Shown: in pieces, positions 1 through 64,000 of the stretch | How the letters are laid out: every line of letters begins with the position of its first letter | Position numbering within the stretch: position 1 is the first letter of the stretch | NCBI GenBank assembly: GCA_021604845.1 | Contig: BQJT01000002.1 | Span: 2,495 to 66,494, forward strand | Direction: 5' to 3' | DNA from: Cyclobacteriaceae bacterium | GTDB lineage: Bacteria; Bacteroidota; Bacteroidia; Cytophagales; Cyclobacteriaceae | Length of the DNA: 64,000 bases | The notes under the pieces: generated by a model | Database searches by the model: none | What the model was told of the DNA's origin: nothing | Seen by the model: the letters and a program-made list of their open reading frames with translations, nothing else | Translations under genes and position numbers: made by a program

Positions 1-1
1 C

Positions 2-751
2 AATGAGGAGGAAACCTCAAGGTGGGAAACTAACTTATCCCAATGGCCTGAACTCACCGTAAACGCTGCCACCGGATTAATGCTTGCCCCTGATGCCCCG
101 TATGACCAGTCCCATCGTCATTTCTCACATCAACTGGCATACCATCCTTTGGGACTTATTGATTATGCTAATGGAGATGACCATCAAAAAATAATCGATA
201 ATACCATCTCGACCCTCGAGGATATAGGATCACAAGCATGGGTAGGGTATTCATTTAGTTGGATGGGAGGGCTTAAGGCCCGGGCTTTTGACGGTGAGGG
301 GGCAGCGGAGTACCTTAAGATTTTTGCCACTAGTTTTTGTTTACCCAATAGTTTTCATGTGAACGGCGATCAATCGGGAAAGGGATATTCAAGCTACACT
401 TATAGGCCATTCACCCTGGAAGGGAATTTTGCCTTTGCCGCCGGATTACAGGAGATGCTAATACAAAGTCATACTGGGGTGGTGCACATATTTCCTGCAC
501 TACCCAAAGAATGGAAAGACGTTAGTTTCAACCAACTAAGAACGCAGGGAGCGTATTTGGTATCGGCAAAGAAAGAAAATGGAATGATTAGGGACATAGA
601 AATCAAAGCTGAAAAAGGCGGAGTTTTAAAATTGAAAAATCCATACCCAAATGCGGATTTCTATTGTTCTAAGGATTATAAACTTGAGGTTGATAATATC
701 GTAATCAAAACCAATGAGGGGGATACGGTGAGGTTATTTTCTGAGAATTGA
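2..751 (+). CDS. C-terminal part of a GH95-like glycoside hydrolase (alpha-L-fucosidase family); the 5' end lies outside the window
   Basis: The frame is open from nt 2, with no stop before the listed Met at 80. The stretch FTLEGNFAFAAGLQEMLIQSH...IFPALPKEW is the pattern I associate with the end of the GH95 catalytic domain and its C-terminal sandwich. Confidence 0.65.
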   Translation, partial: NEEETSRWETNLSQWPELTVNAATGLMLAPDAPYDQSHRHFSHQLAYHPLGLIDYANGDDHQKIIDNTISTLEDIGSQAWVGYSFSWMGGLKARAFDGEGAAEYLKIFATSFCLPNSFHVNGDQSGKGYSSYTYRPFTLEGNFAFAAGLQEMLIQSHTGVVHIFPALPKEWKDVSFNQLRTQGAYLVSAKKENGMIRDIEIKAEKGGVLKLKNPYPNADFYCSKDYKLEVDNIVIKTNEGDTVRLFSEN

Positions 752-851
752 TTCGAGATGAGATTTGCATTACTACTTGTGGGAAAATGGCATTTAGGAT
801 TGGGTTCAGGCAACCTGAACTGGTATGGCTTGTTCCATTTTCTAACCCAAA

Positions 852-886
852 GGAGAGGGCCAAGTTGGTTAGCCCTCTCCGTTTTA
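852..886. terminator. Intrinsic-terminator-like hairpin between convergent genes (GH95-like gene and SusD)
   Basis: GGAGAGGGC (852-860) and GCCCTCTCC (872-880) form a perfect 9-bp GC-rich stem with an 11-nt loop. GTTTT follows on the plus strand and TTTGGGTT follows on the minus strand. Confidence 0.65.
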
Positions 887-922
887 CAAACTAAGCCTAA
901 ATTATTCTCAACTGGAACTAAC

Positions 923-2704
923 TTACCAACCAAAAATCTGAGTCAGGTTAGGATTTAAGGTTACTTGTGTTTCAGGCACCGGCCTATAGTAGTATTTGGG
1001 TTCTTCGAACAAACCGCGGTTGTCAGTAGCTACTACATATCCGCTGGTACCTTGGGTCAAATAAAAGGAGGCGTCGCTGCCGGGAGGGCCTACTCGGTAA
1101 TAGATCAATGGAACCCCATTTCCGTTCAATTCTTTATTATCCGGAATTGACTCTGAGTTCGGTATCAGGAAGATGTCCTCCACAGCGTCCCCGTTAAGGT
1201 CATACTTGCCCAAACCGGGAAAATATAAGCCCAAGGGGCTTACTTCGATGGCCTTGCCATTTCCCCATCGCATCAGGTCATCAGTACGGAATCCTTCCAA
1301 AGCCAGCTCAACGCGTCTTTCACGTCTGATCTCCAGCAATTCAGCAACGCTTACGTTGGGGTGAATAGCCTGTTGCCAGGGATCTACCGGGGCGCCGATG
1401 GTAAGATGCGGCATTCCTGCTCTGTCCCTTAAAACGTTGATGGTCATATCCAGATCTTGTTGTGTCAATTCTCCAAGTTCTGCTTTGGCTTCTGCGTATA
1501 TCAACAGAATTTCTGCATATCGAAGCGTAGGAAGATCAACTCCATTGGTGACAACAGGGTCCGGATCGTTAATGAATCCCTTCAGCTGATGATACCCTGA
1601 AAAGTTCTTCTGCAGTTGTTGAACATAAAGGCCGCCACCCTGCGAATAGGTACTGGTGTTATACAATACCCAGCCTGGATAGGCATAGGTTTGTGAAAGC
1701 CTGGGATCCCTGTTTTGAAACTCTTCAACAAATTGCTTGGTCGTAAATCCCGGAACCGAAGAATAATAGCTGCCGTCGCTGTTAAGATATGACTGCATTA
1801 AGTCCCGGGTGGGGCTGGATTCATAATTGCCAAACATATAAGACCACAACCCGCTGTTCCTGATTTCATCTTCCGAGAACACTGAAAAGATGATCTCCGG
1901 ATTACCTCCAAGATCGGTATTATTGAACAATGCACCGTAGTCATTATTTGGGTCACCGGTACTATATATAGAGAACCCGCCTTCAATCATGATCTGCATG
2001 GCTACATCCCCGGCCATTTGCAGGAACTGATTGGCGCTGCTTTCCAAAGCCAACTCAGGATGATACTTTCGGAAAGTACCTTCGTAAAGAGCATGCCTGG
2101 CCTGGTATGCAAGTGCAGTCCACTTGTCCACAGCGCCTTCCGCCTGCCCGGTCTTCACATGCTCACTGGCAAAACTATAATCTTCGAATATCCTGCTTAC
2201 CACCAGATCCCTGGGATCACGTGACGCTTGCAAGGCATCCTCATCATCTGCGTTAATTACGAAATCATACCAGGGGACGTCAGAATACCGTTTTACTTTG
2301 TCCATATAAAAATTGGCTCTGAATAATCTGGCGATCCCTTCATAATGGTTCAATACGTCCTGAGGTACATCTGCCTTGGTATAATTTTCCAGGAAGAAAT
2401 TGATATCCCTCAGGTCGTCCCAGTTCCAGCCTGCGGTAATGGTGCTGGCTGTAGGATTGCCGTTCATCATGGTCTTTATTTCCGTGACCCCGGTGGTTGC
2501 CTGGTTGTCGGTGGTTATGTCACCGGTATAAATACTACCATGCCCTGGAAAATTGTATAGGCCGTAGGTATATATCATGAGATCTTCTTCGGTATTAAAG
2601 AAATTCTCTTCTGAGATCTCTGTCTTTGGAAACCTGTCCAGGAAGTCATCTTCGCAGGCAACAAAGATTGTAATAAGTACGATTGTTGCTATTATCTTTT
2701 TCAT
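923..2704 (-). CDS. SusD/RagB-family nutrient-binding outer-membrane lipoprotein
   Basis: 593 aa with lipoprotein signal MKKIIATIVLITIFVAC. It lies 26 nt downstream of a SusC-type gene on the same strand. The C-terminal YYRPVPETQVTLNPNLTQIFGW is a typical SusD ending. Confidence 0.9.
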   Translation of the reverse strand: MKKIIATIVLITIFVACEDDFLDRFPKTEISEENFFNTEEDLMIYTYGLYNFPGHGSIYTGDITTDNQATTGVTEIKTMMNGNPTASTITAGWNWDDLRDINFFLENYTKADVPQDVLNHYEGIARLFRANFYMDKVKRYSDVPWYDFVINADDEDALQASRDPRDLVVSRIFEDYSFASEHVKTGQAEGAVDKWTALAYQARHALYEGTFRKYHPELALESSANQFLQMAGDVAMQIMIEGGFSIYSTGDPNNDYGALFNNTDLGGNPEIIFSVFSEDEIRNSGLWSYMFGNYESSPTRDLMQSYLNSDGSYYSSVPGFTTKQFVEEFQNRDPRLSQTYAYPGWVLYNTSTYSQGGGLYVQQLQKNFSGYHQLKGFINDPDPVVTNGVDLPTLRYAEILLIYAEAKAELGELTQQDLDMTINVLRDRAGMPHLTIGAPVDPWQQAIHPNVSVAELLEIRRERRVELALEGFRTDDLMRWGNGKAIEVSPLGLYFPGLGKYDLNGDAVEDIFLIPNSESIPDNKELNGNGVPLIYYRVGPPGSDASFYLTQGTSGYVVATDNRGLFEEPKYYYRPVPETQVTLNPNLTQIFGW

Positions 2705-2730
2705 GTTAATTCAATTTTGAGCTGGTGGTA

Positions 2731-5700
2731 CTAGAATGTCACGTTCAATCCCAATGAGTATCTTCTTTGCAGTGGATATGCATAGCCCCATCCCTCAGAC
2801 GAGCTCCTTCTGGGATCTAGCTTGGCCACATCATCGTTAATAGCTTCTGGATCATAGAAATCCTTCAACTCAGACCATTCAGTAAGATTTTCTCCACTGA
2901 AATAAACCCGCACATTGGCCACTTTTATTTTTTCGGTAAGTGTACGGGGAAGGGTATAACCTACGGTCAGGTTCTTAAACCTTAGATAAGCACCATTAAG
3001 CATATAGCGGGTTTGTGGAATAGCCAACCCTTGTGCCTGGTCTATTCTCTCACCCAGGTTCCTGTCTGCCAGCCATGCTTGTAAGTGAGGATACTTGGCG
3101 TCGGTGTTGGCATCTGCCAGTCCTGCATTCAGGTAGGCCTGCGAGTGCTTAGCCCGATCAACGTCACTGTCATCAGACGCGCGGTAGAAGTCCAATAAAT
3201 GTTCATACCCACCGGCGTAAGGTTGTTGGTAGAAACCCCAGTATAGGTAATGAAGCGGGTAGAAGTCCCTTTTGGCAACCCCCTGGAAAAACATTCGTAG
3301 GTCGAATCCATTCCAATTCATGGACAGGTCAATTCCGTAACGCAGTCTTGGTTGCAGATTGCCAATAACTGACAGGTCCTTGGGGTCATCAACAGTGGTG
3401 CCTTTTTCAATTCTGCCGTTACCGTCCAGGTCAACATATTTTGGCCAACCTGTGGTGACGGAGATAGCTCCCCAGGGAACAATATCCTGCTGGTCAAGTT
3501 CGGCAATTTCGGCTTCTGACTGGAATAATCCGTCACTTCGCAGCCCCCAGATTTGGCCGATTTCCATGCCGTCATAAAATTGTGTCAGCACCTTGTTGGG
3601 GTTATCGAAGCGGGTTATCTCAGTCTGGCTGTCTGAAAAGATCAACCTGGAATTAAAATTCATGGGTTTTCCGAAAACATTAAAGCCGTTCTGATAGCCC
3701 AGGGTAAGTTCCCAACCCTTGGTATTCAGGTCGGCCGCATTTTCCGTGGGTTCACTGGCTCCCAATACTGCCGGAAGTTCTTTTCCCAAGGTAAGCATAC
3801 CCAGGGTTTCCCGGGAATAGTAATCAAAGCTGGCTGTTAACCTGCTGCTAAACATGCCAAGGTCGAATCCAACGTTTTTACTATTCACTTCTTCCCAGGT
3901 ATAGTTTCGTGACACCAGCGGAGGCGATGAAACAGTAATTGGTAAAGAACCACCGATCAGGTAAGAGCCTAATCCAGCCGGCATACTGGGCAGATAGTCG
4001 TATTCGTCTACAAATTGGTTGCCCAGGGATCCGTAGGAAGCTCTTAGCTTAAACTGATCGATCAAATTCTCCATTGGACTCCAGAATGGTTCCTGATCCA
4101 CTCTCCAGGCTAGCGAAGCAGAGGGGAAGAATCCCCATCTGTTCTCGTTGGGAAATTTCGAAGATCCATCGTAACGACCATTAAATTCAACAATGTACTT
4201 ATCACGAAATATATAATTAGCTCTGAAGAAATACCCTCTGACCGCCCATTCCCTAACTTCTTCACCCACGAAGGTCTCTCCGGTGGCCAACTGAATGGAG
4301 GGCAGTGAGGACGAGATGAGGTTGAATTTTTGGGAATAAAATTCTTCATATAAATTCTCTTCCTGGTTGTAACCCACCACGCCACTCACCTGGTGTTTAT
4401 CCCCAAATACTTTATTATATGTTGCATAGACATTAAAAACCGAATATGTGTTTTCAGAACTTAATCGCCAGGCTTGACTGGAACCCAATTCACGGACATC
4501 GGAAGGACCGTAGCCCACTTTGTACTTGGTTTGGTACCAATCGACATCCCCTACATTCTTTCTGATGGTATAATCACCATTTAACTTCAATGCTCCCTCA
4601 AAGAACCGCATCTCGGCGTTGAAAGAAGTTTGATAAATATTCAATTGGGAACTATTCTGCCCCCCCTGTTGCAGTTGGGATTTGTAACGACCTACTGCGG
4701 TGTTGGCATAGGTCCCATCGGGATTAATATCCCAGTCCGTAGGGTGGAAGTTGTAGATCTCCCACATTTGATCGTTGGCAGGTACATAAGAAGGTTTGAC
4801 CCTTTCGGTAAAGGCCAGGGTGGTATTATTTCCTACCTTAAGCCAGTCGTATATGTCAAAATCAACCTTACCTCTTATCGAATATCGATCATAGTTATCG
4901 GTGGCGATATTGTCCAATACCCCTTGCTGATCGTCGTAGGAAGTTGATAGTAACACATTTGATCTTTCTCCTCTGCTGCCGAAGGTGATATTATGCTGCT
5001 GGGAAAAAGTAGCATCGTCTAAAAACTCCCTGGTCCAGTCCTTTCCTCCCATGTACTCCCATTGGGTGGGGTCGGTAGGATTTTCCCGGACACTGGGGAG
5101 GCTGGGATTTTCGGATCTTTCCTTTGCCCATTGGTAGGTTTGATCACTGTAATTGGTGTTGTCCCAGGGTGTATTGTCCGTAGAGGTTTCCTGCAGCCTT
5201 AAATATATATAAGGGTCAGTAACTTTGTTAGGAAGTACTGTTGGTTTATTCCAGGAAAAGTTGTTGGTATAGCTTAGGGTTATACCTTCTTTTTCCGGCA
5301 TTTTGGTAGTGATTAGAATAACCCCGTAGGCTGCCCGGGCACCGTAAATGGCCGCTGAAGAAGCATCCTTTAGCACGGTAATATTTTCGACATCTCCCGG
5401 TGGGATGGAATTCAGCTCTTCCGGGGTAGTAGGTACGCCATCCACAATAATCAGCGGATTTCCTTCATTGATGGAAGTAAAACCCCTGATATTAAACTTT
5501 GGAGCAGTCCCTGGCTCCCCACTGAGGTAGTCAATGTTCAGGTTTGGAGATACACCCTGCAATCCCTGGGCAATACTCTGAATGGGTCTATTGGCCAGAA
5601 TTTCCTTGTCAATAGCGTCCACTGCACCGGAGAGGTTTACTTTTTGCTGCTCCCCGTATCCGACCACTACCAATTCATCAAGTACCAGGTCATTTACCAG

Positions 5701-6018
5701 CGACACAATAATTGGTTCGGTATTGTTGAGCTCTATTTCAGCGGTTTTGAATCCGATATATGAAATTAGAATAGTATTCCCCATTTCAGTTTCCAGAGCA
5801 AAATTGCCTTCTGCATCGGTAACCACTCCCTGGCTACCGCCTTTGACCACCACCGCTGCGCCAATTAATGGTGATCCGTCATCATTGTCAGTCACTTTCC
5901 CGGTGAATAAATCCTGGGCCATGACCATGTTGGTAAGGCAAATAGCACCCATCACCATCAGAAACCTGCTGACATGTTTGTGCAATCCCTTACCGGTTGG
6001 TAAATGTTTGTGTTGCAT
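2731..6018 (-). CDS. SusC-type TonB-dependent outer-membrane transporter
   Basis: 1095 aa. It has a carboxypeptidase-regulatory-like N-domain (GKVTDNDDGSPLIGAAVVVKG...VTDAEGNFAL), the plug motif NITVLKDASSAAIYGARAAYGVILITTK and a barrel end YSLGLNVTF. Confidence 0.92.
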   Translation of the reverse strand: MQHKHLPTGKGLHKHVSRFLMVMGAICLTNMVMAQDLFTGKVTDNDDGSPLIGAAVVVKGGSQGVVTDAEGNFALETEMGNTILISYIGFKTAEIELNNTEPIIVSLVNDLVLDELVVVGYGEQQKVNLSGAVDAIDKEILANRPIQSIAQGLQGVSPNLNIDYLSGEPGTAPKFNIRGFTSINEGNPLIIVDGVPTTPEELNSIPPGDVENITVLKDASSAAIYGARAAYGVILITTKMPEKEGITLSYTNNFSWNKPTVLPNKVTDPYIYLRLQETSTDNTPWDNTNYSDQTYQWAKERSENPSLPSVRENPTDPTQWEYMGGKDWTREFLDDATFSQQHNITFGSRGERSNVLLSTSYDDQQGVLDNIATDNYDRYSIRGKVDFDIYDWLKVGNNTTLAFTERVKPSYVPANDQMWEIYNFHPTDWDINPDGTYANTAVGRYKSQLQQGGQNSSQLNIYQTSFNAEMRFFEGALKLNGDYTIRKNVGDVDWYQTKYKVGYGPSDVRELGSSQAWRLSSENTYSVFNVYATYNKVFGDKHQVSGVVGYNQEENLYEEFYSQKFNLISSSLPSIQLATGETFVGEEVREWAVRGYFFRANYIFRDKYIVEFNGRYDGSSKFPNENRWGFFPSASLAWRVDQEPFWSPMENLIDQFKLRASYGSLGNQFVDEYDYLPSMPAGLGSYLIGGSLPITVSSPPLVSRNYTWEEVNSKNVGFDLGMFSSRLTASFDYYSRETLGMLTLGKELPAVLGASEPTENAADLNTKGWELTLGYQNGFNVFGKPMNFNSRLIFSDSQTEITRFDNPNKVLTQFYDGMEIGQIWGLRSDGLFQSEAEIAELDQQDIVPWGAISVTTGWPKYVDLDGNGRIEKGTTVDDPKDLSVIGNLQPRLRYGIDLSMNWNGFDLRMFFQGVAKRDFYPLHYLYWGFYQQPYAGGYEHLLDFYRASDDSDVDRAKHSQAYLNAGLADANTDAKYPHLQAWLADRNLGERIDQAQGLAIPQTRYMLNGAYLRFKNLTVGYTLPRTLTEKIKVANVRVYFSGENLTEWSELKDFYDPEAINDDVAKLDPRRSSSEGWGYAYPLQRRYSLGLNVTF

Positions 6019-6179
6019 AATTTAATATTTAAATGAAATACTAGTTTCTGGAGGGTGGATGCTCATTCTGCCAAGCTTATGAACAGATCAGCAGCCAGTT
6101 CATTGGGCCAATTGCTCGACGTAACCAATGATCCCCAGGACGCTAACCTAGAGTATAAAAATCTAATATGCAAGAAATA

Positions 6180-6197
6180 ATTGAATGAATGTTCAAT
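6180..6197. promoter_or_regulatory. Inverted repeat ATTGAA-N6-TTCAAT in the SusC/TetR divergent intergenic region; candidate TetR operator
   Basis: ATTGAA (6180-6185) and TTCAAT (6192-6197) are exact reverse complements. The site lies about 100 nt upstream of the TetR start. The arms are only 6 bp, so this could be chance. Confidence 0.2.
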
Positions 6198-6298
6198 AAA
6201 TATATTGATTGTATATTTAGTTAATAATAATTAACAATTTGTTGAGCGATTTGTTTATATTGCATAAGCATCAACTACTTAACTAACCAAAACAATTA

Positions 6299-6907
6299 AT
6301 GGGAAGAAAAAGCATCAAGGAAATCAGACAAAAAGAGATTATCAGGGCGTTTTATCAGGTGTGTAAAAAGGAAGGCCTTGAGAATGCCTCTATTGCCAAG
6401 GTAGCCAGTCACCTGGGAATTAATCCCAGCCTGATCATGCACTATTTTAAAACCAGGGAAGAGTTGATCTTTGGGCTGATATCGTACACTCTTGAGAGGT
6501 ATAGGTTGATGTTCAGGACTGAAAAAGATAACGGAGATAGTCAGAAGCAACTCAGTCTGCTGATTCATAAGTTGTTTTCCCGAAAGTGGGGTACTCTGTT
6601 TGATGACGGGGTTTTTTATAGCTGCTACGCTTTAGTATTCCGGGACGATAAGATCCGGCAACACTTCCTTGAGCTGCACCAGGATTTAAGGAGATGGTTA
6701 GCCGAGGCCATAGCCAATGCCAAGGGCGATGGATATGTCGATGTGGAGGATCCGGAGCTAACTGCCGACCTAATTTTTGCCCTGGTGGATGGGTCATACT
6801 ATTATTTTGGACTATTGGCTAAACCTCAGAAAAAGAATACGGAACACTACAAAAAGATCGCCTTTGAAATATTGAAATTAACCGCGGCTGAGATCGAGGC
6901 CCGGTAA
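6299..6907 (+). CDS. TetR/AcrR-family transcriptional regulator
   Basis: 202 aa. The N-terminal HTH pattern IIRAFYQVCKKEGLENASIAKVASHLGINPSLIMHYFKTREELI is typical of TetR proteins. Confidence 0.88.
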   Translation: MGRKSIKEIRQKEIIRAFYQVCKKEGLENASIAKVASHLGINPSLIMHYFKTREELIFGLISYTLERYRLMFRTEKDNGDSQKQLSLLIHKLFSRKWGTLFDDGVFYSCYALVFRDDKIRQHFLELHQDLRRWLAEAIANAKGDGYVDVEDPELTADLIFALVDGSYYYFGLLAKPQKKNTEHYKKIAFEILKLTAAEIEAR

Positions 6908-6994
6908 CAGTCTGCATCAGAAGCATTTCAACCGCCAGGAAGTAGGTAGTGAACCGCAATCGGATAATTCTTCATGATAGCATTATGAATTCCT

Positions 6995-7276
6995 ATGGAT
7001 ACTTCAACTTCAATAACACAACTTATCGACCTATTGGGTTGGTTGGGTACTGCCTTGTATCTCATACCTTATTACCTGCTGGTCCGGGGAAGTTGGTCAT
7101 ATAATTCTAATAAGTTTCACATTTGGAACATTGTGGCTAGTGTTCTATCCGTGATTAATGCGGCGTATCACGGTTCTATACCAGTGGCTGCCAGTTGTGG
7201 GATCTGGGGTGCTATTGCTGGATACGGCATGATTAAAAATAAACTATCAAAACATAAGATAAATGGAAATCACTAA
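6995..7276 (+). CDS. Small integral membrane protein (about 3 predicted TM segments), function unknown
   Basis: 93 aa with hydrophobic segments LLGWLGTALYLIPYYLLV, IWNIVASVLSVINAAY and VAASCGIWGAIAGYGMI. It overlaps the next gene by 14 nt, which suggests co-translation. Confidence 0.5.
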   Translation: MDTSTSITQLIDLLGWLGTALYLIPYYLLVRGSWSYNSNKFHIWNIVASVLSVINAAYHGSIPVAASCGIWGAIAGYGMIKNKLSKHKINGNH

Positions 7277-8225
7277 AACAATATGCATTGCCATTTTGAC
7301 TTGGATAATACTACCTATTGGAATTGCTGCTCAGCAAAAGGCAGTATTCATTCTGTTGGATGGGGTTCCGGCAGATGTGATCGAAAATGTAAACACACCG
7401 GTGTTGGACGAAATTGCCAAGGAGGGTGGTTACTCACATTCCTATCAGGGGGGTGAAAGAAACCAACCCAGTGAAACCCCAACCATTTCAGCGCCCGGTT
7501 ACATGAACTTGATCACAGGGACCTGGGGATATAAGCACAACGTTTGGGACAATAATGTTGAAGCACCGAACTATAATTATTGGAATATTTTCAGGATTGT
7601 AGAGAATGCGAATCCTGACTTAAAAACTGCCATCTTTTCAACCTGGGAGGACAACCGCACCAAATTGATAGGTGAAGGCTTGCCGCAAGCAGGCAAAGTA
7701 AAAATTGATTACGCCTTTGACGGATTCGAGCACGACTCGGTAAAGTTTCCTCATAACCAGAGCCGGCAGTTTATTTTCCAGATTGATGAGTACGTTTCAA
7801 CGGAGGCCGCGAATTTTATCAAAGAACAAGGTCCTGATCTGACCTGGGTCTATCTGGAGTTTACCGACGATATGGGACATATGTGTGGTGATGGTCCCCA
7901 GTTTTACCAGGCAGTGGGAAAAGCGGATAACCAAGTGGGCAGGATCTGGTTGGCGTTAAAGCACCGTATTGCACAATATGATGAGGATTGGATGATCTTA
8001 ATCACCACAGATCATGGAAGAAGTCCCGAAGACGGTAAAGGACATGGAGGACAATCGAATCGTGAGCGAACAACCTGGATAGTGACCAACAAGTCCAACC
8101 TGCTACCTTCATTTTACCAAAATCCCCCGGTGGTGGATGTAATGCCCTCCATACTGGATCATTTAGGGGTAAAGGCTCCAGTTGAAATTGAAGAGCAATT
8201 TGACGGTGAGTCTTTTTTAGAGTGA
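7263..8225 (+). CDS. Alkaline-phosphatase-superfamily enzyme, nucleotide pyrophosphatase/phosphodiesterase (NPP)-like, secreted
   Basis: 320 aa with a signal-like N-terminus. Motifs FILLDGVPADV, TPTISAPGYMNLITG (nucleophile region), DDMGH and ITTDHGR...GHGG fit the NPP/AP metal-site pattern. Confidence 0.78.
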   Translation: MEITKTICIAILTWIILPIGIAAQQKAVFILLDGVPADVIENVNTPVLDEIAKEGGYSHSYQGGERNQPSETPTISAPGYMNLITGTWGYKHNVWDNNVEAPNYNYWNIFRIVENANPDLKTAIFSTWEDNRTKLIGEGLPQAGKVKIDYAFDGFEHDSVKFPHNQSRQFIFQIDEYVSTEAANFIKEQGPDLTWVYLEFTDDMGHMCGDGPQFYQAVGKADNQVGRIWLALKHRIAQYDEDWMILITTDHGRSPEDGKGHGGQSNRERTTWIVTNKSNLLPSFYQNPPVVDVMPSILDHLGVKAPVEIEEQFDGESFLE

Positions 8226-8344
8226 GATATCTTGATTGCAATCCTTGGTTTCACCCGTACTTCCATTAATAAAAAATTAAATTTCTGTTCCATCTGGAAT
8301 TGGGAGATATTGTAACGGCGGGTTTATTTATTGATTCCTATAAA

Positions 8345-8450
8345 TAATTAAGATACAGCCAATTACCAACAAAAAAGCCCGACACATTGTGTCAGGCTTT
8401 TCTTCGTAGCGGGGGTAGGACTTGAACCTACGACCTTCGGGTTATGAGCC
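8345..8450. repeat. Direct repeat DR1 (att site): displaced 3' 44 nt of tRNA-Met (8407-8450, minus strand) plus 62 nt of downstream terminator region
   Basis: It aligns in register with 62845-62950 at an offset of exactly 54,500 nt. Mismatches are at 8352, 8353, 8362, 8381, 8387 and 8400 only; 8401-8450 is identical. Identity ends at 8450/8451. Confidence 0.85.
8371..8398 (-). terminator. Intrinsic terminator (the copy that follows the displaced tRNA 3' fragment)
   Basis: The minus strand reads AGCCTGACAC-AAT-GTGTCGGGCT followed by TTTTTTGTTGG, a 10-bp stem with one G-U pair. Confidence 0.6.
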
Positions 8451-8460
8451 TGTTCCATTT

Positions 8461-8490
8461 TGTATCCTATTGTATTCAATTGTATTCAAA
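8461..8490 (+). repeat. Three tandem 10-mers TGTATCCTAT / TGTATTCAAT / TGTATTCAAA; candidate arm-type recombinase binding sites
   Basis: Read directly from the sequence. They start 11 nt after the att identity boundary. 8451-8460 (TGTTCCATTT) may be a degenerate fourth unit. Confidence 0.55.
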
Positions 8491-8520
8491 TGGTCATTCT
8501 AATGCGTTTCAAGGTACATT

Positions 8521-8550
8521 TGAAACCAACTGAAACCAGGTAAAACCTCA
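8521..8550 (+). repeat. Three 10-nt-phased units TGAAACCAAC / TGAAACCAGG / TAAAACCTCA
   Basis: Read directly from the sequence. They keep the same 10-nt phasing as the first set. Confidence 0.45.
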
Positions 8551-8552
8551 AA

Positions 8553-8574
8553 ATGTTGTACATATGTTGTACAT
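8553..8574 (+). repeat. Perfect tandem 11-mer ATGTTGTACAT x2 (each contains the palindrome TGTACA), abutting the putative integrase promoter
   Basis: 8553-8563 and 8564-8574 are identical. Confidence 0.6.
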
Positions 8575-8575
8575 T

Positions 8576-8583
8576 TATATTTG
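8576..8583 (+). promoter_or_regulatory. Candidate Bacteroidetes -7 promoter box (TATATTTG, consensus TAnnTTTG) for the integrase
   Basis: It matches TAnnTTTG exactly and ends 36 nt before the ATG at 8619. No clean TTTG -33 box was seen. Confidence 0.3.
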
Positions 8584-8618
8584 AAGTATTCGTATATTGA
8601 GTCAGTTTTCTAAGATAC

Positions 8619-9836
8619 ATGGCTTCAATAAAGATAGTACTTCGCACCAATTATCAAAAGGAAGACGGCAGTTGTCCCATAGCGCTGCGCATTACCAGAG
8701 ACCGCAAGTCTCGTTACATATACACCGGGAAGTATATTCATGAAAAACATTGGGATAAAAGCAACAGCAAAGTCAAGAAGTCCCATCCTAATTCCACTCG
8801 TTTGAATAATTACTTATTAAAGAAACTATCAGAGGCTAACGATTCCATATTGGAGTTAACCACAGCCAACAACCAGGTTACCACCAAGCAGCTCAAGAAC
8901 AAAATCAAGCCTGCAAACAAGACTGTTTCTTTTTTCGATCTGGCTGACAGACGCATCAAGGAATACCGCCAAAAAGGGACCTATTCTGTAGCCAATGCGG
9001 AGCAATCCATAGTCAACAACCTAAAAAAGTTTGTCAATAATAAGAATCTTTTCTTTCCGGACATCACAGTTCCTTTCATTCAGAAGTTTCAGGTATATGC
9101 AACGGCCACTTTGGGTCAGAAACCCAGAACCATCACCAATCACCTGATCTTTATGCGTACTATGTACAACATCGCTATAAAGGAAGGCATCGTCGAGTCC
9201 AAGCATTATCCGTTTGCCGGTAACAATGTCAAGATTAAAATCGGGTCCAGTATGAAGGTTGGCTTGTCCAAAGAGGAAGTGGCCCGTATTGAAAACCTGA
9301 AGCTGAAGAAAGGATCACCCATTTGGCATACCCGCAATGTTTGGCTATTCGCCTTCTATTTCGCAGGGATTCGGATTACTGATGTGCTTAGCATGAGATG
9401 GTCGGACTTCAAAGATGATAGACTACAATATGTGATGCACAAGAACAACAAACCAGTGTCATTAAAAATACCCGAGAAAGCCAAGGCCATTTTGGAATTC
9501 TACAAGCAAGACAAAAAAGCTTCAGATGACTTTATCTTTCCGGATCTCAAAAAGGCCAATCCAAAACACAAACGGGATCTGTTTGTGAAAACCCGCACCG
9601 CAACCAAAAGATTTAACAATTACCTCCGACAAATTGCTTCTTTAGCGAGTATTGACAAAAGTTTAAGTAATCATATAGCTCGTCATTCTTTTGGAAATAT
9701 CGCCGGTGATAAGATACACCCATTAATGCTGCAGAAGCTGTATCGTCATTCGGATTTGAAAACCACGATTAATTATCAGGCAAATTTTATTCATAAGGAT
9801 GCAGATGAGGCGCTGGATAGTGTGGTAGATTTTTAA
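8619..9836 (+). CDS. Tyrosine site-specific integrase (Bacteroidetes type, with N-terminal arm-binding domain)
   Basis: 405 aa. The N-terminus MASIKIVLRTNYQKEDGSCPIALRITRDRKSRYIYTG is typical of Bacteroidetes integrases. Catalytic signature: FAGIRITD (Arg), HIARHSF (His-x-x-Arg), LYRHSDLKTTINY (His...Tyr). Confidence 0.93.
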   Translation: MASIKIVLRTNYQKEDGSCPIALRITRDRKSRYIYTGKYIHEKHWDKSNSKVKKSHPNSTRLNNYLLKKLSEANDSILELTTANNQVTTKQLKNKIKPANKTVSFFDLADRRIKEYRQKGTYSVANAEQSIVNNLKKFVNNKNLFFPDITVPFIQKFQVYATATLGQKPRTITNHLIFMRTMYNIAIKEGIVESKHYPFAGNNVKIKIGSSMKVGLSKEEVARIENLKLKKGSPIWHTRNVWLFAFYFAGIRITDVLSMRWSDFKDDRLQYVMHKNNKPVSLKIPEKAKAILEFYKQDKKASDDFIFPDLKKANPKHKRDLFVKTRTATKRFNNYLRQIASLASIDKSLSNHIARHSFGNIAGDKIHPLMLQKLYRHSDLKTTINYQANFIHKDADEALDSVVDF

Positions 9837-9859
9837 AAGGTAAAAGATTATTACCTTTT
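9835..9859 (+). terminator. AT-rich hairpin overlapping the integrase stop codon
   Basis: AAAAGGTAA (9835-9843) pairs with TTACCTTTT (9851-9859), a 9-bp stem with a 7-nt loop. It is weak and AT-rich. Confidence 0.35.
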
Positions 9860-10018
9860 AGAATCATGTCACAGATATCTCTACACAACGGAAAATTGAA
9901 AAAGGGATCAGCAAGAGTCCATTCTTGAGGGAAATAGCTATTGGCACTATTTTCCTTCAACTAGCATTTTTTATGACCATGGAAGTAAAAGAAAGATCTT
10001 ATATATCAAAGCATCATC

Positions 10019-11362
10019 GTGAAAAGACGTGAATTTTCTGAACTAGCAATTCTAGGATTTCCTGGTATTTACTTTACAAAGGTTGGATTTGGACAAGATA
10101 CCAGAATGAATTATCCGTTTAGGACTTTACCTGAAGCCTTTCGGGCAATTGGGTTTGACCCAAAGAAAAAGGGAAATTCATTTTTTGTGGTGACCGCTGA
10201 TGTACATTATGGATCGGCTGGGGATGGGATGATGACTACTGTTGAAGATGTCAACAAAATGAACCCTAAGCCTGCCTTTTTTTGTGTTAATGGAGACTTG
10301 ATCGTCCATGCATCCACTCATTTTGGGGCTGTCCCGGATGAGAACAGCCGTCAAGCTGCAATTGATGAGTTTCAGCAGTTTAAAGCTGATGTAGATAAAC
10401 TTAATCATCAGGTGCCGTTAAAGCTTACTTTGGGTAACCATGATACACATCCTCAGGAAATTGACCCAATACTATTTTGGGAAGTATTCCCAGGATACCC
10501 TGCTTATCAATCTATAGATTTGGAGGGAGTTCATCTCATTTTCCTCAATGGTCATTCAACAGGTTATATTGATACCGAACAAATGCAATGGCTCGAAAAA
10601 GATGTTAATTCGATAGAGATAAGCCAAGAAGTTATCATTTTTGTCCACCAACCATCAATGTCACGCAGGGTTAGGGAACGGGGAATTCCGGCGGCTATTT
10701 CAAAAGCTTTCGAAAACCATAAAGGACAGATATGGCTGATAGGAGGCCACCAACACAAAAACTCTCACGAGATATTTAAACTGAAAAACACCAAATTGAT
10801 CGAACACAGAATAACCTGTGGGACCATACGAATTTGGGGCGGTCCAGAAAAACCCGGGTATTGGATATATTGCTTGCATCAGGGAGAAGTGGTAGGCCGT
10901 ATTTTTAAACAAAGAACTGAGGGGTATCGCATTGAATCTTTGCCGGAATTAACGAGCGCACAAGCGGTGCCAATCCCTTTTGATAATTGTGATAGTCTAA
11001 TTTGGAAAATTCTGGTTGGTGAAGGAGATCGCACATTCCTGATTGAATCGAAGGCAGAAGATTGCCTAAATTACTGGGCTTATGTTAAGTCCCTAACGTA
11101 TAGGCTTCCTTTAATAGATACCAACAATCTTGCCACAAAGTTAGCTGTACTTGCTGAACATCAAAGCGATAATGTGGGTAAACCCGGTCAATATTGGGTA
11201 TCGTTGAACTTGGAAGATTGGCAAGAAATCCCATTGCAAGAAGCCAAAGTAGATTTGTTGATATTGCCTATTCCGTCTGTATTTCAGAAAACCAAAAATA
11301 TATACTTTAAATTTATCCCATCTGGTGAAGCAGCAGTGGCAGGATTTGCATTGGTAAAATAA
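10019..11362 (+). CDS. Calcineurin-like metallophosphoesterase with a C-terminal domain of unknown function; possible Tat signal
   Basis: 447 aa, GTG start. The N-terminus MKRREFSELAIL is Tat-like. Metallophosphoesterase motifs: VVTADVHYG, NGDL, LGNHD, GHQH. Confidence 0.72.
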   Translation: MKRREFSELAILGFPGIYFTKVGFGQDTRMNYPFRTLPEAFRAIGFDPKKKGNSFFVVTADVHYGSAGDGMMTTVEDVNKMNPKPAFFCVNGDLIVHASTHFGAVPDENSRQAAIDEFQQFKADVDKLNHQVPLKLTLGNHDTHPQEIDPILFWEVFPGYPAYQSIDLEGVHLIFLNGHSTGYIDTEQMQWLEKDVNSIEISQEVIIFVHQPSMSRRVRERGIPAAISKAFENHKGQIWLIGGHQHKNSHEIFKLKNTKLIEHRITCGTIRIWGGPEKPGYWIYCLHQGEVVGRIFKQRTEGYRIESLPELTSAQAVPIPFDNCDSLIWKILVGEGDRTFLIESKAEDCLNYWAYVKSLTYRLPLIDTNNLATKLAVLAEHQSDNVGKPGQYWVSLNLEDWQEIPLQEAKVDLLILPIPSVFQKTKNIYFKFIPSGEAAVAGFALVK

Positions 11363-11480
11363 TTTGAAACGGAACAGAGAGATTATTGAATAATATCGAA
11401 CGATGGAAGAGTCTTTAAAAGATGGCGATTTTTGGAATCGATATTCAAAATTCTCACATCGGTTTGCCAATCTTACCAAT

Positions 11481-12230
11481 TCAATATACAGCTCGACCAC
11501 CGGTTAGATCGAATACAAATCCGGTATTAAAGCTTGCTTCACTGGAGACAACCCATGCAGAAATATTTGCCACTTCCTCCAAAGTGCCACATCTCTTCAT
11601 AGGAATTTTATCCGTCATATATTTTACCTGGATTGGGTCCATAGCCTCTACCATTGGTGTCATTACAGTTGCCGGAGCTAGGGCATTTATTGTTATTCCA
11701 CTGTCCGCATATTCCTTACCTGCTGCCTTTACCAAACCAATAACACCTGATTTACTAGCAGAATATGCACACATACCGGCGTTACCTTCCTTACCAGCAA
11801 TACTTGATATTAGTAGAATACGTCCATAGTCATTTGGCAACATCGCTCTAATCGAATACTTGGTTATTATAAATGAACCAATCAAATTTATTTGGCAAGT
11901 TCTACTAAATTCATTTAAGCTTACCTCTTCAGTTTTAATACCTGTCGGCCCAACTATTCCGGCGGCATTAATAACAACATGGATTTGAGGTACTTGGCTC
12001 AGCACTTGCTTAAAAGCATAAACAACTGAGTCTTCAGAAGAGATGTCGACTTCAAAGGCTTGTGCTTCAATGTCTTGTTTTTGTAGATCGGCAACTGCCG
12101 CAATACATCTAATCTTATTAAGATCCCAAAGCATCAGATTATATCCTATACGCCCTAATTTTCTGGCAATTGCAAAACCAATCCCCTGTGCACCACCAGT
12201 AATAATTGCTGTTTGTTTGTTCTTCACCAC
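11481..12230 (-). CDS. Short-chain dehydrogenase/reductase (SDR)
   Basis: 249 aa with cofactor motif ITGGAQGIG and catalytic YSASK. Confidence 0.9.
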   Translation of the reverse strand: MVKNKQTAIITGGAQGIGFAIARKLGRIGYNLMLWDLNKIRCIAAVADLQKQDIEAQAFEVDISSEDSVVYAFKQVLSQVPQIHVVINAAGIVGPTGIKTEEVSLNEFSRTCQINLIGSFIITKYSIRAMLPNDYGRILLISSIAGKEGNAGMCAYSASKSGVIGLVKAAGKEYADSGITINALAPATVMTPMVEAMDPIQVKYMTDKIPMKRCGTLEEVANISAWVVSSEASFNTGFVFDLTGGRAVY

Positions 12231-12266
12231 AGTATTTTGAATAATTATGTGATTTATCTTTCTCTT

Positions 12267-13316
12267 TTAGAGATTATTAATACTTCTATAGAAATCAGCC
12301 ATTTGCTGACATGTACATACCCAGAGCTTTTTGCTACGCTGTAATTCCCCAAGAAGATCAATAGTTGGAAACAGAAATTGTTCAACGGGATTTCCCCATG
12401 ATTCATTTTCAAGGGTTAGATTTATCGGATGGCATAATAATGTGAAAACACGATCATTACTAACCGCTTCCAATATTCGACGTTTCCAAATTAAAGCCCC
12501 ACCTGCAGGTGTTCTGACAAAGGCAATATTTCTACTTTCACAGTATGCCCCTACCGCATCCACAAATAATTTATTTGCCTTTGGACAGGCAATCCAAATT
12601 GGCCAATCGAAGGTTTGAGTATCTAGTGGAATTTCTACTAGATTATACAATTTATTCCCCATACGGATTTGAAAGGGTTGCGTTCCATAACCGTTGGAAG
12701 GGTTTATAAAATCATCGATCCCCACATGACTTGCCCACTTAAGATTTCCGCTTTCAATTGCATTGTAGGAGAATTCATTAAAATGTCCATAGGGCAGTCG
12801 ATAACCCGAAACTTCATCAGGGAAACGCTCACAAAAGACCTGAAGACCTTGATTAATCTGCATCTGGTTTTCAGGGACACCATAATGACCTGCATATACC
12901 TTATCCCCACCATAATACTTATTTAAATCATGTACATATCCATGTGGAGCTATCTCTGACCCGCTAGCTAACATTTGTTCAACAAATTTTACACCGTGAT
13001 CTTCAACCATTTTGGCGACAATGTTAAATGTTGCTGGAATACCATTCTGCCTAAGACGGGAACATATAAGTTCATAATTTGAAATTTCTTGCTGGACACT
13101 TCCTGTACCGTTGCCGTAGTTACCTTCAACATCGAATGTTAATAACACCGCAGCTTTTGCGCCATTAGGGAATAGGGTTCCCGGTTCTAGAGGGTTGACA
13201 ATCTGTACTCCATCTGGTTGAACCCCTCCAAAGGAGAAACCACCGTATTGCCCGGCCGCATGTTTGGTTTGTTCGACAAGAGGCCGCTCTTTGCTTGACT
13301 GCTTCTTCATTTTCAT
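12267..13316 (-). CDS. Polysaccharide deacetylase family protein (NodB/CE4-like)
   Basis: 349 aa. It carries the NodB-type motif series LLTFDVE, HGYVH and RLPYG. Confidence 0.72.
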   Translation of the reverse strand: MKMKKQSSKERPLVEQTKHAAGQYGGFSFGGVQPDGVQIVNPLEPGTLFPNGAKAAVLLTFDVEGNYGNGTGSVQQEISNYELICSRLRQNGIPATFNIVAKMVEDHGVKFVEQMLASGSEIAPHGYVHDLNKYYGGDKVYAGHYGVPENQMQINQGLQVFCERFPDEVSGYRLPYGHFNEFSYNAIESGNLKWASHVGIDDFINPSNGYGTQPFQIRMGNKLYNLVEIPLDTQTFDWPIWIACPKANKLFVDAVGAYCESRNIAFVRTPAGGALIWKRRILEAVSNDRVFTLLCHPINLTLENESWGNPVEQFLFPTIDLLGELQRSKKLWVCTCQQMADFYRSINNL

Positions 13317-13357
13317 CTGTTATCTATCAGGCCAATTGCACCCTGTAACATGTATAT

Positions 13358-13483
13358 TTATTTTTTAAGATTATTAAATATTTCTTTTAGCTCACTTATT
13401 CCTAGATATAAGATCTTCACGGAAATAATTGTAAAGAATACTGTTGTTAATAAAACAACTATGCCCCAAATAGTAGTCCACAT
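13358..13483 (-). CDS. 41-aa single-TM peptide (MWTTIWGIVVLLTTVFFTIISVKILYLGISELKEIFNNLKK), candidate symporter accessory subunit
   Basis: It is not in the ORF track because it is under 60 aa. Its ATG lies 7 nt after the symporter TGA on the same strand. It has one hydrophobic helix followed by a charged tail. Confidence 0.4.
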   Translation of the reverse strand: MWTTIWGIVVLLTTVFFTIISVKILYLGISELKEIFNNLKK

Positions 13484-13490
13484 AATTTGA

Positions 13491-14960
13491 TCATTTTTTT
13501 GCTTGAGTTTTTTGATATTTTGCAAATAGTGAACCAACTATCATACCTATTAGTGCCATCAAGAACCCACCCCAGCCAAACGCGGAAGCCCACTCATTTT
13601 TTAAATTTTCATTGATCACCAAATACAATAGCGGAGGTAAGGCTCCCAGAGTAAATGCCAGGTAGGCACCAAGTACCTGAGCTTTTTTCCAGTAGATACC
13701 GAGAACAATACAAACTAATGTACCTGGAAGAAAAATAGACCCGGTCATTTGCAGGTAAAAATAGAGGTAGCCCTCGATTTTATGAAAAAGTGACCACCAA
13801 ATAATGAAAATCATCACAACTGTTACCGTTATTCTGCTAATAAGGAGTTGCTTGTCGGAGTTAATTTCCTTGCCTGTTATTGCTTGTATGGCTATCCCCA
13901 CTATGTCCTGTGAAATAACTGAACTCCAGGAGTGTAGATAACTTGCATATGTTGACATTGAGGCAGCTAGTAAACCTGCAAAAATTAACCCGATTAAACC
14001 TTCTGGAATAATTGACTTTATTAAAAGTGGTAAGGCATCCAATCCATCAACAGGTTCAATAAAGTAGGCAAAAGCTATGATTCCCCAGAAAATTGGAAGT
14101 ACTGCTCTAAAAAAAAACATTAGCCCTGTCCATTTATAAATTTTCATCCCGGTACTAGAATCTTTTGATGAGAAAAGCCTCATAGCCAATGCTTGCCAAG
14201 CAACTAGTATTGCAGTCCATTGTAGTATCTGCCAAATTAGGAACCCAATACCAAACTCACTTTGAGTTATAGACGGAGAAAATGGATTCATTCCGGACTC
14301 GCCAAGTTCTGAGGTTACCGTATTAACTATATTATTCCAGCCCACTATAAATACACCATAGATTGTGATCAACACCATTCCAAAACTCAAGAGTACATAT
14401 TGAACGTAGTTGATAAAAATTATTGAAACCATACCCCCTAACAAGGTATGAATTAGAACAACAGTTAAGAGTACCACCATCGTAACCAAAACACTGCTTT
14501 CAGGAATACCACTTATTGTGTTTATGAATTTTGCTTCAATTCCGGGAAATACCCCAAAATTCAAAATACCACCAACTGCCATTAGTATCCCTGCATAAAA
14601 CCTAACTCCTTTACTAAACCTTCTGGAAAAAAACTCTGGAATAGTCATAATCTTCATTTCGAGAAGAGGTTTTATGATAATTCCTGTCTGCCCAAAAAAG
14701 AGGAAAACCAGTAAAGGTGGTAATGCAATGATCAAGCTGGAGAATCCAGTGTTGTACCCAAGTTCGGCATAGTAAACAAATGTGATAATACCGATTTCTG
14801 AGCACATCATGGATAATAACCCAAGATTGAACCCCATGGTCCTGTTGGCTACTAAGAAATCATCAATGCCTGATACAAACTTTCTGGCCAATAGCCCAGA
14901 GAATAGAACCAGTAAAATGTAAACAACAATAGTGGTTATATCGATCAGGTTCAAACTCAT
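13491..14960 (-). CDS. Sodium:solute symporter (SSS) family transporter
   Basis: 489 aa and highly hydrophobic, with about 12-13 TM segments. The N-terminal pattern LLARKFVSGIDDFLVANRTMG is typical of the SSS family. Confidence 0.88.
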   Translation of the reverse strand: MSLNLIDITTIVVYILLVLFSGLLARKFVSGIDDFLVANRTMGFNLGLLSMMCSEIGIITFVYYAELGYNTGFSSLIIALPPLLVFLFFGQTGIIIKPLLEMKIMTIPEFFSRRFSKGVRFYAGILMAVGGILNFGVFPGIEAKFINTISGIPESSVLVTMVVLLTVVLIHTLLGGMVSIIFINYVQYVLLSFGMVLITIYGVFIVGWNNIVNTVTSELGESGMNPFSPSITQSEFGIGFLIWQILQWTAILVAWQALAMRLFSSKDSSTGMKIYKWTGLMFFFRAVLPIFWGIIAFAYFIEPVDGLDALPLLIKSIIPEGLIGLIFAGLLAASMSTYASYLHSWSSVISQDIVGIAIQAITGKEINSDKQLLISRITVTVVMIFIIWWSLFHKIEGYLYFYLQMTGSIFLPGTLVCIVLGIYWKKAQVLGAYLAFTLGALPPLLYLVINENLKNEWASAFGWGGFLMALIGMIVGSLFAKYQKTQAKK

Positions 14961-15183
14961 TTGTTATTATTCAGATATGGAATTTACTACTCATTTAATA
15001 TAGAGTAGAGGGATCATGAAATGGTCATAAAATAATATTCAACCCCATCTAGAATGACACAGGAATTTAAAAATTCTATTGTAATTGGAATGTGAAAGTA
15101 AATTTGGTGTCAATCATTTAAAGTGCATCATAATTTTTTTGAGAAAATAATTTCTATAACTTACTACTCCAAGTCATTCCTCA

Positions 15184-15855
15184 ATGAAGACTAAAGCGCT
15201 TGATACGAAATATCAACCCATACCAGAGTTAGGGAGAAATTCTAACATGCCAGATAGATCCGAAAGAGAAATTTGGATCGAGTTTAAGCAAGGAAGCGAT
15301 TCGGCACTTTCATATATTTATAACAAGTATATAGATGTACTTTTCAACTATGGTTGTCAAATCAACAATAGTGAGCAACTTGTTCAGGATTGTATTCAGG
15401 ACTTGTTTATGGATTTAATAAGGTCAAGAGAACGACTAGCAGATGTTAATTCTATTAAATATTACTTGTTTACTTCTCTAAGGTGGAGGGTGTTAAAAAG
15501 TTTGAAAAAGGAGAGAAAATTTCTATCCAACGAATTCGACGGTACAACTGAAAAAGGGTTTGATATAATTAGTTCTCCGGAAGATAGAATGATCAATGAA
15601 CAACTTTCCAAAGAAAAACGAAGAATAATAACACTTGCTTGTCAAAAACTCACTAAAAAGCAACGCGAATGCATTTTGCTTTATTTTTATGAAGGATTTA
15701 CCTACAAACAAGTGGCAGAGATAATGGGGATGGGAAAGGTAAGGTCAGCTCGTGTAATGGTATACCGAGCATTGGACTCTCTACAGGCCTATTTAAAACA
15801 TGCCAAGGATCAACTAACAATTCTAACCTCTCTTCTAATCAGTACTTTTCTATAG
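15184..15855 (+). CDS. ECF-type RNA polymerase sigma-70 factor
   Basis: 223 aa as tracked; the real start may be Met22 at 15247. Region 2 is VQDCIQDLFMDLI. Region 4 is LTKKQRECILLYFYEGFTYKQVAEIMGMGKVRSARVMVYRALDSL. Confidence 0.85.
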   Translation: MKTKALDTKYQPIPELGRNSNMPDRSEREIWIEFKQGSDSALSYIYNKYIDVLFNYGCQINNSEQLVQDCIQDLFMDLIRSRERLADVNSIKYYLFTSLRWRVLKSLKKERKFLSNEFDGTTEKGFDIISSPEDRMINEQLSKEKRRIITLACQKLTKKQRECILLYFYEGFTYKQVAEIMGMGKVRSARVMVYRALDSLQAYLKHAKDQLTILTSLLISTFL

Positions 15856-16074
15856 TCAAATTTGAAATTTTTTGCATTTCGTCATTTTCCTTTGAATGAA
15901 TCACTTGAAGGGCTGAACCTTCTGTTCAATAGCTGCTTAATTATCAACTCTGGGTAGCTTCAATCAAGCAGTGTGATCATAAATATTTTTATTTTGTATC
16001 CTTTTTTATAGTAAAGGACTCTATTCAGTTAGAATGTCAATAAACCAAAAGAACGAAATCTAGGACCTTGACTC

Positions 16075-17100
16075 ATGAAGGATCTTTTACAAGATGAGTT
16101 TTTCATAAAATCTGTTTGCAATCCGGATCAGGAAGCCACAGACTATTGGAGACGGTGGCTGGAGCGAAACCCTGATAGGAAAGATGATTTTGAACTTGCA
16201 AGACAAGCCATATTGTCTATCGAGTATAAAAATTATAAAAAAATTCCGAAATCCGCATCTGAGCAAATGTTTGAAAACATAAGAGCATTCAAGCGCTTAA
16301 TAGATGAGAAGGAATCATTAGATGAATCAAATAATTTTTTGAGGCCATACACATCAAGAATACTAAGAGTTGCATCGGTGGTTGTTGTTCTTATTACAAT
16401 CTCATTCAGTTTGTACTATTTCGATTTTGGTATAAACAAGGATCAAGCCCATGCAAGCAATTTTAAGGTTGAGAAAAATACCCCGCATGGAGTAAAAAAG
16501 ACCATAATACTACCCGATGGTACTGTAGTAAAACTAAACTCCGGTAGCGAGCTTAAGTATCCAAGTCAGTTTATCAATGGTAAGAGGATGGTTGAGCTAC
16601 GAGGAGAGGCATTCTTTGATGTTGTTGAGGATAAGAGTCGACCTTTTATTGTAAAGACTAGGGATATCTACGCTCAAGTGTTAGGCACTTCATTTAACAT
16701 TCGAAGTTATCAGGACGAAGAAAACTCGGAAGTAGCGTTAATCTCAGGAAGGGTTAAAGTAAATGATTTCTTAGGGAATGAAATTTTATTGGAGCCTTCA
16801 GAGAAAGTAGTATTTTCTTATAAGAACGAAGAGCTTTATAAATCGAAGTTCAATGTACACATGGTTACAGGTTGGCTGGAAAATATATTAATTTTTGAAA
16901 AGTCGTCTATTGAACAAATTGCTGTTAAACTCGAACGATGGTATGGTGTTAAAATAGATTTTGATTTATCCAGTCCGATAAAAGGTAGTTACAGTGGTGA
17001 ATTCAAAGATGAACCTTTGAATGTAGTTCTTGACGGAATTGGATATGCTTCAGAGTTTGAATATTTAATTAATGGGAATCATGTTACAATAAAAAACTAA
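16075..17100 (+). CDS. FecR-family anti-sigma factor (single-pass membrane sensor)
   Basis: 341 aa with a central TM segment (ILRVASVVVVLITISFSLYYF). The FecR motif LRGEAFFDVVEDKSRPFIVKT is present. It sits between the ECF sigma and the SusC. Confidence 0.88.
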   Translation: MKDLLQDEFFIKSVCNPDQEATDYWRRWLERNPDRKDDFELARQAILSIEYKNYKKIPKSASEQMFENIRAFKRLIDEKESLDESNNFLRPYTSRILRVASVVVVLITISFSLYYFDFGINKDQAHASNFKVEKNTPHGVKKTIILPDGTVVKLNSGSELKYPSQFINGKRMVELRGEAFFDVVEDKSRPFIVKTRDIYAQVLGTSFNIRSYQDEENSEVALISGRVKVNDFLGNEILLEPSEKVVFSYKNEELYKSKFNVHMVTGWLENILIFEKSSIEQIAVKLERWYGVKIDFDLSSPIKGSYSGEFKDEPLNVVLDGIGYASEFEYLINGNHVTIKN

Positions 17101-17226
17101 ATCTGATGAAGAAAATAGACACAAGTTAAAAAGCCGGCTTTTACACCGGCTCCGATCCTGGCAGCAGATCTCGACAATATGCAGCGAGGATCTTTTAATT
17201 AAAAAAGAAATTAAACATTTAAACTT

Positions 17227-20200
17227 ATGAAAAATAAAGTACTAAGAAAAATCTTGGTTATGACAAGGTTCGGCTTTTATGGTTTCTTAATACAATGTGT
17301 TTCTACTAGTTTTCTAATAGCAGATAATGGGTTAGCTCAGCAAAAAAGTATTTATGAGGTTTACCTTTCTTTAGAAATACAGGAAGAAAGATTAGTCGAT
17401 ACTTTTGATCTAATAGAAGACAATACGGGCTTTAAATTTGCCTATAACGATTACTTTGTTGAAGAGAACCACATTGTAAGTCTGAAAGCGACTTCTGCTT
17501 CCTTAGGAACTATACTTTCGGAAATTTCAAAACAAACAAATTTAAAGTTTAGAAGGATTAACGAGAATATACATGTTAATAAACGTAAAATATTTGAACC
17601 TAAAGTAACTGAGGAAATTAAGCAAATCCAGCCCATTCCGGTAAGTGGACAAGTAATTTCTTCAGATGACAGTATGCCGCTTCCTGGAGTAAATGTCATT
17701 ATAAAGGGGACAACCAATGGTACAGTAACTGATTTAGATGGACGTTACCAAGTCGAAGTGCCTGGTAATGAAACGGTACTGGTATTTAGTTATGTAGGGT
17801 TTGTTAAGCAAGAGGTTGTGGTTGGCAACCAGGTAGAAATTAATGTATCGCTAAGCCCGGATTTAACAACATTAGGCGAGTTGGTAGTTATTGGCTATGG
17901 CTCAGCAAAGAAAACGGACTTAACAGGTGCCGTAAGTACACTTCCCGGTGGGACTATTTCAAAAAGGCAGACAATCAAGGCATCGGAGGCCTTACAAGGA
18001 GCAATTCCCGGTGTAACCGTAAATAGAACAGATGGTCGGCCAGGAGTTGATCCACAAATAAGGATAAGAGGGGTAACAACCATTGGTAACAGTAATCCAT
18101 ACGTACTGATTGATGGAGTGCCAGGAAACCTGAATAGCGTCAATCCTTATGACATTGAAAATATTAGTGTTTTAAAAGATGGCGCTTCTGCTGCAATTTA
18201 TGGTGCTAAAGCAGCTGCAGGTGTTATATTAATAACCACTAAGCGGGGTAAATCCGGCCAACTTGACCTTAGTTATACATTCGAGTACGGAGTACGAAAA
18301 CCAACCAGAACTCCAAACTATGTTGGTGCTGTGGATTACATGACCTTTATAAACGAAAGAGATTGGAATGACAGTGGAAATATTGGTTCTGAGCACCCAA
18401 CCTTTGAGGAAAGTCTAATAGAAGATTACCCTAATTTACATGCTGGGAATTCAGATTTATATCCAGATACTGACTATTCAACTTTCTTTAATGATTATGC
18501 CCCCACGCAGAGACATTCCTTAAGTATAAATGCAGGCACTGATAAGCTTAGTTCATTACTGTCTATGTCATACAGTTTGAGTGATGGTTTTATGGACACA
18601 CAGGAATATGAAACACTAACCCTAAGAAGTAATAACGATATAACATTTAGTGAAATAGTGTCTGCCCATTTTGATATTAGCTATCAAAATTTTAGGGATA
18701 ATAGAGAGAATGGGTACGGGATGGTAAATCTTTTAAGAAGGCCTCCCATTGGGTTGCCTTTCTGGAGTGATGGGAGAGCCGCTTTAACACCATACTATGG
18801 AGCAGATATGGCAAGGTCAATCAACGGGGGAGTTAATAAATTATGGAACGACGAAATTCGAGGGAGGCTGTCTATTGATGTGAAACCTGCAAAGGGATTA
18901 ACTCTTACGGGACTGGTTTCTCCGTATTTCAGTTTTTATAGAGGGAAAGCACATCTAAAGAAAGTACCGCTTTATCGCTTGGAAGAGCCAGACATTGCTG
19001 GCTATGCACCGTCTGCCGCCACTACCAAGCTGGTAGAAACCAGGAATAACAGCAATTCGGTTATTGCACAGTTCTTCGCGAATTATTCAATTACTCTTTC
19101 CAATGATCATAACATTGACGCTATGGCTGGATACGAGTATAACTATTTATACAGTGAAAATCTTTCAGCCTCTCGTGACCAGTATAGTTTGGATGATTAT
19201 CCATATTTGGATTTGGGGCCACTTGATCTTAGAGACAATAGCGGTAATGCAACAGAACTTGCATCAAGTTCTTTTTTTGGAAGGGTTATGTACAATTATA
19301 AAAGCAAATACCTGATGCAAGTAAATGTTAGATATGACGGGTCGTCTCGTTTCCATTCCGACTATCGATGGGGATTGTTTCCATCAGTGTCAGCAGGTTG
19401 GGTTCTATCTGAGGAATCATTTATGGAAAATGTAGGGCCAGTATCTTTACTTAAACTTCGTGGTTCTTATGGTTCATTGGGGAACGACAGGATCGGAAGT
19501 AATTATCCCTATCAATCTAAAATTGCATTTAGTAACGCTTTATTGTTCTCAGGCCAAACCCCCGCTTCTTTTCAAACTGCTTATGTTCCGCAATACGCGA
19601 TTAGTGACATTTCGTGGGAGACAACTAATTCCTGGGATATTGGGTTAGATGTTAATTTTTTTGACAATAGGCTTCAATTAACTGCAGATTATTTTGATAA
19701 AACGACAAGTGATATGCTACTGGACCTTGAGATTCCAAGCTACATTGGCTTGAGTAATCCAAGTCAGAATGCAGGAGAAATGGAAACAAAGGGATGGGAA
19801 TTTGGAATTCAGTATGGGAACAATATTGGAGATCTATATTACACCATATCCGGAAATATGTTCGATTCGAAGTCGACTATGGGAGACTTGGAGGGGACAG
19901 AGTTTCTTGGAAGCCAGGTTATTAAGGAAGGAAGCGAGTTTAATGAGTGGTACGGTTACAGGACAGATGGGTTATTTCAAACACAGACCGAAGTGGATAA
20001 TTCGGTCACTCTTAGGGAAACTACCAAACCTGGAGATATTAAGTATTTGGATTTGAGTGGGCCCGAAGGATCTCCAGACGGAATTATAAATCAATATGAT
20101 CTCACCTTGCTTGGGGGTTCACTACCTCGATTACAATATGGCGGTAGTATCAATCTTGAGTACAAGGGACTAGATTTATCCATAATTTTCCAAGGAGTTG

Positions 20201-20604
20201 GTAAAAGGAATAGTTATAAGGATTTACAAATGGTTATACCAGATCATTTTGGCGTGGCTGATTTCGTTTATGGGAATACCTGGAGTCATTATAATGATGC
20301 TGAGACCAACAGAAATGCACCCTATCCAATAGGTGGAGAGTTAGGCCGAAGCCACAATTATGAAACATCGGATTATTGGTTGTTTAATGGAAGCTATTTC
20401 AGGCTCAAGAATGTGATTTTGGGTTACAATCTTCCCGATCAAATAATTCAAAAAGTTGGAATGAAAAATTTACGAGTTTCTGTCAATCTTTCTGATCTAT
20501 TTTCAATAGATAATTATCCTTCCGGTTATGATCCTGAACAAGGACCTGGCAGGGGGTATTTTATTACAAAAGCTTATATTTTAAGCTTATCCGCTCAATT
20601 TTAA
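17227..20604 (+). CDS. SusC-type TonB-dependent transducer with an N-terminal signalling extension
   Basis: 1125 aa. The STN-like extension is LKATSASLGTILSEISKQTNLKFRRINENIHV. It also has GQVISSDDSMPLPGVNVIIKGTTNGTVTDLDGRYQV, the plug ISVLKDGASAAIYGAKAAAGVILITTKRG and the barrel end ILSLSAQF. Confidence 0.92.
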   Translation: MKNKVLRKILVMTRFGFYGFLIQCVSTSFLIADNGLAQQKSIYEVYLSLEIQEERLVDTFDLIEDNTGFKFAYNDYFVEENHIVSLKATSASLGTILSEISKQTNLKFRRINENIHVNKRKIFEPKVTEEIKQIQPIPVSGQVISSDDSMPLPGVNVIIKGTTNGTVTDLDGRYQVEVPGNETVLVFSYVGFVKQEVVVGNQVEINVSLSPDLTTLGELVVIGYGSAKKTDLTGAVSTLPGGTISKRQTIKASEALQGAIPGVTVNRTDGRPGVDPQIRIRGVTTIGNSNPYVLIDGVPGNLNSVNPYDIENISVLKDGASAAIYGAKAAAGVILITTKRGKSGQLDLSYTFEYGVRKPTRTPNYVGAVDYMTFINERDWNDSGNIGSEHPTFEESLIEDYPNLHAGNSDLYPDTDYSTFFNDYAPTQRHSLSINAGTDKLSSLLSMSYSLSDGFMDTQEYETLTLRSNNDITFSEIVSAHFDISYQNFRDNRENGYGMVNLLRRPPIGLPFWSDGRAALTPYYGADMARSINGGVNKLWNDEIRGRLSIDVKPAKGLTLTGLVSPYFSFYRGKAHLKKVPLYRLEEPDIAGYAPSAATTKLVETRNNSNSVIAQFFANYSITLSNDHNIDAMAGYEYNYLYSENLSASRDQYSLDDYPYLDLGPLDLRDNSGNATELASSSFFGRVMYNYKSKYLMQVNVRYDGSSRFHSDYRWGLFPSVSAGWVLSEESFMENVGPVSLLKLRGSYGSLGNDRIGSNYPYQSKIAFSNALLFSGQTPASFQTAYVPQYAISDISWETTNSWDIGLDVNFFDNRLQLTADYFDKTTSDMLLDLEIPSYIGLSNPSQNAGEMETKGWEFGIQYGNNIGDLYYTISGNMFDSKSTMGDLEGTEFLGSQVIKEGSEFNEWYGYRTDGLFQTQTEVDNSVTLRETTKPGDIKYLDLSGPEGSPDGIINQYDLTLLGGSLPRLQYGGSINLEYKGLDLSIIFQGVGKRNSYKDLQMVIPDHFGVADFVYGNTWSHYNDAETNRNAPYPIGGELGRSHNYETSDYWLFNGSYFRLKNVILGYNLPDQIIQKVGMKNLRVSVNLSDLFSIDNYPSGYDPEQGPGRGYFITKAYILSLSAQF

Positions 20605-20615
20605 AGCCGAAGAAG

Positions 20616-22322
20616 ATGAAAAACAATATATTATATATCCTATTAATAGGAGCTTTGACTTTTTCATGTGAATCCTTAGATCTGGATCCACTGTCAGAAG
20701 CTTCCGGTGATAATTGGTTAACTAGTGATCAAGAGGTTAGAATGTCTTTGGATTACCTGTATGATATAAAATTCTGGGATCCTAATCCTACATTAACAAG
20801 CGTAATAAATCCCAGATGGCTGGACTCTTGGTCAGATGACCTAACTAGTAGAAATAATCTTAATACCATGACTAATGGTAGCCTTGATGGCAATTCGCGA
20901 TATGTTGTCGAATCCTGGAGTCTCTACTATCAGGCAATTGCTTCTGCAAACCTGATAATAGAGGGGTTAGAGGAAACCAATGCTGAGTTTGATGAGGTCC
21001 AATTAAAACAATACATAGGTGAAGCAAGGTTTGTAAGGGCAGCTCAGTATTCAAAACTAATATTCCACTGGGGAGATGTACCTTATCTTGAAAAGAATGT
21101 GGATATCGATGAAGCTTTTGCTATGGGAAGGACGGATAAGTTTGAGATACTGCAATCTATTTTTGATGATTTCGACTATGCAGCAACAAACTTGCCCACT
21201 TCCTATTCTAACGTGAATTATATAACCAAAGGAGCCGCACTGGCCATGAAAGCCCGTATTGCATTATATATGGGGGAATACGCCGTTGCAAGGGATGCTG
21301 CCAAGGCATGCATGGATCTACAGGTTTATGAATTATATCCTGATTTTGGTGAATTGTTCTTATCTAGTACAAAGAATTCCATTGAAACAATTTTCGCTAT
21401 TCCCAGGTCTACATCGTTAAATCTAAATGTTTCGTTTTGGGGAACTACTTATGAACCCTTGTCCAGAATTAGAGGCGCTGCCTATGTCCAACCCTCGTGG
21501 GAGCTTTTTAGTGCTTTTCTTTGTAAAGATGGTTTACCAATTGATGAATCACCATTGTACGACCCCCAAAACCCATTTGAAAACCGCGATCCCAGGTGTA
21601 ATGAAACCATTGTTGAGCATGGTACACAGTTTGGGTATTGGAAATACGAGCCACATCCTGATACCATGCGGGTTGTTGACGTAAGGACCGGTCAATTGGT
21701 TGACAATACCAATAACAGGGCAGTCATTCAGTGGGGATCATTCAATGGATTGGCATGGAGAAAAGGAATTGACCTAGATTGGTATGATGATAACCTAACC
21801 GATCCAGATCATAGGATCATTCGCTATGCTGATGTAGTGCTAATTTATGCAGAAGCTATGATTGAACTGAATACTATTGATCAGTCTGTGCTTGATGCAA
21901 TGAATTCAGTACGTGCCAGGGCATATGCAAATGACATTTATCCGGACATCACGGTAACTGATCAAGAAGAATTACGGAAGATTTTGAGAATAGAGCGACG
22001 GATGGAATTTGCCTTTGAAGCTCTGAGATACCCTGATATTATACGATGGAATTTAGCAGAGAAAGTATTGAATGCCACGGACTATGGATTACTTGACCCA
22101 GATGAATTAAGAGAGAAAGTGGTTCAGCAAGGTCTTTGGTTTATGCCTGGTGTACCAGAGGTCGATGAAGATTGGGTAGCCGACTTCAGCCCAATGTTTG
22201 ATCAGGGTTTAATTAAATTATTGTCTGTAAGATCATTTGATGCTTCAAAACATTATTTGTGGCCCATTCCAACCAAGGAATTATTAATTAATGCGAATAT
22301 GACGCAGAATCCAGGCTATTAG
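20616..22322 (+). CDS. SusD/RagB-family nutrient-binding outer-membrane lipoprotein
   Basis: 568 aa with lipoprotein signal MKNNILYILLIGALTFSC. It lies 11 nt after the SusC gene. The C-terminal YLWPIPTKELLINANMTQNPGY is typical. Confidence 0.9.
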   Translation: MKNNILYILLIGALTFSCESLDLDPLSEASGDNWLTSDQEVRMSLDYLYDIKFWDPNPTLTSVINPRWLDSWSDDLTSRNNLNTMTNGSLDGNSRYVVESWSLYYQAIASANLIIEGLEETNAEFDEVQLKQYIGEARFVRAAQYSKLIFHWGDVPYLEKNVDIDEAFAMGRTDKFEILQSIFDDFDYAATNLPTSYSNVNYITKGAALAMKARIALYMGEYAVARDAAKACMDLQVYELYPDFGELFLSSTKNSIETIFAIPRSTSLNLNVSFWGTTYEPLSRIRGAAYVQPSWELFSAFLCKDGLPIDESPLYDPQNPFENRDPRCNETIVEHGTQFGYWKYEPHPDTMRVVDVRTGQLVDNTNNRAVIQWGSFNGLAWRKGIDLDWYDDNLTDPDHRIIRYADVVLIYAEAMIELNTIDQSVLDAMNSVRARAYANDIYPDITVTDQEELRKILRIERRMEFAFEALRYPDIIRWNLAEKVLNATDYGLLDPDELREKVVQQGLWFMPGVPEVDEDWVADFSPMFDQGLIKLLSVRSFDASKHYLWPIPTKELLINANMTQNPGY

Positions 22323-22350
22323 ATTCTGATCTTATTCGTAATGATTCCAG

Positions 22351-22399
22351 CTGGTATTGAGTACTTGTAAGGTAAACGGTTTCAGGTACCCAATACCAG
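22351..22399 (+). terminator. Long stem-loop directly after SusD (terminator, attenuator or processing site)
   Basis: CTGGTATTGAGTAC (22351-22364) pairs with GTACCCAATACCAG (22386-22399), 13 of 14 bp, with a 21-nt loop. No clear U-tract follows. Confidence 0.4.
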
Positions 22400-22451
22400 T
22401 TATAAATGTACACGGATCTACTCCGTTTAGTCTTTCAATAAAAATCTTAAA

Positions 22452-25139
22452 ATGATAAAGAGAAAAACCAATAAGATTGGGATCAGAATTCTTGTTCCCA
22501 TAATAATCCTGGGAATCGGTGCTAGTGTGTTTTTTATATATAAATCCGATGGAGATAATATCTATTTCTCATGTGCTGCTGACAATGACCTTTACAGGGT
22601 AATGACTTCCACCGGTAAGGAATATCAACGGTTTTCGGATCCCAATCAGGCAATTGAAGCAGCTCCTATAGGATCAGGAGTCTTAATTCTAGCGGATAAC
22701 TATCCAGAGCCTACAGACATCACACCTGAGGCATATGAGAAAGCGGAATCGAAAGACCTAAAACTTTTTGTTGAATATCCGAGTTTTGTACCTGGCCTAA
22801 AAATTGGTTCACCGAAGGATGGAGAGGTCTGGGAACGGGCAGTAGTTGCAACGAATAGTTTCGAACCTGAACTATCGGAATTTCGAATATTACAGTTAAG
22901 TGACTATAAGGTTTTGCCAATTGAGTCTGATGGTATATCATTAAAGCCAGCTGATTTGGTTCTTGCCCGCATCGCCGGATATAACAAGGCTGTTTATGGA
23001 CTTCCAGATACCACAAGACAACTATTGGTAGAGGTTAAAGAGAGAAACATTCTGTTAGCTACTACAAAATTAAGCCAGTTTGTTACTGCACGTTATGGTC
23101 CCAGCTCGGCGTGGGAGCCGATTTGGAACAACGTATTAGCCTGGCTGAGTAGATCTTCAAATGTGACATTGCCTAAATGGACACCTACAGTTCGCACTTC
23201 GTTTACGAAAGATGAGGAATTACCCGAAAACGCTGAAATCCATGCGCTCCAACGCGGGTTGAAATGGTATAAAGGTTTCTTATTAGATGAGCCATGGCTG
23301 GTAAAATCAAATAAGTTGGGATGGGAACGAATCGGGGGAAGCCCAGTCATCCCTGCCAGAAAACCCGATGAACCTTATGGGGATGGCAGTTTTGGGGTTC
23401 TTGAAGGGCATATTTCCTATATTATGTCAGATGGTAGCCAACCTAGAAGGAACTTGCCAAGAGCAGATTGTAACGCTGAAACGGCTATGTCATATGCTCT
23501 TGGTTCTTTGACGGAGAATAACCAGGAATATTCTAAAATTTCGCTAAACATAATGGATTATCTTTTCAAAACATCAGGTATGTTTCAGGGACCTCCAACA
23601 AAACCATCGGATGGGTGGTTTGGCTTTTTTGGCTGGTATGAAGGTGGTAGTGATTACGGTAACGGTATTGATTTATATTGGGGGAATGATAACTCCAAAG
23701 CTTTGATTGGCACCATGGTCACGGCTGCCGCTTTGAAAACAGATCAATGGGACGAAAATCTACTTGCAGGAATATTAACCAATTTCCGAACCTCAGGTCC
23801 GGAAGGATTTCGCAATGGTATAGCGTTAAGAAAACATCAATTACAGGAGAAGGGTTGGGAGTACTATGCGAAGAATCGGATGATATTACCATGGCCTCAG
23901 CGTGAAGCATGGGCATGGGCCAATTATTTGTGGTTATACGATAAAACCAATTATAAACCATTGCTTGAGCATGCACGAAGTGCGATACGATTAACCATGG
24001 AAAAGTATCCTGATAACTGGTTGGTTGCCTTACACCAATTGCAAATGGAACGGGGAAGAATGCTACTTCCATTGGCATGGCTGGTTCGAGTAGATGATAC
24101 TCCGGAACATCGCCGGTGGCTTTACCAGGTAATAGATGACATGATAGAGCGAATGGATGAATCAGGGGCAATTCAGGAAGAAATGATTGCTACTAGTTTA
24201 ACTTCCAATGAAGATTATGGAGGGAGTGAGGCATCCATAGTACACCTTGATGGTGATCCCTGTGTGGATGTTTTCTATGCAATGGCTCCTGCGTTCCTTG
24301 GTATGCACGAAGCGGTCGTTGCTACAGACGACCAGCGTTTAAAGGAACTTACTAACAAAATGGCGGAATTTTTAGTGCGAATCCAATTGCGTAGTGAGAA
24401 ACACGAGGATATTGATGGTGGTTGGTTTCGTGCTTTTGATTATATAAACTGGGACTATTGGGGTGCAAATGGTGATACGGGGTGGGGGGCCTGGTGTTCC
24501 GAGACAGGATGGCTGCAATCCCATGTTGTAGCTACTTTGGCAGCCAGAAAATTAAAGACCTCACTCTGGGATCTAACCAGTGAAAGTGATATCGCCAGGA
24601 ATTTCGATCGATATCGCCGGGAAATGCAAATTGACAAAGCTGTGGATATCTGGAAAAACTCACCGCCTCTTGATATTGCACATATCGGCATGAGTGTAGT
24701 TCCAGAACTTAGCCAACAACCCAGCCGCCGACATCCAGGTAATGGTGCAGAAGGTTTAGTAGATGGACTTTTCGGTCCTGCCAACCATAGTAATGACCGA
24801 TGGTATGGCTTTCCGAATTCCACTATGGAGGCTGTAGTGGATATAAGGACAAACTCTATAGCGCACTACATCGGCGCCCGGTTCCTGCATGATGAACAAA
24901 ATGGAATTTATTTCCCTAAACAATTAGAAGCGCTTGCTTTTCAGGAGGAGGAATGGAAGGTAGTGGGGAAAATTGATATTGAAGAACCTGAAAATAAGCA
25001 GTCCCCCGTAGCGAAAGAGTTCGGGATCAAATTAGACGATATTATGACACCGGAGCTAAAACTTCGAATCGTAAATCGACCGGCGGCAAAAGATCCGGGC
25101 CCTACCTATATGTTTATGGATGAACTGATCACTCATTAG
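22452..25139 (+). CDS. Large membrane-anchored or secreted protein of unknown function; C-terminal discoidin/CBM-like region
   Basis: 895 aa with an N-terminal TM segment IGIRILVPIIILGIGASVFFIY. I recognise no catalytic family. The C-terminal GAEGLVDGLFGPANHSNDRWYGF resembles the start of an F5/8-type-C (discoidin) module. Its position in the locus suggests a glycan-active enzyme. Confidence 0.55.
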   Translation: MIKRKTNKIGIRILVPIIILGIGASVFFIYKSDGDNIYFSCAADNDLYRVMTSTGKEYQRFSDPNQAIEAAPIGSGVLILADNYPEPTDITPEAYEKAESKDLKLFVEYPSFVPGLKIGSPKDGEVWERAVVATNSFEPELSEFRILQLSDYKVLPIESDGISLKPADLVLARIAGYNKAVYGLPDTTRQLLVEVKERNILLATTKLSQFVTARYGPSSAWEPIWNNVLAWLSRSSNVTLPKWTPTVRTSFTKDEELPENAEIHALQRGLKWYKGFLLDEPWLVKSNKLGWERIGGSPVIPARKPDEPYGDGSFGVLEGHISYIMSDGSQPRRNLPRADCNAETAMSYALGSLTENNQEYSKISLNIMDYLFKTSGMFQGPPTKPSDGWFGFFGWYEGGSDYGNGIDLYWGNDNSKALIGTMVTAAALKTDQWDENLLAGILTNFRTSGPEGFRNGIALRKHQLQEKGWEYYAKNRMILPWPQREAWAWANYLWLYDKTNYKPLLEHARSAIRLTMEKYPDNWLVALHQLQMERGRMLLPLAWLVRVDDTPEHRRWLYQVIDDMIERMDESGAIQEEMIATSLTSNEDYGGSEASIVHLDGDPCVDVFYAMAPAFLGMHEAVVATDDQRLKELTNKMAEFLVRIQLRSEKHEDIDGGWFRAFDYINWDYWGANGDTGWGAWCSETGWLQSHVVATLAARKLKTSLWDLTSESDIARNFDRYRREMQIDKAVDIWKNSPPLDIAHIGMSVVPELSQQPSRRHPGNGAEGLVDGLFGPANHSNDRWYGFPNSTMEAVVDIRTNSIAHYIGARFLHDEQNGIYFPKQLEALAFQEEEWKVVGKIDIEEPENKQSPVAKEFGIKLDDIMTPELKLRIVNRPAAKDPGPTYMFMDELITH

Positions 25140-25209
25140 CACTAAAGACTGGGACAATAATGATTATTGACAAACTATATTTCGTTTACTGTTCTAACAA
25201 CCTATCAGA

Positions 25210-26634
25210 ATGAAGAATACAAAAAGGAATCGAAGAAACTTTATAAAACTAAGTGGTTTAACAGGTGCCAGTTTAGTAGGTGCTGATTTAATATCATTGG
25301 CTAGTGGAAAGGATGCAAATCCTGAATCCGATAATATTGAGCAGTCTAAAAGGCATAATCAGAAAGTCAACATGTCAGGATATGCTGCTCCCAGAATTGA
25401 AACCGTTGGTATCGGGTTTATCGGGCTGGGAAGAGGGTTAACCCATGTGTCAACTACCAGTTTGCTAGAAGGAGTTGAAATCAAAGGATTATGTGACTTA
25501 CTTCCCGATAAGATTTCAAGGGCTAAAAAGAGACTGGAAGGTAGTGGGTTTAACCCTCAGATATATACTGGAAACGAGGACGCATGGAAAGAAATGTGTA
25601 ACAGGGATGATATTGACCTTATCTATATTGCTACTCCCTGGGACTTACATGCACCTATGGCGGTCTATGCTATGGAACATAATAAACATGTAGCCATTGA
25701 AGTTCCGGCGGCCCTTACTATCGATGAATGCTGGCAACTTGTGGAAACATCTGAAAAGACCAGAAAGCACTGTATGATGGTTGAAAACACCTGTTATTCA
25801 GAATTTGAGCTACTTACCCTAAACTTGGCGAGACAAGGTTTTTTTGGAGATATTGTACACTGCGAAGGAGCCTATATCCACCCCTTAATGGACCTTATAT
25901 TTAATAAGAACGTGTGGGATATGTGGAGATTGAAAGCATCCATTGGTGAGATTGGAAACCTTTACCCGACCCATGGTTTAGGACCAGTTTGTCAGGTTTT
26001 GGATATTAATCGTGGAGATAAAATGGATTTTATGGTTTCGGTATCTGGTAAAGATTTTCAGAAGAATCAAAGAGCCAAAGAGCTGGCTGAGAAGGATGAA
26101 GTTTACAGGCAATATGTAGACAAACCATACAATGGAAACATGAACACTTCAATAATCCGAACAGCAAAAGGACGAACCATCATGTTGCAATACGATATTA
26201 CTTCATCTAATGTGTATTCCAGAATTCATAGGATAAGTGGCACAAAAGCAGCAGCGCTAGGTTGGCCAAGACCAGCAAGGATTTCCGTTGGCCATAAATG
26301 GTTAACCACTGAAGAATTTGAATCTGTCAAAAAAAAATATGAACCTCCTATAATTAAAAAACTTGGGGAAATATCGAAAGAAGTTGGGGGTCATGATGGT
26401 GCAGATTTCCTAATGAATTGGCGTTTAATAGATTGCCTACGTAACGGTTTACCGCTCGATCAGGACTGCTATGATGCTGCATCTTGGAGCTCAATTGTAC
26501 CATTAAGTAAGCAGTCGGTGGCCAGCCGTTCCGGTTCGGTTGAAATACCGGATTTTACTAACGGAGCATGGAAAGAAAATCATCCAGTGGACCTCTCATT
26601 AGGTCAAGGTGGAACTACTATGCTAAGAAATTGA
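25210..26634 (+). CDS. Gfo/Idh/MocA-fold NAD-dependent enzyme with Tat signal, GH109-like (alpha-N-acetylgalactosaminidase family)
   Basis: 474 aa with Tat motif NRRNFIKLSGLTGASLVGA and Rossmann start VGIGFIGLGRG. The size and the Tat-plus-Gfo/Idh/MocA architecture match GH109 proteins. Confidence 0.75.
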   Translation: MKNTKRNRRNFIKLSGLTGASLVGADLISLASGKDANPESDNIEQSKRHNQKVNMSGYAAPRIETVGIGFIGLGRGLTHVSTTSLLEGVEIKGLCDLLPDKISRAKKRLEGSGFNPQIYTGNEDAWKEMCNRDDIDLIYIATPWDLHAPMAVYAMEHNKHVAIEVPAALTIDECWQLVETSEKTRKHCMMVENTCYSEFELLTLNLARQGFFGDIVHCEGAYIHPLMDLIFNKNVWDMWRLKASIGEIGNLYPTHGLGPVCQVLDINRGDKMDFMVSVSGKDFQKNQRAKELAEKDEVYRQYVDKPYNGNMNTSIIRTAKGRTIMLQYDITSSNVYSRIHRISGTKAAALGWPRPARISVGHKWLTTEEFESVKKKYEPPIIKKLGEISKEVGGHDGADFLMNWRLIDCLRNGLPLDQDCYDAASWSSIVPLSKQSVASRSGSVEIPDFTNGAWKENHPVDLSLGQGGTTMLRN

Positions 26635-26657
26635 TTGACGTCAGCTCAATTAATCGC

Positions 26658-29312
26658 GTGAAAATCTGCTGTTCATTTTTAGCCTGGAGATTTGTTTTAG
26701 TATTACTACCTTCCGGGCTTTTAGGTTGTATGTCGGATAGAACAGGGAATGTGTTGTTAACTGAAAAAGCAGTTGAACGACTAGATTTAAAACAAAACTC
26801 ATTCTTTGCATTTGCCGAACTCCGGGATAACCCTCTCAAATGGTTTGATTCAATTCCCAAGGAGAAAGTTTCGGAAAGGAGTTACCGGGGTGTTTTTGAA
26901 ATGTCTGCTCAACCAGGTGAATATTATGTTTATCAGGTTGGGGTATGTGCAATCAGATCATCTGTTAAAAACCTGAAAGTGGTCTTAACTGATTTAAAGG
27001 ACAATCACGGTAACGTAATCCCTGAAGGAACAATGACTTGTTTTAACACAGGTGGCATAAATAGTCAGGGAGAACCATTTACTAAAGAAATACAAATTGA
27101 ACAAGGTCGATTACAGCCATTATGGATAGGTATTGATCTTCAAGGAGTAGAGATAGGTTCCTACTCAGGGTCCGTTTCGATTATCGCTGAGGACGAGCAA
27201 CAGCAGATACCTATTCAACTAAGGGTTCAAGGAGAAGTGGTTTCTAATCATGGATATAAGAACGACGATCGATTATCCCGCTTAAATTGGCTGAACTCAA
27301 TAAAGGGTATAAATGAGGAGGTTACCAAAGGTTTTATGCCGATTGAAATTGTCGATAATAAAGTAAGTATTTTGGCACGTACTCTGGATATTTCAGAAAG
27401 TGGACTTCCTTTATCTATTACTAGTTTTTTCAGCCCGTCTAACGAATCGTTCCAGGAAAAGGGCCAGCCCATTGTTAAGAAGCCCTTCAGGTTTATTATT
27501 GAAAAAGTGGATGGGGAAATTATTCACTTACAGCCGGGCTCATTAAATCTAATAAAGCATACGCCATCAAAAGTTGTCTGGAGTGTTCTGAACACTTCTA
27601 AATTATGTGACCTAACCGTTATTGGTCACATGGAATTTGATGGTTATGTGGAATATAAGTTAACCATTTCGGCGAAGATGCCCTTGAAAATAAAAGACAT
27701 TCGACTTGAAATTCCTGTGGAGAAAGATAAATCCGAATATATGATGGGACTGGGTCGTGAAGGAGGCTTGAGACCCACTGATTGGCATTGGAAATGGGAT
27801 GTACAGAAAAATCAGGACATGCTTTGGGTTGGAGCAGTGAATGGAGGACTAGGAATTAAATTAAAAGCTAAGAACTACAGACGACCTTTAGTAAATATAT
27901 ACTATGAATTTTCACCATTAATTATGCCATTATCATGGGATAATAAAGGTGAAGGGGGAATAGAAATGGTTGAAACATCCGGGGGTATTAATATAAGTGC
28001 TTATTCTGGAAGCAGAGAGTTAGCGCCTGGCGAACAATTGGATTTCAATTTTGAATTACTGATAACACCATTCAAGTTGATCGATAAAACGAAAAAATAT
28101 GGAGATCGCTATTATGCAAATCATCTTTCCAAATCATTTGAGAAAATTAAACTTGCAAAGCAGCTAGGTGCAAATATCATTGATGTACATCATGCAGAAG
28201 ACATTTATCCATTTATAAATTATCCATATCTGGAGGATTGTTCGGAGGAATTGACCCAATTAGCAAAGAATGTACACGATAATAATTTGCGGATGAAAGT
28301 GTACTATACTACAAGACTGTTGACAAAAAACGCACCTGAATTCTGGGCCTTTAGAAGTCTCAACAATGAGATCATTTTTCCTGGCCCGGGCAATGAAACA
28401 CGCACCGAAGCCAGATACCCAAACGGTCCACATCAATGGTATATCGAAAATCTTAGGGAGAAATACATCCCTGGATGGTTTGTTAACGTTGATGGGGGAA
28501 AATTCAAGGATGAATTGGATTTGTCAATTGTAACTACCCCTGATAGCCGCTTAAACAATTTTTACATCGCCGGACTCGATTGGATGTTAAGCAACATGGA
28601 CATTGATGGAGCTTATATCGATGATACCGCCCTGGATCGTATAGCGCTACAACGGGCAAGGAAGGTGATTGATAGCTACAAATCAAATGGGAGGTTGGAC
28701 TTGCACAGTTGGAATCATTTCCATCGATGGGCAGGATATTCAAATAGCTTGAATTTGTACATGGATTTGTTGCCTTATTTTGATCAGCTTTGGATTGGGG
28801 AAGGAAGGGACTATGACCGTGATCCGGATCATTGGCTGGTAGAAGTTTCGGGTATTCCCTTTGGTTTAAGTAGTCAAATGCTCAAAGATGGCGGAAATCC
28901 CTGGCGCGGTATGGTATATGGAATGACCAATCGAGCCGGCTGGAAAGGCAGTACTCCTCCTACTGCTATTTGGCAATTCTGGGATACTTACAAGATTCAA
29001 AACAAAGAGATGACTGGATATTGGGATAGAAACAATCCTATAACCTGCAATAATAAGATGATAAAAGCCTCCACTTACAAAGGTAGCACAGAATCGATTG
29101 TTTCTGTGGCTAACTGGAGCGACAAGGATCAACGGATAATATTGAATATTGATTGGGATAAGTTAGGTCTTGATCCTGTAAAGTCAGATATTTTTATTCC
29201 TGGAATTCCAGATTTTCAGGATCAACATATGCTTGTTTCATTAAAGGATTTAACTGTCCCGGCAAACAAGGGCTTCTTAATAATACTGAAAAATAGATCT
29301 GAAAAGATATGA
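26658..29312 (+). CDS. Large lipoprotein with a glycoside-hydrolase-like TIM-barrel C-terminal half (family uncertain)
   Basis: The tracked ORF starts at ATG 26568 and overlaps the upstream gene by 67 nt. The in-frame GTG at 26658 gives VKICCSFLAWRFVLVLLPSGLLGC, a signal peptide plus lipobox. The C-terminal half (IDVHHAEDIYPF...MDIDGAYIDDTALDR) looks like a GH-like TIM barrel. Confidence 0.55.
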   Translation: MKICCSFLAWRFVLVLLPSGLLGCMSDRTGNVLLTEKAVERLDLKQNSFFAFAELRDNPLKWFDSIPKEKVSERSYRGVFEMSAQPGEYYVYQVGVCAIRSSVKNLKVVLTDLKDNHGNVIPEGTMTCFNTGGINSQGEPFTKEIQIEQGRLQPLWIGIDLQGVEIGSYSGSVSIIAEDEQQQIPIQLRVQGEVVSNHGYKNDDRLSRLNWLNSIKGINEEVTKGFMPIEIVDNKVSILARTLDISESGLPLSITSFFSPSNESFQEKGQPIVKKPFRFIIEKVDGEIIHLQPGSLNLIKHTPSKVVWSVLNTSKLCDLTVIGHMEFDGYVEYKLTISAKMPLKIKDIRLEIPVEKDKSEYMMGLGREGGLRPTDWHWKWDVQKNQDMLWVGAVNGGLGIKLKAKNYRRPLVNIYYEFSPLIMPLSWDNKGEGGIEMVETSGGINISAYSGSRELAPGEQLDFNFELLITPFKLIDKTKKYGDRYYANHLSKSFEKIKLAKQLGANIIDVHHAEDIYPFINYPYLEDCSEELTQLAKNVHDNNLRMKVYYTTRLLTKNAPEFWAFRSLNNEIIFPGPGNETRTEARYPNGPHQWYIENLREKYIPGWFVNVDGGKFKDELDLSIVTTPDSRLNNFYIAGLDWMLSNMDIDGAYIDDTALDRIALQRARKVIDSYKSNGRLDLHSWNHFHRWAGYSNSLNLYMDLLPYFDQLWIGEGRDYDRDPDHWLVEVSGIPFGLSSQMLKDGGNPWRGMVYGMTNRAGWKGSTPPTAIWQFWDTYKIQNKEMTGYWDRNNPITCNNKMIKASTYKGSTESIVSVANWSDKDQRIILNIDWDKLGLDPVKSDIFIPGIPDFQDQHMLVSLKDLTVPANKGFLIILKNRSEKI

Positions 29313-29397
29313 CCATTTTCACATATGCTTGATCTATATGTATATAACCAGAGTTTGATAATGGAATGTTTAACGATTCTAATTTAATCCATGATAC

Positions 29398-30207
29398 TTG
29401 CTTAATATGATATTTTCAGATCTAAGTTATGAGATAATAAATAAGCAAGCTGAAGGTAATATTTCTGCGGTTTTACCCCTGGGAGCCATTGAACAACATG
29501 GACCTCATTTGGCAGTATCTACCGATACCAGTCTGGTTACGAGAATTGCTAGTCAGGCTGAAAAATTACGACCTGACAAAATATTACTGTGCCCCACGCT
29601 ACCTTTTGGTTCCAGTCATCATCATTTACAATTTGGAGGCACATTGAGTTTGTCAATCACCACTTACACCCAGGTTGTAGTAGATTTGGTAGAATCGTTA
29701 GTACAGAATGGCTTTAACAGAATAATTCTATTAAACGGGCATGGTGGTAACATCGTACCGGGTAAACAAGCACTTGCTGTTTTGAACGATAAGAACGACA
29801 AGACAAGTACATCTAATATTGTATTAGCAACATATTGGGAATTGGCTGGGGATGCGTTTACCAAGGGTAGCCTAATGGAAAGCCCAGCGCTTAGTCACGC
29901 TTGTGAGTATGAAACAAGCTTGCTTCTGCATCTATTTCCTGAAAAAGTAAACATGAAAAAAGCTGAACGAGCTACCAGACCAGACCCTAACTGGTATATA
30001 CCATATGAGGAAGAAAGTCCGTACAGGGGTGTTAGCACTCACAAGCCCACGCAGTTTATCTCGAATAATGGGAGTAGTGGAGAGCCTCAACTAGCTACTA
30101 CAGAAAAAGGCAAATATTTGTTTGATCATGCTGTACAATGCCTGGTTAAATTCGTTGATTCTTTTTGTAACTGGCCGTTCCTAATAAATTTAAAAAGCAA
30201 TGAATAA
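29398..30207 (+). CDS. Creatininase-family amidohydrolase
   Basis: The motif LPLGAIEQHGPHLAVSTD is the family signature. The likely true start is the ATG at 29407; the tracked start at 29398 is TTG. Confidence 0.78.
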   Translation: MLNMIFSDLSYEIINKQAEGNISAVLPLGAIEQHGPHLAVSTDTSLVTRIASQAEKLRPDKILLCPTLPFGSSHHHLQFGGTLSLSITTYTQVVVDLVESLVQNGFNRIILLNGHGGNIVPGKQALAVLNDKNDKTSTSNIVLATYWELAGDAFTKGSLMESPALSHACEYETSLLLHLFPEKVNMKKAERATRPDPNWYIPYEEESPYRGVSTHKPTQFISNNGSSGEPQLATTEKGKYLFDHAVQCLVKFVDSFCNWPFLINLKSNE

Positions 30208-30301
30208 ACTAGAAATTCGACCGAATCTGGTTCTTAAAATTATTTCTTTAAACCATATTATGGGGTCCATGGATTTAATGTTAGCCTGTTAATATTTTAA
30301 A

Positions 30302-31255
30302 ATGAAGGACATTAATGAGATAGGCATTGTTGGTCTTGGTATCATGGGAAGCAGCATAGCAACTTGTTTGTTGGCTCAAGGTTACAAAGTGACTTGTTTG
30401 ATCCAGGACTTAAGTACTACTCAACAAGCAAAAGATAGGATACTAGGGAATCTCAAACAGTTACACCACGAAGCACTGATTTTGGTTGACCCAAATCGAG
30501 TGTTGTCCAACCTGTTTGTAACTGATGACATAAAGAATTTGGGTCATCATGAGATAATTATCGAATCCATAGTTGAAAACCTTGAAGCGAAGAAAAGAGT
30601 CTATTCTCAACTGGAAAAGGTGTTGTCGTCAAATGCCATAATTGGGAGCAATACTTCAGGAATTCCTGTATCCATACTACAAGAAGGAATGGTTCATCCT
30701 GAGCGGTTAATTGGTATACACTGGGCAGAGCCCGCACATGTAACAAGATTCATGGAAGTGATCTGTGGTAAAAACTCCAGTCTTAAATTTGCCAAAAAGG
30801 TAATTGAACTTGCTTCTAACTGGGGAAAAGAACCTACGTTGGTGAAACGCGATATCAGGGGATTTATTTCCAACCGTTTAATGTATGCCATGATGAGAGA
30901 AGCCTTTTACCTGGTAGAGAAAAAATACGCAACCTATGAAGATATTGACCGGGCCTGTAGGAATGATTTAGGCGCCTGGATTACTCTTGCCGGCCCATTC
31001 AGATTTATGGATTTAACTGGGATACCAGCGTACCTTTCAGTAATGAAGGACTTATTTCCAGAATTGTCGAATTCAAACGTTGCTCCTGATTTTATAGAAA
31101 AACTTGTGTCATCAGGAGCAAGGGGAGTAAGCAATGCACATGGATTTTATCAATACACCGACAAATCTGCAGACCGGTGGGAAAAGAAATTTCATAAATT
31201 CAGCTACGATATTAGAAAGTTGTCTGAGAAGTATTCGACCGATCAAGACTCATGA
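30302..31255 (+). CDS. 3-hydroxyacyl-CoA dehydrogenase-family NAD-dependent dehydrogenase
   Basis: 317 aa with Rossmann motif IGIVGLGIMGSSIA. SNTSGIPV and IGIHWAEPAH are typical of the 3HCDH family. Confidence 0.82.
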   Translation: MKDINEIGIVGLGIMGSSIATCLLAQGYKVTCLIQDLSTTQQAKDRILGNLKQLHHEALILVDPNRVLSNLFVTDDIKNLGHHEIIIESIVENLEAKKRVYSQLEKVLSSNAIIGSNTSGIPVSILQEGMVHPERLIGIHWAEPAHVTRFMEVICGKNSSLKFAKKVIELASNWGKEPTLVKRDIRGFISNRLMYAMMREAFYLVEKKYATYEDIDRACRNDLGAWITLAGPFRFMDLTGIPAYLSVMKDLFPELSNSNVAPDFIEKLVSSGARGVSNAHGFYQYTDKSADRWEKKFHKFSYDIRKLSEKYSTDQDS

Positions 31256-32391
31256 TTAGGGACACCACAATTAGTCGAATTACAGCTACCGAGGTAATAG
31301 TCCCTGCAAAACCTGGAACTCTAAATTCGGGCTCAGTCTTGGATACCGACACTGTATTTGCTAAGAAACTCTTAACTGGGAATAGCTGGGTTGATTTTGC
31401 AAATCAACCGAAATGGATTATTCAGATCTGGTTGGCGAATGGTCTTGTGGGTATCGGAGAAACTTACAGGAACGCTAAAGAATTACCCTTGAAGGCAGGT
31501 TTGAACCAACTTGCTGGCAAAGATGTGATGAATCTTAACTGGAGAAAGTTACCGATAGAAAATCTCAGAATTTATGAAGCGTTTGAAACGGCCATATTGG
31601 ATGTTGCTGGTAAATACTTAGGAGTACCTATATGCCAGCTTTTAGGAGGAGCCAATAGAGATCGAATTGAATGCATGGGCTGGACTGGAAGAAGAACTCC
31701 AAAGGATGCAGCTTCGAAAGCATTTGAGGCAATGAAAAAAGGGCATAAAGTTTTCAAATTCAAATGTTCCAATGACGATCCAGTTCGAATGTGGCTGGAA
31801 AAAATCAAACAAAAATGTGGGACAGGAATTAAAATTGTTTTGGACCCAAATCAAAGATGGAAAGATATTAGTACCACACTTAAAATGATGGAAGGAGTTG
31901 ACACGCAGCAAATTTTTTGTCTTGAAGACCCCATATTACATGAGGATTTTGAAGGGTATAAAGTTTTGAGAAAATCTTTGGGGGTTCCAATTTTCAGGCA
32001 TATATCCTTACCATACGACCAGGATATTAGGGATATTTTCTCATTAATTAAATTAGATGCTGTTGATGGGTACAATTTTAATGGCCCCGCTTTCAACTCC
32101 ATTTTATTGGCTGAAATAGCAAATCTTCAGGGAAAAGGATGTTGGAGAGGATCAGAAGTGGACCTTGGCATTTCCGAAACAATGGCAATGCACATAGCAC
32201 GGGCGAGTCCAGGTTGTAGTTTACCTTCGGATATATTTGGAGAACTCGTCCGAGTGGATGATCTAATCGAAACACCCATATCCTTTGAAAACGGATTTGC
32301 TATCCCACCTCAGGGAGATGGACTAGGTACGAACTTGGATCTGGTTGCCTTAGAGAGGTATGGTACAGGTAAAATTATTAACACAAACTAA
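31252..32391 (+). CDS. Enolase-superfamily enzyme (mandelate racemase/muconate lactonizing type)
   Basis: 379 aa with FKFKCS (K-x-K), VLDPNQRW and CLEDP metal-ligand motifs. Its start overlaps the upstream stop (ATGA). Confidence 0.78.
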   Translation: MIRDTTISRITATEVIVPAKPGTLNSGSVLDTDTVFAKKLLTGNSWVDFANQPKWIIQIWLANGLVGIGETYRNAKELPLKAGLNQLAGKDVMNLNWRKLPIENLRIYEAFETAILDVAGKYLGVPICQLLGGANRDRIECMGWTGRRTPKDAASKAFEAMKKGHKVFKFKCSNDDPVRMWLEKIKQKCGTGIKIVLDPNQRWKDISTTLKMMEGVDTQQIFCLEDPILHEDFEGYKVLRKSLGVPIFRHISLPYDQDIRDIFSLIKLDAVDGYNFNGPAFNSILLAEIANLQGKGCWRGSEVDLGISETMAMHIARASPGCSLPSDIFGELVRVDDLIETPISFENGFAIPPQGDGLGTNLDLVALERYGTGKIINTN

Positions 32392-32468
32392 GCTGAATTG
32401 CACCAAAGTATTACCTTATAACCTTTATAGCAATTAAAACAAGTATTAAAAAACATCTGAGCAGTCCA

Positions 32469-33392
32469 ATGAATGTGAATAACAATAGTAATGATTTGCA
32501 TGGTGTGGTCCCAATTATCCCCACCCCTTTTGATAAGAATGGTGAGATTGATGAAGAAGGGATAAGAAGGTTGGTTGATTTTGCAATTTCGAATGGAATT
32601 ACCGCTGGTTGTCTGCCCGCTTATGCAAGTGAGTTTTATAAGCTAGCCGAAGAAGAAAAATTACAAGTAGTTAGGATTGCAGTTAGCCAATCCTCAGGTC
32701 GAATGAAAGTGGTTGCTCAATCAAATCACCCGGCTCTTAATATTGCAATCAAACTGGCACAGGCGAATGTGGATGCAGGTGCTGATGTGATATCTTTAGC
32801 TGTTCCACGGATGTTCGACCTTCCGGAGGATTCCATCTACGAGTATTTGTCAGAATTTATGCGGTCTGTTTCCGAAACACCGGTATTAATTCAGGACTTT
32901 AATCCTGGAGGATCATCTATTAGTGTTTCACTTATCCGGAGATTAAAGGATGAAAATCCAAATTTTAAATACCTAAAACTTGAAGAACCACTAGCTGCAC
33001 AAAAGTTTGAGGAAATAATTAACCTGACCCAGGGTCAGGTTAAACTATTTGAAGGGTGGGGAGGCTTGTATATGATGGAGTTAATACCACTGGGTATTGC
33101 GGGAATCATGCCTGGCCTGGGAGTATCTGATATTTTACAAAGAGTATTTGATCTCAGAGTGAACAATAAAAATGATCAGGCCTTTAATTTGTTTGAAAAA
33201 GTTATGCCCCAAATTTTCTTTTCACTGCAAAATATGGAGTTATTCCATTTCATCGAAAAGGATCTACTGGTGGCGAGAGGAATACTGCAGGGTAGTTCAG
33301 TTCGCAAAATGGCCTATAAACCTGATAACGCTACTTTGTCTTACATTAAAGAGCTAAATGAACGAATAGTAAAACTATCCCGTACTCTATAG
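32469..33392 (+). CDS. Dihydrodipicolinate synthase/N-acetylneuraminate lyase-family class I aldolase
   Basis: 307 aa. The N-terminal GVVPIIPTPFDKNGEIDEEGIRRLVDF is the family pattern. Confidence 0.82.
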   Translation: MNVNNNSNDLHGVVPIIPTPFDKNGEIDEEGIRRLVDFAISNGITAGCLPAYASEFYKLAEEEKLQVVRIAVSQSSGRMKVVAQSNHPALNIAIKLAQANVDAGADVISLAVPRMFDLPEDSIYEYLSEFMRSVSETPVLIQDFNPGGSSISVSLIRRLKDENPNFKYLKLEEPLAAQKFEEIINLTQGQVKLFEGWGGLYMMELIPLGIAGIMPGLGVSDILQRVFDLRVNNKNDQAFNLFEKVMPQIFFSLQNMELFHFIEKDLLVARGILQGSSVRKMAYKPDNATLSYIKELNERIVKLSRTL

Positions 33393-33462
33393 TGCTTATG
33401 ATTAAAATGCTGGAGGGGTACTGAAAAAATTGTTTCTATAGGTGGTATTTATTTGAAAGAAC

Positions 33463-34596
33463 ATGCGAATCAGAATTAATAAAATTTCGGCCTCAATCTG
33501 TGAACACCCCTTAGATGACAAATTCGTTATTGTTTCGAACATTGGTGTCCATAGGAGGTCCAGGTTTGTCCTGGTGGAAATACAAAGTTCTGATGAAATT
33601 ACCGGTTATGGTGAAGGGGCAACCACTGCGATATGGAGTGGAGAGACTGCTGAAACTGCGAAATCGATTGTGGAAAACATTTTTGCCCCGAATCTTGAAA
33701 ACCAATATTTTGATCACCCTGGTGAAGTCTCATCGATAGTTAATGAGCTAGCGGTTGGTAACCCATTTGCGAAAGCCGCAGTAGATACAGCTTTTTGGGA
33801 TCTGTGGGCTCGCACGCAATGCTCCAGGGTATCAGATCTCGTTGCAGATCGCAGGCCAATTGAATCCATTCCTACTCGTGCTAGTATAGGGGTTTATAAC
33901 ATTCAGCAAACAGTAAGTATAGCTACTGCTTTTTGGGAGGCGGGAATTCGGGTATTAAAGTTTAAAGTGGGGGTTCCACCTCATGATGATGTTGCCCGGC
34001 TAAAAGCGGTTAGGGAAGAACTAGGTGATGATCCGGTGTTTACAATAGACCCTAATGGAGGTTATAGCAGTAGAGATATTGCCGTAGCTGCTATCGAGGC
34101 ACTTTTACCCTTTAACTTAAAGTTTGTAGAGCAGCCTACGCCTAGAGATCGCATCCAGATGTTGGCAGATGTACGTAGGAGAATTCCAGTTCCAATTATT
34201 GCTGATGAAAGCATATTCACTAAAGGTCATCTGTATGAAGCCTTGGATTGCGATGCGTTTGATATATTGTCGGTTTACCCGGGGAAGAATGGTGGGTTTA
34301 CCAGTTGCCTGGATATGGTAGAAACAGCGAAAAAATACGGGAAAGCGTGCGTGCTTGGGTCTAACCTGGAAACCGACCTGGGGCAAGCTGCAATGGCCAA
34401 CCTGGCCGCCGGCCTGGAAGCTTTTCCCGTTGAAGAAATAGCTGGTGATCTGGGGTCTTGTATGTATTACAAAGATTCTTCGGTAACGAACCCACTAGCC
34501 TTATCAAATGGCCGAATTAATGTTCCCGAAGGTATTGGGTTTGGGGTTTCTCCAATTACATCTGAAGGGAATTTAAAATTGAAAAATATATGTTGA
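33463..34596 (+). CDS. Enolase-superfamily enzyme, MLE subgroup-like (racemase, epimerase or dehydratase)
   Basis: 377 aa with LKFKVG (K-x-K), TIDPNGGY, VEQP, IADES and YPGKNGG motifs. Confidence 0.82.
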   Translation: MRIRINKISASICEHPLDDKFVIVSNIGVHRRSRFVLVEIQSSDEITGYGEGATTAIWSGETAETAKSIVENIFAPNLENQYFDHPGEVSSIVNELAVGNPFAKAAVDTAFWDLWARTQCSRVSDLVADRRPIESIPTRASIGVYNIQQTVSIATAFWEAGIRVLKFKVGVPPHDDVARLKAVREELGDDPVFTIDPNGGYSSRDIAVAAIEALLPFNLKFVEQPTPRDRIQMLADVRRRIPVPIIADESIFTKGHLYEALDCDAFDILSVYPGKNGGFTSCLDMVETAKKYGKACVLGSNLETDLGQAAMANLAAGLEAFPVEEIAGDLGSCMYYKDSSVTNPLALSNGRINVPEGIGFGVSPITSEGNLKLKNIC

Positions 34597-35306
34597 TCGA
34601 TAGTCACGCGATGCTTGGGAAAGAAAATCACCATTCGTTGGAGGAACGAGAACTTATACGTAGAATGGATTTACATAAGGTGGATAAAGCCATTGTCCGA
34701 CCTATGGGGTCGGAGCTTATTGTTGAGAATAAGTTAGGAAACAACCGTGTCCTTGCAAATGGGTCCCGTTTATTGGCATTAGTTAGTGTCAATCCCTGGT
34801 TTGGGGATAGCGCGTTGGATGAACTTAAAAGATGCTATGATTCTGGTGCTGTCGGGTTGTTTTTACATCCAGCGCGCCAGGGCTTCTTCCCGGTAGAACC
34901 TATTGCAATTCCGGTACTTGAACTTGCTTTTTCGTTTAGGTGGCCGGTCATGTTTCATACAGGAACTTATATTTACTCCGACCTTCTTGCTGTAGGAGAG
35001 GTTGCACGTGCTTACCCGGATCAATTAATTATTGCTGGATTTGGAGGCTATGCTGATATGTGGTTTGAACTGCCTGACCTCTTTGATGAAGTTGAAAATC
35101 TCTATTTGGATACATCTTTATTGTTTAGCCATAATGTCATCAGCGTAATATCAAAAATAGGAAGCTCCCGAATATTGTTTGGAAGTGGTGAACCTAGAAA
35201 CAATTATGCAGTGCATTTTGAAGCATTAAAACGTCATAGCTTATCGAAAGAAACCATTTCAGCTATTATGGGAGACAATGCTAAAAGAATATTTAATATC
35301 AAATGA
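34590..35306 (+). CDS. Amidohydrolase-2-family metal-dependent hydrolase (lactonase/decarboxylase-type TIM barrel)
   Basis: 238 aa with N-terminal MLIDSHAML. Its start overlaps the upstream stop (ATGTTGA). It is paired with a paralogue downstream. Confidence 0.7.
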   Translation: MLIDSHAMLGKENHHSLEERELIRRMDLHKVDKAIVRPMGSELIVENKLGNNRVLANGSRLLALVSVNPWFGDSALDELKRCYDSGAVGLFLHPARQGFFPVEPIAIPVLELAFSFRWPVMFHTGTYIYSDLLAVGEVARAYPDQLIIAGFGGYADMWFELPDLFDEVENLYLDTSLLFSHNVISVISKIGSSRILFGSGEPRNNYAVHFEALKRHSLSKETISAIMGDNAKRIFNIK

Positions 35307-36064
35307 TAATAGATTTTCATACACATCTGGATGAATCCTGGATTGGCAACAAATTGATGCCTGAGCAGACATTTTTGGACCTTATGAATCGCTATGAAGT
35401 TGAGGTGGCCTGTATATTTACCCTGGAAGGATTCTATGGTAACTGCTCTATGCATAATGACAATCTGGCTGAACGAGCAAGGAGAAACCCACAACGGCTC
35501 GTCCCTTTTGCAACTGTAAATCCTAAACTTGGTGATCAGGCAGTTAACGAACTGGAACGGTGCTTAGCCAATCCACTATTTCGCGGGGTGAAATTCCATA
35601 CCTGGCTACAGGCAATTGCTCCCTCAATGGTAAAAGAAACCATGATAAAACTTCTAAAATGTGCTGCAAAACATAATGTACCAGTGATTTTTCATGATGG
35701 GACACCTCCTTATGCAACGACTTTTCAAATTGCTGCTTTGGCTCGTTGGGTGCCAGCTGCAAAAATTATTCTGGGTCATTCCGGGTTGTCAGACTATATT
35801 GTAGCGGCCGGGCAATTGGCAGGAGAATTGGATAACCTGTATTTATGTCTGACTGGACCTAAAAGTGGAGAGATTAAGTTTTTAGCTGATACTGCAGGTG
35901 TAGACAAGATGGTTTTTGGCTCGGACCTCGGATTTTCTGATTGGAGAATGTTGCCGGAATGCATTGATTACGTACTTCAATCAGGCCTGCATCCTCAATC
36001 AATTAGCAAAATATTTTATAGCAACGCAGTTGATCTACTTGATTTAAAGAGAAGACCATTGTAA
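35303..36064 (+). CDS. Amidohydrolase-2-family metal-dependent hydrolase
   Basis: 253 aa with the N-terminal IIDFHTHL metal motif, HDG and a later GSD motif. Its start overlaps the upstream stop (ATGA). Confidence 0.78.
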   Translation: MIIDFHTHLDESWIGNKLMPEQTFLDLMNRYEVEVACIFTLEGFYGNCSMHNDNLAERARRNPQRLVPFATVNPKLGDQAVNELERCLANPLFRGVKFHTWLQAIAPSMVKETMIKLLKCAAKHNVPVIFHDGTPPYATTFQIAALARWVPAAKIILGHSGLSDYIVAAGQLAGELDNLYLCLTGPKSGEIKFLADTAGVDKMVFGSDLGFSDWRMLPECIDYVLQSGLHPQSISKIFYSNAVDLLDLKRRPL

Positions 36065-36170
36065 CGCGATTAATCAAAGTCCATTGCCTAGTTTATAACG
36101 ACAAAGAGAAAAGATGACATTATTTAAAGGCATTGTAATTTTAGTGAACTCAATATACTAGAGACGTACT

Positions 36171-37361
36171 ATGACTATCAACAAACAGAGATTACGGGAG
36201 TTGTCGGAATTGTATAAAAATGAACTTCTGTCAAATGTTATTCCTTTTTGGATGAAGAATTCAGTGGATAAAGAATGCGGAGGTTATTTTACGTGCCTGA
36301 CAAGGGATGGAAAAGTATTTGATTCAGATAAATTCATATGGATGCAAGGTCGTCAAGTATGGTTGTTTTCAATGCTATATAACCGGTTAGAGCAACGACA
36401 GGAATGGTTGGACATGGCTATTCATGGTGGGGAGTTTCTAAAAAAATATGGACACGACGGGAAACTTAATTGGTATTTTTCTTTAACCAGAAAGGGAGAA
36501 CCCCTGGTGGATCCTTATAACATATTCTCGTATGCCTTTGCGGCCATGGCATTTGCACAGTTAGCTGTTGCCACGAAAAGTCAGGAGTATGCAGATATTT
36601 CGGTAAGAACTTTTGAGATTATTTTATCAAAGGTCGACAATCCGGAAGGGAACTGGACCAGGTCACATAGGGGCACCAGAAGTATAAAGTACTTTGGGTT
36701 GAGAATGATCCTTTGTAACCTTTCATTAGAACTTGAAAAAGTGGTAGACCAGTCGCTATTGATTCAGACTGCAGAAAAAAGTATCCGTGAAATCATGGAA
36801 GAATTTTATCGACAGGATTTGGATATAGTTGTTGAAAATGTGGCTAAGGATGGAGCGCTTATCGACACATTTGACGGAAGATTGGTGAATCCAGGACACG
36901 CTATTGAGGTTATGTGGTTTATAATGGATTTAGCTAAGAGATTAAGTAATCCGGAGATTATAAATAAGGCCAACCAAATAACCCTTAGCATGTTAGAATA
37001 TGGTTGGGACAAGAAATTCGGGGGAATCCTTCACTATATAGACCGTTTAGGTTACCCTACACAGCAATTGGACTGGGACACAAAATTATGGTGGGTACAT
37101 ATTGAATGCCTGGTAACCCTGTTAAAGGGTTATCAATATACAGGTTGCACTGAAAACTTGGAATGGTTTGATACAATACATCAATATACCTGGAAACATT
37201 TTAGGGATGAGAAACATGGTGAATGGTTTGGTTACCTAAATAGACAAGGCGAGATCCAGTTGTCTCTCAAAGGAGGAATATGGAAAGGTTGCTTTCATCT
37301 TCCAAGAGGGCTGTACCAATGTTGGAAGATATTGGAAAAAAATTCCCAGGTTAACAGTTAA
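36171..37361 (+). CDS. AGE-family epimerase/isomerase (N-acylglucosamine 2-epimerase fold)
   Basis: 396 aa. FWMKNSVDKECGGYFTCLTRDGKVFDSDKFIWMQGRQVWLFS is the typical AGE N-terminal pattern. Confidence 0.86.
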   Translation: MTINKQRLRELSELYKNELLSNVIPFWMKNSVDKECGGYFTCLTRDGKVFDSDKFIWMQGRQVWLFSMLYNRLEQRQEWLDMAIHGGEFLKKYGHDGKLNWYFSLTRKGEPLVDPYNIFSYAFAAMAFAQLAVATKSQEYADISVRTFEIILSKVDNPEGNWTRSHRGTRSIKYFGLRMILCNLSLELEKVVDQSLLIQTAEKSIREIMEEFYRQDLDIVVENVAKDGALIDTFDGRLVNPGHAIEVMWFIMDLAKRLSNPEIINKANQITLSMLEYGWDKKFGGILHYIDRLGYPTQQLDWDTKLWWVHIECLVTLLKGYQYTGCTENLEWFDTIHQYTWKHFRDEKHGEWFGYLNRQGEIQLSLKGGIWKGCFHLPRGLYQCWKILEKNSQVNS

Positions 37362-37446
37362 AAACCTTAATTGATAAAACTAGAACCTTTAATTTATCTC
37401 TTCCGACCAATTCGAAATATAGATTTTAACATTAGGTAAGTATAAA

Positions 37447-39204
37447 ATGAAAGAAAAAGCACAAAAGGAAGCAGAGAAGTTTCTTAATAAAGAAAAGCAG
37501 TTTCATCTAGGGGTGTTACCAACCGAACAATCCAACCCCAAGACGCATAATTTGGACAGCACATTCAATTCCAACCCTTCCGAAGGTGCAAGAATGTTAT
37601 TGTCTGTTGATTGGGACGTCCATAAAATGGCCGAAAGGGTGCTGCTTGAACAAGAGTATCATACTTTGGTTGATACCGGTGTAAGGGCAATCCTCGAAGG
37701 GAAAAAAATTGTATTGTCAGGTTGCGGGGCAACCGGCCGGCTTAGTATTCTACTAGAGTCCATGTGGCGCTATTATTTTAAATCTCTTACAGTCAGGCAT
37801 CCGAAAATTTATTCAAAGACCAGAAAGTTTGAGAATGCGGTTTTTAGTATTATGACAGGGGGAGACTACGCACTTATTCGATCAGTTGAACATTTCGAAG
37901 ACTACCAGGAATTTGGAAAACAGCAGGTAAGAGAAATGCAAATAAATGCTGGAGATGTGTTGATTGCAATTACTGAAGGCGGTGAAACTTCATCCGTATT
38001 AGGTACTGTAATAGAGTCAGCAGAGCGTGGGGCATTGCCGTTTCTTGTTTACAATAACCCAACGGATATCCTTTGTAAGTATATCGACAGATCTCGAATC
38101 GTTATTGAAGATCCGAGAGTTACAGTAATTGACCTTTATTGTGGGCCGATGGCCGTAGCAGGGTCGACCCGGATGCAGGCTACAACTGCAGAACAGTTGA
38201 TTGTTGGTGCCGCCTTAGAAACGATTCTTTCCAATATTTTCATACAGGTCCTTTCTCAGGACGAATTGTCTTTATTAAACATTGGCAAGACAAACTACTC
38301 GGATTTGTTCAAAGCTTTACTTATTGATTTGCTGGCTGAAAAGAACTTGAAAACTATCAGTGAACTCATGCTACTGGAAAGGAGTGTATATGAGGAAGAT
38401 GGATTAGTTACTTATTTCGCAAATGAGTTCTTATTGGATATTTTTACTGATACCACAGAAAGGGCCCCTACTTTTGCTATACCGCCGTTTAAAAAGCTAG
38501 ATGATCATACTTCACCTCCATCATGGGCTTTTGTGAAAAACCCGACTCTTACCACCAATAAGGCTTGGGATAAGGTTCTTGGCCGGGTTCCGCGATGTTT
38601 GAATTGGACCAGAGACCTGTATTACTCCATGGGTGCACTTCCTGCCTTAGCCGATTCGCCCCCTCAATTGGATAAGTCACAACTCTTAAAATTCAGAATT
38701 GGTAATGAAGAAGATACTACGCGCTTATCAAAAACCCACAATGCTGCAATTAGTATTGTTGGGAATACAGACATTGAAAGCACGGAGTATAATGCCTACA
38801 AATCTGCATTTAATCATCATGCCTCGGAGTTTCAACAAAAATATAGGATAACGATTGGTAATAATCAGGAGGATTCAGATTATAAAGTCACGTGTGCTCT
38901 GAAACCTTCGCTTTTGAACCTCATGGAACATATGGCATTTAAGCTTGTACTAAATACAGTATCTACTGGAACTATGACATTGATGGGTAGAGTAACTGGT
39001 AACTGGATGAGTTGGGTGGAAGTATCAAATAAAAAACTTAGAGATAGAGGAATCCGATTAATTTCTGAAATCTGTGGATTAAATTATCAAAACTCATGCT
39101 ATAAGCTTCATGAAACTCTTGAAGAATTGAAAGCTACAAAGCTGGATAGTTTGTCCCCGGTACAATACACGATAAAGAAAATAAAAGAAGGTGAGAATGT
39201 CTGA
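37447..39204 (+). CDS. Long (585-aa) SIS-domain protein of the MurQ etherase / glucokinase-regulator (GCKR) family
   Basis: LPTEQSNPKTHNLD resembles the MurQ N-terminal TE-x-N-x-x-T-x-LD motif. SGCGATGRLS resembles the SIS phosphosugar loop. It is roughly twice the length of MurQ, as in the two-SIS GCKR proteins. Confidence 0.6.
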   Translation: MKEKAQKEAEKFLNKEKQFHLGVLPTEQSNPKTHNLDSTFNSNPSEGARMLLSVDWDVHKMAERVLLEQEYHTLVDTGVRAILEGKKIVLSGCGATGRLSILLESMWRYYFKSLTVRHPKIYSKTRKFENAVFSIMTGGDYALIRSVEHFEDYQEFGKQQVREMQINAGDVLIAITEGGETSSVLGTVIESAERGALPFLVYNNPTDILCKYIDRSRIVIEDPRVTVIDLYCGPMAVAGSTRMQATTAEQLIVGAALETILSNIFIQVLSQDELSLLNIGKTNYSDLFKALLIDLLAEKNLKTISELMLLERSVYEEDGLVTYFANEFLLDIFTDTTERAPTFAIPPFKKLDDHTSPPSWAFVKNPTLTTNKAWDKVLGRVPRCLNWTRDLYYSMGALPALADSPPQLDKSQLLKFRIGNEEDTTRLSKTHNAAISIVGNTDIESTEYNAYKSAFNHHASEFQQKYRITIGNNQEDSDYKVTCALKPSLLNLMEHMAFKLVLNTVSTGTMTLMGRVTGNWMSWVEVSNKKLRDRGIRLISEICGLNYQNSCYKLHETLEELKATKLDSLSPVQYTIKKIKEGENV

Positions 39205-39250
39205 ACCAAGTATAGGTAGGAATAATGATTATTAACTAATTAACAAGGAT

Positions 39251-40210
39251 ATGAAAGTTGTTATAATTGGCGGGACTGGACATATAGGCACCTATTTAGT
39301 CCCTCGATTAGTCAATGCAGGACATGAAACAATAGTAGTCAGCAGGAATAAGAAACATCCTTACTTACCCCATTCTTCCTGGAACTCAGTGAGGCATGTT
39401 GAGATGGACCGTGTTGAGATGGAAAAAGATAATCTTTTTGCAACCCAAATACTCACACTAGCACCTGATGTTGTAATTGATCTAATTTGTTACACTCCTG
39501 AAAGTGCAAGAAATCTTGTTGAGGTGTTTCAAGGGAAAATAGCGCATTTAATTAGTTGTGGAACTATTTGGGTACATGGATATAGTGAACAGGTTCCAAC
39601 CAAGGAAACTCAACCAAGAAATCCATTCTGCCAATATGGTAAAAATAAAGCAGCCTGTGAAGAGTACTTACTTTCCGTATCCCGCGATACGGGATTTCCA
39701 GTGACCATATTGCACCCGGGACACCTGGTGGGACAAGGCTGGAAACCTCTGAATCCCGCTGGAAACTTTAATCTGGTAACCTTTAAAAGAATAGCTCGTG
39801 GGGAGGAAGTGATTTTGCCAAACCTGGGCCTGGAGACCGTCCATCACGTTCACGCTGACGATGTGGCACAATCTTTTATAAAAGCAATGGACAATCGAAG
39901 TAAGGCCATAGGAGAAAGTTTTCATATTGTTTCCGAGCAAGCATTAACTTTACGTGGATATGCTATTGCAATGGCAGCTTGGTTTGGGCAGAAGCCATTG
40001 TTAAAATTTCTTCCTTGGGAAAGTTGGAAGAATACGGTTGAAAAGGATGACGCTAATGCAACTTGGGATCATATTGCCCATAGCCCGAATTGCAGTATTG
40101 CTAAAGCCCAAAAGCTATTGCACTATAGTCCACGTTATAGTTCGTTAGAATCGATTTATGAATCCATTCAATATCTGATCGATAACAATCAATTAGATAT
40201 AACCAACTAG
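39251..40210 (+). CDS. NAD-dependent epimerase/dehydratase-family protein
   Basis: 319 aa with Rossmann motif VIIGGTGHIGTYLV. Confidence 0.82.
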   Translation: MKVVIIGGTGHIGTYLVPRLVNAGHETIVVSRNKKHPYLPHSSWNSVRHVEMDRVEMEKDNLFATQILTLAPDVVIDLICYTPESARNLVEVFQGKIAHLISCGTIWVHGYSEQVPTKETQPRNPFCQYGKNKAACEEYLLSVSRDTGFPVTILHPGHLVGQGWKPLNPAGNFNLVTFKRIARGEEVILPNLGLETVHHVHADDVAQSFIKAMDNRSKAIGESFHIVSEQALTLRGYAIAMAAWFGQKPLLKFLPWESWKNTVEKDDANATWDHIAHSPNCSIAKAQKLLHYSPRYSSLESIYESIQYLIDNNQLDITN

Positions 40211-40284
40211 TTATTGATATATAAGAGAAAGCCACATCGTAGCCCGATGGGATTTATCCTGTAACCTATGAGATATTTAAGAGT

Positions 40285-41529
40285 TTGATTGTGAAAAATA
40301 AGATTGATTATAAATGGGAAGTGTTGGCCTTATTGTGGGTTGCTTTTTTCCTCAACCAAGCTGATCGGCAAGTTTTTAATGTCGTTTTACCCTTGATTAA
40401 GGCCGACTTAGATTTAACTGATGTACAGATTGGTTTGATAGCAACAGTATTTAACTTAGCCTTTGCTGTATTGGTGCCATTATCGGGATATATTGGCGAT
40501 TTATACAGTCGAAAGTGGATCATCGTAGTGAGTATTTTATTCTGGAGCATAGCCACCATGTTTACCGGACTTAGCAATGGGTTAATAATGCTGGTGCTTA
40601 CACGAAGCATTGCCACCGGCGGGGGTGAAGCGTTTTTTGCACCTGCAAATTTTGCACTTCTGGCAAATTATCACAAGAATACCAGAGCCTTTGCCATGTC
40701 GGTCCATCAGACCTCTTATTATATTGGAATCATAGTCAGCAGTTATTTAGCTGGTTATATCGGGCAGCTTTATGGTTGGCGAAACGCTTTTTATATTTTT
40801 GGTGGGGTAGGGGTAATACACGGTTTGGTACTGATATTTAGATTAAAGGATAAAGTCAAACCTGACAAGAAAGAAAAACAAGGTATTAGTTTTTGGGAAG
40901 CAGTAAGAATTGTTTTCAATACTCCTACAGCTTTGTTATTGACCATGGCATTCTGTGGTTTGGTGTTTGTACTGGTTGGATATTTGACCTGGACTCCCAC
41001 CTATTTATTTGAAAAATTTGACATGAGCCTTTCAATGGCAGGATTTAATTCGATGTTTTATACACATTTAATGGCATTTATTGGTATCCTGATTGCGGGA
41101 AAGTACTCCGATAAGATAGCACAAAAACAACCAGGGAAACGGCTGTTGATGCAAGGCCTTGGTCTTATATCCGCTGCTCCGTTTATCGTTTTAATGGGTA
41201 ATTCTGAAATATTGCTAATGGTTTATATCGGATTGGCTGGATTCGGTTTTGCCCGGGCATTTTTTGATGCAAATACATATGCCATATTGTATGATGTCAT
41301 TCCCGAAAAATACCATTCTTCTGCTTCCGGTATTATGATTACTATCGGGTTTGCAGTGGGTTCAACAGCACCTTTGATTCTGGGTTACATGAAACCTTTA
41401 TTGGGGCTTTCTTTTGGGATATCACTTCTGGCGGTTATTTGGGTGATTTCTGGGATCCTATTGATAATAGCCTACAAGTATTTTTTTGATGAGGATTATG
41501 CCCGAAACCAGGACCAGTTAATTACATAA
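40285..41529 (+). CDS. MFS transporter
   Basis: 414 aa with about 12 TM segments. GYIGDLYSRKW resembles MFS motif A. The start is TTG (40285) or GTG (40291). Confidence 0.88.
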   Translation: MIVKNKIDYKWEVLALLWVAFFLNQADRQVFNVVLPLIKADLDLTDVQIGLIATVFNLAFAVLVPLSGYIGDLYSRKWIIVVSILFWSIATMFTGLSNGLIMLVLTRSIATGGGEAFFAPANFALLANYHKNTRAFAMSVHQTSYYIGIIVSSYLAGYIGQLYGWRNAFYIFGGVGVIHGLVLIFRLKDKVKPDKKEKQGISFWEAVRIVFNTPTALLLTMAFCGLVFVLVGYLTWTPTYLFEKFDMSLSMAGFNSMFYTHLMAFIGILIAGKYSDKIAQKQPGKRLLMQGLGLISAAPFIVLMGNSEILLMVYIGLAGFGFARAFFDANTYAILYDVIPEKYHSSASGIMITIGFAVGSTAPLILGYMKPLLGLSFGISLLAVIWVISGILLIIAYKYFFDEDYARNQDQLIT

Positions 41530-41639
41530 CAACAAATTAAGGTGAGATAAGAATATCCAACATCTGGACATATATAGGTTTTGTGATTTGTTCTAATTAT
41601 TGTTAAAATTGAAATTCTTAGACTTTTCACAAAATAGCT

Positions 41640-42530
41640 ATGACCGCAAAATCGAATCAGGTAAAGATTTCCTTGAAAAAGGAATTCCAATCGTTCATTA
41701 TTCCACTAAATAGTGCTGAAAAAGAGATACTTGAGAACAGTTTAAAGAAAGAGGGATGCCGCGACCCATTAATCGTATGGGAAAACAGGGGTGAACTCAT
41801 ATTGGTTGATGGCCATAATCGTTTCGAGTTATGCACCAGAAATAGTATCTCATTCGCTATCAAGGAATTAAACTTTAAGACAAAGGAGGAGGTGAAATCA
41901 TGGATGATAGACAATCAGCTTGGAAGAAGAAACCTGACACCAGATCAAATTAGTTACTATCGCGGATTGAAGTACCTTAGAAATAAACAACAAAGAGGAG
42001 GATATAAAAATGTTCAATCGAAAGGACAAAAAGTCCTTTCGACATCGGAAAGAATAGCTCAGGAGTTCAATGTGAATGAAAAGACGATTAAACGCGATGC
42101 TCAATTTGCTCTGGGTTTGGATTATGTCGGAAAATCAAATCCAAAACTTAAGATGCAAATCCTGGAGGGACAATCAAAAGTAAAAAAATCTCATTTAAGA
42201 GCCTTAGCGAATGGCCCCAAACCTGCCATAAAAATTAAAAATGAAGCAGATTTGTACAATAAAGCAGTAAGCATATTAAGGGAGCTAGACGAATCTGAAA
42301 GTACTAAAAAAGAACAAAAGGAAGAGCTTGAAGATCACATATGGCCTTCAGCCACCAATGAGGATACTTTATTTACAACCAAACAAGATCGTATAAATAG
42401 AATAAAAGGTGCCATTCTATCGGAATTGAACAAGGCTATATCAACAGGACAAAACGATCCCATAAATCGGGCCAGGGTCCTATTGAATCAACTTGAAGAA
42501 CAAATCATCAACAAGGGTCAAGTGCATTAA
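41640..42530 (+). CDS. ParB/Srx-fold N-terminal domain protein (ParB-like), orphan
   Basis: 296 aa. The ParB-type motif is LILVDGHNRFELC. A helix-turn-helix-like segment is LSTSERIAQEFNVNEKTIKRDAQF. The C-terminus is charged and probably coiled. Confidence 0.72.
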   Translation: MTAKSNQVKISLKKEFQSFIIPLNSAEKEILENSLKKEGCRDPLIVWENRGELILVDGHNRFELCTRNSISFAIKELNFKTKEEVKSWMIDNQLGRRNLTPDQISYYRGLKYLRNKQQRGGYKNVQSKGQKVLSTSERIAQEFNVNEKTIKRDAQFALGLDYVGKSNPKLKMQILEGQSKVKKSHLRALANGPKPAIKIKNEADLYNKAVSILRELDESESTKKEQKEELEDHIWPSATNEDTLFTTKQDRINRIKGAILSELNKAISTGQNDPINRARVLLNQLEEQIINKGQVH

Positions 42531-42568
42531 TTAGCAAACCCCTTTCTGGTTATTATTTTCAACACTTC

Positions 42569-42589
42569 AGTCCAGCCTCGAGCTGGACT
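42569..42589. terminator. Hairpin between convergent genes (ParB-like gene and metallophosphoesterase)
   Basis: AGTCCAGC (42569-42576) pairs with GCTGGACT (42582-42589), an 8-bp stem with a 5-nt loop and AT-rich flanks. Confidence 0.45.
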
Positions 42590-42707
42590 AGTATTAATTT
42601 TAAAACTAATAAAAATGGTTTTATACTATTATAAATAGTATTAGAATTTATCATGAAGTAGTGCCCAGGTATTATTCAATTATCTCATAATTATTTTACC
42701 TGTGCTC

Positions 42708-43877
42708 TTAATCATTTTCAATCCATTCGAATTGCTCTAATACATCACCATTTAGACTTTTAAGTTCTGATCTCATAGTGGAGGTATTTCTAAAGATAGT
42801 TATCAGGATATAATTGTCCTGGCTTTCAAAAAACCTTGAATCCTTATCAGGAAACTTGTTCCCTTTGCCATTGAGTGATGTATTAAAATATTGGGTCTTG
42901 TCCTCCTCTGCCCGTTCTGCAAAATGACCGTATCCGGTGATCACCGCCGTTCCCTGCTGAAACATACGATGCCACTCCCCGTCCACCTGCTGGCGGGTTC
43001 TGTCGTTTTTTTCATTGTGAAGGGTAATGACATAGTTTTTATCGTTTTTGGTCATAATAGAACGGTACCATTCAAATTGCTGGGAGCCTCTCCCGAAAGG
43101 ATGGCAGCTTTGCCAGGTGGTACCCTGATCCGTAATATGATTGAAATCAAGAGCAACGAAACGAACATCGAATTTTGGAATGTCGATATACCATTTCCAA
43201 CCATCATTTGGCAGGGCAAAGAACTGACGGTACGCCGTAGCCTCAATATCATAAACAGGATTGTTAGGCGGCTCTTTACCCCGGGGCCGGATTTCTCTGT
43301 CATGATTACCCAATACTGGCATAAAGATTACGGATGGAAACAATTTTGGATAAGTATCAATCAGCGGTCTATATGCTTTGGTGCAATCTTTTACTCCAGC
43401 TCCGCAATGTGAGTGCAGGTCAGTAATATTATCCCCGGCAGTCATTAGTAAATGAATACTATCTTTCAGCACTGCATCAAGATTTGGTCGCCGGTGCCAG
43501 TTTGCAACTATTGCTACTCTTAGTTCCTTATTCGAAGGAATTTTAAATGTATTATTAGAGGATTCTTCACCACCTGTAGAAACTCTATAATGATATTCAG
43601 GAACCTCTGTGTCAATTGGAATTTCAACATGATGCAGTGTGGTACTACCTTCGACAATAACCGTATTACCATATTTTTCAGTAGTCCCATAATTTACCAC
43701 AGAGTTCCCTGGTTTTGTTGTCTCCCAATTTACAACAACTTTGTCTAGTTGGTTGGATTTACTCGTAAGCCAAATCCTTTCAACTTGAGCCGTCGATGAT
43801 TGCATAAACATTAACATACTACTTAAGCAAGCAGCCATCATTTTAGCAATTCTATAAGTCATATAAGCGCTAGTCAT
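42708..43877 (-). CDS. Secreted metallophosphoesterase, purple-acid-phosphatase-like
   Basis: 389 aa with a signal peptide and an N-terminal beta-sandwich-like region (VVNWETTKPGNSVVNYGTT). Motifs: TAGDNITD, VLGNHDRE, ITGYGH. Confidence 0.78.
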   Translation of the reverse strand: MTSAYMTYRIAKMMAACLSSMLMFMQSSTAQVERIWLTSKSNQLDKVVVNWETTKPGNSVVNYGTTEKYGNTVIVEGSTTLHHVEIPIDTEVPEYHYRVSTGGEESSNNTFKIPSNKELRVAIVANWHRRPNLDAVLKDSIHLLMTAGDNITDLHSHCGAGVKDCTKAYRPLIDTYPKLFPSVIFMPVLGNHDREIRPRGKEPPNNPVYDIEATAYRQFFALPNDGWKWYIDIPKFDVRFVALDFNHITDQGTTWQSCHPFGRGSQQFEWYRSIMTKNDKNYVITLHNEKNDRTRQQVDGEWHRMFQQGTAVITGYGHFAERAEEDKTQYFNTSLNGKGNKFPDKDSRFFESQDNYILITIFRNTSTMRSELKSLNGDVLEQFEWIEND

Positions 43878-44101
43878 ACCGCTTTATAATTTGTAAATAA
43901 TAATGAAACCATGGACGATTGTAAATTCGAAACAAATAGCCTAGCATTCCCTTTAATAGGAATAAAGCAACAACTACTAAAAACCACTGACATGTATATA
44001 GAACTGCAACACCTGGATATGTATACAAAAAAATTGGATACGGTTTCTATCCAGCCAATATTCTCAAAATAACCTAACTTTTTTATACCTAATCTTAGGA
44101 C

Positions 44102-44131
44102 GTTAGACTCTATCTAGATAAGTAGTCTAAC
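44102..44131. promoter_or_regulatory. 30-nt imperfect palindrome in the divergent promoter region; candidate operator
   Basis: GTTAGACT (44102-44109) and AGTCTAAC (44124-44131) are exact reverse complements. They flank the internal 10-bp palindrome TATCTAGATA (44111-44120). Confidence 0.3.
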
Positions 44132-44243
44132 ATAAACAATCCACCCCTATGTTCATGCACCGGGAGCTATGACTGACTATAATGTTCAATAAGCTGATAT
44201 AAAATCAATTGGATATCGAACAAGTAAACTTTCCCAATTTGTA

Positions 44244-47195
44244 ATGGTCTCTATAATAAAACTTCTATTAACGATCTCCTTACTGAGCTTTTCAATTGGT
44301 TGCAGCCAGAAAGAAAAAATGATACTGGTATTTAGTAAAACTGAAGGCTATCGACATAATTCCATTGAATCAGGAATTAAGGCCCTGAAAAAATTGGGTG
44401 CCGAAAACGATATTAAAGTTACTGCAACCGAAGATGTGCGTTACATTGAAGAGGATTCACTTATACAATATGCCGCGGTTGTATTTTTGAATACCTCAGG
44501 AGATATTTTGAACTATGAGCAACGAGCCGATCTGGAACGTTACATTCAGGCTGGTGGTGGATTTGTAGGAGTACATGCAGCGGCTAATACGGAATATGAC
44601 TGGCCATGGTACAATCAGTTGGTTGGAGCCTATTTTGATAATCATCCCAAGGTACAGGAAGCTATTATTAAGGTTATCGACAAAAATCATTCGTCCACTT
44701 CTTCCCTGGATAGCATATGGGTAAAAACAGATGAATGGTACAACTTTAGAGATTTCAATCCGAATATAAATGTCGCCCTTGAAGTTGATGGAGAAAGCTT
44801 TGAAGGAGGGAAACACGGAGTACACCACCCAATTTCCTGGTACCACAATTTCGATGGTGGACGTTCATTTTATACAGGTTTAGGCCATACAAATGAAACC
44901 TATTACAGTCCCATCTTTCTAAAACACCTCCTAGGCGGTATCCAATATGCCATGGGGAATAATGCCTTAAATTATCAGCTTTCTACCACGGATCGTGTTC
45001 CCAAAGAGGACCGGTTTGAGCAAACCGTGCTCGATTTTAATTTGAATGAACCGATGGAACTTGATGAGATTCCAGGTAAGGGAATTTTGTTTGTCGAACG
45101 GCGGGGCCTCCTGAAGTTTTACGATTTTAAAACAGAAAGAACCAAGAATCTGGCACAAATGGACGTATTCTATGGACATGAAGAGGGTCTTTTAGGCTTG
45201 GCGGTAGATCCCAACTACCAGGAAAACCATTGGATATATTTGTTTTACTCTGTTGTAGGAGAAGAAAAACAAAATATTTCTCGATTCACACTAAATGATT
45301 TCAAATTGGATATCGCTTCTGAGAAAGTACTACTCTCGATCCCTATTGATAGAGGTGGTAATCACATTGGAGGTGCTTTGGAATTTGGGCCTAAAGGACA
45401 TTTGTTTATAACAGTTGGTGATAATACCATTCCTTTTCAATCTTCTGGTTTTGCACCAATCGACGAGAGGGAAGGAAGATTAATATACGATGCCCAAAAA
45501 TCAGCTGGAAATACCAACGATCTAAGGGGAGCAATTCTAAGGATAAAACCCGAGAAAGACGGAACATATTCCATTCCCGGGAATAATCTTTTTCCCGTAG
45601 GGACACCCAAAACCCGACCAGAAATTTATGTAAAAGGATGTCGAAACCCCTTTAGGGCATCCGTGGACAGCAAGACAGGATACGTTTATTGGGGCGATGT
45701 AGGGCCCGATGCCGGGAAAGCAGACCCCAGTCGTGGCCCGGCTGGCATGGGAGAATTTAACCAGGCCAGAAAACCTGGATTTTGGGGCTGGCCGTATACC
45801 AGGGGGTATAATGAGCCTTATTTTGATTTCGATTTTGCCACAGGTAAGTCAGGTAAGAAATTTGACCCCGATCACCTGATCAATGACTCGCCCAACAATA
45901 CAGGAATGAAACGATTGCCAATAGCTCAAAAATCGATGATTCCAATGACCTATTACCGTTCGAAAGAGTTCCCGTGGATGGGCGAGGGGGGAATAAATCC
46001 AATGGCAGGGCCAGTTTTTCATGCCTCGGATCTGCTTAACGCGCAACAACCGTTCCCCGAATATTTTGAGAGCAAGTTGTTTCTGTACGATTGGATGCGA
46101 AATTGGATCTATGTGGTGACATTGGACGACAGCTGCAGTTATATAAAGGCGGATGCCTTTATGCCTAATACCAAATTTTCGCGGCCGATGGATATGATCT
46201 TTGGATCGGATGGAAATCTATACCTCTTGGAGTATGGTCAAAAATGGAAAACTCAGAACCTCGATGCCAGGCTGAGTCGTATTTCCTATAATCCTGGGAA
46301 TCGAAAACCACTAGCAAAAATCACTCAGAATAGAGCCGTTGGTTCGATACCATTAACCGTTCAGTTTTCAGCGGCGGGATCAAGGGACCCTGAAGGAGAC
46401 CCCTTGTTCTATCAATGGTCATTTACTAATGATGACGTGCAGTCCACCGAAATCAACCCAACTTTTACTTTTACCGAACCTGGGCATTATACCATACGCT
46501 TAAAGGTTACGGATGCCCAAGGCGAAACCACCGCTACCCGTAGTAAGATCCTGGCGGGCAATGATGTGCCTCAATTGAGCATTCATATTGAGCCTTGGGA
46601 TACTGTTTATCGATATGATAAAATAATAAAGTACACAGTTATTGTCAATGATAGACAAGACGGAAGTACAAAGGACGGTACCATAGATGCCAGTAAAGTT
46701 ACTGTGACCTTTAATTTTGTTCCTGAAGGCAGGGATATAGTGCAAGCCACTTTAGGCCATCAAAGTAATCCAGCACTAGAGGGTAAGCAGATTATAGATG
46801 AAACAGATTGCAAGGGCTGTCATGCAGTGTCTGAAAAGATAAGCGGCCCCAGTTATGCGGAAATAGCAAAAAAGTATACTGAAACTGATAAAGATTATCT
46901 CATAGCCAAGATAATCAAGGGAGGAGCAGGAGTTTGGGGAGAGAATCCCATGTCTGCTCATCCACAATTGCGGTTGGAAGATGTAAGTAAAATAGTGGAT
47001 TATATCCTCTCAATATTACCAACCAAAGCGACACTTGAATCATTGCCTTTGGAAGGTACTATATCGTTTAATGAACACATCAAGAATAATACGGAAGGTT
47101 CCTATGTACTCATGGCTTCATATTTGGATAATGGTATTACCGGACAAGAAGGCACCCAACTTATGGTCAGTGAGCAGATCGTATTTAACAAGTAA
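44244..47195 (+). CDS. Four-module fusion protein: ThuA-like domain + PQQ-dependent sugar dehydrogenase-like beta-propeller + PKD domain + c-type cytochrome
   Basis: 983 aa. ThuA module: ILVFSKTEGYRHNSI. Sugar dehydrogenase module: GLLGLAVDPNY. PKD module: PLTVQFSAAGSRDPEGDPLFYQWSF. Heme site: CKGCH. Confidence 0.85.
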   Translation: MVSIIKLLLTISLLSFSIGCSQKEKMILVFSKTEGYRHNSIESGIKALKKLGAENDIKVTATEDVRYIEEDSLIQYAAVVFLNTSGDILNYEQRADLERYIQAGGGFVGVHAAANTEYDWPWYNQLVGAYFDNHPKVQEAIIKVIDKNHSSTSSLDSIWVKTDEWYNFRDFNPNINVALEVDGESFEGGKHGVHHPISWYHNFDGGRSFYTGLGHTNETYYSPIFLKHLLGGIQYAMGNNALNYQLSTTDRVPKEDRFEQTVLDFNLNEPMELDEIPGKGILFVERRGLLKFYDFKTERTKNLAQMDVFYGHEEGLLGLAVDPNYQENHWIYLFYSVVGEEKQNISRFTLNDFKLDIASEKVLLSIPIDRGGNHIGGALEFGPKGHLFITVGDNTIPFQSSGFAPIDEREGRLIYDAQKSAGNTNDLRGAILRIKPEKDGTYSIPGNNLFPVGTPKTRPEIYVKGCRNPFRASVDSKTGYVYWGDVGPDAGKADPSRGPAGMGEFNQARKPGFWGWPYTRGYNEPYFDFDFATGKSGKKFDPDHLINDSPNNTGMKRLPIAQKSMIPMTYYRSKEFPWMGEGGINPMAGPVFHASDLLNAQQPFPEYFESKLFLYDWMRNWIYVVTLDDSCSYIKADAFMPNTKFSRPMDMIFGSDGNLYLLEYGQKWKTQNLDARLSRISYNPGNRKPLAKITQNRAVGSIPLTVQFSAAGSRDPEGDPLFYQWSFTNDDVQSTEINPTFTFTEPGHYTIRLKVTDAQGETTATRSKILAGNDVPQLSIHIEPWDTVYRYDKIIKYTVIVNDRQDGSTKDGTIDASKVTVTFNFVPEGRDIVQATLGHQSNPALEGKQIIDETDCKGCHAVSEKISGPSYAEIAKKYTETDKDYLIAKIIKGGAGVWGENPMSAHPQLRLEDVSKIVDYILSILPTKATLESLPLEGTISFNEHIKNNTEGSYVLMASYLDNGITGQEGTQLMVSEQIVFNK

Positions 47196-47496
47196 AAAGT
47201 CACCATGAACGTTTAGTAAATGCTATTTCTAAACCCGGATTCTTACAACTTGCAAATTGGGGCTAATTGCAGTAAGAAGCTGTAAAACTGCAATATTCTG
47301 TAGCCATTTCGGAATTACCGTACTCTATAAAGTTAAATGGAGAAGCATGTCTAAAGATCAAACAGGAAACTCTCTATTCTAAATAAGTAGAGCCTTTAAC
47401 ACAACTTCTAGAACAATAAAATCAAGACAAGCGAACCGTTCCCCTTGTACAGAACAATTTACCCGCTAGAGTAGACCCAAATAAAAATATGAGATT

Positions 47497-49971
47497 ATGA
47501 TTTTTAAACCAATGTTCAAGATGCTTTTTACCTCAACGGTATTCATCATTCTGTTTCAATCGTGTACAGATGACCAGTCAAACAGTAGGCACCCGTTAGA
47601 ATTAGAAGAAGGCAGTTATTTATTATCGAATGGGTGGAAGCTTTCTCCTGCAGGTAGAGAGGTTGATCTAGGAGGGCTACCGCTTAACGTGGCCATAGTT
47701 CCTGATGGACTTTATGCGGTAGTAACAAGTAATGGTTATACTGACCATTTCTTGGCTTTGGTAGATTTGGAGGAGGAAAAAATTGTTGACCGTGAATTGA
47801 TTACCAGGGGATGGATTGGTTTGGATGTAAGTAAAGAAAATGGATTAGTGTATGCATCTGCGGGAGGTGAAGATCGAATTTTGATATACACAATTGAGAA
47901 TCAACAATTGTTAAAATCTGGTGAGATTTCACTTCCAAAGGGGAGCTACCCAACAGGCATAACTATCCCTGAGGAAGGTAAATACCTATATGTGGTTGGA
48001 AATCATTCTAGTATGCTCTATCAAGTTGACTTGGAAACGAACAAAGTTGCTTCATCCTGGGAAGTCGGGATTACACCGTATGCCTGCAGTATATCCTCTA
48101 ATTCAAAAACAGCATATATTAGCAACTGGGGTGAGAATTCAGTCTCAATAATTGATCTAACCCAGTCCGGGAATGAGAATAAAATATTAGTTAAGGATCA
48201 CCCAAATGATTTATTGCTAAGCAAAAAGGAAGACTATCTATATGTTGCTAGTGGAAATTGGAATACAGTAAGCGTAATTGATTTAAGCAAGAATTTCGTA
48301 GTCGAGGAAATCGAGGTATCACTCCATCCCGGTGCACCTGCAGGGAGTACTCCAAATGCGCTTGCACTAAGTGATGATGGGAGGATATTGTATGTAGCCA
48401 ACGCAGACAATAACTGCATTGCATTAATCGATGTTTCGGATTCAGGTAACAGTAACCCTATTGGCTATATTCCAACTGGATGGTATCCAACATCAGTTGC
48501 TATCTCGGAGAACGGAAAGAAAATGATAGTTGCCAATGGTAAGGGAAGTACATCAAGTCCAAGCGGGGATAAATCAAACAACCTTCCCGGAGGGAATATT
48601 CGTGAAGTTTTGGAGGGGACAGTTTCATTTATAGATATTCCGAATAACCAAGAATTAGCAGAATACTCCGTTCAAGTTTATCGCAACTCTCCCTATGAGA
48701 ATCGCAATCAATTCAAGCCACCCTTTAAGTTAGCAGAAGACTGTCCCATCGAATACGTTTTTTATATTATAAAGGAAAATAGAACCTATGACCAGATATT
48801 CGGTGATATGGAAATCGGTAATGGGGACCCTAATTATTGCTATTTCCCGGAAGAAGTCACCCCCAATCATCATGCTTTAGCCAGGGAGTTTGTCCTGTTT
48901 GATAATTTTTATCACGATGCCGAGGTAAGTATGGATGGGCATTTTTGGGTCACTGCTGGCTATGCAACAGATTATGTTGAAAAATTTTGGCCCGGTATTT
49001 ATGGCCGAAAAGGCAATCCAAGACTTTACGTTCATGATGATTCTATAGCCTATCCTAGTAGTGGATTTCTGTGGGATCGTTGCGCTGAATATGGCATTAC
49101 TTACCGGAGTTACGGTGAGTTTGCCCGTGTATGGATTCCTGATGGAGATGAAAAGTACCCTTCATTTGATAATCTGAAGAATAAACGGTTTAGTTGGTCA
49201 CAGGAAGATTATGAGAAAGGAATGAGGATCAGACCTGCAACACCTAGTCTTGAAGGACATTATCACCCCAAGTACGCCGGATCCGATTATATTCAGGGCA
49301 TGTCAGATTCAGAACGGTTTGATATATGGCTGGAGGAGTTTAAAACTTTTAAAGAAGCAGGTGAGATGCCAAAATTTACTGTACTCTCACTACCAGGTGA
49401 CCACTTGCTAGGAACTCGTCCAGGGGTTCAGACCCCGCGAGCAATGATGGCCGAGAACGATTTCATTCTCGGAAAGATGGTTGAAGAAATTAGTAATAGC
49501 CCATTTTGGGAAAAAACAGCGATTTTCGTTATAGAAGACGATCCACAAGCAGGCCCCGACCATGTGGACTGTCATCGGACAGTGGCCTTGACAATCAGTC
49601 CATACACTAGAAGAGGAATCGTTGACTCAACCATGTATTCATCATCGAGTATGTTAAGAACAATGGAAGAAATTCTTGGCCTACCACCCCTATCTCAATA
49701 TGACGCTTATGCTACTCCTATGTGGAATGCATTTCAATCGAAACCAAATTTTAAACCCTATACCGCATTAATGAATCGAATTCCTTTGGATGAACTGAAT
49801 ACAGAAAAATCCTATGGTGCAGAGCTGTCTAAAGAATTACCAATTGAGCAGGCAGATGTTGCTCCAGATGACGTTTATAGTAAATTATTGTGGCATGCTA
49901 TTATGGGGGTTGATAGGTCATTTCCGCCAAGGAAAAGAGCCACTTTCGTTATTGGAATTGATCGCGATTGA
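47497..49971 (+). CDS. Fusion of a YncE-like beta-propeller and a phosphoesterase (phospholipase C / acid phosphatase family)
   Basis: 824 aa. The N-terminal half has repeated LYV..N..N.VSVIDL-type propeller blades. The C-terminal half has IKENRTYDQIFGD and VIEDDPQAGPDHVDCHR, as in PLC/AcpA-type phosphoesterases. Confidence 0.82.
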   Translation: MIFKPMFKMLFTSTVFIILFQSCTDDQSNSRHPLELEEGSYLLSNGWKLSPAGREVDLGGLPLNVAIVPDGLYAVVTSNGYTDHFLALVDLEEEKIVDRELITRGWIGLDVSKENGLVYASAGGEDRILIYTIENQQLLKSGEISLPKGSYPTGITIPEEGKYLYVVGNHSSMLYQVDLETNKVASSWEVGITPYACSISSNSKTAYISNWGENSVSIIDLTQSGNENKILVKDHPNDLLLSKKEDYLYVASGNWNTVSVIDLSKNFVVEEIEVSLHPGAPAGSTPNALALSDDGRILYVANADNNCIALIDVSDSGNSNPIGYIPTGWYPTSVAISENGKKMIVANGKGSTSSPSGDKSNNLPGGNIREVLEGTVSFIDIPNNQELAEYSVQVYRNSPYENRNQFKPPFKLAEDCPIEYVFYIIKENRTYDQIFGDMEIGNGDPNYCYFPEEVTPNHHALAREFVLFDNFYHDAEVSMDGHFWVTAGYATDYVEKFWPGIYGRKGNPRLYVHDDSIAYPSSGFLWDRCAEYGITYRSYGEFARVWIPDGDEKYPSFDNLKNKRFSWSQEDYEKGMRIRPATPSLEGHYHPKYAGSDYIQGMSDSERFDIWLEEFKTFKEAGEMPKFTVLSLPGDHLLGTRPGVQTPRAMMAENDFILGKMVEEISNSPFWEKTAIFVIEDDPQAGPDHVDCHRTVALTISPYTRRGIVDSTMYSSSSMLRTMEEILGLPPLSQYDAYATPMWNAFQSKPNFKPYTALMNRIPLDELNTEKSYGAELSKELPIEQADVAPDDVYSKLLWHAIMGVDRSFPPRKRATFVIGIDRD

Positions 49972-49990
49972 ATGTGTTAATCGTCAGTAA

Positions 49991-52066
49991 ATGAGTAAGC
50001 ATATCATGAAAATCGGAACTGCCTCAGTACCACTGCTATTTGCTTTCATTAGCGAAGTGAGTGCAATGGCAATCGAAGATTCAGTTAGACGGGATACAAC
50101 TATTACAACAATTTTTCTAAACCAGGAGGTAATTGTGACTGCTACCCGTCAAAAAAGCAGAGTCTTCCTTTATCCAGAAGCCGTTTCAGTGCTGAACCAA
50201 GAAAATCTTTCGCTTTTGGCGCCAATGTCAATGCCAGAAACTTTGACGTACTTGCCAGGTATTTGGATGCAAAAAACCAATCACGGAGGCGGTTCACCCT
50301 ATTTACGTGGGTTAACCGGTTATCATACCTTATTGCTTATCGACGGCATCAGGTTCAATAACACAACCTTCCGTTCAGGTCCCAATCAATACCTTAATAC
50401 CATCGATCCATTGATGACGGATCGGATTGAAACCATTCGGGGACAAGGTTCAGTACAATATGGTAGCGATGCAATCGGTGGGGTAGTGCATATTCTAAGT
50501 AAAAAACCACAATTCTCTTTTACTGGACTGGACTGGACTGGAAAATTATATACGAAATTTCTCAGTTCCAATATGGAGAGTACCGGTCGAGTGTCACTAG
50601 GAATGAGTGCTGAGAGAACGGCATTTTCAGCTGGGTATACTAGTAAAAAATTAGGTGATATCAAAGCCGGGGGCAATCTGGGAACATTGGAACCAACCGG
50701 GTATGATGAGAATTCAATAGATTTTAAATTGTTGCAAAAGATTACACCTAAACAAATACTTACTATTGCCTATCAAAGACATTCACAAAAGCATGTTCCG
50801 TTGTATCACCAAATTGTAAGCGGAGAATATGAATTGTACCATTTTGACAAGCAGGAAAGGGACCTAGCATATATAAAATGGGATTTTGCTACAAATAGCA
50901 AAATGTTCAAAGAGGTTCGTTTCATCCAATCACTACAGCATACACTTGAAAGAAGATCGAAACGGAAAACTAATGAAGTTATAACCCAAAAAGATGAAGA
51001 CAAAGTGACGACAATAGGTACCGTAGTTGAAATTATTTCCAACGCCACACCGACTTGGAGTATTTCATCAGGCGTTGACTTTTACTATGATAAAGTGCTC
51101 AGTTCAACATCTGAACATTCCAATATTAATCCAACAAAAAATTATAGAGGTTTATACCCGGATAACTCCTCCGATATGAGTTTTGCGGCTTTTTCGCTGC
51201 ACACTGTCGAACTTAGACGGTTCAACTTATCATTTGGTGGCAGGTATGACGCGACCTGGTTGGAGATTGATGATGCTATTTTTGGAGAAACCATTATTAG
51301 CCCCACTGCATTGGTAGGAAATGCCAGTTTAGTGTATAAGTTGAATTCAAAAGTCAACTTAACAGGGTTAGTGAATACAGGTTTTCGGGCTCCGAACCTA
51401 AATGATGTGTCAAGTTTTGGAATAGCGGATTTCAGATATGAGGTACCCAATTTTGACTTAGAGCCTGAAAAGTCAATTAGTCTAGAGGTTGGAGTAAAAT
51501 CGAACGCGGACAGATTTTCTTCTAATTTCTATTTGTTCCGAACGGATTTAAAAGATTTGATCGCTAACGTACCAGCAACATACAACAATCAAAATACAAT
51601 TGATGGAGTTCAAGTCTATCAAAGAGAAAACGTTGGAAATGCTGTGATTTATGGTATAGAGTCAGATATAGAATATCTACTTACATCAACTATATACATA
51701 CGGGGTAATATCAACTATACTTTTGGGAAAAACATTAACAGTGGAAAACCTATGAGGCGAATTCCTCCGCTTTATGGGAGTGCTGACATTTCTTATGACA
51801 CAAATTTTAAAGTAAGGATTTTTGCCCGATGGTCATTCGCGGGTAAGCAAGATCGTTTATCCCCAGGAGATATTGCAGATAACAGAATTGCCGTGGACGG
51901 TACTAATGGATGGAATAATTTTGATTTGAGTGTGCATTATCTACGAAACCATTTCCAGATCCAGACTGGCATAAACAACCTGTTCGATGAAGGCTATCGA
52001 ATGCATGGTTCCGGTGTGGATGGAATTGGTAGAAGTTTTTGGCTATCGTTAGTTTTGAATAAGTGA
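49991..52066 (+). CDS. TonB-dependent receptor (not SusC-type)
   Basis: 691 aa with a TonB-box-like EVIVTATR. The plug is IETIRGQGSVQYGSDAIGGVVHI. The beta-barrel half is rich in alternating aromatic residues. Confidence 0.88.
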   Translation: MSKHIMKIGTASVPLLFAFISEVSAMAIEDSVRRDTTITTIFLNQEVIVTATRQKSRVFLYPEAVSVLNQENLSLLAPMSMPETLTYLPGIWMQKTNHGGGSPYLRGLTGYHTLLLIDGIRFNNTTFRSGPNQYLNTIDPLMTDRIETIRGQGSVQYGSDAIGGVVHILSKKPQFSFTGLDWTGKLYTKFLSSNMESTGRVSLGMSAERTAFSAGYTSKKLGDIKAGGNLGTLEPTGYDENSIDFKLLQKITPKQILTIAYQRHSQKHVPLYHQIVSGEYELYHFDKQERDLAYIKWDFATNSKMFKEVRFIQSLQHTLERRSKRKTNEVITQKDEDKVTTIGTVVEIISNATPTWSISSGVDFYYDKVLSSTSEHSNINPTKNYRGLYPDNSSDMSFAAFSLHTVELRRFNLSFGGRYDATWLEIDDAIFGETIISPTALVGNASLVYKLNSKVNLTGLVNTGFRAPNLNDVSSFGIADFRYEVPNFDLEPEKSISLEVGVKSNADRFSSNFYLFRTDLKDLIANVPATYNNQNTIDGVQVYQRENVGNAVIYGIESDIEYLLTSTIYIRGNINYTFGKNINSGKPMRRIPPLYGSADISYDTNFKVRIFARWSFAGKQDRLSPGDIADNRIAVDGTNGWNNFDLSVHYLRNHFQIQTGINNLFDEGYRMHGSGVDGIGRSFWLSLVLNK

Positions 52067-52362
52067 ATAATTCCTTAGTTTCTCAAATAGTGAAAGATGA
52101 TTTCATTGAAGAACATTTTATGGGCATCGAGGGTGATAGGCAAGATAATCCAAATCGTTGGACAATGGGATTTCCCGATTTGAACTCCTAATGGTTGCAG
52201 AAAGGCGAGAGAAGTAGCAAATGCTAACCGGGGAGAGGATTTTGGGGTCAGCTTACTCAGAGTCACTCATTTAAGAGCAACTGCCGGAGATTCTGCCTTG
52301 TTTTCCCTAGAATTTACTGGCCGATTTTGTGGCGGCAGACTTGTGCAAGAAATTGCTGTAAA

Positions 52363-52436
52363 TAATTAATCTAAAGTCACTCACTTACCAACAAAAAAGC
52401 CCGACACAATGTGTCAGGCTTTCCTTCGTAGCGGGG
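52363..52436. repeat. Direct repeat DR2: truncated att copy (terminator region plus only the last 8 nt of the tRNA)
   Basis: TAATTAA...ACTTACCAACAAAAAAGCCCGACACAATGTGTCAGGCTTTCCTTCGTAGCGGGG matches DR1/DR3 with a 4-nt indel. Homology stops at 52436, where integrase-internal sequence begins. Confidence 0.78.
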
Positions 52437-52438
52437 AA

Positions 52439-52935
52439 GGCTACAATTCGCCTTCTATTTTGCAGGGATTCGGATTACTGATGTGCTTTGCATGAGATGG
52501 CTGGACTTCAAAGATGATAGACTACAATACGTGATGCACAAGAACAACAAACCAGTGTCATTAAAGATACCCGAGAAAGCCAAGGCCAGTTTGAAATTCT
52601 ATGAACAAGAAAAAAAAGCTTCAAATGATTTTATCTTTCCGGATCTCAAAAAGGCCAATCCTAGATACAAGCGGGATCTATTTATAAAAACGCGCACGGC
52701 AACTAAACGATTTAACAATTACCTCAAACAGATTGCAACTCTAGCCAAAATTGATAAGAGTCTAAGCAATCATATAGCCCGTCATTCTTTTGCAAATATT
52801 GCCGGTGATAAGATACACCCTTTAATGCTGCAGAAACTTTATCGTCACTCTGATTTGAAAACCACCATAAATTACCAGGCAAATTTTATTCATAAGGAGG
52901 CTGATGAGGCGTTGGATAGTGTGGTGGATTTTTAG
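52439..52935 (+). pseudogene. 3' remnant of a tyrosine integrase (corresponds to about residues 240-405 of the intact copy)
   Basis: The tracked 150-aa ORF (52483-52935) differs from the C-terminus of the 8619-9836 integrase at 14 of 149 aligned residues by my count. DNA homology (FAFYFAGIRITDVL) starts at about 52439, directly abutting the att remnant. The N-terminal two-thirds are absent. Confidence 0.88.
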
Positions 52936-53137
52936 TGCTATTTAACGTTTAATTTTCCGATAAATCATTGCCAAGGAACAAGTACTGGATTTGTATTTCA
53001 AGGTATAATGATTTTACTTACAAGTTGTAACTAATCCAAAACCTGACATTAAACAGTTACCTAGTTTAGTAGCTCGATTAGCTCAAGCAGATACCGAGGC
53101 TTTCAGTGAAGTTTACAGGCAGAATTACAACCGGCTA

Positions 53138-53590
53138 ATGCGTTATGGGTTAATCATACACCGCGATACCAACGTAGTGGCGGATGTAATACAGGAATTG
53201 TTTGTGTGGTTGTTGCAGAATCCATCTAGCGTAAAAAATATTAAGAACCTTGAGTTATATTTATTCAAATCACTCAAAAGAAACCTGTTGCGTTACCGAG
53301 CGGACCATGCCCATCTAACGAATTTTCCTTTGCACGAAAATCCTGAATATTTAGACTTTACTATTGAAGATCGTATAATTCAACAAGAGACCAAGGGTCA
53401 ACAAAGAAAATTATTATACAAAGAATTAAATAATCTTCCACCCAAACAAAAAGAGGTCATTTACCTTCGTTACTATGAGAGCCTGACCTATGAAGAAATC
53501 GCCGATATTCTCTCAACCAATAATCAGGTAGTACGCAACTACGTATCCAGGGCACTAACTCAATTGAGAAAGTCACTAGATTCCTACTAG
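53138..53590 (+). CDS. ECF-type sigma-70 factor, apparently N-terminally disrupted (see findings)
   Basis: 150 aa from the first ATG. Region 2 is VADVIQELFVWLL. Region 4 is LPPKQKEVIYLRYYESLTYEEIADILSTNNQVVRNYVSRALTQL. The expected N-terminal segment (..LAQADTEAF) is encoded upstream in another frame. Confidence 0.7.
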   Translation: MRYGLIIHRDTNVVADVIQELFVWLLQNPSSVKNIKNLELYLFKSLKRNLLRYRADHAHLTNFPLHENPEYLDFTIEDRIIQQETKGQQRKLLYKELNNLPPKQKEVIYLRYYESLTYEEIADILSTNNQVVRNYVSRALTQLRKSLDSY

Positions 53591-53719
53591 GGTAGTAAAT
53601 TTTTTAAATAAAAATTCTACTCAAAAGGTTACAGATAGCCTTTGGCTGCATCTTATATGAAAGGATCAGGCCATGTTGCTTGACATTTTGGAAATTTTGA
53701 AAAGATATCTCATTAATCA

Positions 53720-54721
53720 ATGCATGGATTTGAAAATTATATAGATCATAAATTTGAAGATTTCATCGAAGACGAAAAATTCAAAAATTGGGTGGCTAAT
53801 CCTGGTGAGCATGATACTTTTTGGAAGAAATTCGTTCAAGCCTTTCCGGAAAAAACGGAAACAGTCAATCAAGCCAGGGAATTTCTGCTAGCTACACGCA
53901 TTTATTTTGAAACTAGTGATGTAAGTGTACAACAAATTGAGGAGGGTTTGCAACAAGTATTGCAGCAAGCTCCAAAAGATCAGGCAAACCAGAGATGGCT
54001 ACCAATATCAATTCGGTGGGTAGCAGCGGCCTCGATACTTCTCCTTTGTTTAACAGGCGCCTACTTCTATTTTCTTAGTAGTGATCTGACCACCTATACT
54101 ACAGATTACGGGGAATGGAAATCTGTGGAATTGCCTGATGGATCCAAGGTTCAACTCAATGCAAACTCAGAATTGATTTTGGCCGAGGACTGGTCATCAG
54201 GTGTAACAAGACAAGTTTGGCTGAAAGGAGAGGCATTTTTCACGGTATCGAAAAAACAGGCAACCAATACTAAATTTCAGGTTATAACAGACGATTTAAC
54301 CGTTGAAGTGCTTGGTACTGAATTTAACGTTCAGGATAGGGGACCACAAACTGAGGTTTATCTTCAGGAAGGTAAAATTAAGCTTGATTTAGGGATTTCA
54401 GAAGAAGATCTCGCTCCTGGAGATTTCGTATCTTATTCGGCGGAGAGAAGCGAGATTATCAGCCATAAAAGAATGTCTGCCGATGAGTTTACCTCCTGGA
54501 AGGAAGGAGTATTGAAATTGAATAATACCACTATCCTGGAAATTCTTAGAGAAATAGAAGAGATCTATGGAGTAGAGATCATGGCTTCCAATAAAACCAT
54601 GCTTAGTGAAAGAAGGACTATAGGAGTTCCCATGCAAAATCTGGAGATCGTTATTCCTATTCTGGAAACCACTTTGGATGTTGAGATAAGAAAAGTGGGT
54701 AAAAAGCTTTTCATAAAATAA
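53720..54721 (+). CDS. FecR-family anti-sigma factor
   Basis: 333 aa with a TM segment (WVAAASILLLCLTGAYFYFL) and the FecR motif LKGEAFFTVSKKQATNTKFQVIT. Confidence 0.88.
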   Translation: MHGFENYIDHKFEDFIEDEKFKNWVANPGEHDTFWKKFVQAFPEKTETVNQAREFLLATRIYFETSDVSVQQIEEGLQQVLQQAPKDQANQRWLPISIRWVAAASILLLCLTGAYFYFLSSDLTTYTTDYGEWKSVELPDGSKVQLNANSELILAEDWSSGVTRQVWLKGEAFFTVSKKQATNTKFQVITDDLTVEVLGTEFNVQDRGPQTEVYLQEGKIKLDLGISEEDLAPGDFVSYSAERSEIISHKRMSADEFTSWKEGVLKLNNTTILEILREIEEIYGVEIMASNKTMLSERRTIGVPMQNLEIVIPILETTLDVEIRKVGKKLFIK

Positions 54722-54804
54722 ACACCGGGACATTTTGACGCCTTGCCCCGGTATTTTGAATTAATTATAAACAGCTAAACTAAGTTTAACCAATCGCAAA
54801 TGTA

Positions 54805-57800
54805 ATGAAACACCTGAACAAATTCCTATTTATGATTCTGTTTGTTACCCTCCCGTTGTCGGGCTGGCCGGTAACAAAGCAGTTGTCCACGCTAAGTGAG
54901 GTACCGCAAAAAATTGCCGAAAAGTATCAAGTGTTTTTCACCTATGACTCCGAGGAGTTGAACCAAATAGACGTTCTATTTGAATTCAAAGATGATGAAT
55001 CGTTAAATAGCGCAATAATTCGCTTGCTGGCTTCTACCAATTACGTATACGAATCATTTGGCAGCAGGTATTACGTTATTTACGAAAAAACCAGGGCTGG
55101 AAAGAAGAAAGCTAATAAAATGCGCCATCACCTGCGCGAGCTTTGGAGGCTAGAACAAGATGGGGTTAACTTGAATAGGGCTAATAATCCAAGTCAAAGG
55201 TTTAATCAAATAATTGAAAAAGTATCTTCAACATATGAAGAGTTATCCATAAGTGGAAAGGTTACGGATGAAAATGATAACCCTCTTCCTGGGGTGAGTG
55301 TATTAGTTAAGGGAACTACATTGGGAACTACAACTAACACGGAGGGATATTTTGAGCTGGAGGTACCAGATACTGAATCCATCATAGTTTTCAGCTTCGT
55401 AGGCTATCTGAGTCAGGAAATTTTAATTGGTGGTAATCAAACTTCATTTGGTATTCGAATGAGTCCCGATACCAAACAATTGGACGAATTAGTTGTTACA
55501 GCTCTTGGATTAGAGAGACAAAAAAAGGCACTAGGCTATGCTACTCAACAAGTAGAAGGTGATGAGATTGTAGCTACAAGGGAACCCAATTTGGTTAGTT
55601 CTTTGTCGGGCAAAATTGCTGGAGCTCAAATTACAAACACAAGTGGTGCAGTTGGAGCTACTTCCACAATTATTCTAAGGGGATATAAGTCGATATCAGG
55701 TAATAACCAACCACTTTTTGTGGTAGATGGAGTTCCAATAAGCAATCAAACTCATCAGTCTTCAAGAGCTTTTGAAGCACAAGCAAGCAATAATAGCGGT
55801 TATTGGCAAGACCAGCAAGTTGATTATGGAAATGCAGCAGCCGAAATTAACCCAAGTGATATCGAAAGCGTCCAGGTCTTAAAGGGAGCAAATGCTGCAG
55901 CTTTGTACGGTGCAAGGGCTGCTAATGGCGTGGTATTTATAACAATGAAAAGTGGAAAAGGGCAAACAGGATTGGGCATAGACATTAACTCAAGTGTTTC
56001 GTTTCAAACTCCCTTAAAAACTCCAAAATTCCAAACAGAGTTCGGAAAGGGCAAGGACGGTCTGTATTCGTTTCCTGATATAAACGCAAATGGTGGATTG
56101 AGTTTTGGCCCAAAGTTTGACGGACAGATTATTTCTCAGTATGATCCTGCAAATCCTTCGACCCCACGTATGATTCCATGGGTGAACAGGCTTGGTAGTG
56201 ACCCTGTTCGTGATTTTCTCGAAACAGGTATAACGCAAAATCATGGATTTTCCGTAACCAATGGTAATGATAAGGGAAATTTTCGTTTGTCATACAACTG
56301 GATGGATCAAAAGGGTATGGTGCCAAATACAGATTTGACACGCAATAATTTGGGTTTTAATGCATCCTATAGCCCTAGTTCTAAAATGACCTTCAGTGCC
56401 AACGTAAACTATGTCAATTCTAAAAGTGATAATAGGCCACAAATTGGGCGTAGAAATGAGAATAACATCATGCAGGAACTACTCAAGTTAGGAGGACAAC
56501 AGAGTTTAGATGAATTAAAGAATTATTGGGAACCGTTTAAAGAAGATATTCAACAGGCAACGCCTGACAACCTTGTTAACAATCCATATTTCATTTTAAA
56601 TGAAAATCTGAATGGAAATAAAAGGGACCGCTTCTTTGGCAATGTCACTTTTAGCTATGACATATTAGAGAAGCTATCGATGCGAGTAAGAGTAGGAACC
56701 GACTTTTATAATGATCGCAGAACTTACAGAAAAGCATTTTCTAATATAGAACTTCGAGGTGGCACGCAATTTATAAACGGTACATTCAGGATGGAGAATA
56801 TTGTATACCAGGAAGATAATACTGATATATTGTTCACGTATAAAACTGATTTGGGAGCAAACTTTTCAATGACCATCAATGGTGGAGGTAATCGAATGAC
56901 ACAGAATGTCGAAGAGTTTAGAGCTAACGTAGAAGATGGTCTCGTTGTTCCAGGGTTATACAACTTATCAAATAGTAGGTCTGCACTAAGTGCTGAAAAT
57001 TTTGTCTCAAATAAAAAGATCAATAGTGTATTCGGGTCTGCACAATTGGGTTACAGAGATTACATATTTTTAGATATTTCTGCTAGAAATGACTGGTCAA
57101 GCGCTCTTCCAATCAATAACAACTCCTACTTCTATCCCTCAATTTCAATGAGCGCAATAGTTTCAGATATATTCGATCTTGGTCTCAATTCTTCTAATGA
57201 CATGATCAAAGTTCGGGCAAGCTATGCGCAAGTAGGTAATGATACCGGCCCTTATCAAACCGGAAGAGTAACCATAGGAGGTGGAACTATACAAGGAATT
57301 TCAGTTAACTCCATTAAGGGAACTCTTGGCAATGCCAATTTAAAACCAGAGGAGATTGAATCTTATGAAGTTGGTATCGAGGCTGGCCTTTTCAAGAATC
57401 GCCTGAATTTCGATGCAACCTACTATTCAATAACAAATGTAAATCAGATAACTAACATTCAGCTTCCGGCTGAAACAGGGTATCTTGAAAGAGTGATAAA
57501 TATTCCTGCCGAGATCAGAAACCAAGGAGTAGAACTGGCTTTAAACCTTGGTATTGTTGAAACTAATAATTTCAATTGGAGCTTTGGAATAAATTGGGCA
57601 AAAAATAATAATAAGGTCACAAACTTTAGTGATGACCCTAATGAAAGATTAACCATTGTTGAGCGTTTTATCAATCTTGACATCACCGAAGGTGGCAGTT
57701 ATGGTGATATTTATGGTGACTATTTACTGAAAGTGGATGCTAATGGAAAATTAGGTCAAGAAGGGGAACAAATATTTAGACCTGATGGTAGATCAGAAGA

Positions 57801-58449
57801 ATCGGACGATGTTGGTAGTTTAGTTAATGACCCTAAACCATACCTTGGAAGTGTAATACCCGATTGGATAGGTGGTGTTCGAAATACATTCGCGTTCAAA
57901 CAGCTTAGCCTTTATATTCTATTTGATATTAACAGCGGAGGTAAAATGTATTCTAGAACGTTTGTTCGTGGAAATCAACTGGGAGCTTTACAAGAGTCTG
58001 TAGAATTAATCACTAGGGATTCTCAAGAAGCAAGGGATGCTGCAATTGCGAATGGTCATAACGTACTTCCAGGCGAACAATGGGTGATATTGGAAGGTGC
58101 TACCCTTGATAGATCAACGGGGCAAACAGAAACAGGAAAGACTATTATCGCCAGGACAGAAAATTTTTATTTGAGGCATTACGATAATGACCTTACGGGA
58201 ACATTTGATCGATCTTTTGTCAAATTAAGAGAACTGAGGTTAACCTACCAATTGTCACCAATACTATTAGCCAAACTACCATTTAAAGGGGCAAGTGTTT
58301 CTTTTATTGGCCGAAACCTTTTCTTATGGGATAAAGTACCCCATGTTGATCCCGAGTCCGCTGGATTTAGTGGAGAAATACCAGGTGGTGAATTTTATGC
58401 ACTTCCTTCAGCCAAGAGTTTTGGTTTTAACATCAATCTTAAATTCTAG
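54805..58449 (+). CDS. SusC-type TonB-dependent transducer with an N-terminal signalling extension
   Basis: 1214 aa. The STN-like extension is IIRLLASTNYVYESFGSRYYVIY. It also has GKVTDENDNPLPGVSVLVKGTTLGTTTNTEGYFEL, the plug VQVLKGANAAALYGARAANGVVFITMKSG and the barrel end FGFNINLKF. Confidence 0.92.
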   Translation: MKHLNKFLFMILFVTLPLSGWPVTKQLSTLSEVPQKIAEKYQVFFTYDSEELNQIDVLFEFKDDESLNSAIIRLLASTNYVYESFGSRYYVIYEKTRAGKKKANKMRHHLRELWRLEQDGVNLNRANNPSQRFNQIIEKVSSTYEELSISGKVTDENDNPLPGVSVLVKGTTLGTTTNTEGYFELEVPDTESIIVFSFVGYLSQEILIGGNQTSFGIRMSPDTKQLDELVVTALGLERQKKALGYATQQVEGDEIVATREPNLVSSLSGKIAGAQITNTSGAVGATSTIILRGYKSISGNNQPLFVVDGVPISNQTHQSSRAFEAQASNNSGYWQDQQVDYGNAAAEINPSDIESVQVLKGANAAALYGARAANGVVFITMKSGKGQTGLGIDINSSVSFQTPLKTPKFQTEFGKGKDGLYSFPDINANGGLSFGPKFDGQIISQYDPANPSTPRMIPWVNRLGSDPVRDFLETGITQNHGFSVTNGNDKGNFRLSYNWMDQKGMVPNTDLTRNNLGFNASYSPSSKMTFSANVNYVNSKSDNRPQIGRRNENNIMQELLKLGGQQSLDELKNYWEPFKEDIQQATPDNLVNNPYFILNENLNGNKRDRFFGNVTFSYDILEKLSMRVRVGTDFYNDRRTYRKAFSNIELRGGTQFINGTFRMENIVYQEDNTDILFTYKTDLGANFSMTINGGGNRMTQNVEEFRANVEDGLVVPGLYNLSNSRSALSAENFVSNKKINSVFGSAQLGYRDYIFLDISARNDWSSALPINNNSYFYPSISMSAIVSDIFDLGLNSSNDMIKVRASYAQVGNDTGPYQTGRVTIGGGTIQGISVNSIKGTLGNANLKPEEIESYEVGIEAGLFKNRLNFDATYYSITNVNQITNIQLPAETGYLERVINIPAEIRNQGVELALNLGIVETNNFNWSFGINWAKNNNKVTNFSDDPNERLTIVERFINLDITEGGSYGDIYGDYLLKVDANGKLGQEGEQIFRPDGRSEESDDVGSLVNDPKPYLGSVIPDWIGGVRNTFAFKQLSLYILFDINSGGKMYSRTFVRGNQLGALQESVELITRDSQEARDAAIANGHNVLPGEQWVILEGATLDRSTGQTETGKTIIARTENFYLRHYDNDLTGTFDRSFVKLRELRLTYQLSPILLAKLPFKGASVSFIGRNLFLWDKVPHVDPESAGFSGEIPGGEFYALPSAKSFGFNINLKF

Positions 58450-58467
58450 TTTAGACTAATAAATATC

Positions 58468-60006
58468 ATGATGAAAAGAATCACTAAAATATTTGATAAA
58501 TCAATTGTCCTAAGTTTATCCTGCATCCTTATGTTCAGTACTTGTGATCATGGGTTTGAGGAATTAAATATAAACCCCAATCAGTCCGAAAATGACCCTA
58601 GTCTAGATTTGTTGTTCGGTAGTATTTTGCCAGGTTTTATTGGTCAAGTTATTGGTCAGGATGGGAATCCTGTAACCGGAAACGGAGGTACTGCAAACTT
58701 TGGAGGTGAGTTATCCCAGCAATTTGCCAATAAAAATTCAGAAGTTGGAAGATTATCACACGATGAAAATGCTTTCCATTGGGTTTTTTGGTTCTCAGTT
58801 TATTCTGAAAATGGGGGCGCTATGCGTAATATAGCGTTTCTAATCGAGGAAGCTGCAAAGCAAGAAAATGAGGTGTACATGGCGTTAGGGCTCATATATA
58901 AAGCTTTCACATTGGGTTACACAACAGACCTATTTGGGGATGTACCGTACATTGATGCTGGGAAGGGTTTTCTTTTAGAAGACCAATACTTATTCCCAAA
59001 ATTTGATCCACAGCAAGAAATATACAAAGCGATGTTAAATGACTTGGAAACAGCAAATAGCCTTTTGGCTTCAGCTCCATCCAATCAGTTAATAGATAGT
59101 AACAGAGACCTTTTATTTGCGGGTGACCGGATGGCGTGGAGAAAGTTTGCTAATTCTCTAAGAATAAGAATATTGATGCGAATGTCAAATGTAGAAGATG
59201 TTGGGTCGAGGGTAGCGGAAATTTTTAATTCTCCCGATTCCCCTGTTTTAGAAGGTGTAAAAGATGAACCTTCATTTTCATTTAGTTTTCAAGAAAATTG
59301 GCCTTATTCTCTTTCAAATGATCCAAATAATGAAAAAAGACTATCCGCAACCATGGTAGATATTTTGAATGGTGAAGGAGGTGTAAACAAAGTTGCAGAT
59401 GTGAGAGATCCAAGATTGCCAGTTTTTGTTAACCCAACAATTGCATCTATTGCTAATGGTAGTCCAGAATATGTGGGCCAGCCTGTTGGTTTAATTTCAG
59501 ATTTTGCCGATGACGATGAACGATCAATGCTTACTGATTACGTAAGAGAATTAAATACAGTTTGGTTATTGACATATGCGGATCTGCTTCTACTCAAAGC
59601 TGAAGCAGTCCATAGGGGTATGATCTCAGGTGATGTGACTCAAATATTTGAAGATGGAGTTAAAGCCTCGTTAGATCGTTTTGGAATTGATCTTTCGGTT
59701 TCGGAAACGACAGATTTTCTTGCAAGTATAAAAAGTAATTTTTCAGGCAATGAATTAAAGCATATTGCGATCCAGAGATGGATTGACAATATTTTTCAGG
59801 GCATGGAAGGATACGCTATTTGGAGAAGGACAGATTTCCCAATCCTAGTAACTGGACCAGATGCCACTTTTGATGAGACACCTACTCGGTATAGCTATAC
59901 AAGTCATATGCTTTCTGAAAATGGTGAAAATGTAAATAGTGCTGTCAATCGCGCTCCTTTAAATGGATTAAATACTTCCTTCAACAAAGTTTGGTGGGAC
60001 CAATAA
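58468..60006 (+). CDS. SusD-like nutrient-binding outer-membrane lipoprotein (shorter SusD-like subfamily)
   Basis: 512 aa with lipoprotein signal LSLSCILMFSTC. It lies 18 nt after the SusC gene. It has TPR-like helical content and WRRTDFP near the C-terminus. Confidence 0.82.
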   Translation: MMKRITKIFDKSIVLSLSCILMFSTCDHGFEELNINPNQSENDPSLDLLFGSILPGFIGQVIGQDGNPVTGNGGTANFGGELSQQFANKNSEVGRLSHDENAFHWVFWFSVYSENGGAMRNIAFLIEEAAKQENEVYMALGLIYKAFTLGYTTDLFGDVPYIDAGKGFLLEDQYLFPKFDPQQEIYKAMLNDLETANSLLASAPSNQLIDSNRDLLFAGDRMAWRKFANSLRIRILMRMSNVEDVGSRVAEIFNSPDSPVLEGVKDEPSFSFSFQENWPYSLSNDPNNEKRLSATMVDILNGEGGVNKVADVRDPRLPVFVNPTIASIANGSPEYVGQPVGLISDFADDDERSMLTDYVRELNTVWLLTYADLLLLKAEAVHRGMISGDVTQIFEDGVKASLDRFGIDLSVSETTDFLASIKSNFSGNELKHIAIQRWIDNIFQGMEGYAIWRRTDFPILVTGPDATFDETPTRYSYTSHMLSENGENVNSAVNRAPLNGLNTSFNKVWWDQ

Positions 60007-60038
60007 TAGCTGATCTTTACTGCTGAGAACTGCAATTC

Positions 60039-60063
60039 ACAAAGGGAGAACATCTCCCTTTGT
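60039..60063 (+). terminator. Stem-loop directly after the SusD-like gene
   Basis: ACAAAGGGAGA (60039-60049) pairs with TCTCCCTTTGT (60053-60063), an 11-bp perfect stem with a 3-nt loop. Confidence 0.5.
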
Positions 60064-60102
60064 ACCCATTGACAAATCAACTCACATTCAAATTAAATTA
60101 TT

Positions 60103-61197
60103 ATGTTGAAAATATTATCTCTTTCAATCCTAGTGATATTTGTTATAAATTATAAAGTTAATTCTTCTGAAATTATCAAACCGACTAAAACAGTCAAGAA
60201 TATTATCCTTCTAATTGGCGACGGGATGGGGGTTGCCCAATTATCCACTCTCTTTTATCTTAATCAGGACGAATCCAGCTTTCGTCAGTTTAAGCATATC
60301 GGATTTCATCAAAACCAATCCATAGATTCAAAAATAACCGATTCAGCTGCAGGTGCCACGGCATTTTCCATTGGGTTTAAAACTTACAATGGTGCTGTTG
60401 GTGTGGATGCGGATACCATTTCAAGACAAACAATTTTGGAAACGGCAGCCGAAATGGGAAAAAGTACCGGCATTATATCCACTTCATCAATAACTGACGC
60501 AACACCCGCCTCGTTTTATGCACATGTGAAAAGTCGACGAATGTCTGAGTCCATAGCCGTACAATTAGCAAAATCGCAATTAGATTTTTTTGCAGGTGGT
60601 GGCTACAAGGATTTTATTCATAGACTAGATGGCAAGAACTATTTAGAGATTATGAAATCAAATGGTGTCTACATAGACACTATTAGCTTGTCAAAAAAAT
60701 CATTGAAGCATGGTATCCGCTATGGATTCCTTTTAGCCAAAGAAGAAATGCCCAAGATGCAATCACAACGTGAGAACTTCCTACCTGAAGCTACTGAGTT
60801 AGCTATTAATCATTTATCCCAAAATGAAAAGGGATTTTTTCTCATGGTCGAAGGAGGGCAAATCGACAATGGTGGGCATGAAAATGATGCAGATTATGTT
60901 ATAGAAGAAATGAAGGATTTTGATATAGCGGTAGGTGTTGCTCTTGACTTTGCCAAACTAGAAAAGAACACGTTGGTAGTAGTTACAGCCGACCACGAAA
61001 CAGGTGGCCTTGCCCTTACAGCAGCTAAAGACCTAAATGATGAAAGCAATTTTAAAATTGACCCTACCTTTTCTACAAATGGACATACAGCATGTTTGAT
61101 ACCGGTTTTTTCTTATGGCCCCTCTGCGGAGGATTTTACTGGAATATATGAGAACAATGAAATTTATTATAGAATGATGCGGTGGTTTACTGAGTAG
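60103..61197 (+). CDS. PhoA-type alkaline phosphatase (secreted)
   Basis: 364 aa with a signal peptide. Motifs: LLIGDGMG, the nucleophile motif DSAAGATAFS, and VVTADHETGG. Confidence 0.88.
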   Translation: MLKILSLSILVIFVINYKVNSSEIIKPTKTVKNIILLIGDGMGVAQLSTLFYLNQDESSFRQFKHIGFHQNQSIDSKITDSAAGATAFSIGFKTYNGAVGVDADTISRQTILETAAEMGKSTGIISTSSITDATPASFYAHVKSRRMSESIAVQLAKSQLDFFAGGGYKDFIHRLDGKNYLEIMKSNGVYIDTISLSKKSLKHGIRYGFLLAKEEMPKMQSQRENFLPEATELAINHLSQNEKGFFLMVEGGQIDNGGHENDADYVIEEMKDFDIAVGVALDFAKLEKNTLVVVTADHETGGLALTAAKDLNDESNFKIDPTFSTNGHTACLIPVFSYGPSAEDFTGIYENNEIYYRMMRWFTE

Positions 61198-61488
61198 CTT
61201 ACTACAAAAGTACCTTACAAAAAGACCGTATCAATTACCGACGCCAAATTCAATAAACTAAGTTTAAGGACAATAAACAGCACTGACTCACTCACTACTA
61301 GCCGATTAGTTTCCCTAGATACTTACCGCGGACTGATTATATTCCTGCTGATAGCAGAATCAGCTTTTGTATACCATGCCCTTACCGGAATTTTCTCGGA
61401 AGGAACTTTTGGAGCAGCAGTAGTTCAGCAGTTTCACCATCATCCCTGGAATGGGCTGCGGTTCTGGGACCTTATTCAGCCTTTTTTC

Positions 61489-62382
61489 ATGTTTATTGTG
61501 GGAGTAGCCATGCCATTTTCGCTGCGCAGCCGTTTGGCAAAAGGGGCCAGTTGGAATGATGCGTTAAAACATATCTTAACCCGTTGCTTACTGCTATTTC
61601 TGTTCGGAACAGGTTTACACTGCGTCTATAGCGGGAAGCTGGTATGGGAATTGTGGAATGTACTTACCCAATTAAGCTTCACTATATTGGTTACATTCCT
61701 GCTTATACGAACACCAATCCGTACGCAACTAATTGCTTCTTTATTGTTGCTGCTGCTGATAGAGGTACTTTACAGAGCCTATGACCTGGGTGCACCGTTT
61801 GTAAAAGATCAGAATTTCGGTTCTTGGATGGATATGATCCTTATGGGCAAAATCAATCCAGGTGGTGGTTGGGTCACTATCAATTGTATTCCTACTGCGG
61901 CCCATACCATCTGGGGAGCCGTAAGTGGATCATTGCTTTTGGCCAGGAATGAAGAACCTAGATGTATAATAAAAACTTTCGTGATCTCTGGTATAATTGG
62001 TTTGGTAATAGGACATGGACTGGACCTAACCGGAATCACACCTATAGTAAAGCGGATTTCCACCACAGCTTTCGTTTTTGCTTCCGGTGGTTGGTGCCTG
62101 TTAAGCTTGGCATTCTTCTATTGGCTGGTAGATATTAAAGGATATCGCAAATGGGCACAGTTGTTCATTATAGTTGGTATGAATTCTATTTTTATCTACC
62201 TGTTTGCAAATGTATTAGCTTCCTGGTTGAGAGAATTTGTTCAAATATGGAATGATGGATTCCTTGTCAAGCTGGGGATTGGTGCAGAGGCGTTAGCAGT
62301 AACCAATTCCATTTTCACACTGACCTGTATGTGGTATCTATGTTATTTTCTGAATAAAAAAAGGATTTTCTTTAAGATCTAA
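61489..62382 (+). CDS. Multi-pass membrane acyltransferase of the DUF5009 / heparan-alpha-glucosaminide N-acetyltransferase-like family; conserved N-terminal region lies upstream of the first canonical start
   Basis: 297 aa from the ATG at 61489. The frame is open from 61198. Nt 61303-61488 encode RLVSLDTYRGLIIF...HHPWNGLRFWDLIQPFFMFIVG, the family's conserved N-terminus. Confidence 0.7.
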   Translation: MFIVGVAMPFSLRSRLAKGASWNDALKHILTRCLLLFLFGTGLHCVYSGKLVWELWNVLTQLSFTILVTFLLIRTPIRTQLIASLLLLLLIEVLYRAYDLGAPFVKDQNFGSWMDMILMGKINPGGGWVTINCIPTAAHTIWGAVSGSLLLARNEEPRCIIKTFVISGIIGLVIGHGLDLTGITPIVKRISTTAFVFASGGWCLLSLAFFYWLVDIKGYRKWAQLFIIVGMNSIFIYLFANVLASWLREFVQIWNDGFLVKLGIGAEALAVTNSIFTLTCMWYLCYFLNKKRIFFKI

Positions 62383-62505
62383 TCCCAAAATGTATATTGA
62401 TGCGAATGTAATACGGTGGAAATACTTTCCTTAATCACTTTTTCGACCGTAACAATGGGCAGAAATATTGGAAGATTATTATCTTCTCCGTTTTACTAAA
62501 TAACT

Positions 62506-62799
62506 TTATGCTTCTTGTTCTATTTCATCATAGGTTTTCATCCTACTTTTTGTGAGGTAAGCCTTTGAGCTCCATTGGCTATTCCGGATACTCTGGCACA
62601 CAGTTGATTCACTATTTCCTTCCTGATCTGATACCACAATGGTAATGTTATGTGTGCCGGGTACCACTGGAATATAGGTAAACTGGTTATCCTTTGAGTC
62701 GATACCCAGCGGGTTATTTTGGGGAATGCTGACTTTATTTTTATCCTGTAATCTGGCATCCGAACCGAAATTGCTAGTGTATTCCATGGTGAAATTCAA
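62506..62799 (-). CDS. Hypothetical ORF, probably the 3' fragment of a truncated gene at the island edge
   Basis: 97 aa with a TTG start. The frame stays open upstream only to 62847, about where DR3 begins, and has no ATG there. The sequence (THNITIVVSDQEGNS) looks like a piece of an Ig-like domain. Confidence 0.3.
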   Translation of the reverse strand: MNFTMEYTSNFGSDARLQDKNKVSIPQNNPLGIDSKDNQFTYIPVVPGTHNITIVVSDQEGNSESTVCQSIRNSQWSSKAYLTKSRMKTYDEIEQEA

Positions 62800-62844
62800 A
62801 GTCTCAAACAGCGCATGATCAGAGGTTACGTTAACCGATATTTC

Positions 62845-62979
<135 letters not shown>

Positions 62980-63206
62980 ATATATCTTTAACCCTTATTT
63001 CTTTACAGAAATGAAAGCCTTTTGCTTTCAGGGAGTACAAAAGTATAGCTTGCCATTTTAAAAATCAAGGTTAGCGGGTTATTAATATTATACCACTACC
63101 ACCGGCAACTGCAAATTCCAGTATGGGCTTTTACTGCTATCAGGAGTTATATGAGCGTGTCCGATACCTGCTGAAATGTTTGATAATTGCCTACTTCGGT
63201 TAACGC

Positions 63207-63809
63207 TCAATCTTCTGCTATTTTCTGTTTGGTTTTAAACATCAGGGACAGGCCGAAAGACACCCTTGCTTTACCTTCTCCATATATGCTCTTCACTCCA
63301 ACCTGTGGAACCAGATAAATCCATCTATTGGCCTGCAAGTAGTAGCGAATCCCCGTTTCAATGCTCAGGTTATAGTCCTCTTCCTCAGTATTTCTATTCT
63401 TCATATATTCAAATCCGTAAGGTGAGAGGAAAATACCAATTTGGGATTTGTTGCCCACAGGCACGCGGAAACCATAACTTTCCGGCAATACGAATGCGAT
63501 TATCCCCAATGGAACGGCTAAAGCATAGCCACTGCGTTCTTCCACTGCCTTGCCAATTAAATAAACACCGGCTGCCTGACCACCACCAGTATACAGATAG
63601 TACTGGCCCGGCCCGGTTGGACTGTAAAGAAATGTGAAGTTTAAACTGAGATGTTTGCCAAACCAACCTTCCAGGTTAAATCCGGTACTGGTGTTATAGG
63701 CCTGGCCATTATGAGAATGGTCGAGCATGGCACCTAAAAGTGCGGGTGCTCTCTGGGCCTGAATATCGAATCCAATCGCCAACAGCAAGATTATGAAACC
63801 TGTGCGCAT
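63207..63809 (-). CDS. Hypothetical secreted protein, possibly a small outer-membrane beta-barrel
   Basis: 200 aa with signal peptide MRTGFIILLLAIGFDIQAQ. It has alternating hydrophobic/aromatic strands and is Gly/Tyr-rich. I recognise no family. Confidence 0.55.
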   Translation of the reverse strand: MRTGFIILLLAIGFDIQAQRAPALLGAMLDHSHNGQAYNTSTGFNLEGWFGKHLSLNFTFLYSPTGPGQYYLYTGGGQAAGVYLIGKAVEERSGYALAVPLGIIAFVLPESYGFRVPVGNKSQIGIFLSPYGFEYMKNRNTEEEDYNLSIETGIRYYLQANRWIYLVPQVGVKSIYGEGKARVSFGLSLMFKTKQKIAED

Positions 63810-64000
63810 TTACCGGGGTTAGATCTCACCAAATTCAGTAAGATCATCAGTTGCATCCAAATGAGTGAAGGTATATCCAACCGGTTAGAACGCAAACAGA
63901 AAAATAACCGGGAAAGAACCCATGTAATATGCAGAGGGAATTGGAAGTTAAATACCACCGTTAATGTCGGATATTGTATGATATTTTCTCCAAAGAGAAA

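Follow-up and report, generated by a model that had tools for sequence, protein, structure and literature searches.

In Bacteroides thetaiotaomicron, an N-terminal extension of SusC-like transporters couples glycan sensing to an anti-sigma factor, and BT4243-GH109, encoded in the polysaccharide utilisation locus (PUL) BT4240-50, has been demonstrated to be an exo-alpha-GalNAc-ase (PMC11992087, PMC2709373). Similarly to BT4240-50 and to ECF-sigma/anti-sigma O-glycan loci in general, the locus described here unites an ECF sigma factor and an anti-sigma factor, SusC/SusD and a GH109 gene (PMC11992087, PMC2709373). It lies within the window, the whole stretch of 64,000 nucleotides that was analysed, and we consider it reasonably likely that the region is a Bacteroidota PUL which is switched on by trans-envelope signalling and forms a single long co-directional string from position 15184 to about 41529, inside a 44-kb island A, with islands A and B arranged in tandem at the 3' end of tRNA-Met.

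Gene content, gene order and domain assignments, and also the att repeats and the foreign composition treated below, are directly apparent; signalling, substrate, enzyme activities and mobility are inferred. At 15184-29312, seven co-directional ORFs on the + strand encode an ECF sigma factor, a FecR-type anti-sigma factor, SusC, SusD, an 895-aa protein, a GH109 protein and a lipoprotein of about 884 aa. The sigma factor (15184..15855, +) possesses both regions 2 and 4 (Sigma70_r2 and r4_2; PF04542, PF08281) and reaches 73.6 bits with TIGR02937 at a cutoff of 42.9. The anti-sigma factor (16075..17100, +) has FecR and FecR_C domains (PF04773, 66 bits; PF16344, 61.9 bits), and its translation contains a hydrophobic segment at about residues 95-115, ahead of the FecR domain. 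The TonB-dependent transporter of the SusC type (17227..20604, +) is recognised by TIGR04056 (875.6 bits, cutoff 368) and by the TIGR04057 signature (55.8 bits). Its CarbopepD_reg domain starts from residue 139, compared to residue 39 in an unregulated SusC of the flank, leaving an N-terminal extension of about 100 aa, which is STN-like with a score of 23 bits (E 7e-5), below the Pfam cutoff of 28.4; an STN match is recorded for the SusC orthologue in a related sequence, L002. The gene for the SusD-family lipoprotein (20616..22322, +; PF07980, 148.9 bits; lipobox TFSC) follows after 11 nt, so that SusC and SusD are adjacent, as expected for a PUL. The initial annotation had proposed such a sigma/anti-sigma/extended-SusC and SusD locus with three exported proteins on one strand, and all seven ORFs are found in their expected places; the repetition of the regulatory architecture in island B, which it also pointed out, is real and consists of a second sigma/FecR/SusC/SusD set at 53138..60006 (+). 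Its view that the locus is complete at 15184-29312 holds for the content, but not for the end point, since the string runs on to about 41.5-42.5 kb (41529-42530).

Beyond 29312, 12 further co-directional genes are separated by intergenic gaps of at most 219 nt. Those at 29398..36064 (+) encode a creatininase-family amidohydrolase, a 3HCDH-type dehydrogenase, two enolase-superfamily enzymes, a DHDPS-type aldolase and two Amidohydro_2 proteins, followed at 36171..41529 (+) by genes for an N-acyl-D-glucosamine 2-epimerase (AGE), a 585-aa MurQ-like SIS protein, a NAD epimerase-fold protein and an MFS transporter. Two other metagenome-derived sequences harbour the same cluster, and their proteins are 58-84% identical to those of the window. 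One of them, L001, comprises SusC/SusD, the 895-aa protein, GH109, DUF6067, creatininase, 3HCDH and an enolase-superfamily gene; the other, L002, contains sigma factor, FecR, SusC, SusD, two copies of the 895-aa protein, GH109, Metallophos, AGE, SIS, epimerase and MFS. The creatininase/3HCDH/MR_MLE run at the start of the tail is syntenic with L001, and the AGE/SIS/epimerase/MFS block is syntenic with L002 (61-84% identical). The catabolic tail up to about 41.5 kb is assigned to the locus. A Metallophos phosphoesterase gene (10019..11362, +; Pfam), the product of which is 62% identical to that of a gene within the syntenic L002 locus, is probably part of the locus as well. Divergently oriented accessory genes at 11481..14960 (-) encode an SDR protein, a polysaccharide deacetylase and an SSF transporter (Pfam and NCBIfam). 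An SSF transporter gene also adjoins the homologue of the 895-aa protein in L003, which belongs to a distant lineage. The regulatory module is no obligate companion of these enzymes, since they are encoded in L001 in the absence of a sigma/anti-sigma pair.

The three exported proteins all look carbohydrate-active, GH109 by Pfam and PDB sequence matches and the other two only by predicted glycosidase-like folds and by their neighbourhoods, and the assignment to non-glycan functions that would have spoken against the initial annotation was not seen. The 895-aa protein (22452..25139, +) had been described as an unknown, and accordingly no match was obtained in Pfam or NCBIfam. In its AF2 model (pLDDT 88.3), an alpha/beta domain at the N-terminus is followed by an (alpha/alpha)6 barrel and, at the C-terminus, by a beta-sandwich resembling CBM32; Foldseek searches yielded no close solved relative. 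The best structural neighbours of the barrel are (alpha/alpha)6 enzymes of the AGE superfamily, such as cellobiose 2-epimerase, YihS and mannose isomerase (target-normalised TM-score 0.58-0.67); in contrast to these, the 895-aa protein is exported, about twice as long and equipped with the extra N-terminal and CBM32-like domains, and it is only 10-13% identical to them without a sequence-level family match. At E<=1e-30 the family amounts to 297 clusters, and its members in other phyla adjoin GH20, GH84, GH89, PL8 and GH27 genes as well as AGE and SIS genes.

The second exported protein, a putative NAD-dependent glycosidase with a Tat signal (25210..26634, +), had been claimed to be GH109-like, which is well supported: the GH109 C-terminal domain PF21252 scores 118.5 bits and the NAD-binding Rossmann domain PF01408 49.2 bits, the sequence matches the solved structures 6t2b (E 6e-98) and 2ixa (E 1e-61) over nearly the full length, and the twin-arginine motif RRNF is present. 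Domains, motifs and twin-arginine signal are thus shared with Elizabethkingia NagA (2ixa) and Akkermansia AmGH109 (6t2b), including the conserved motif LYPTHGLGP; the catalytic loop reads GGHDG instead of the GGHGG of the solved enzymes, with its histidine retained. The third protein (26658..29312, +; ORF 26568-29312) is identified by PF19543/DUF6067 (924.7 bits) and is predicted to combine a TIM barrel similar to those of glycoside hydrolases with an N-terminal sandwich like that of GH123. With a GTG start at 26658 it comprises 884 aa and begins with the lipoprotein signal MKICC...LLGC, in agreement with the earlier description as a lipoprotein of about 885 aa. The GH-like barrel noted there needs the correction that the family is DUF6067, whose likeness to GH123 is restricted to the N-terminal beta-sandwich. 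This sandwich resembles that of the GH123 beta-N-acetylgalactosaminidases 5fqe and 5l7r (Foldseek, 168-187 N-terminal residues aligned at 15-18% identity) and of the related deep-sea enzymes 8k2f and 8k2j (profile search, E 0.1-0.3, confined to the same part), whereas no significant sequence match extends over the GH123 catalytic domain, and no PDB sequence match was obtained for the protein. Membership in GH123 was not supported, as homology to the catalytic TIM barrel was not found, a weak negative result because the model is of low confidence (pLDDT 64.6). Over the whole chain, this same low-confidence model most closely matches the structures of a GH36 galactosaminidase and of GH97 enzymes.

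Based on homology for each of the steps, the locus might work as follows. A glycan fragment would engage SusD and SusC, and the N-terminal extension of SusC would relay this to the anti-sigma factor via the periplasmic FecR domain of the latter, thereby freeing the ECF sigma factor for the transcription of susC and of the genes that follow. An N-acetylhexosamine-rich glycan would then be dismantled by the three exported enzymes, that is, the (alpha/alpha)6 protein with its CBM32-like domain, GH109 and the DUF6067 lipoprotein, with the periplasmic NAD-dependent GH109 taking off terminal GalNAc. The products would be imported by the MFS and SSF transporters and directed into central metabolism by the N-acylglucosamine 2-epimerase, the MurQ-like SIS protein and the dehydrogenase/enolase/aldolase/amidohydrolase set.

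The substrate is probably an N-acetylhexosamine-rich polymer. Since for two of the three exported enzymes the families are without a characterised member that we found, the assignment of the substrate rests mainly on GH109, and the GalNAc-containing glycan suggested by the initial annotation is a plausible candidate by this one family and by analogy to a rule from gut Bacteroides, where ECF-sigma/anti-sigma loci are associated with mucin O-glycans. This basis would be lost if the GH109-like protein acted as a Gfo/Idh/MocA sugar oxidoreductase, for example in a 3-keto-glycoside-type route, and not as a GalNAc-releasing hydrolase. Its fold and NAD-binding domain are common to many dehydrogenases, and weak NCBIfam matches to glycoside 3-dehydrogenase and levoglucosan dehydrogenase occur; these, however, amount to 27-50 bits at cutoffs of 650-750, and together with the PF21252 score, the near full-length alignment to both solved enzymes and the retained histidine they make an oxidoreductase very unlikely. 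The AGE protein (NF052547, 638.5 bits, above the equivalog cutoff of 600), the MurQ-like SIS protein and the dipeptide-epimerase-like enolase would fit other N-acetylhexosamine polymers equally well. With the same architecture, the locus might be directed at a microbial cell-envelope or exopolymer glycan containing ManNAc, MurNAc or amino-uronic acids, possibly peptide- or phosphate-linked, and not at an animal or algal GalNAc glycan, with GH109 and DUF6067 acting on HexNAc linkages other than mucin-type alpha-GalNAc. Such a substrate would be in line with the predicted interconversion of GlcNAc and ManNAc by AGE, with the similarity of the SIS protein to MurNAc-6-P etherase, with the best score of one enolase-superfamily gene for the dipeptide/N-acyl-amino-acid epimerase subgroup and with the presence of the polysaccharide deacetylase, the creatininase-type amidohydrolase and the Metallophos phosphoesterase; in addition, the 895-aa protein, AGE, SIS and a transporter recur together without GH109 in the distant L003, and the closest relatives of the island integrase belong to marine, free-living Bacteroidota. 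The SIS, aldolase and enolase matches, however, are all far below the curated cutoffs, GH109 shares about 50% identity with a characterised GalNAc-ase, and relatives of the 895-aa protein also adjoin GH89, PL8, GH84 and GH27, genes typically involved in the breakdown of animal glycans. We regard a microbial glycan as less likely than not to be the substrate.

The left junction attL (8345..8450) combines a terminator-like hairpin with a displaced duplicate of the 3'-terminal 45 nt of tRNA-Met, and as a direct repeat of 106 nt (D2) it is 94% identical (6/106 positions differ) to attR at 62845-62950, which overlaps the intact tRNA-Met at 62906-62979 (ARAGORN, Rfam) in the right junction (62845..62979, -). 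Next to attL lies a full-length tyrosine integrase gene (8619..9836, +) with Arm-DNA-bind_5, Phage_int_SAM_5 and Phage_integrase domains. In 62/80 homologous integrase loci, which carry unrelated cargo, a tRNA-Met 3' fragment likewise lies within 400 nt upstream of the integrase. The older island B starts at 52367..52935 (+) with a decayed middle junction and a truncated integrase, which is 89% identical to the full integrase over residues 256-405 of the latter; the third repeat copy at 52.4 kb has decayed to 62% identity, with its tRNA part reduced to about 12 nt, so that island A may have lost independent excision. The composition is foreign, with a GC content of 0.395 in island A and 0.386 in island B compared to 0.44 and 0.43 in the flanks. 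Among the island ORFs of at least 100 aa, we detected no relaxase, conjugation or phage families and no coupling protein or type IV secretion genes, and the region does not qualify as an integrative conjugative or mobilisable element. The repeat, the integrase beside the tRNA-Met fragment, the deviant composition and this lack of mobilisation families support the tRNA-integrated, integrase-only island that had been claimed. Still, the locus might be an effectively resident chromosomal region, in which the repeats and integrases are left over from old insertions, with the cluster now being inherited vertically instead of spreading as a unit. The truncation of the island B integrase, the decay of the middle junction and the differences between attL and attR agree with this, as does the finding that neither an excisionase nor relaxase or transfer genes were detected among island ORFs of at least 100 aa. 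A search with the exact att pattern yielded no match in metagenome contigs, and neither an empty tRNA-Met site nor a second island copy in another context was found; the only other assembly of the source organism breaks at the repeats. Furthermore, polysaccharide loci are not a preferred cargo of the integrase family: SusC lies within 10 kb downstream of the integrase in 6/80 related loci and upstream in 9/80. Against a resident region stand the full-length, three-domain integrase of island A and the 45-nt tRNA portion of the repeat, which in the alignment is identical in attL and attR up to GAGCC. Moreover, the GC3 of the SusC/SusD genes, 0.29-0.35 in the island and 0.49-0.51 in the flank, leaves a gap of about 0.15-0.2 that has not been evened out, and the locus proteins share 60-84% identity with their counterparts in a Chitinophagaceae MAG, which looks high if the host is a relative of the Cytophagales. 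A purely resident locus appears unlikely to us.

Taking the island-borne PUL as the preferred reading, the region offers a clean, bounded example in which sensor, regulator, outer-membrane importer, enzymes and cytoplasmic catabolism are placed between the att sites of a simple tRNA island, and such a package, whose mobility is inferred here, would be a concrete route for the spread of glycan-use traits among environmental Bacteroidota. As two sizeable families for which we found no characterised member and which occur repeatedly beside N-acetylhexosamine-degrading genes, the 895-aa family and DUF6067 would be rewarding to study biochemically. It might tentatively be speculated, at somewhat less than even confidence, that the 895-aa protein is the founder of a family of carbohydrate-active enzymes (N-terminal alpha/beta domain, Arg/Trp-rich (alpha/alpha)6 barrel and optional CBM32-like domain) for N-acetylhexosamine-rich or acidic glycans, which recurs across phyla beside N-acylglucosamine 2-epimerase, MurQ-like SIS protein and transporter and would constitute a new degradation route, and that, separately, a family of integrases which target tRNA-Met in marine Bacteroidota transfers complete modules for sensing, uptake and catabolism in the absence of conjugation genes.

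Compared to BT4240-50, the window lacks the M60-like peptidase, GH2 and the GalNAc kinase and instead contains the (alpha/alpha)6 895-aa protein, DUF6067 and a 12-gene catabolic tail including AGE; its nearest integrase relatives are from marine, free-living Bacteroidota and not from gut species, and the STN match is sub-threshold. The ICE-borne seaweed polysaccharide loci of gut Bacteroides are PULs carried by mobile elements; as conjugation and mobilisation genes were not detected (ORFs of at least 100 aa), island A is not an ICE. It resembles the tRNA-integrated islands of the Islander type, in which a tyrosine integrase similarly adjoins a displaced tRNA 3' fragment and the opposite end is formed by the intact tRNA, with a tandem array and metabolic cargo of deviant composition (PMC4383910). 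Regulatory design and island-borne metabolic cargo are both already known in principle, and the one new item in the cluster is the uncharacterised enzyme family of the 895-aa protein.

The region from 15184 to 29312 comprises seven long open reading frames lying head to tail on the plus strand, and the initial annotation was accurate with regard to their order, strand and families. The first gene encodes an ECF sigma factor (Sigma70_r2 and r4_2 domains; TIGR02937, 73.6 bits at a cutoff of 42.9), followed by a FecR anti-sigma factor (FecR and FecR_C domains), a SusC-family transporter (TIGR04056, 875.6 bits at a cutoff of 368) and a SusD lipoprotein (PF07980, 148.9 bits). These are followed by an 895-aa protein (22452-25139) which matches neither Pfam nor NCBIfam, a putative GH109 enzyme (25210-26634) with an RRNF twin-arginine motif, and a protein of family PF19543 ("GH123_N", formerly DUF6067; 924.7 bits) at 26658-29312. 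When read from the GTG start at 26658, the latter has 884 aa and an MKICC...LLGC lipoprotein signal, in line with the 872-880 aa of its homologues and with the length estimated earlier. Compared to the unregulated SusC of the left flank, the island SusC carries about 100 additional N-terminal residues, its CarbopepD_reg domain starting at residue 139 instead of residue 39. This extension matches STN with 23 bits, under the Pfam cutoff of 28.4, and an STN match is on record for the SusC orthologue of L002, a syntenic locus from a Chitinophagaceae MAG. Scans for sigma-70 promoters and terminators between 14.9 and 44.3 kb, which do not cover Bacteroidota promoters, were uninformative, because the counts equaled the shuffled expectation.

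The end of the locus, previously placed at 29312, was set too early, as 12 further plus-strand genes, separated by no more than 219 nt, extend the co-directional string to 41529-42530. In order, this tail encodes a creatininase-family amidohydrolase, a 3HCDH-type dehydrogenase, an enolase-superfamily enzyme, a DHDPS-type aldolase, a second enolase-superfamily enzyme of the dipeptide-epimerase/MLE subgroup, two Amidohydro_2 proteins, an N-acyl-D-glucosamine 2-epimerase (AGE; NF052547, 638.5 bits at a cutoff of 600), a 585-aa SIS protein, the N-terminal half of which resembles MurNAc-6-P etherase below cutoffs, an NAD epimerase-fold protein, an MFS transporter of the anion:cation-symporter type and a 296-aa protein without family match. 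Two syntenic metagenomic relatives, whose proteins are 58-84% identical to those of the window, show by their gene content that core and tail form one predicted unit. L001 combines SusC/SusD, the 895-aa protein, GH109 and DUF6067 with creatininase, RidA, 3HCDH and an enolase-superfamily gene, and L002 has sigma, FecR, SusC, SusD, the 895-aa protein in two copies and GH109, together with a protein of metallo-beta-lactamase fold, Metallophos, AGE, SIS, epimerase and MFS. A Metallophos gene located upstream in the window (10019-11362) is 62% identical to the one within the L002 locus. The sigma/anti-sigma pair is absent from L001 and, thus, the regulator is exchangeable. In L001 (17162-21221; 68% identity), DUF6067 and creatininase are separated by an insertion of six small ORFs without annotation, and the creatininase gene is split into pieces of 113 and 97 aa. 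An integrase gene lies upstream of this locus; among the 120 integrase homologues listed, none came from its 53.7-kb contig.

With respect to the exported enzymes, the sequence-based assignment of the ORF at 25210-26634 to GH109 is solid. Alignments to the Akkermansia enzyme (6t2b, E 6e-98) and to NagA of Elizabethkingia (2ixa, E 1e-61) span almost the entire predicted protein. The LYPTHGLGP motif is conserved, as is the histidine of the catalytic loop, which reads GGHDG where the reference has GGHGG. The DUF6067 protein is strongly conserved across Bacteroidota (55-64% identity), and a literature search on it returned nothing. Its predicted model is poor (pLDDT 64.6); with this model, a GH36 galactosaminidase and GH97 enzymes rank first in Foldseek, and the protein is accordingly glycosidase-like as judged from its predicted fold. 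Assignment to GH123 was rejected, as PDB searches gave no significant sequence match and the structural alignment of the same poor model to GH123 enzymes is confined to 168-187 N-terminal residues. The GH123-like label of the third exported protein needs correction. A search for literature on loci with GH109 and GH123 found nothing covering the present gene set.

The most interesting by-product of the analysis is the uncharacterized enzyme family represented by the 895-aa protein. At least 557 homologues are spread over Bacteroidota, Planctomycetota, Verrucomicrobiota and further phyla, named "hypothetical" or "discoidin domain-containing" in the source records; with clustering at 50% identity, an exhaustive search yielded 297 clusters at E<=1e-30 and 802 at E<=1e-10. 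An AlphaFold model based on an alignment of 43 sequences is confident (pLDDT 88.3, pTM 0.83) and predicts, from N- to C-terminus, an alpha/beta domain, an (alpha/alpha)6 barrel and a beta-sandwich. In Foldseek searches, the C-terminal domain matches the CBM32-like module of BT0459. The barrel matches AGE-superfamily epimerases, GH9 and GH76 only loosely (target-normalized TM-score 0.58-0.67, 10-13% identity), and the family is therefore without a close solved relative. Arg, Trp, Asp and Glu are abundant among its invariant columns. Members of this unnamed family often possess a discoidin/CBM32-like tail, and some are embedded in proteins of 1,700-2,500 aa. Genes adjacent to relatives encode GH20, GH84, GH89, PL8, GH27 and Gfo/Idh/MocA proteins, and in a distant lineage the relatives adjoin AGE, a SIS protein and an SSF transporter. 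These neighborhoods point to the breakdown of N-acetylhexosamine-rich glycans. In several phyla, the family recurs beside an AGE epimerase, a SIS protein of about 590 aa and HexNAc-active glycosidases.

The proposed location within an integrase-only, tRNA-integrated island is supported. The sole tRNA in the window, and the only Rfam match, is a tRNA-Met (62906-62979, minus strand), the 3' 45 nt of which form, together with a downstream hairpin, a 106-nt direct repeat. A copy with 94% identity and an identical tRNA part is located at 8345-8450 and is followed, after 169 nt, by a full-length tyrosine integrase with all three domains. A third, decayed copy (52367-52472) is directly followed by a truncated integrase corresponding to residues 256-405 of the full one (89% identity); the layout is therefore one of two islands in tandem, island A (8451-52366) carrying the locus and island B (52473-62844) carrying a second one. 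Of the tRNA part, no more than about 12 nt survive at the middle junction, and A and B may therefore excise as a single unit. In this stretch (52367-52935), the truncated integrase lacks the first 255 residues and the junction most of the tRNA part, and one deletion seems to have removed both. Island B is therefore probably immobile on its own. The islands deviate in composition, with a GC content of 0.395 and 0.386 in islands A and B versus 0.44 and 0.43 in the flanks, and a GC3 of 0.32-0.35 and 0.29-0.32 in the island SusC/SusD genes versus 0.49-0.51 in those of the flank. Relaxase, transfer or phage families were not found among island ORFs of at least 100 aa.

A flank-protein look-up and metagenome contigs revealed neither an empty site nor a second island context, and the exact att/tRNA junction pattern had no match in the contigs. 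The look-up led to nothing but another assembly of this organism, the contigs of which end at the repeats. These two contigs, L088 and L089 (Logan assembly of DRR328265), are 100% identical to the window and end at positions 8430 and 62952, within or bordering the att repeats; the right flank runs on into the housekeeping GTPase gene era. The second sigma/FecR/SusC/SusD set is present in island B at 53138-60006, as had been claimed; its sigma ORF has only 150 aa with a weak, partial region 2 match, and an alkaline phosphatase (60103-61197) and a NagX-like transmembrane acetyltransferase (61489-62382) follow. Distal island A (44244-52066) encodes a 983-aa ThuA/glucose-sorbosone dehydrogenase/PKD/cytochrome c fusion, an 824-aa beta-propeller lactonase plus phosphoesterase protein and a 691-aa TonB-dependent receptor. 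The left flank (923-8225) harbors a different SusC/SusD pair without sigma/anti-sigma genes and with a GC3 of about 0.5, which provides a useful internal contrast for the island genes; its neighbors are GH95 (seen in L088), a TetR regulator and a phosphodiesterase.

The integrase is a member of a large family found in marine Bacteroidota, its closest genome matches being in Cyclobacteriaceae MAGs (67-68% identity); viral contigs contained no close relatives. In 62 of 80 loci, the 400 nt preceding the integrase include a 3' fragment of tRNA-Met; in the loci listed, it is about 170-200 nt upstream, as in the window. Translated comparison (tblastx) of 11 loci with the window revealed the integrase alone in common, and the closest integrase (81% identity) is accompanied by unrelated small genes. 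The 10 kb downstream of the integrase include a SusC gene in 6/80 loci, and the upstream side does so in 9/80; polysaccharide loci are therefore occasional rather than typical cargo. In locus L027, a complete tRNA-Met (9773-9846) instead of a fragment directly precedes a related integrase. In L009, a tRNA fragment (6763-6807) and a tRNA-Met (16671-16744) 100% identical to that of the window flank an integrase-bearing segment of about 10 kb, which suggests that a small island occupies this target there as well.

The best reading of the region is a trans-envelope-signaling polysaccharide locus for an N-acetylhexosamine-rich glycan, the regulation, substrate and enzyme activities of which we infer. 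On this reading, the locus is linked to a catabolic operon of its own and was delivered as cargo of a tRNA-Met island. Architecture and island context of the initial interpretation are supported, its boundary and the GH123-like label need correction, and a substrate bearing GalNAc is plausible. A bacterial envelope or exopolymer glycan is a serious rival substrate and has to be retained, since the AGE, the SIS protein with its resemblance to MurQ, the enolase of dipeptide-epimerase type and the polysaccharide deacetylase would fit it equally well. Neither a sialic-acid-type (NanL/NanE/NanT-like) reading of the tail nor an oxidative uronate pathway was adopted, because the aldolase, enolase and epimerase-fold matches are far under the family cutoffs.

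Both the regulatory design, for which the signaling model has been described (PMC2709373), and island-borne metabolic cargo are of already known kinds. The closest characterized system is PUL BT4240-50 of B. thetaiotaomicron, which likewise possesses an ECF sigma/anti-sigma pair, SusC/SusD and a GH109, in that case a proven alpha-GalNAc-ase (PMC11992087). In contrast to this system, the locus in the window has different partner enzymes and a long catabolic tail, and its relatives are apparently marine and free-living.

Follow-up and report, generated by a model that had tools for sequence, protein, structure and literature searches.

A predicted eleven-gene operon behind the glycan-uptake locus of a marine Cyclobacteriaceae bacterium: a composite of three modules

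The window, a stretch of 64,000 nt from a metagenome-assembled genome (MAG) of a Cyclobacteriaceae bacterium, contains eleven plus-strand genes behind a glycan-uptake locus (PUL) (Table 1). The upstream locus, already invoked in the initial annotation, is real and consists of the genes for an ECF sigma factor, FecR, SusC, SusD, the protein unk895, a GH109-family glycosidase and a GH123_N-family protein. The same annotation had described eleven co-directional genes with three overlaps and gaps of at most 110 nt. A check of the open reading frames in the stretch found all eleven exactly at 29398-41529, with overlaps of 4 nt (31252/31255), 7 nt (34590/34596) and 4 nt (35303/35306) and a maximal gap of 106 nt, and Pfam and NCBIfam upheld every family assignment. 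The gene calls of the source contig favour later starts for two of the proteins: ATG 29407 for the creatininase-family protein (266 aa) and 40291 for the MFS transporter (412 aa). No terminator-like intergenic hairpins were found between the eleven genes, and the frequency of terminator-like sites across the region was not above that of shuffled sequence. A scan for the Bacteroidota -7 motif TAnnTTTG found none in the gaps from SusC to hyp296; its sole occurrence, at 15099, lies upstream of the ECF sigma gene. Co-directional gene runs are commonplace in bacteria; this one exceeds chance because its sub-blocks recur in other genomes. The eleven genes are a predicted operon joined to the glycan-uptake locus of this marine bacterium. 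They fall into three modules, A, C and B in gene order.

Table 1 Features of the window, with positions counted from its first nucleotide
Feature	Positions	Strand	Group	Family evidence and remarks
Integrase gene	8619-9836		flank
Metallophos phosphoesterase, 447 aa	10019-11362	+	flank
adh_short	11481-12230	-	divergent operon
CE4 polysaccharide deacetylase	12267-13316	-	divergent operon
SSF transporter	13491-14960	-	divergent operon
ECF sigma	15184-15855	+	PUL front end (15184-22322)
FecR anti-sigma	16075-17100	+	PUL front end
SusC	17227-20604	+	PUL front end
SusD	20616-22322	+	PUL front end
unk895, 895 aa	22452-25139	+	PUL	no family match
GH109-family NAD-dependent glycosidase	25210-26634	+	PUL	PF21252 + PF01408
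GH123_N-family protein	26568-29312	+	PUL	PF19543, E 8e-278
Creatininase-family metallo-amidase	29398-30207	+	module A	PF02633, E 1e-62
3HCDH (3-hydroxyacyl-CoA-dehydrogenase) family NAD dehydrogenase	30302-31255	+	module A	PF02737 + PF00725; overlaps Eno1
Eno1, atypical enolase superfamily (MR_MLE)	31252-32391	+	module A	profile and active-site alignment
DHDPS/NAL-family Schiff-base enzyme, divergent	32469-33392	+	module A and hub	PF00701
Eno2, canonical MLE-subgroup enolase (MR_MLE)	33463-34596	+	module C	KFK, D, E, D-E, PGK
AH2a, Amidohydro_2 paralogue	34590-35306	+	module C	degenerate metal ligands
AH2b, Amidohydro_2 enzyme	35303-36064	+	module C	full HxH/H/H/D ligand set
AGE, N-acyl-D-glucosamine 2-epimerase (GlcNAc_2-epim)	36171-37361	+	module B	PF07221
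SIS protein, 585-aa MurQ homologue (GKRP_SIS_N)	37447-39204	+	module B	two SIS domains + lid, GKRP-type
Extended SDR (Epimerase)	39251-40210	+	module B	PF01370; GxxGxxG, YxxxK
MFS transporter (MFS_1)	40285-41529	+	module B
Metallophos, purple-acid-phosphatase-like	42708-43877	-	flank, convergent with operon	weak PF16656, PF00149 matches
Integrase gene	52483-52935		flank

Protein unk895 possesses an N-terminal hydrophobic segment and matched nothing in Pfam, NCBIfam, PHROG or the PDB. It is a candidate glycosidase, and its homologues are encoded directly 5' of AGE-MFS-SIS with identities of 66% (L003/L082; L numbers denote related loci) and 39% (L071, Planctomycetales). The GH109 protein has a weak Tat-signal match near the cutoff (17.1 bits vs 16.7, E 0.005); its orthologues (53-76% identity, in L082, L083, L086 and L087) recur with module A and module B loci. 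The true start of the GH123_N protein is probably downstream of 26634, and its 67-nt overlap with the GH109 gene is an artefact of ORF listing. Homologues of the purple-acid-phosphatase-like Metallophos protein (48-49% identity) adjoin module B in L083 and L088, and the 447-aa Metallophos phosphoesterase is 59% identical to its orthologue in L082, which is encoded ahead of AGE-SIS. The adh_short protein of the divergent operon (11481-14960) shares about 50% identity with the product of the gene after DHDPS in 49 loci and is likely an orthologue of this module-A SDR. Integrase genes lie on either side of the region.

Module A appears elsewhere as a tight operon, with its genes in identical order in Dyadobacter pollutisoli and Flavihumibacter fluvii. 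Its creatininase-family protein missed every cutoff of the NCBIfam equivalog models, has the motifs EQHGPH, TD, NGHGGN and CEYETS in common with its orthologues and is proposed as a candidate deacetylase or amidase. The 3HCDH protein shares 62-63% identity with its orthologues from Dyadobacter and Flavihumibacter. Its linkage to Eno1 is the most strictly conserved of all, the two genes being adjacent in 37/37 metagenomic loci that have 5 kb or more of flanking sequence on either side. In these loci, Eno1 was further accompanied by Creatininase (95%), DHDPS (95%), EamA (92%), adh_short (89%), RidA (76%), AraC (70%), FAH (41%), D-lactate-dehydrogenase-like (35%), GH109 (24%), GH20 (22%) and SusC/D (14%) genes. 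RidA and EamA are both absent from the window, though usual in module A loci elsewhere. Eno1 retains K169-x-K171, D198 and E225, with His250 in place of the third metal Asp and Tyr274 in place of the beta6 Lys; it lacks two MLE-defining residues. The nearest solved relative of the DHDPS member is an L-2-keto-3-deoxyarabonate (L-KDA) dehydratase (PDB: 7c0c, 87 bits). Its scores stayed below the cutoffs of the KdgD models (54 bits vs 374) and the neuraminate-lyase models (62 vs 281 and 46 vs 382 bits). Orthologues with 69-73% identity occur in module-A loci and in one module-B locus.

Module C, again as overlapping genes, is found in L088 and in L089, a locus from Planctomycetota (Eno2 identities of 68 and 55%, respectively); in the latter, genes for a creatininase and a GFO_IDH_MocA dehydrogenase follow it. 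The nearest solved relatives of Eno2 are MLEs and N-acylamino-acid racemases. AH2a and AH2b form a conserved pair of one degenerate and one complete subunit, and AH2a, judged from its ligand residues, is probably a non-catalytic or metal-independent partner of AH2b. The pair has no similarity to known lactonases, its nearest solved relative being an unannotated protein. The initial annotation had counted duplicated dehydratase and lactonase candidates. Neither duplication holds: Eno1 and Eno2 share about 22% identity, fall into separate modules and differ in their active sites, and the Amidohydro_2 proteins are the unequal pair just described.

Module B recurs in L082, L083 and L088, and Lentisphaerales and Planctomycetales possess AGE-SIS or unk895-AGE-MFS-SIS. 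AGE clears the NCBIfam equivalog NF052547 (638.5 bits vs cutoff 600) and adjoins the SIS gene in L082, L083, L088, L042 and L071. The SIS protein has the fold architecture of the vertebrate glucokinase regulatory protein (GKRP). It scores below the NCBIfam MurQ cutoffs; the equivalent of MurQ Glu114 is invariant, and in a pairwise alignment the MurQ C2 base Glu83 pairs with Met106, an invariant Glu lying two residues off. MurNAc-6P etherase activity has been shown for long-form GKRP homologues (bioRxiv 10.64898/2026.05.08.723886), and the SIS protein is proposed as a candidate lactyl-ether lyase. In a census of 80 genomes, the neighbours of SIS-family genes were MLE enolase (18), NamZ (16), NlpC/P60 (14), GH20C-like (13) and D-lactate-dehydrogenase-like (12) genes. 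The frequent position beside NamZ muramidase, NlpC/P60 and D-lactate-dehydrogenase-like genes is, by gene content, a peptidoglycan-salvage context. Kinases are missing from nearly all of these neighbourhoods and could be encoded elsewhere, which deprives the lack of a kinase of the significance it had been given.

Such neighbourhoods might suggest catabolism of muropeptide stem peptides and D-amino acids. Eno2 would then be an L-Ala-D/L-Glu-type dipeptide epimerase or N-acylamino-acid racemase, Creatininase and AH2a/AH2b would act as peptide or N-acyl amidases, and module A would degrade the freed amino acid (diaminopimelate-derived or hydroxy) via imines and a DapA-like enzyme. The best characterised relatives of Eno2 are indeed N-acylamino-acid racemases, N-acetyl-D-Glu racemase and Ala-Glu epimerases, an MLE-type enolase is encoded immediately 5' of the SIS gene beside NlpC/P60 in 18 genomes, RidA is frequent with module A, and the creatininase family includes the peptidase MftE according to the NCBIfam models. 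However, Eno2 and the NlpC/P60-adjacent enolase are only about 25% identical and not orthologues, the window encodes no NlpC/P60 or other peptidoglycan peptidase, and the companions of PUL-borne module A are GH20 and GH109, not peptidases. This route is therefore considered improbable.

The SDR of module B, 68% identical in L082, L083 and L088, may act as a sugar 1-dehydrogenase or as a 4-epimerase; no uronate dehydrogenase was among its PDB matches at E<=1e-8. Among subfamilies, the MFS transporter comes nearest to that of the anion:cation symporter / D-galactonate transporter (TIGR00893), to which the hexuronate transporter also belongs; it shares 76-78% identity with its counterparts in L082 and L083 and 41-57% with those encoded next to SIS in other phyla. 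ManNAcA, GlcNAcA and GalNAcA are common in teichuronic acids, capsules and O-antigens, and one of these N-acetylhexosaminuronic acids could be the cargo of an oxidative 2-acetamido-uronic acid pathway. In that case, AGE would epimerise C2, the SDR would correspond to uronate dehydrogenase (Udh), AH2a/AH2b to galactarolactone isomerase (Gli), Eno2 to galactarolactone cycloisomerase (Gci) and the DHDPS member to KdgD or L-KDA dehydratase, with Creatininase as deacetylase. All four families of the Udh-Gli-Gci-KdgD route of Agrobacterium tumefaciens (PF01370, PF04909, MR_MLE and DHDPS) are present, the SDR, AH2a/AH2b and Eno2 occur together both here and in L088, and the MFS subfamily and a 2-keto-3-deoxy-acid dehydratase as nearest relative of the DHDPS member would fit. 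We nevertheless regard the pathway as unlikely, given the PDB matches of the SDR, the KdgD scores and an operon without alpha-ketoglutarate-semialdehyde dehydrogenase; it also leaves 3HCDH-Eno1 and the MurQ-like protein, with relatives in peptidoglycan contexts, without a role.

The initial annotation had also drawn an analogy to the Bacteroides nanLET type of sialic acid catabolism. The DHDPS member would cleave this or another nonulosonic acid, AGE would convert the ManNAc-type product, the MFS transporter would import the acid and the remaining enzymes would handle unusual substituents. AGE sustains the analogy with its score above the equivalog cutoff, and DHDPS, AGE and an acid-type MFS occur together here and in L083. 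The DHDPS member does not, by its neuraminate-lyase scores, nor does the MFS transporter (43 bits vs a cutoff of 553 for the sialate symporter). Moreover, in the majority of genomes the DHDPS orthologue accompanies module A but not AGE, the PUL yielded no match to a sialidase family, and the SIS-family neighbours indicate peptidoglycan, all of which makes this explanation highly improbable.

In the neighbourhood comparison, the eleven genes resolve into three modules, each separately conserved elsewhere and pairwise linked across phyla, rather than into one conserved set. Among 160 related loci the full order is present only on this genome's own contig, and modules A and B/C were not once together in the other 160 loci (module B or C in 0/37 well-flanked Eno1 loci, module A in 0/80 SIS loci). 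Because A and B/C never co-occur elsewhere, their adjacency here could be coincidental. Three independent catabolic modules for different substrates may simply have lined up behind the PUL without sharing a pathway, and the flanking integrase genes hint at recent assembly. The cross-links make us doubt this: DHDPS and GH109 orthologues accompany both A and B, Creatininase occurs with A and, in L089, with C, and C is joined to B in L088. Likewise, module neighbours in other genomes include orthologues of the Metallophos and adh_short genes that the window carries beyond the eleven, and neither an internal promoter motif nor a terminator was found. The modules are not yet characterised, and a literature search turned up no characterised pathway that combines these genes, in line with the initial annotation.

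Our preferred reading, with a probability of roughly 0.4, is that the eleven genes serve the ECF-sigma/SusCD PUL as its cytoplasmic back end and jointly catabolise acidic N-acetyl amino sugars of bacterial cell-wall-type glycans. The N-acylated or ether-substituted acidic sugar envisaged earlier fits the anion-type MFS, AGE, the metallo-amidase and the peptidoglycan-salvage neighbourhoods of the MurQ relatives. We infer both substrate and step order. Candidate substrates are GalNAc, GlcNAc or ManNAc, MurNAc-like lactyl ethers and their C1-oxidised acids, which would enter an ether-lyase/epimerase branch and an oxidative branch handling the sugar acid as an N-acetyl-amino acid. Monosaccharides would be released in the periplasm by SusC/D, unk895, GH109, the GH123-like protein and phosphoesterases (families as in Table 1, substrates presumed) and imported via the anion-type MFS, possibly also the divergent SSF transporter, the cargo again being presumed from the subfamily. 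Module B would funnel the variants, with AGE interconverting GlcNAc- and ManNAc-type sugars and the MurQ homologue, by homology and neighbourhood, stripping the 3-O-lactyl group through beta-elimination and hydration to yield D-lactate. The PF01370 SDR or the adh_short protein may then oxidise C1, and AH2a/AH2b may open the lactone to an N-acetylhexosaminate, chemically an N-acetyl-alpha-amino acid. By analogy to OngB/OngC/OngD, Eno2 and Eno1 would take the C2 proton, leading to epimerisation and to loss of the 3-substituent by beta-elimination, the creatininase-family amidase would free acetate, and the enamine/imine would hydrolyse to a 2-keto-3-deoxy acid, presumably helped by RidA in most other genomes. 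Finally, 3HCDH and the DHDPS-family enzyme could turn this acid into pyruvate and a C3 fragment.

Several features run against the proposed pathway. It offers no compelling role for 3HCDH despite the tightest linkage to Eno1, the window lacks RidA and EamA, and the DHDPS member has a dehydratase, not an aldolase, as its nearest solved relative. AH2a/AH2b are unlike any known lactonase, and the SIS protein aligns Met106 with MurQ Glu83, two residues from the invariant Glu, and misses the MurQ cutoffs. Furthermore, the usual GlcNAc route of Bacteroidota consists of NagK, NagA and NagB, and therefore the benefit of an oxidative route is not evident unless the substrates are GalNAc or pre-oxidised acids.

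The L-fuconate route employs enolases of the acid-sugar dehydratase subgroups, whereas both Eno1 and Eno2 resemble the MLE subgroup (N-acylamino-acid racemase, cycloisomerase), which leaves the L-fuconate-type dehydratases of the initial annotation unsupported. The characterised Ong pathway treats an N-acetylhexosaminic acid as if it were an N-acetyl-D-amino acid and breaks it down by means of a TBDR, a GH20, a transporter, a deacetylase and a deaminase with RidA, leading to KDG (PMC9537276). The pathway proposed here would follow the same working logic as this GlcNAc1A pathway, although with unrelated enzymes.

All eleven co-directional ORFs of the initial annotation are present with exact coordinates, and the close packing described there was likewise found: three gene pairs overlap by 4, 7 and 4 nt, and the largest internal gap measures 106 nt. 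Searches against Pfam and NCBIfam returned every family name initially given, i.e. a creatininase-family amidase (Creat), a 3-hydroxyacyl-CoA-dehydrogenase-family protein (3HCDH), two enolase-superfamily proteins (Eno1 and Eno2), a DHDPS-family protein, two Amidohydro_2 proteins (AH2a and AH2b), an AGE-family epimerase, a GKRP_SIS_N/MurQ-like protein of 585 aa (SIS protein), an SDR (PF01370) and an MFS transporter. AGE is the sole protein of the eleven above an NCBIfam equivalog cutoff. The glycan-uptake locus expected upstream comprises a complete ECF-sigma/anti-sigma/SusC/SusD set, followed by an 895-aa protein without family (unk895), a GH109 and a GH123_N-family protein. Exact-match look-ups placed the window in a Cyclobacteriaceae MAG (DHS20C17).

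The spaces separating the eleven genes contain no terminator-like hairpin; across the region, sites of this type were no commoner than in shuffled sequences. The Bacteroidota -7 motif TAnnTTTG was absent from every gap between SusC and hyp296, the gene directly after the MFS gene; in the gaps scanned through to hyp296 it was seen only upstream of the ECF sigma gene. A sigma-70 promoter scan gave the same counts as shuffles and is uninformative for Bacteroidota. Because of the short gaps, the three overlaps and the lack of both internal hairpins and TAnnTTTG in the gaps, co-transcription of the eleven genes appears plausible from the sequence. Very probably they form a genuine PUL-linked operon, composed of three modules that are each conserved.

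The gene hyp296 is a twelfth co-directional gene, separated by a 110-nt gap. It was rejected as an operon member: its N-terminus gave no more than weak ParB-like matches, related loci contain no homologue, and it is probably unrelated to the catabolic genes. The sole intergenic plus-strand terminator-like hairpin of the region follows it. Just downstream, a fusion of ThuA, GSDH-type (PQQ-type sugar dehydrogenase-like), PKD and cytochrome c domains is encoded; it was considered as a recurrent periplasmic aldose dehydrogenase partner and dropped, with no homologue in ~170 related loci at E<=1e-10. A full tyrosine integrase gene and an integrase fragment flank ~43 kb containing the PUL and the operon; an integrative element may carry this locus or may have assembled it. 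Two more SusC/SusD pairs are present, one with its own ECF sigma/FecR and an alkaline phosphatase. Phosphoesterase genes are scattered over the window, a region that seems specialised for phosphorylated glycans.

Table. Positions of the features discussed, in the window and in related loci (L-numbers)
Sequence	Feature	Position	Strand	Size
Window	SusC/SusD pair	923-6018	-	
Window	Phosphoesterase	7263-8225		
Window	Tyrosine integrase, full gene	8619-9836		
Window	Metallophos protein (phosphoesterase)	10019-11362		447 aa
Window	adh_short protein	11481-12230	-	
Window	unk895	22452-25139		895 aa
Window	Eleven-gene operon	29398-41529	+	
Window	AH2a/AH2b overlapping pair	34590-36064	+	
Window	hyp296	41640-42530	+	
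Window	Terminator-like hairpin	42569-42589	+	
Window	Purple-acid-phosphatase-like gene (phosphoesterase)	42708-43877		
Window	ThuA/GSDH-type/PKD/cytochrome c fusion	44244-47195		983 aa
Window	Phosphoesterase	47497-49971		
Window	Integrase fragment	52483-52935		150 aa
Window	SusC/SusD pair	53138-61197		
L003 (Chitinophagaceae)	unk895 homologue	1888-4641		
L071 (Planctomycetales)	unk895 homologue	5181-7409		
L085	FAD_binding_4/FAD-oxidase_C/4Fe-4S protein	665-3595		~940-980 aa
L087	FAD_binding_4/FAD-oxidase_C/4Fe-4S protein	3676-6486		~940-980 aa
L088	AH2a/AH2b overlapping pair	9273-10768		
L089	AH2a/AH2b overlapping pair	1080-2596		

Conservation of the eleven genes as a single set was not borne out: the full set occurred in none of 160 loci, 80 from reference genomes seeded with the SIS protein and 80 from metagenomes seeded with Eno1. 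In the data available, the eleven-gene order is unique to the window's lineage. Its parts recur as module A (Creat-3HCDH-Eno1-DHDPS), module C (Eno2-AH2a-AH2b) and module B (AGE-SIS-SDR-MFS). The last was the sole recurring block of window genes among the 80 SIS-seeded loci. It is present in Chitinophagaceae (L003/L082), in Spirosomataceae (L006/L083) and on the environmental contig L088, there with an SSF transporter and without an MFS homologue; reduced forms occur in a Lentisphaerales MAG (AGE-SIS) and in a Planctomycetales MAG (unk895-like-AGE-MFS-SIS). Module A is represented by Eno1 homologues with 65-69% identity in Dyadobacter, Flavihumibacter, Runella and Chitinophagaceae. Two complete genomes show the order Creatininase-RidA-3HCDH-Eno1-EamA-DHDPS-adh_short, with or without FAH, adjoining SusC/D, GH20 and GH109. 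At the 37 Eno1 metagenome loci having at least 5 kb of flank on each side, Eno1 was accompanied by 3HCDH (100%), Creat (95%), DHDPS (95%), EamA (92%), adh_short (89%), RidA (76%), an AraC regulator (70%), FAH (41%), an FAD/Fe-S D-lactate-dehydrogenase-like protein (35%), GH109 (24%), GH20 (22%) and SusC/D (14%), and by genes of module B or C in 0%. RidA is absent from the window, though so frequent with module A at these loci. Homologues of AH2b are rarer (252 matches, mainly Planctomycetota and Verrucomicrobiota). Elsewhere, overlapping genes for an MLE-type enolase, AH2a and AH2b formed a triad twice, joined to SSF-AGE-SIS-SDR on L088 and to Creatininase and a GFO_IDH_MocA dehydrogenase on the Planctomycetota contig L089.

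Modules A and B/C occur together at none of the other loci, as would be expected if independent modules had merely been juxtaposed in the window. Against this stand the pairwise links between modules: orthologues of DHDPS (69-73% identity) and of GH109 (53-76%) occur with both A and B, Creat occurs with A and C, and C occurs with B. Mere juxtaposition is considered unlikely. Genes outside the operon recur as well. The Metallophos protein (59% identity) and the adh_short protein (~50%) are orthologues of module neighbours elsewhere, and the purple-acid-phosphatase-like gene recurs adjoining module B in other genomes.

Eno1 and Eno2, initially taken as duplicates, are only ~22% identical and therefore are not. 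Membership of the MLE subgroup was judged by a K-x-K motif closing beta2, Asp/Glu/Asp ligands at beta3/beta4/beta5 and a further catalytic Lys where beta6 ends. The MLE assignment holds for Eno2, whose full signature (LKFKVG, TIDPNG, VEQP, IADES and YPGKNGG) is kept in three genomes, and fails for Eno1, which lacks the third ligand Asp and the beta6 Lys. A profile of 19 Eno1 family members, aligned to the solved MLE-subgroup structures 2p88, 3i4k and 4m0x, retains K169-x-K171, D198 and E225 and has an invariant His250 in place of the beta5 Asp and an invariant Tyr274 in place of the beta6 Lys. The AF2 model of Eno1 places K171, D198 and E225 at strand ends; it is unreliable beyond residue 250, so that His250 and Tyr274 are structurally unconfirmed. 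The best PDB matches of Eno2 were MLEs and N-acylamino-acid racemases, and its other characterised relatives include an N-acetyl-D-Glu racemase and dipeptide epimerases; no NCBIfam equivalog cutoff was reached. Relatives of this kind would suit the catabolism of stem peptides or D-amino acids, a reading regarded as improbable. An N-acetylhexosaminic acid is chemically an N-acetyl-alpha-amino acid, which would explain why MLE-like enolases appear with an amidase and RidA in the setting of a hexosaminidase.

AH2a and AH2b share 27% identity. The metal site of AH2b is complete (HxH/H/H/D), and in each of the three genomes AH2a is short of several ligands, with SHA for HxH, GFGG for GHSG and GSGE for GSD. 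The two overlapping genes were always found together, in the window, on L088 and on L089. Their sequences suggest that a catalytic subunit and a degenerate one assemble as an obligate heteromer. No NCBIfam matches were obtained for either protein, and the only PDB relative above noise was 3cjp, an unannotated structural-genomics protein, followed by weak decarboxylase matches. Since this sole relative is unannotated, the suggested role as lactonase is derived from pathway logic, without a basis in similarity. For Creat, Pfam membership is clear (212 bits) and the conserved metal-site motifs of the family are kept; its scores lie under the equivalog cutoffs for MftE (133/172), creatininase (113/235) and IolN (69/245). 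The protein unk895 gave no sequence match in Pfam, NCBIfam, PHROG or PDB. Its homologues lie directly upstream of AGE-MFS-SIS in Chitinophagaceae (66% identity) and Planctomycetales (39%), and it is a candidate for a new glycoside-hydrolase family that would act on whatever sugar module B processes. No solved structure nearer than remote family level was found for Eno1, Eno2, SIS, SDR, DHDPS, Creat, AH2a, AH2b or unk895.

AGE scored 638.5 bits against the NF052547 cutoff of 600 with full-length coverage, and is the part of the initially proposed nanLET logic that stood. As in the nanLET operon of Bacteroides fragilis, a single Bacteroidota operon unites AGE-family, DHDPS-family and MFS proteins, the kinase gene lying outside it; in contrast, a sialidase is lacking and eight further enzymes are present. 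The DHDPS member failed the neuraminate-lyase models (PRK04147, 62.3/281; TIGR00683, 45.9/382), and the MFS protein reached 43 bits against 553 on the sialate symporter model TIGR00891. As both lyase and transporter fail their family models, a nanLET-like nonulosonate route is the least supported alternative and very improbable. The best match of the MFS protein was the anion:cation symporter (ACS)/D-galactonate transporter subfamily (118.7 bits, under its cutoff), which implies an anionic cargo.

Known non-phosphorylative routes for sugar acids include those for L-fuconate/L-rhamnonate and the Udh-Gli-Gci-KdgD route for hexuronates. An oxidative N-acetylhexosaminuronate route drawing on the Udh/Gli/Gci/KdgD palette agrees with the operon at family level only, the specific similarities of SDR to Udh and of DHDPS to KdgD both being unmatched, and is thus judged unlikely. 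The DHDPS member scored 53.7/374 on the KdgD model TIGR03249 and also failed the DapA cutoff; its nearest solved relative was L-2-keto-3-deoxyarabonate dehydratase (87 bits). The SDR carries GxxGxxG and YxxxK motifs and has only weak likeness to UDP-hexose 4-epimerases, its only PDB matches at E<=1e-8.

The N-terminal half of the SIS protein is homologous to MurQ, and residues 494-546 found sequence matches in vertebrate GKRP chains only. The protein scored under every curated MurQ cutoff (138.7/168 bits, NF003915; 118.4/302, TIGR00274; 104.5/255, NF009222). The best Foldseek matches of its AF2 model (pLDDT 77.5, pTM 0.82) were Xenopus and human GKRP at full length (TM 0.55-0.64 over ~600 columns; TMq 0.55-0.63 over 590-630 columns), with MurQ covering only half of the model (TMq 0.32). 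The predicted architecture is that of GKRP, two SIS domains and a lid. The catalytic residues of MurQ are reportedly Glu83 and Glu114 (E. coli numbering). In BLASTP alignments, E. coli E114 corresponds to the invariant E151 and E111 to the invariant E148; E83 falls ambiguously on M106 in the pairwise alignment, with an invariant E104 two residues upstream. Judged by these residues, the SIS protein is a putative enzyme and likely catalytically competent.

Within 7 kb of the SIS gene at the 80 genome loci, the neighbours were SusC (22 loci), an MLE-type enolase directly upstream (18), the exo-N-acetylmuramidase NamZ (16), NlpC/P60 (14), a GH20C-like hexosaminidase (13), a D-lactate-dehydrogenase-like flavoprotein (12), an SSF transporter (11) and MFS (8). 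Sugar kinases were nearly absent (one ROK cluster in 2 loci, and L088) in a direct scan of kinase-sized clusters; the Pfam census of neighbour representatives covered at least 25 of 115 families. D-lactate is the co-product of the etherase reaction. A protein with FAD_binding_4, FAD-oxidase_C and 4Fe-4S domains, an architecture known from Dld-II-type D-lactate dehydrogenases, was encoded at 13 of the 37 Eno1 loci and 12 of the 80 SIS loci, with no copy in the window. Its presence hints at D-lactate, or some other D-2-hydroxy acid, being formed by both the module A and the SIS systems. The SIS neighbourhood is a signature of peptidoglycan/MurNAc salvage, and co-occurrence of NamZ with MurQ is known (PMC8054146). 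Etherase activity on MurNAc-6-P is reported for long-form GKRP homologues of Naegleria and frog (bioRxiv 10.64898/2026.05.08.723886). A 2026 preprint describes eukaryotic GKRP as the outcome of duplication and unequal fusion of bacterial murQ. Our search returned >6000 relatives of the SIS protein at E<=0.001, possibly including short MurQ-type proteins, and the long form was detected in Bacteroidota, Verrucomicrobiota, Lentisphaerota, Planctomycetota and Armatimonadota. So widespread a fused form in bacteria suggests that the fusion is older than eukaryotes or was transferred.

Our proposal, given a probability of roughly 40%, is that the operon serves to break down acidic N-acetyl amino sugars derived from glycans of the cell-wall type. 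The substrates are more likely than not N-acetyl amino sugars or the corresponding acids; the specific order of the steps is doubtful. Module B would import acidic amino sugars and normalise them through AGE epimerisation and removal of a lactyl ether, and modules C and A would then convert the sugar via its aldonic acid and a 2-keto-3-deoxy acid to pyruvate. This scheme has weak points: the universally coupled 3HCDH has no good role in it, the DHDPS member looks by sequence more like a dehydratase than an aldolase, the equivalent of Glu83 in the SIS protein is ambiguous, and A and B/C are combined in the window only. It is rather unlikely that the operon unites, all at once, an undescribed kinase-free route for cell-wall amino sugars, an etherase of GKRP architecture, a new enolase subgroup and amidase, and a bacterial origin of the two-SIS form. 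In that case, the bacterial enzyme of GKRP architecture would remove lactyl (or comparable) ethers from acidic HexNAc sugars that carry no phosphate, and the enolase subgroup with His/Tyr for Asp/Lys would, together with the creatininase-type amidase, deaminate and dehydrate N-acetylhexosaminic acids. The two-SIS architecture, so far attributed to the joining of two murQ copies in eukaryotes, would have originated in bacteria, where it is widespread.

Soils and oceans contain a large reservoir of organic carbon and nitrogen in the amino sugars of microbial glycans such as peptidoglycan and chitin, and Bacteroidota are among the prime consumers of these sugars. The three modules defined here are widely distributed and none has a characterised member. 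Many soil and freshwater Cytophagia and Chitinophagia carry module A as a tight operon, module C reaches Planctomycetota and Verrucomicrobiota, and relatives of the long MurQ/GKRP-type protein number in the thousands, spread over at least five phyla. Targets for enzymology are the enolase subgroup with altered metal site and missing base, the putatively heteromeric amidohydrolase and the creatininase-type amidase in a sugar context; cultured carriers are Dyadobacter pollutisoli and Flavihumibacter fluvii for module A and Arenibacter algicola for MFS-SIS. The bacterial protein of GKRP architecture also bears on the origin of the vertebrate glucokinase regulator.

Consistent with the initial view that the operon matches no known pathway, the literature searched assigns neither the eleven-gene set nor one of its three modules. 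As a kind of system, amino-sugar catabolism that is PUL-linked and non-phosphorylative and uses a MurQ-type lyase has precedents; the enzymes in its roles here have none. With the non-phosphorylative sugar-acid routes the operon shares a palette of SDR dehydrogenase, Amidohydro_2, enolase-superfamily and DHDPS-family proteins, and other module A loci also have an SDR, an FAH hydrolase and a lactate-dehydrogenase-like ending. In contrast, both enolases are MLE-like and not of the MR, ManD or GlucD dehydratase subgroups, none of the equivalog thresholds of the known pathway enzymes was reached, and the amidases and RidA imply a nitrogen-bearing substrate. The GH109 locus of B. thetaiotaomicron was discarded as a precedent, being an unrelated GalNAc-1-kinase route, and a preprint on mycobacterial MurNAc added no information.

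The closest characterised logic is that of the Ong pathway for oxidative chitin (GlcNAc1A) utilisation in Pseudoalteromonas prydzensis (Jiang et al. 2022, PMC9537276), and the likeness is one of logic only. This route leads from a TonB-dependent receptor of the outer membrane over GH20, a hexosaminidase in the periplasm, and an inner-membrane transporter to the cytoplasm, where the deacetylase OngB acts, and then to the deaminase OngC with OngD (RidA), yielding KDG, and its authors likened the handling of N-acetylhexosaminic acid to D-amino-acid catabolism (PMC9537276). Module A elsewhere similarly has SusC/D, GH20, a transporter, an amidase, RidA and an enzyme abstracting the C2 proton. However, the D-aminoacylase OngB, the PLP-dependent OngC, the SSS transporter OngIT and KdgK, which phosphorylates KDG, have no homology to the counterparts here: a creatininase-family amidase, enolase-superfamily enzymes, EamA/MFS, and DHDPS-family and 3HCDH proteins without a kinase. 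Homologues of OngB, OngC, OngD and KdgK are absent from the Pfam families of the eleven proteins, and the Ong papers mention no Bacteroidota version.

Salvage of MurNAc by MurQ, by murT-murK-murQ of T. forsythia and with NamZ resembles the SIS systems in the MurQ homology of the N-terminal SIS domain with its invariant equivalent of Glu114, and in the frequent adjacency of NamZ, NlpC/P60, sugar transporters and a D-lactate-dehydrogenase-like gene. Unlike MurQ, the SIS protein is twice as long, carries a second SIS-like domain and a lid and stays under the MurQ cutoffs; a MurK-type kinase is almost never adjacent, and in the window the protein is paired with AGE and SDR instead. GKRP shares the full-length fold and the segment 494-546. 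In contrast to GKRP, to which it is ~16% identical, the SIS protein is bacterial, is encoded in catabolic operons and has no glucokinase partner, and is presumably an enzyme and not a regulator.

What the first reader, a model, noticed from the sequence alone, without database searches (positions are those of the whole stretch)
52363..52935. Deletion scar fuses an att remnant to the middle of a second integrase; the internal att site is probably dead
DR2 keeps the terminator-like part of the repeat but only 8 nt of the tRNA portion (TAGCGGGG, 52429-52436). Two to three nucleotides later the sequence is homologous to the intact integrase gene from about codon 240 (FAFYFAGIRITDVL...). One deletion therefore removed about 36 nt of the att core, the arm region and about 720 nt of the integrase. 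Because the anticodon-loop crossover region is missing from DR2, island A can probably no longer excise alone. Only DR1 x DR3 recombination, releasing the whole 54.5-kb composite, would use intact cores, and it would be driven in trans by the island-A integrase. The 14 substitutions in 149 residues indicate two independent sibling elements rather than a recent duplication.
Basis: partly seen in the sequence, partly recalled or inferred. Interest (0 to 1): 0.6.

Follow-up and report, generated by a model that had tools for sequence, protein, structure and literature searches.

The report
Deletion scar welding two genomic islands
Two related integrase-borne gene islands sit side by side at a methionine tRNA gene, and a deletion of about 0.93 kb has destroyed the recombination site and most of the integrase between them, an ordinary, well-known way in which such islands decay and fuse.

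Summary
An intact tRNA-Met(CAT) gene lies at 62906-62979 (-). Its 3' 45 nt plus 61 nt of downstream terminator hairpin recur at 8345-8450 (DR1, 94%), followed by a full-length integrase (intA, 8619-9836).

The middle copy, DR2 (52363-52436), keeps the hairpin but only 8-9 nt of tRNA. Nine nt of unclear origin follow (AAGGCTACA, 52437-52445). From 52446 to the stop at 52935 the sequence matches intA codons 244-405 at 89% nt identity. In island-A coordinates the missing piece is 932 nt: 36 nt of tRNA block, the 168-nt arm and 728 nt of integrase. An independent assembly of a biofilm metagenome spans the junction at uniform depth.

The two integrases diverged under purifying selection (dN/dS 0.095, dS 0.49), so they are siblings, not a recent duplication.

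In 57 of 66 relatives the element-borne tRNA block ends just past the anticodon loop. Where both ends of a relative are visible, only the tRNA block is shared. DR2 has therefore lost the likely crossover region and is probably dead.

Whether the 54.5-kb composite can still excise is open. No excision products, excisionase or canonical far-arm repeats were found. This is a new example of known tandem accretion plus deletion, and interest is low.

The parts
8345..8450 (.). DR1, the integrase-proximal junction of island A. It comprises a terminator-like 61 nt (8345-8405) and the displaced 3' 45 nt of tRNA-Met (8406-8450).
   Evidence: 106 nt, 94% identical to 62845-62950, with the tRNA part identical.
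8451..8618 (+). Arm of island A between the tRNA block and intA. It carries TTGTAT(C/T)C three times at 10-nt spacing (8460-8487) and ATGTTGTAC twice at 11-nt spacing (8553-8572). These are the likely arm-type integrase binding sites (inferred).
   Evidence: The tandem TGTAC pair is found 52-75 nt upstream of the integrase start in nearly all of the 53 (of 65) relatives that carry it (two lie ~206 nt upstream), against 0.22 expected in shuffles. It occurs only once in the window.
8619..9836 (+). intA, a full-length tyrosine integrase of 405 aa.
   Evidence: Pfam domains Arm-DNA-bind_5, Phage_int_SAM_5 and Phage_integrase. It has the same length as most relatives.
10019..52066 (.). Cargo of island A: ECF sigma/FecR, SusC/SusD, GH109, GH123, sugar-acid and amino-sugar enzymes, transporters and a TonB receptor. 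No transfer, mobilisation or excisionase genes were detected.
   Evidence: Pfam and NCBIfam scans.
52363..52436 (.). DR2, the remnant of the inner att site. It keeps the terminator-like part (hairpin 52399-52419) and the last 8-9 nt of the tRNA (52428/9-52436).
   Evidence: Alignments to DR1 and DR3 and hairpin fold with z -4.1.
52437..52445 (.). Nine nt at the junction (AAGGCTACA) of uncertain origin, here called filler.
   Evidence: Reported as 'letters between the two sides of the joint'. An alternative alignment needs a 3-nt insertion that no relative has.
52446..52935 (+). intB remnant, codons 244-405 plus the stop, i.e. the catalytic domain only. All catalytic-motif residues are encoded, but an in-frame TAG lies at 52429-52431. 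The first possible start (GTG 52483) lies after the first catalytic arginine (R252 equivalent).
   Evidence: Pfam places the Phage_integrase domain of intA at residues 238-389.
53012..62382 (.). Cargo of island B: ECF sigma (start possibly lost), FecR, SusC/SusD, alkaline phosphatase and a NagX-like membrane protein.
62845..62950 (.). DR3, the tRNA-proximal junction. It comprises an element-supplied terminator-like 61 nt and the 3' 45 nt of the working tRNA gene.
62906..62979 (-). Intact tRNA-Met(CAT) gene, the integration target. It looks like an initiator tRNA (1:72 mismatch and three G-C pairs closing the anticodon stem, judged from my own knowledge).
   Evidence: ARAGORN; sequence read.

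Best explanation
Two sibling integrative islands of one Bacteroidota tyrosine-integrase family inserted one after the other into the same tRNA-Met gene. The result was a head-to-tail array: DR1-arm-intA-cargoA-DR2-arm-intB-cargoB-DR3/tRNA.

Later an illegitimate deletion of about 0.93 kb, probably a single event that left a 9-nt filler, removed three things. These were the inner 36 nt of the tRNA block (T-arm and anticodon arm), the whole arm of island B, and the first 243 codons of intB (the arm-binding and core-binding domains).

What remains cannot work. DR2 lacks the segment where this family recombines. The intB remnant cannot be translated with its first catalytic arginine. Islands A and B are therefore welded together. 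Neither can leave alone, and island B has no recombination machinery of its own.

The only pair of intact cores is DR1 and DR3, 54.5 kb apart, with IntA as the only intact integrase. Shown: the anatomy, the divergence pattern, the family-wide att boundary and the presence of the junction in an independent assembly. Inferred: the order of events, the single deletion, the crossover position and the deadness of DR2. Whether the composite still excises is open; I put it at about one in three.
For: - **Anatomy and size of the loss:**
- **Junction is real:** it is spanned by a 43-kb contig at 18x, the same depth as the flanks and both islands.
- **Siblings, with inactivation late relative to divergence:** dN/dS 0.095, dS 0.49, differences by codon position 13/6/34, and no stop or frameshift in 486 nt. 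Homology ends at the stop codon (20/100 identity after it).
- **The family's att is the tRNA 3' block ending at the anticodon loop:** 57 of 66 loci, also L168.
- **Repeats of L002 and L089 share only the tRNA block**.
- **The undeleted state exists in relatives.** In 19 of 106 loci another element's arm repeat abuts the integrase-proximal tRNA fragment. This includes two integrases 34.6 kb apart on one Agaribacillus aureus contig.
- **Literature:** tDNA islands cross over in the anticodon loop, the T loop or the T/acceptor junction, and DR2 retains none of these (Islander paper, PMC4383910). Tandem accretion followed by decay is a described route (PMC5704250).
Against: - No experiment or read-level data locates the crossover for this family. 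The anticodon-loop position rests on the edge of the identity block and on analogy.
- The 9-nt filler and a 4-nt indel in DR2 allow more than one event.
- No relative with an intact island B was found, so the pre-deletion state of this particular island is reconstructed, not observed.
- The three repeats share 61-72 nt of terminator-like sequence. Relatives do not do this and the simple model does not explain it.
Confidence: 0.8

Rival explanations
1. The scar is the sum of several independent small events (two or more deletions and an insertion) rather than one deletion. The end state is the same.
For: There is a 9-nt filler at the joint. Parts of it can be aligned either to the tRNA (AGG...CTAC) or to intA (GGCTA). 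DR2 also carries a separate 4-nt indel.
Against: One deletion with short filler DNA is the more economical reading. The rest of the intB remnant shows no further indel, stop or frameshift.
Confidence: 0.15
2. The whole array is already immobile. Besides DR2, the tRNA-side arms of both islands lack functional arm-type sites, so DR1 x DR3 excision does not occur either.
For: Relatives carry a tandem TGTAC pair about 67 nt from the tRNA 3' end on that arm (L002, L089, and 19 abutting junctions). The window has none within 300-500 nt left of DR2 or DR3. No excisionase-like gene was found. Depth is uniform and there are no excision joints in the contigs.
Against: The terminator-like left parts of DR2 and DR3 are conserved between the siblings about as well as the integrase (about 90%). 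That suggests a maintained, possibly functional, non-canonical arm. Contigs cannot show rare excision. Only two complete relatives define the 'canonical' arm.
Confidence: 0.4
3. DR2 and the integrase fragment arose by duplication of the DR1-intA module inside a single island, not by arrival of a second element.
For: The two modules are homologous and co-oriented.
Against: There is 11% nucleotide divergence with strong synonymous bias (dS 0.49, dN/dS 0.095). That means long independent evolution as working genes. DR2 sits exactly between two self-contained cargo sets, each with its own sigma/anti-sigma/SusC/SusD. Tandem arrays of distinct siblings are common in the family.
Confidence: 0.04
4. 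Island A integrated by site-specific recombination into a secondary site inside intB.
For: There is a weak resemblance between the anticodon-arm sequence CGACCTTCGGG and intA codons 244-247, TCGCCTTCTAT (my reading).
Against: That event would leave the full element-borne tRNA block up to the anticodon loop next to intB codon 244. It would also leave intB codons 1-243 to the left of island A. Instead only 8-9 nt of tRNA remain at DR2, and DR1 is followed by an ordinary arm and a full-length integrase. Short homologues elsewhere are frameshifts, contig ends or truncations at other residues, so there is no recurrent breakpoint.
Confidence: 0.02
5. The junction is an assembly artefact caused by the repeated integrase or tRNA sequence.
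For: Assemblies do break at these repeats. Logan contigs end inside the shared integrase and tRNA segments.
Against: One contig runs from unique island A sequence through DR2 and the filler into 115 nt of intB-specific sequence with zero differences. Its depth is the same as the surroundings.
Confidence: 0.02

Closest known systems
Tandem accretion and deletion of genomic islands (ICESt1/CIME model of Streptococcus thermophilus; Pavlovic et al. 2004, as reviewed in PMC5704250)
   Same: Two elements with the same site specificity sit head to tail at one target gene. One of them has decayed by deletion of its recombination module. The result is a composite bounded by the outer att sites.
   Different: In the CIME model the decayed element keeps both attL and attR and can be mobilised in cis. 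Here the inner att core itself is deleted, so the two parts are irreversibly joined. No conjugation or mobilisation genes are present in either island.
tRNA-gene islands with anticodon-centred attachment sites (Islander database, PMC4383910; Williams 2002, cited there)
   Same: There is an intact tDNA, a co-oriented displaced 3' fragment and a tyrosine integrase. The identity block runs from the anticodon loop to the 3' end (45 nt). The element restores the gene's 3' half.
   Different: Islander calls a tandem array only when each member has its own fragment and integrase. Island B fails both tests and would be merged with A or flagged as damaged. The repeats here also extend 61 nt beyond the tRNA.
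Composite genomic island CGI48 at tRNA-Trp in Shewanella putrefaciens (PMC8978831, abstract only seen)
   Same: It is a composite island at a tRNA gene, used as a model for island evolution.
   Different: That composite holds an inner island with its own separate target and is described as able to revert to its components. Here the inner junction is destroyed.
Bacteroides mobilisable elements NBU1/NBU2 and their integrases (own knowledge, not tested here)
   Same: Bacteroidota tyrosine integrases that target the 3' end of tRNA genes.
   Different: Those elements carry mobilisation genes and oriT, use short 13-14-bp cores at the tRNA 3' end, and are about 10 kb. The present islands carry only metabolic cargo and use a 45-nt block reaching the anticodon loop.

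Membership tests
Bacteroidota-type tyrosine integrase (arm-binding + SAM-like core-binding + catalytic domain) | Three-domain architecture | tested here: met
   intA has PF17293, PF13102 and PF00589. The intB remnant has only the PF00589 part, so it is a fragment of a member.
Bacteroidota-type tyrosine integrase (arm-binding + SAM-like core-binding + catalytic domain) | Catalytic R...K...HxxR...H...Y residues | tested here: inconclusive
   The motifs AGIR252, HIAR355H, YRH377 and NY386 are present in intA and unchanged in the intB remnant. The assignment is by motif only, with no structural or biochemical test.
tDNA-integrated genomic island (Islander criteria) | Intact tRNA gene plus co-oriented displaced fragment with an integrase gene between them | tested here: met
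   tRNA at 62906-62979, fragment at 8406-8450, intA at 8619-9836.
tDNA-integrated genomic island (Islander criteria) | [quoted passage not shown] | tested here: not met
   Island B has only 8-9 nt of fragment and 40% of an integrase gene.
Anticodon-loop ('A') sublocation class of tDNA attachment sites | Identity block between the displaced fragment and the tRNA starts at the anticodon loop and runs to the 3' end | tested here: met
   The block is 62906-62950, with the loop TTATGAG at 62942-48. The same edge is seen in 57 of 66 relatives. The actual strand-exchange positions were not testable.
CIME (cis-mobilisable element) | Lost integration and transfer genes but retains functional attL and attR | tested here: not met
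   Island B's integrase-side att lacks 36 of the 45 nt of the tRNA block and the whole arm.
ICE or IME | Conjugation or mobilisation genes (relaxase, coupling protein, mating-pore genes) or oriT | tested here: not met
   No such Pfam or NCBIfam hit in any ORF of 90 aa or more in either island. oriT was not searched.
Prophage | Capsid, terminase, tail or lysis genes | tested here: not met
   The cargo is metabolic, transport and regulatory.

The most novel reading that the evidence does not exclude
The scar is one visible step in how a widespread, so far undescribed family of integrase-only islands builds large fixed multi-locus islands. The family targets the initiator-type tRNA-Met gene across Cytophagales, Flavobacteriales and Balneolales. 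It has a conserved att layout: a 45-nt tRNA block, 11-bp-phased TGTAC arm repeats and an integrase about 170 nt away. Frequent tandem arrays (19 of 106 loci) would be followed by loss of the inner att. The 61-72-nt homology of all three repeats would mean that the region left of DR1 is a third, already anonymous, sibling island.
Probability: 0.2. Interest if true: 0.4.

Novelty: new member of a known kind. Interest (0 to 1): 0.2.

Why it matters
The locus is a clean, datable example of island fixation. Two mobile cargo sets, each a SusC/SusD nutrient-uptake locus with its own sigma/anti-sigma pair, have become one block because the site between them was deleted. It shows how annotation pipelines that require a fragment plus an integrase per island will miscount such arrays. 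The side result is probably more useful than the scar itself. The family-wide att and arm layout, and the high frequency of tandem arrays, give a concrete substrate set for testing this integrase family.

Tried and rejected
1. **Recurrent, site-specific truncation of this integrase at codon ~244.** The first protein search returned many 133-200-aa homologues, apparently because the listing was limited to short proteins. Those inspected are frameshifted genes (L082, L083, L084, L085/86), a contig-end gene (L081), or truncations at other residues next to unrelated DNA (L116 at ~204; L169 at 73). Rejected.

2. **A relative with full-length intB or an intact island B.** None was found. The best hits were 68% in the genome collection and 73% in metagenome contigs. 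Protein hits at 82-94% (P0001, P0002, P0121, P0122) are all slightly closer to intA and sit on contigs of at most 9 kb.

3. **Excision products.** Only assembled contigs of two metagenome runs hold the locus, and the unitigs break inside the shared 45 nt. So neither circles nor empty sites can be seen or excluded.

4. **A third repeat or integrase left of DR1.** None within 17.5 kb (L167).

5. **SusC/SusD loci as typical cargo of the family.** Not so: 5 of 80 loci on the island side against 8 of 80 on the chromosomal side.

6. **Simple terminator scan.** It did not flag the hairpin, but folding does.

7. **Williams 2002** could not be read because it is not held.

Full report
**1. What is there**

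The window holds one tRNA gene, tRNA-Met(CAT), at 62906-62979 on the minus strand. From my own knowledge of initiator tRNAs, it has the 1:72 mismatch and the three G-C pairs closing the anticodon stem.

- The 3' 45 nt of this gene plus the 61 nt downstream recur at 8345-8450 (DR1) with 94% identity. The tRNA part is identical.
- After DR1 comes 168 nt of non-coding arm, then a 405-aa tyrosine integrase, intA (8619-9836). Pfam assigns it Arm-DNA-bind_5, Phage_int_SAM_5 and Phage_integrase domains.
- A third copy, DR2 (52363-52436), aligns with the terminator-like part of DR1 and DR3 at 88-93%, with one 4-nt indel.
- In all three copies the retained part folds, on the tRNA's strand, into a 9-15-bp hairpin followed by U6 (z -4.1 to -4.8). 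This is the shape of an intrinsic terminator for the tRNA.

**2. The junction**

Gapless homology to intA starts at 52446 (= 9347, codon 244, FAFYFAGIR) and runs to the stop at 52935. Between the tRNA remnant and this point lie 9 nt, AAGGCTACA (52437-52445).

None of about 110 full-length relatives has an extra residue between WL and FAF. I therefore treat the 9 nt as filler of unclear origin.
- I laid the Logan contigs of a biofilm metagenome run on the intA region. The tool itself reports a joint that skips 8414 -> 9347 (932 nt) with AAGGCTACA between the two sides.
- In island-A coordinates the missing DNA is 36 nt of the tRNA block, the 168-nt arm and 728 nt of integrase.
- A 43,032-nt contig at 18x runs from intA through all of island A, DR2 and the filler into 115 nt of intB-specific sequence without a difference. 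Depth is 17-18x on both flanks and both islands. The junction is real and fixed in that population.

**3. The integrase remnant**

The remnant corresponds to the Pfam catalytic domain (intA residues 238-389) and keeps every catalytic-motif residue.

- Its frame is closed by TAG at 52429-52431.
- The first possible start is GTG at 52483, after the arginine of AGIR. Any product would lack that arginine and both DNA-binding domains.
- Against intA there are 53 differences in 486 nt (89.1% identity), distributed 13/6/34 over the codon positions. dN is 0.047, dS is 0.49 and dN/dS is 0.095.
- There are 15 amino-acid changes in 162 residues.
- Homology ends at the stop codon, with 20/100 identity afterwards.

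The two genes therefore diverged for a long time as working genes. The truncation is recent relative to that divergence. This supports sibling elements rather than a recent duplication.

**4. The islands**

- Island A (about 44 kb) carries ECF sigma/FecR, SusC/SusD, GH109, GH123, sugar-acid and amino-sugar enzymes, transporters and a TonB receptor.
- Island B (about 10.5 kb) carries sigma/FecR, SusC/SusD, an alkaline phosphatase and a NagX-like protein.
- Neither island has transfer, mobilisation, phage or excisionase-like genes.
- G+C is 38-41% in the islands against 45-47% at 1-6000.

**5. Where does this family recombine?**

A scan of one genome per species returned 80 loci with relatives at 51-68% identity, from Cyclobacteriaceae, Roseivirgaceae, Balneola and many Flavobacteriaceae.

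- In 66 of the 80 loci a tRNA-Met 3' fragment lies 154-190 nt (312 nt in two loci) upstream of the integrase, in the same orientation as here.
- In 57 of those 66 the similarity to the tRNA ends at position 44 or 45 from the 3' end (window 62949/62950), two or three nt past the anticodon loop. Beyond that point identity is at chance level. The closest full-length relative, L168 at 81%, shows the same edge.
- Two small relatives have both ends in view, L002 (9.9 kb) and L089 (6.4 kb). Their repeats are only the 45-48-nt tRNA block, and the terminator hairpins at the two ends are unrelated.
- The conserved, element-borne part of att is therefore the tRNA block whose integrase-side edge is the anticodon loop. 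Islander calls this the anticodon-centred class. That paper lists the anticodon loop, the T loop and the T/acceptor junction as the three crossover subsites (PMC4383910).
- DR2 retains none of these three. This is the best evidence available here that DR2 is dead. It remains an inference.

**6. Arm repeats**

- A tandem repeat AT(G/T)(T/C)TGTAC, twice at 11-nt spacing, was found in 53 of 65 relatives. In nearly all of these it lies 52-75 nt upstream of the integrase start; in two it lies ~206 nt upstream. Only 0.22 are expected in shuffles.
- The window's copy is at 8553-8572 and is unique in the 64 kb. These repeats are the likely arm-type sites for the N-terminal domain (inferred). The deletion removed island B's copy.
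- In L002 and L089 the same pair also lies on the other arm, about 50-70 nt beyond the tRNA 3' end.
- In 19 of 106 loci such a pair lies at about -67 to the left of the integrase-proximal fragment. This means that another element of the family abuts there. One example is two integrases 34.6 kb apart on one Agaribacillus aureus contig (L004 and L038).
- Tandem arrays with an intact inner att, which is the state I infer for this locus before the deletion, are therefore common in the family.

**7. What remains open**

- The window has no TGTAC pair within 300-500 nt left of DR2 or DR3.
- All three repeats share 61-72 nt of terminator-like sequence, which relatives do not.
- One reading is that the region left of DR1 is the end of a third sibling island. 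However, no integrase or further repeat lies within 17.5 kb (L167).
- The other reading is that this element lineage carries a captured copy of the host terminator and a non-canonical arm.
DR1 and DR3 do have intact, identical cores 54,500 nt apart, and IntA looks intact. Competence for excision is unproven.
- The contigs show no excision joints, but the unitigs break inside the shared 45 nt and cannot show rare products.

**8. Alternatives considered**

- *Integration of island A into a pseudo-site inside intB.* This is excluded by the anatomy. It would leave the full tRNA block at DR2 and the first 243 codons of intB left of island A.
- *A recurrent truncation mechanism.* This is excluded because the short homologues elsewhere are frameshifts, contig ends, or truncations at other residues.
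- *A relative carrying island B with a full integrase.* None was found.

**9. Comparison and verdict**

The locus is an instance of tandem accretion followed by deletion, described for ICESt1-related elements and reviewed in PMC5704250. It differs from a CIME because the inner att itself is lost, so the fusion is irreversible. It differs from ICEs and IMEs because there are no transfer genes.

It is a new member of a known kind, of low interest. The family-level att and arm architecture and the frequency of tandem arrays are the more reusable by-products.

Noticed in passing
window 8553-8572; loci L001-L166: A tandem 11-nt-phased repeat, AT(G/T)(T/C)TGTAC twice, is conserved in 53 of 65 relatives (0.22 expected by chance), 52-75 nt upstream of the integrase start in nearly all of them. 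It probably marks arm-type binding sites or an operator.
   Followed up: partly
window 8460-8487: TTGTAT(C/T)C occurs three times at 10-nt spacing directly after the displaced tRNA fragment. One similar copy is present in L002.
   Followed up: no
window 8334-8405, 52352-52427, 62845-62905: All three repeats share 61-72 nt of terminator-like sequence beyond the tRNA. In L002 and L089 the two ends share only the tRNA block. The TGTAC pair that relatives have on this arm is missing left of DR2 and DR3.
   Followed up: partly
window 53012-53590: The ECF sigma gene of island B is called from ATG 53138 (150 aa, only region 4 by Pfam). Its frame stays open for 42 more codons upstream with sigma-like residues but no ATG, GTG or TTG. 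The start may be lost or unusual.
   Followed up: partly
window 62906-62979: The target tRNA has initiator features (C1 x U72 mismatch, GGG/CCC closing the anticodon stem), so the islands sit in a probably essential gene. This is judged from my own knowledge only.
   Followed up: no
L004 and L038 (Agaribacillus aureus BMA12, one contig): Two integrases of the family lie 34.6 kb apart, each with a tRNA-Met fragment. The inner junction carries an arm repeat on its left. This is an intact tandem array in a cultured strain, usable for experiments.
   Followed up: partly
L116 1-700; L169 560-800: Two other N-terminally truncated relatives have breakpoints at about residue 204 and residue 73. Each abuts unrelated DNA with no tRNA remnant.
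   Followed up: yes
L020 9773-9846; L021 and L124: In some Ekhidna/Flammeovirgaceae loci the integrase lies 154 nt from the 5' end of a complete tRNA-Met gene, or of its 5' half. This geometry differs from the rest of the family.
   Followed up: no
L002 6760-6807: The displaced tRNA fragment of this relative carries a change in the anticodon itself (TTAAGAG instead of TTATGAG).
   Followed up: no
window 1-6000 versus 8000-62000: G+C is 45-47% in the left flank and 35-43% through both islands. The short right flank is 41%.
   Followed up: no
Read laying at 62942-62952 in runs X1 and X3: Contigs from other community members match the tRNA up to the anticodon loop and then diverge. This suggests that other elements use the same tRNA site in these samples.
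   Followed up: no
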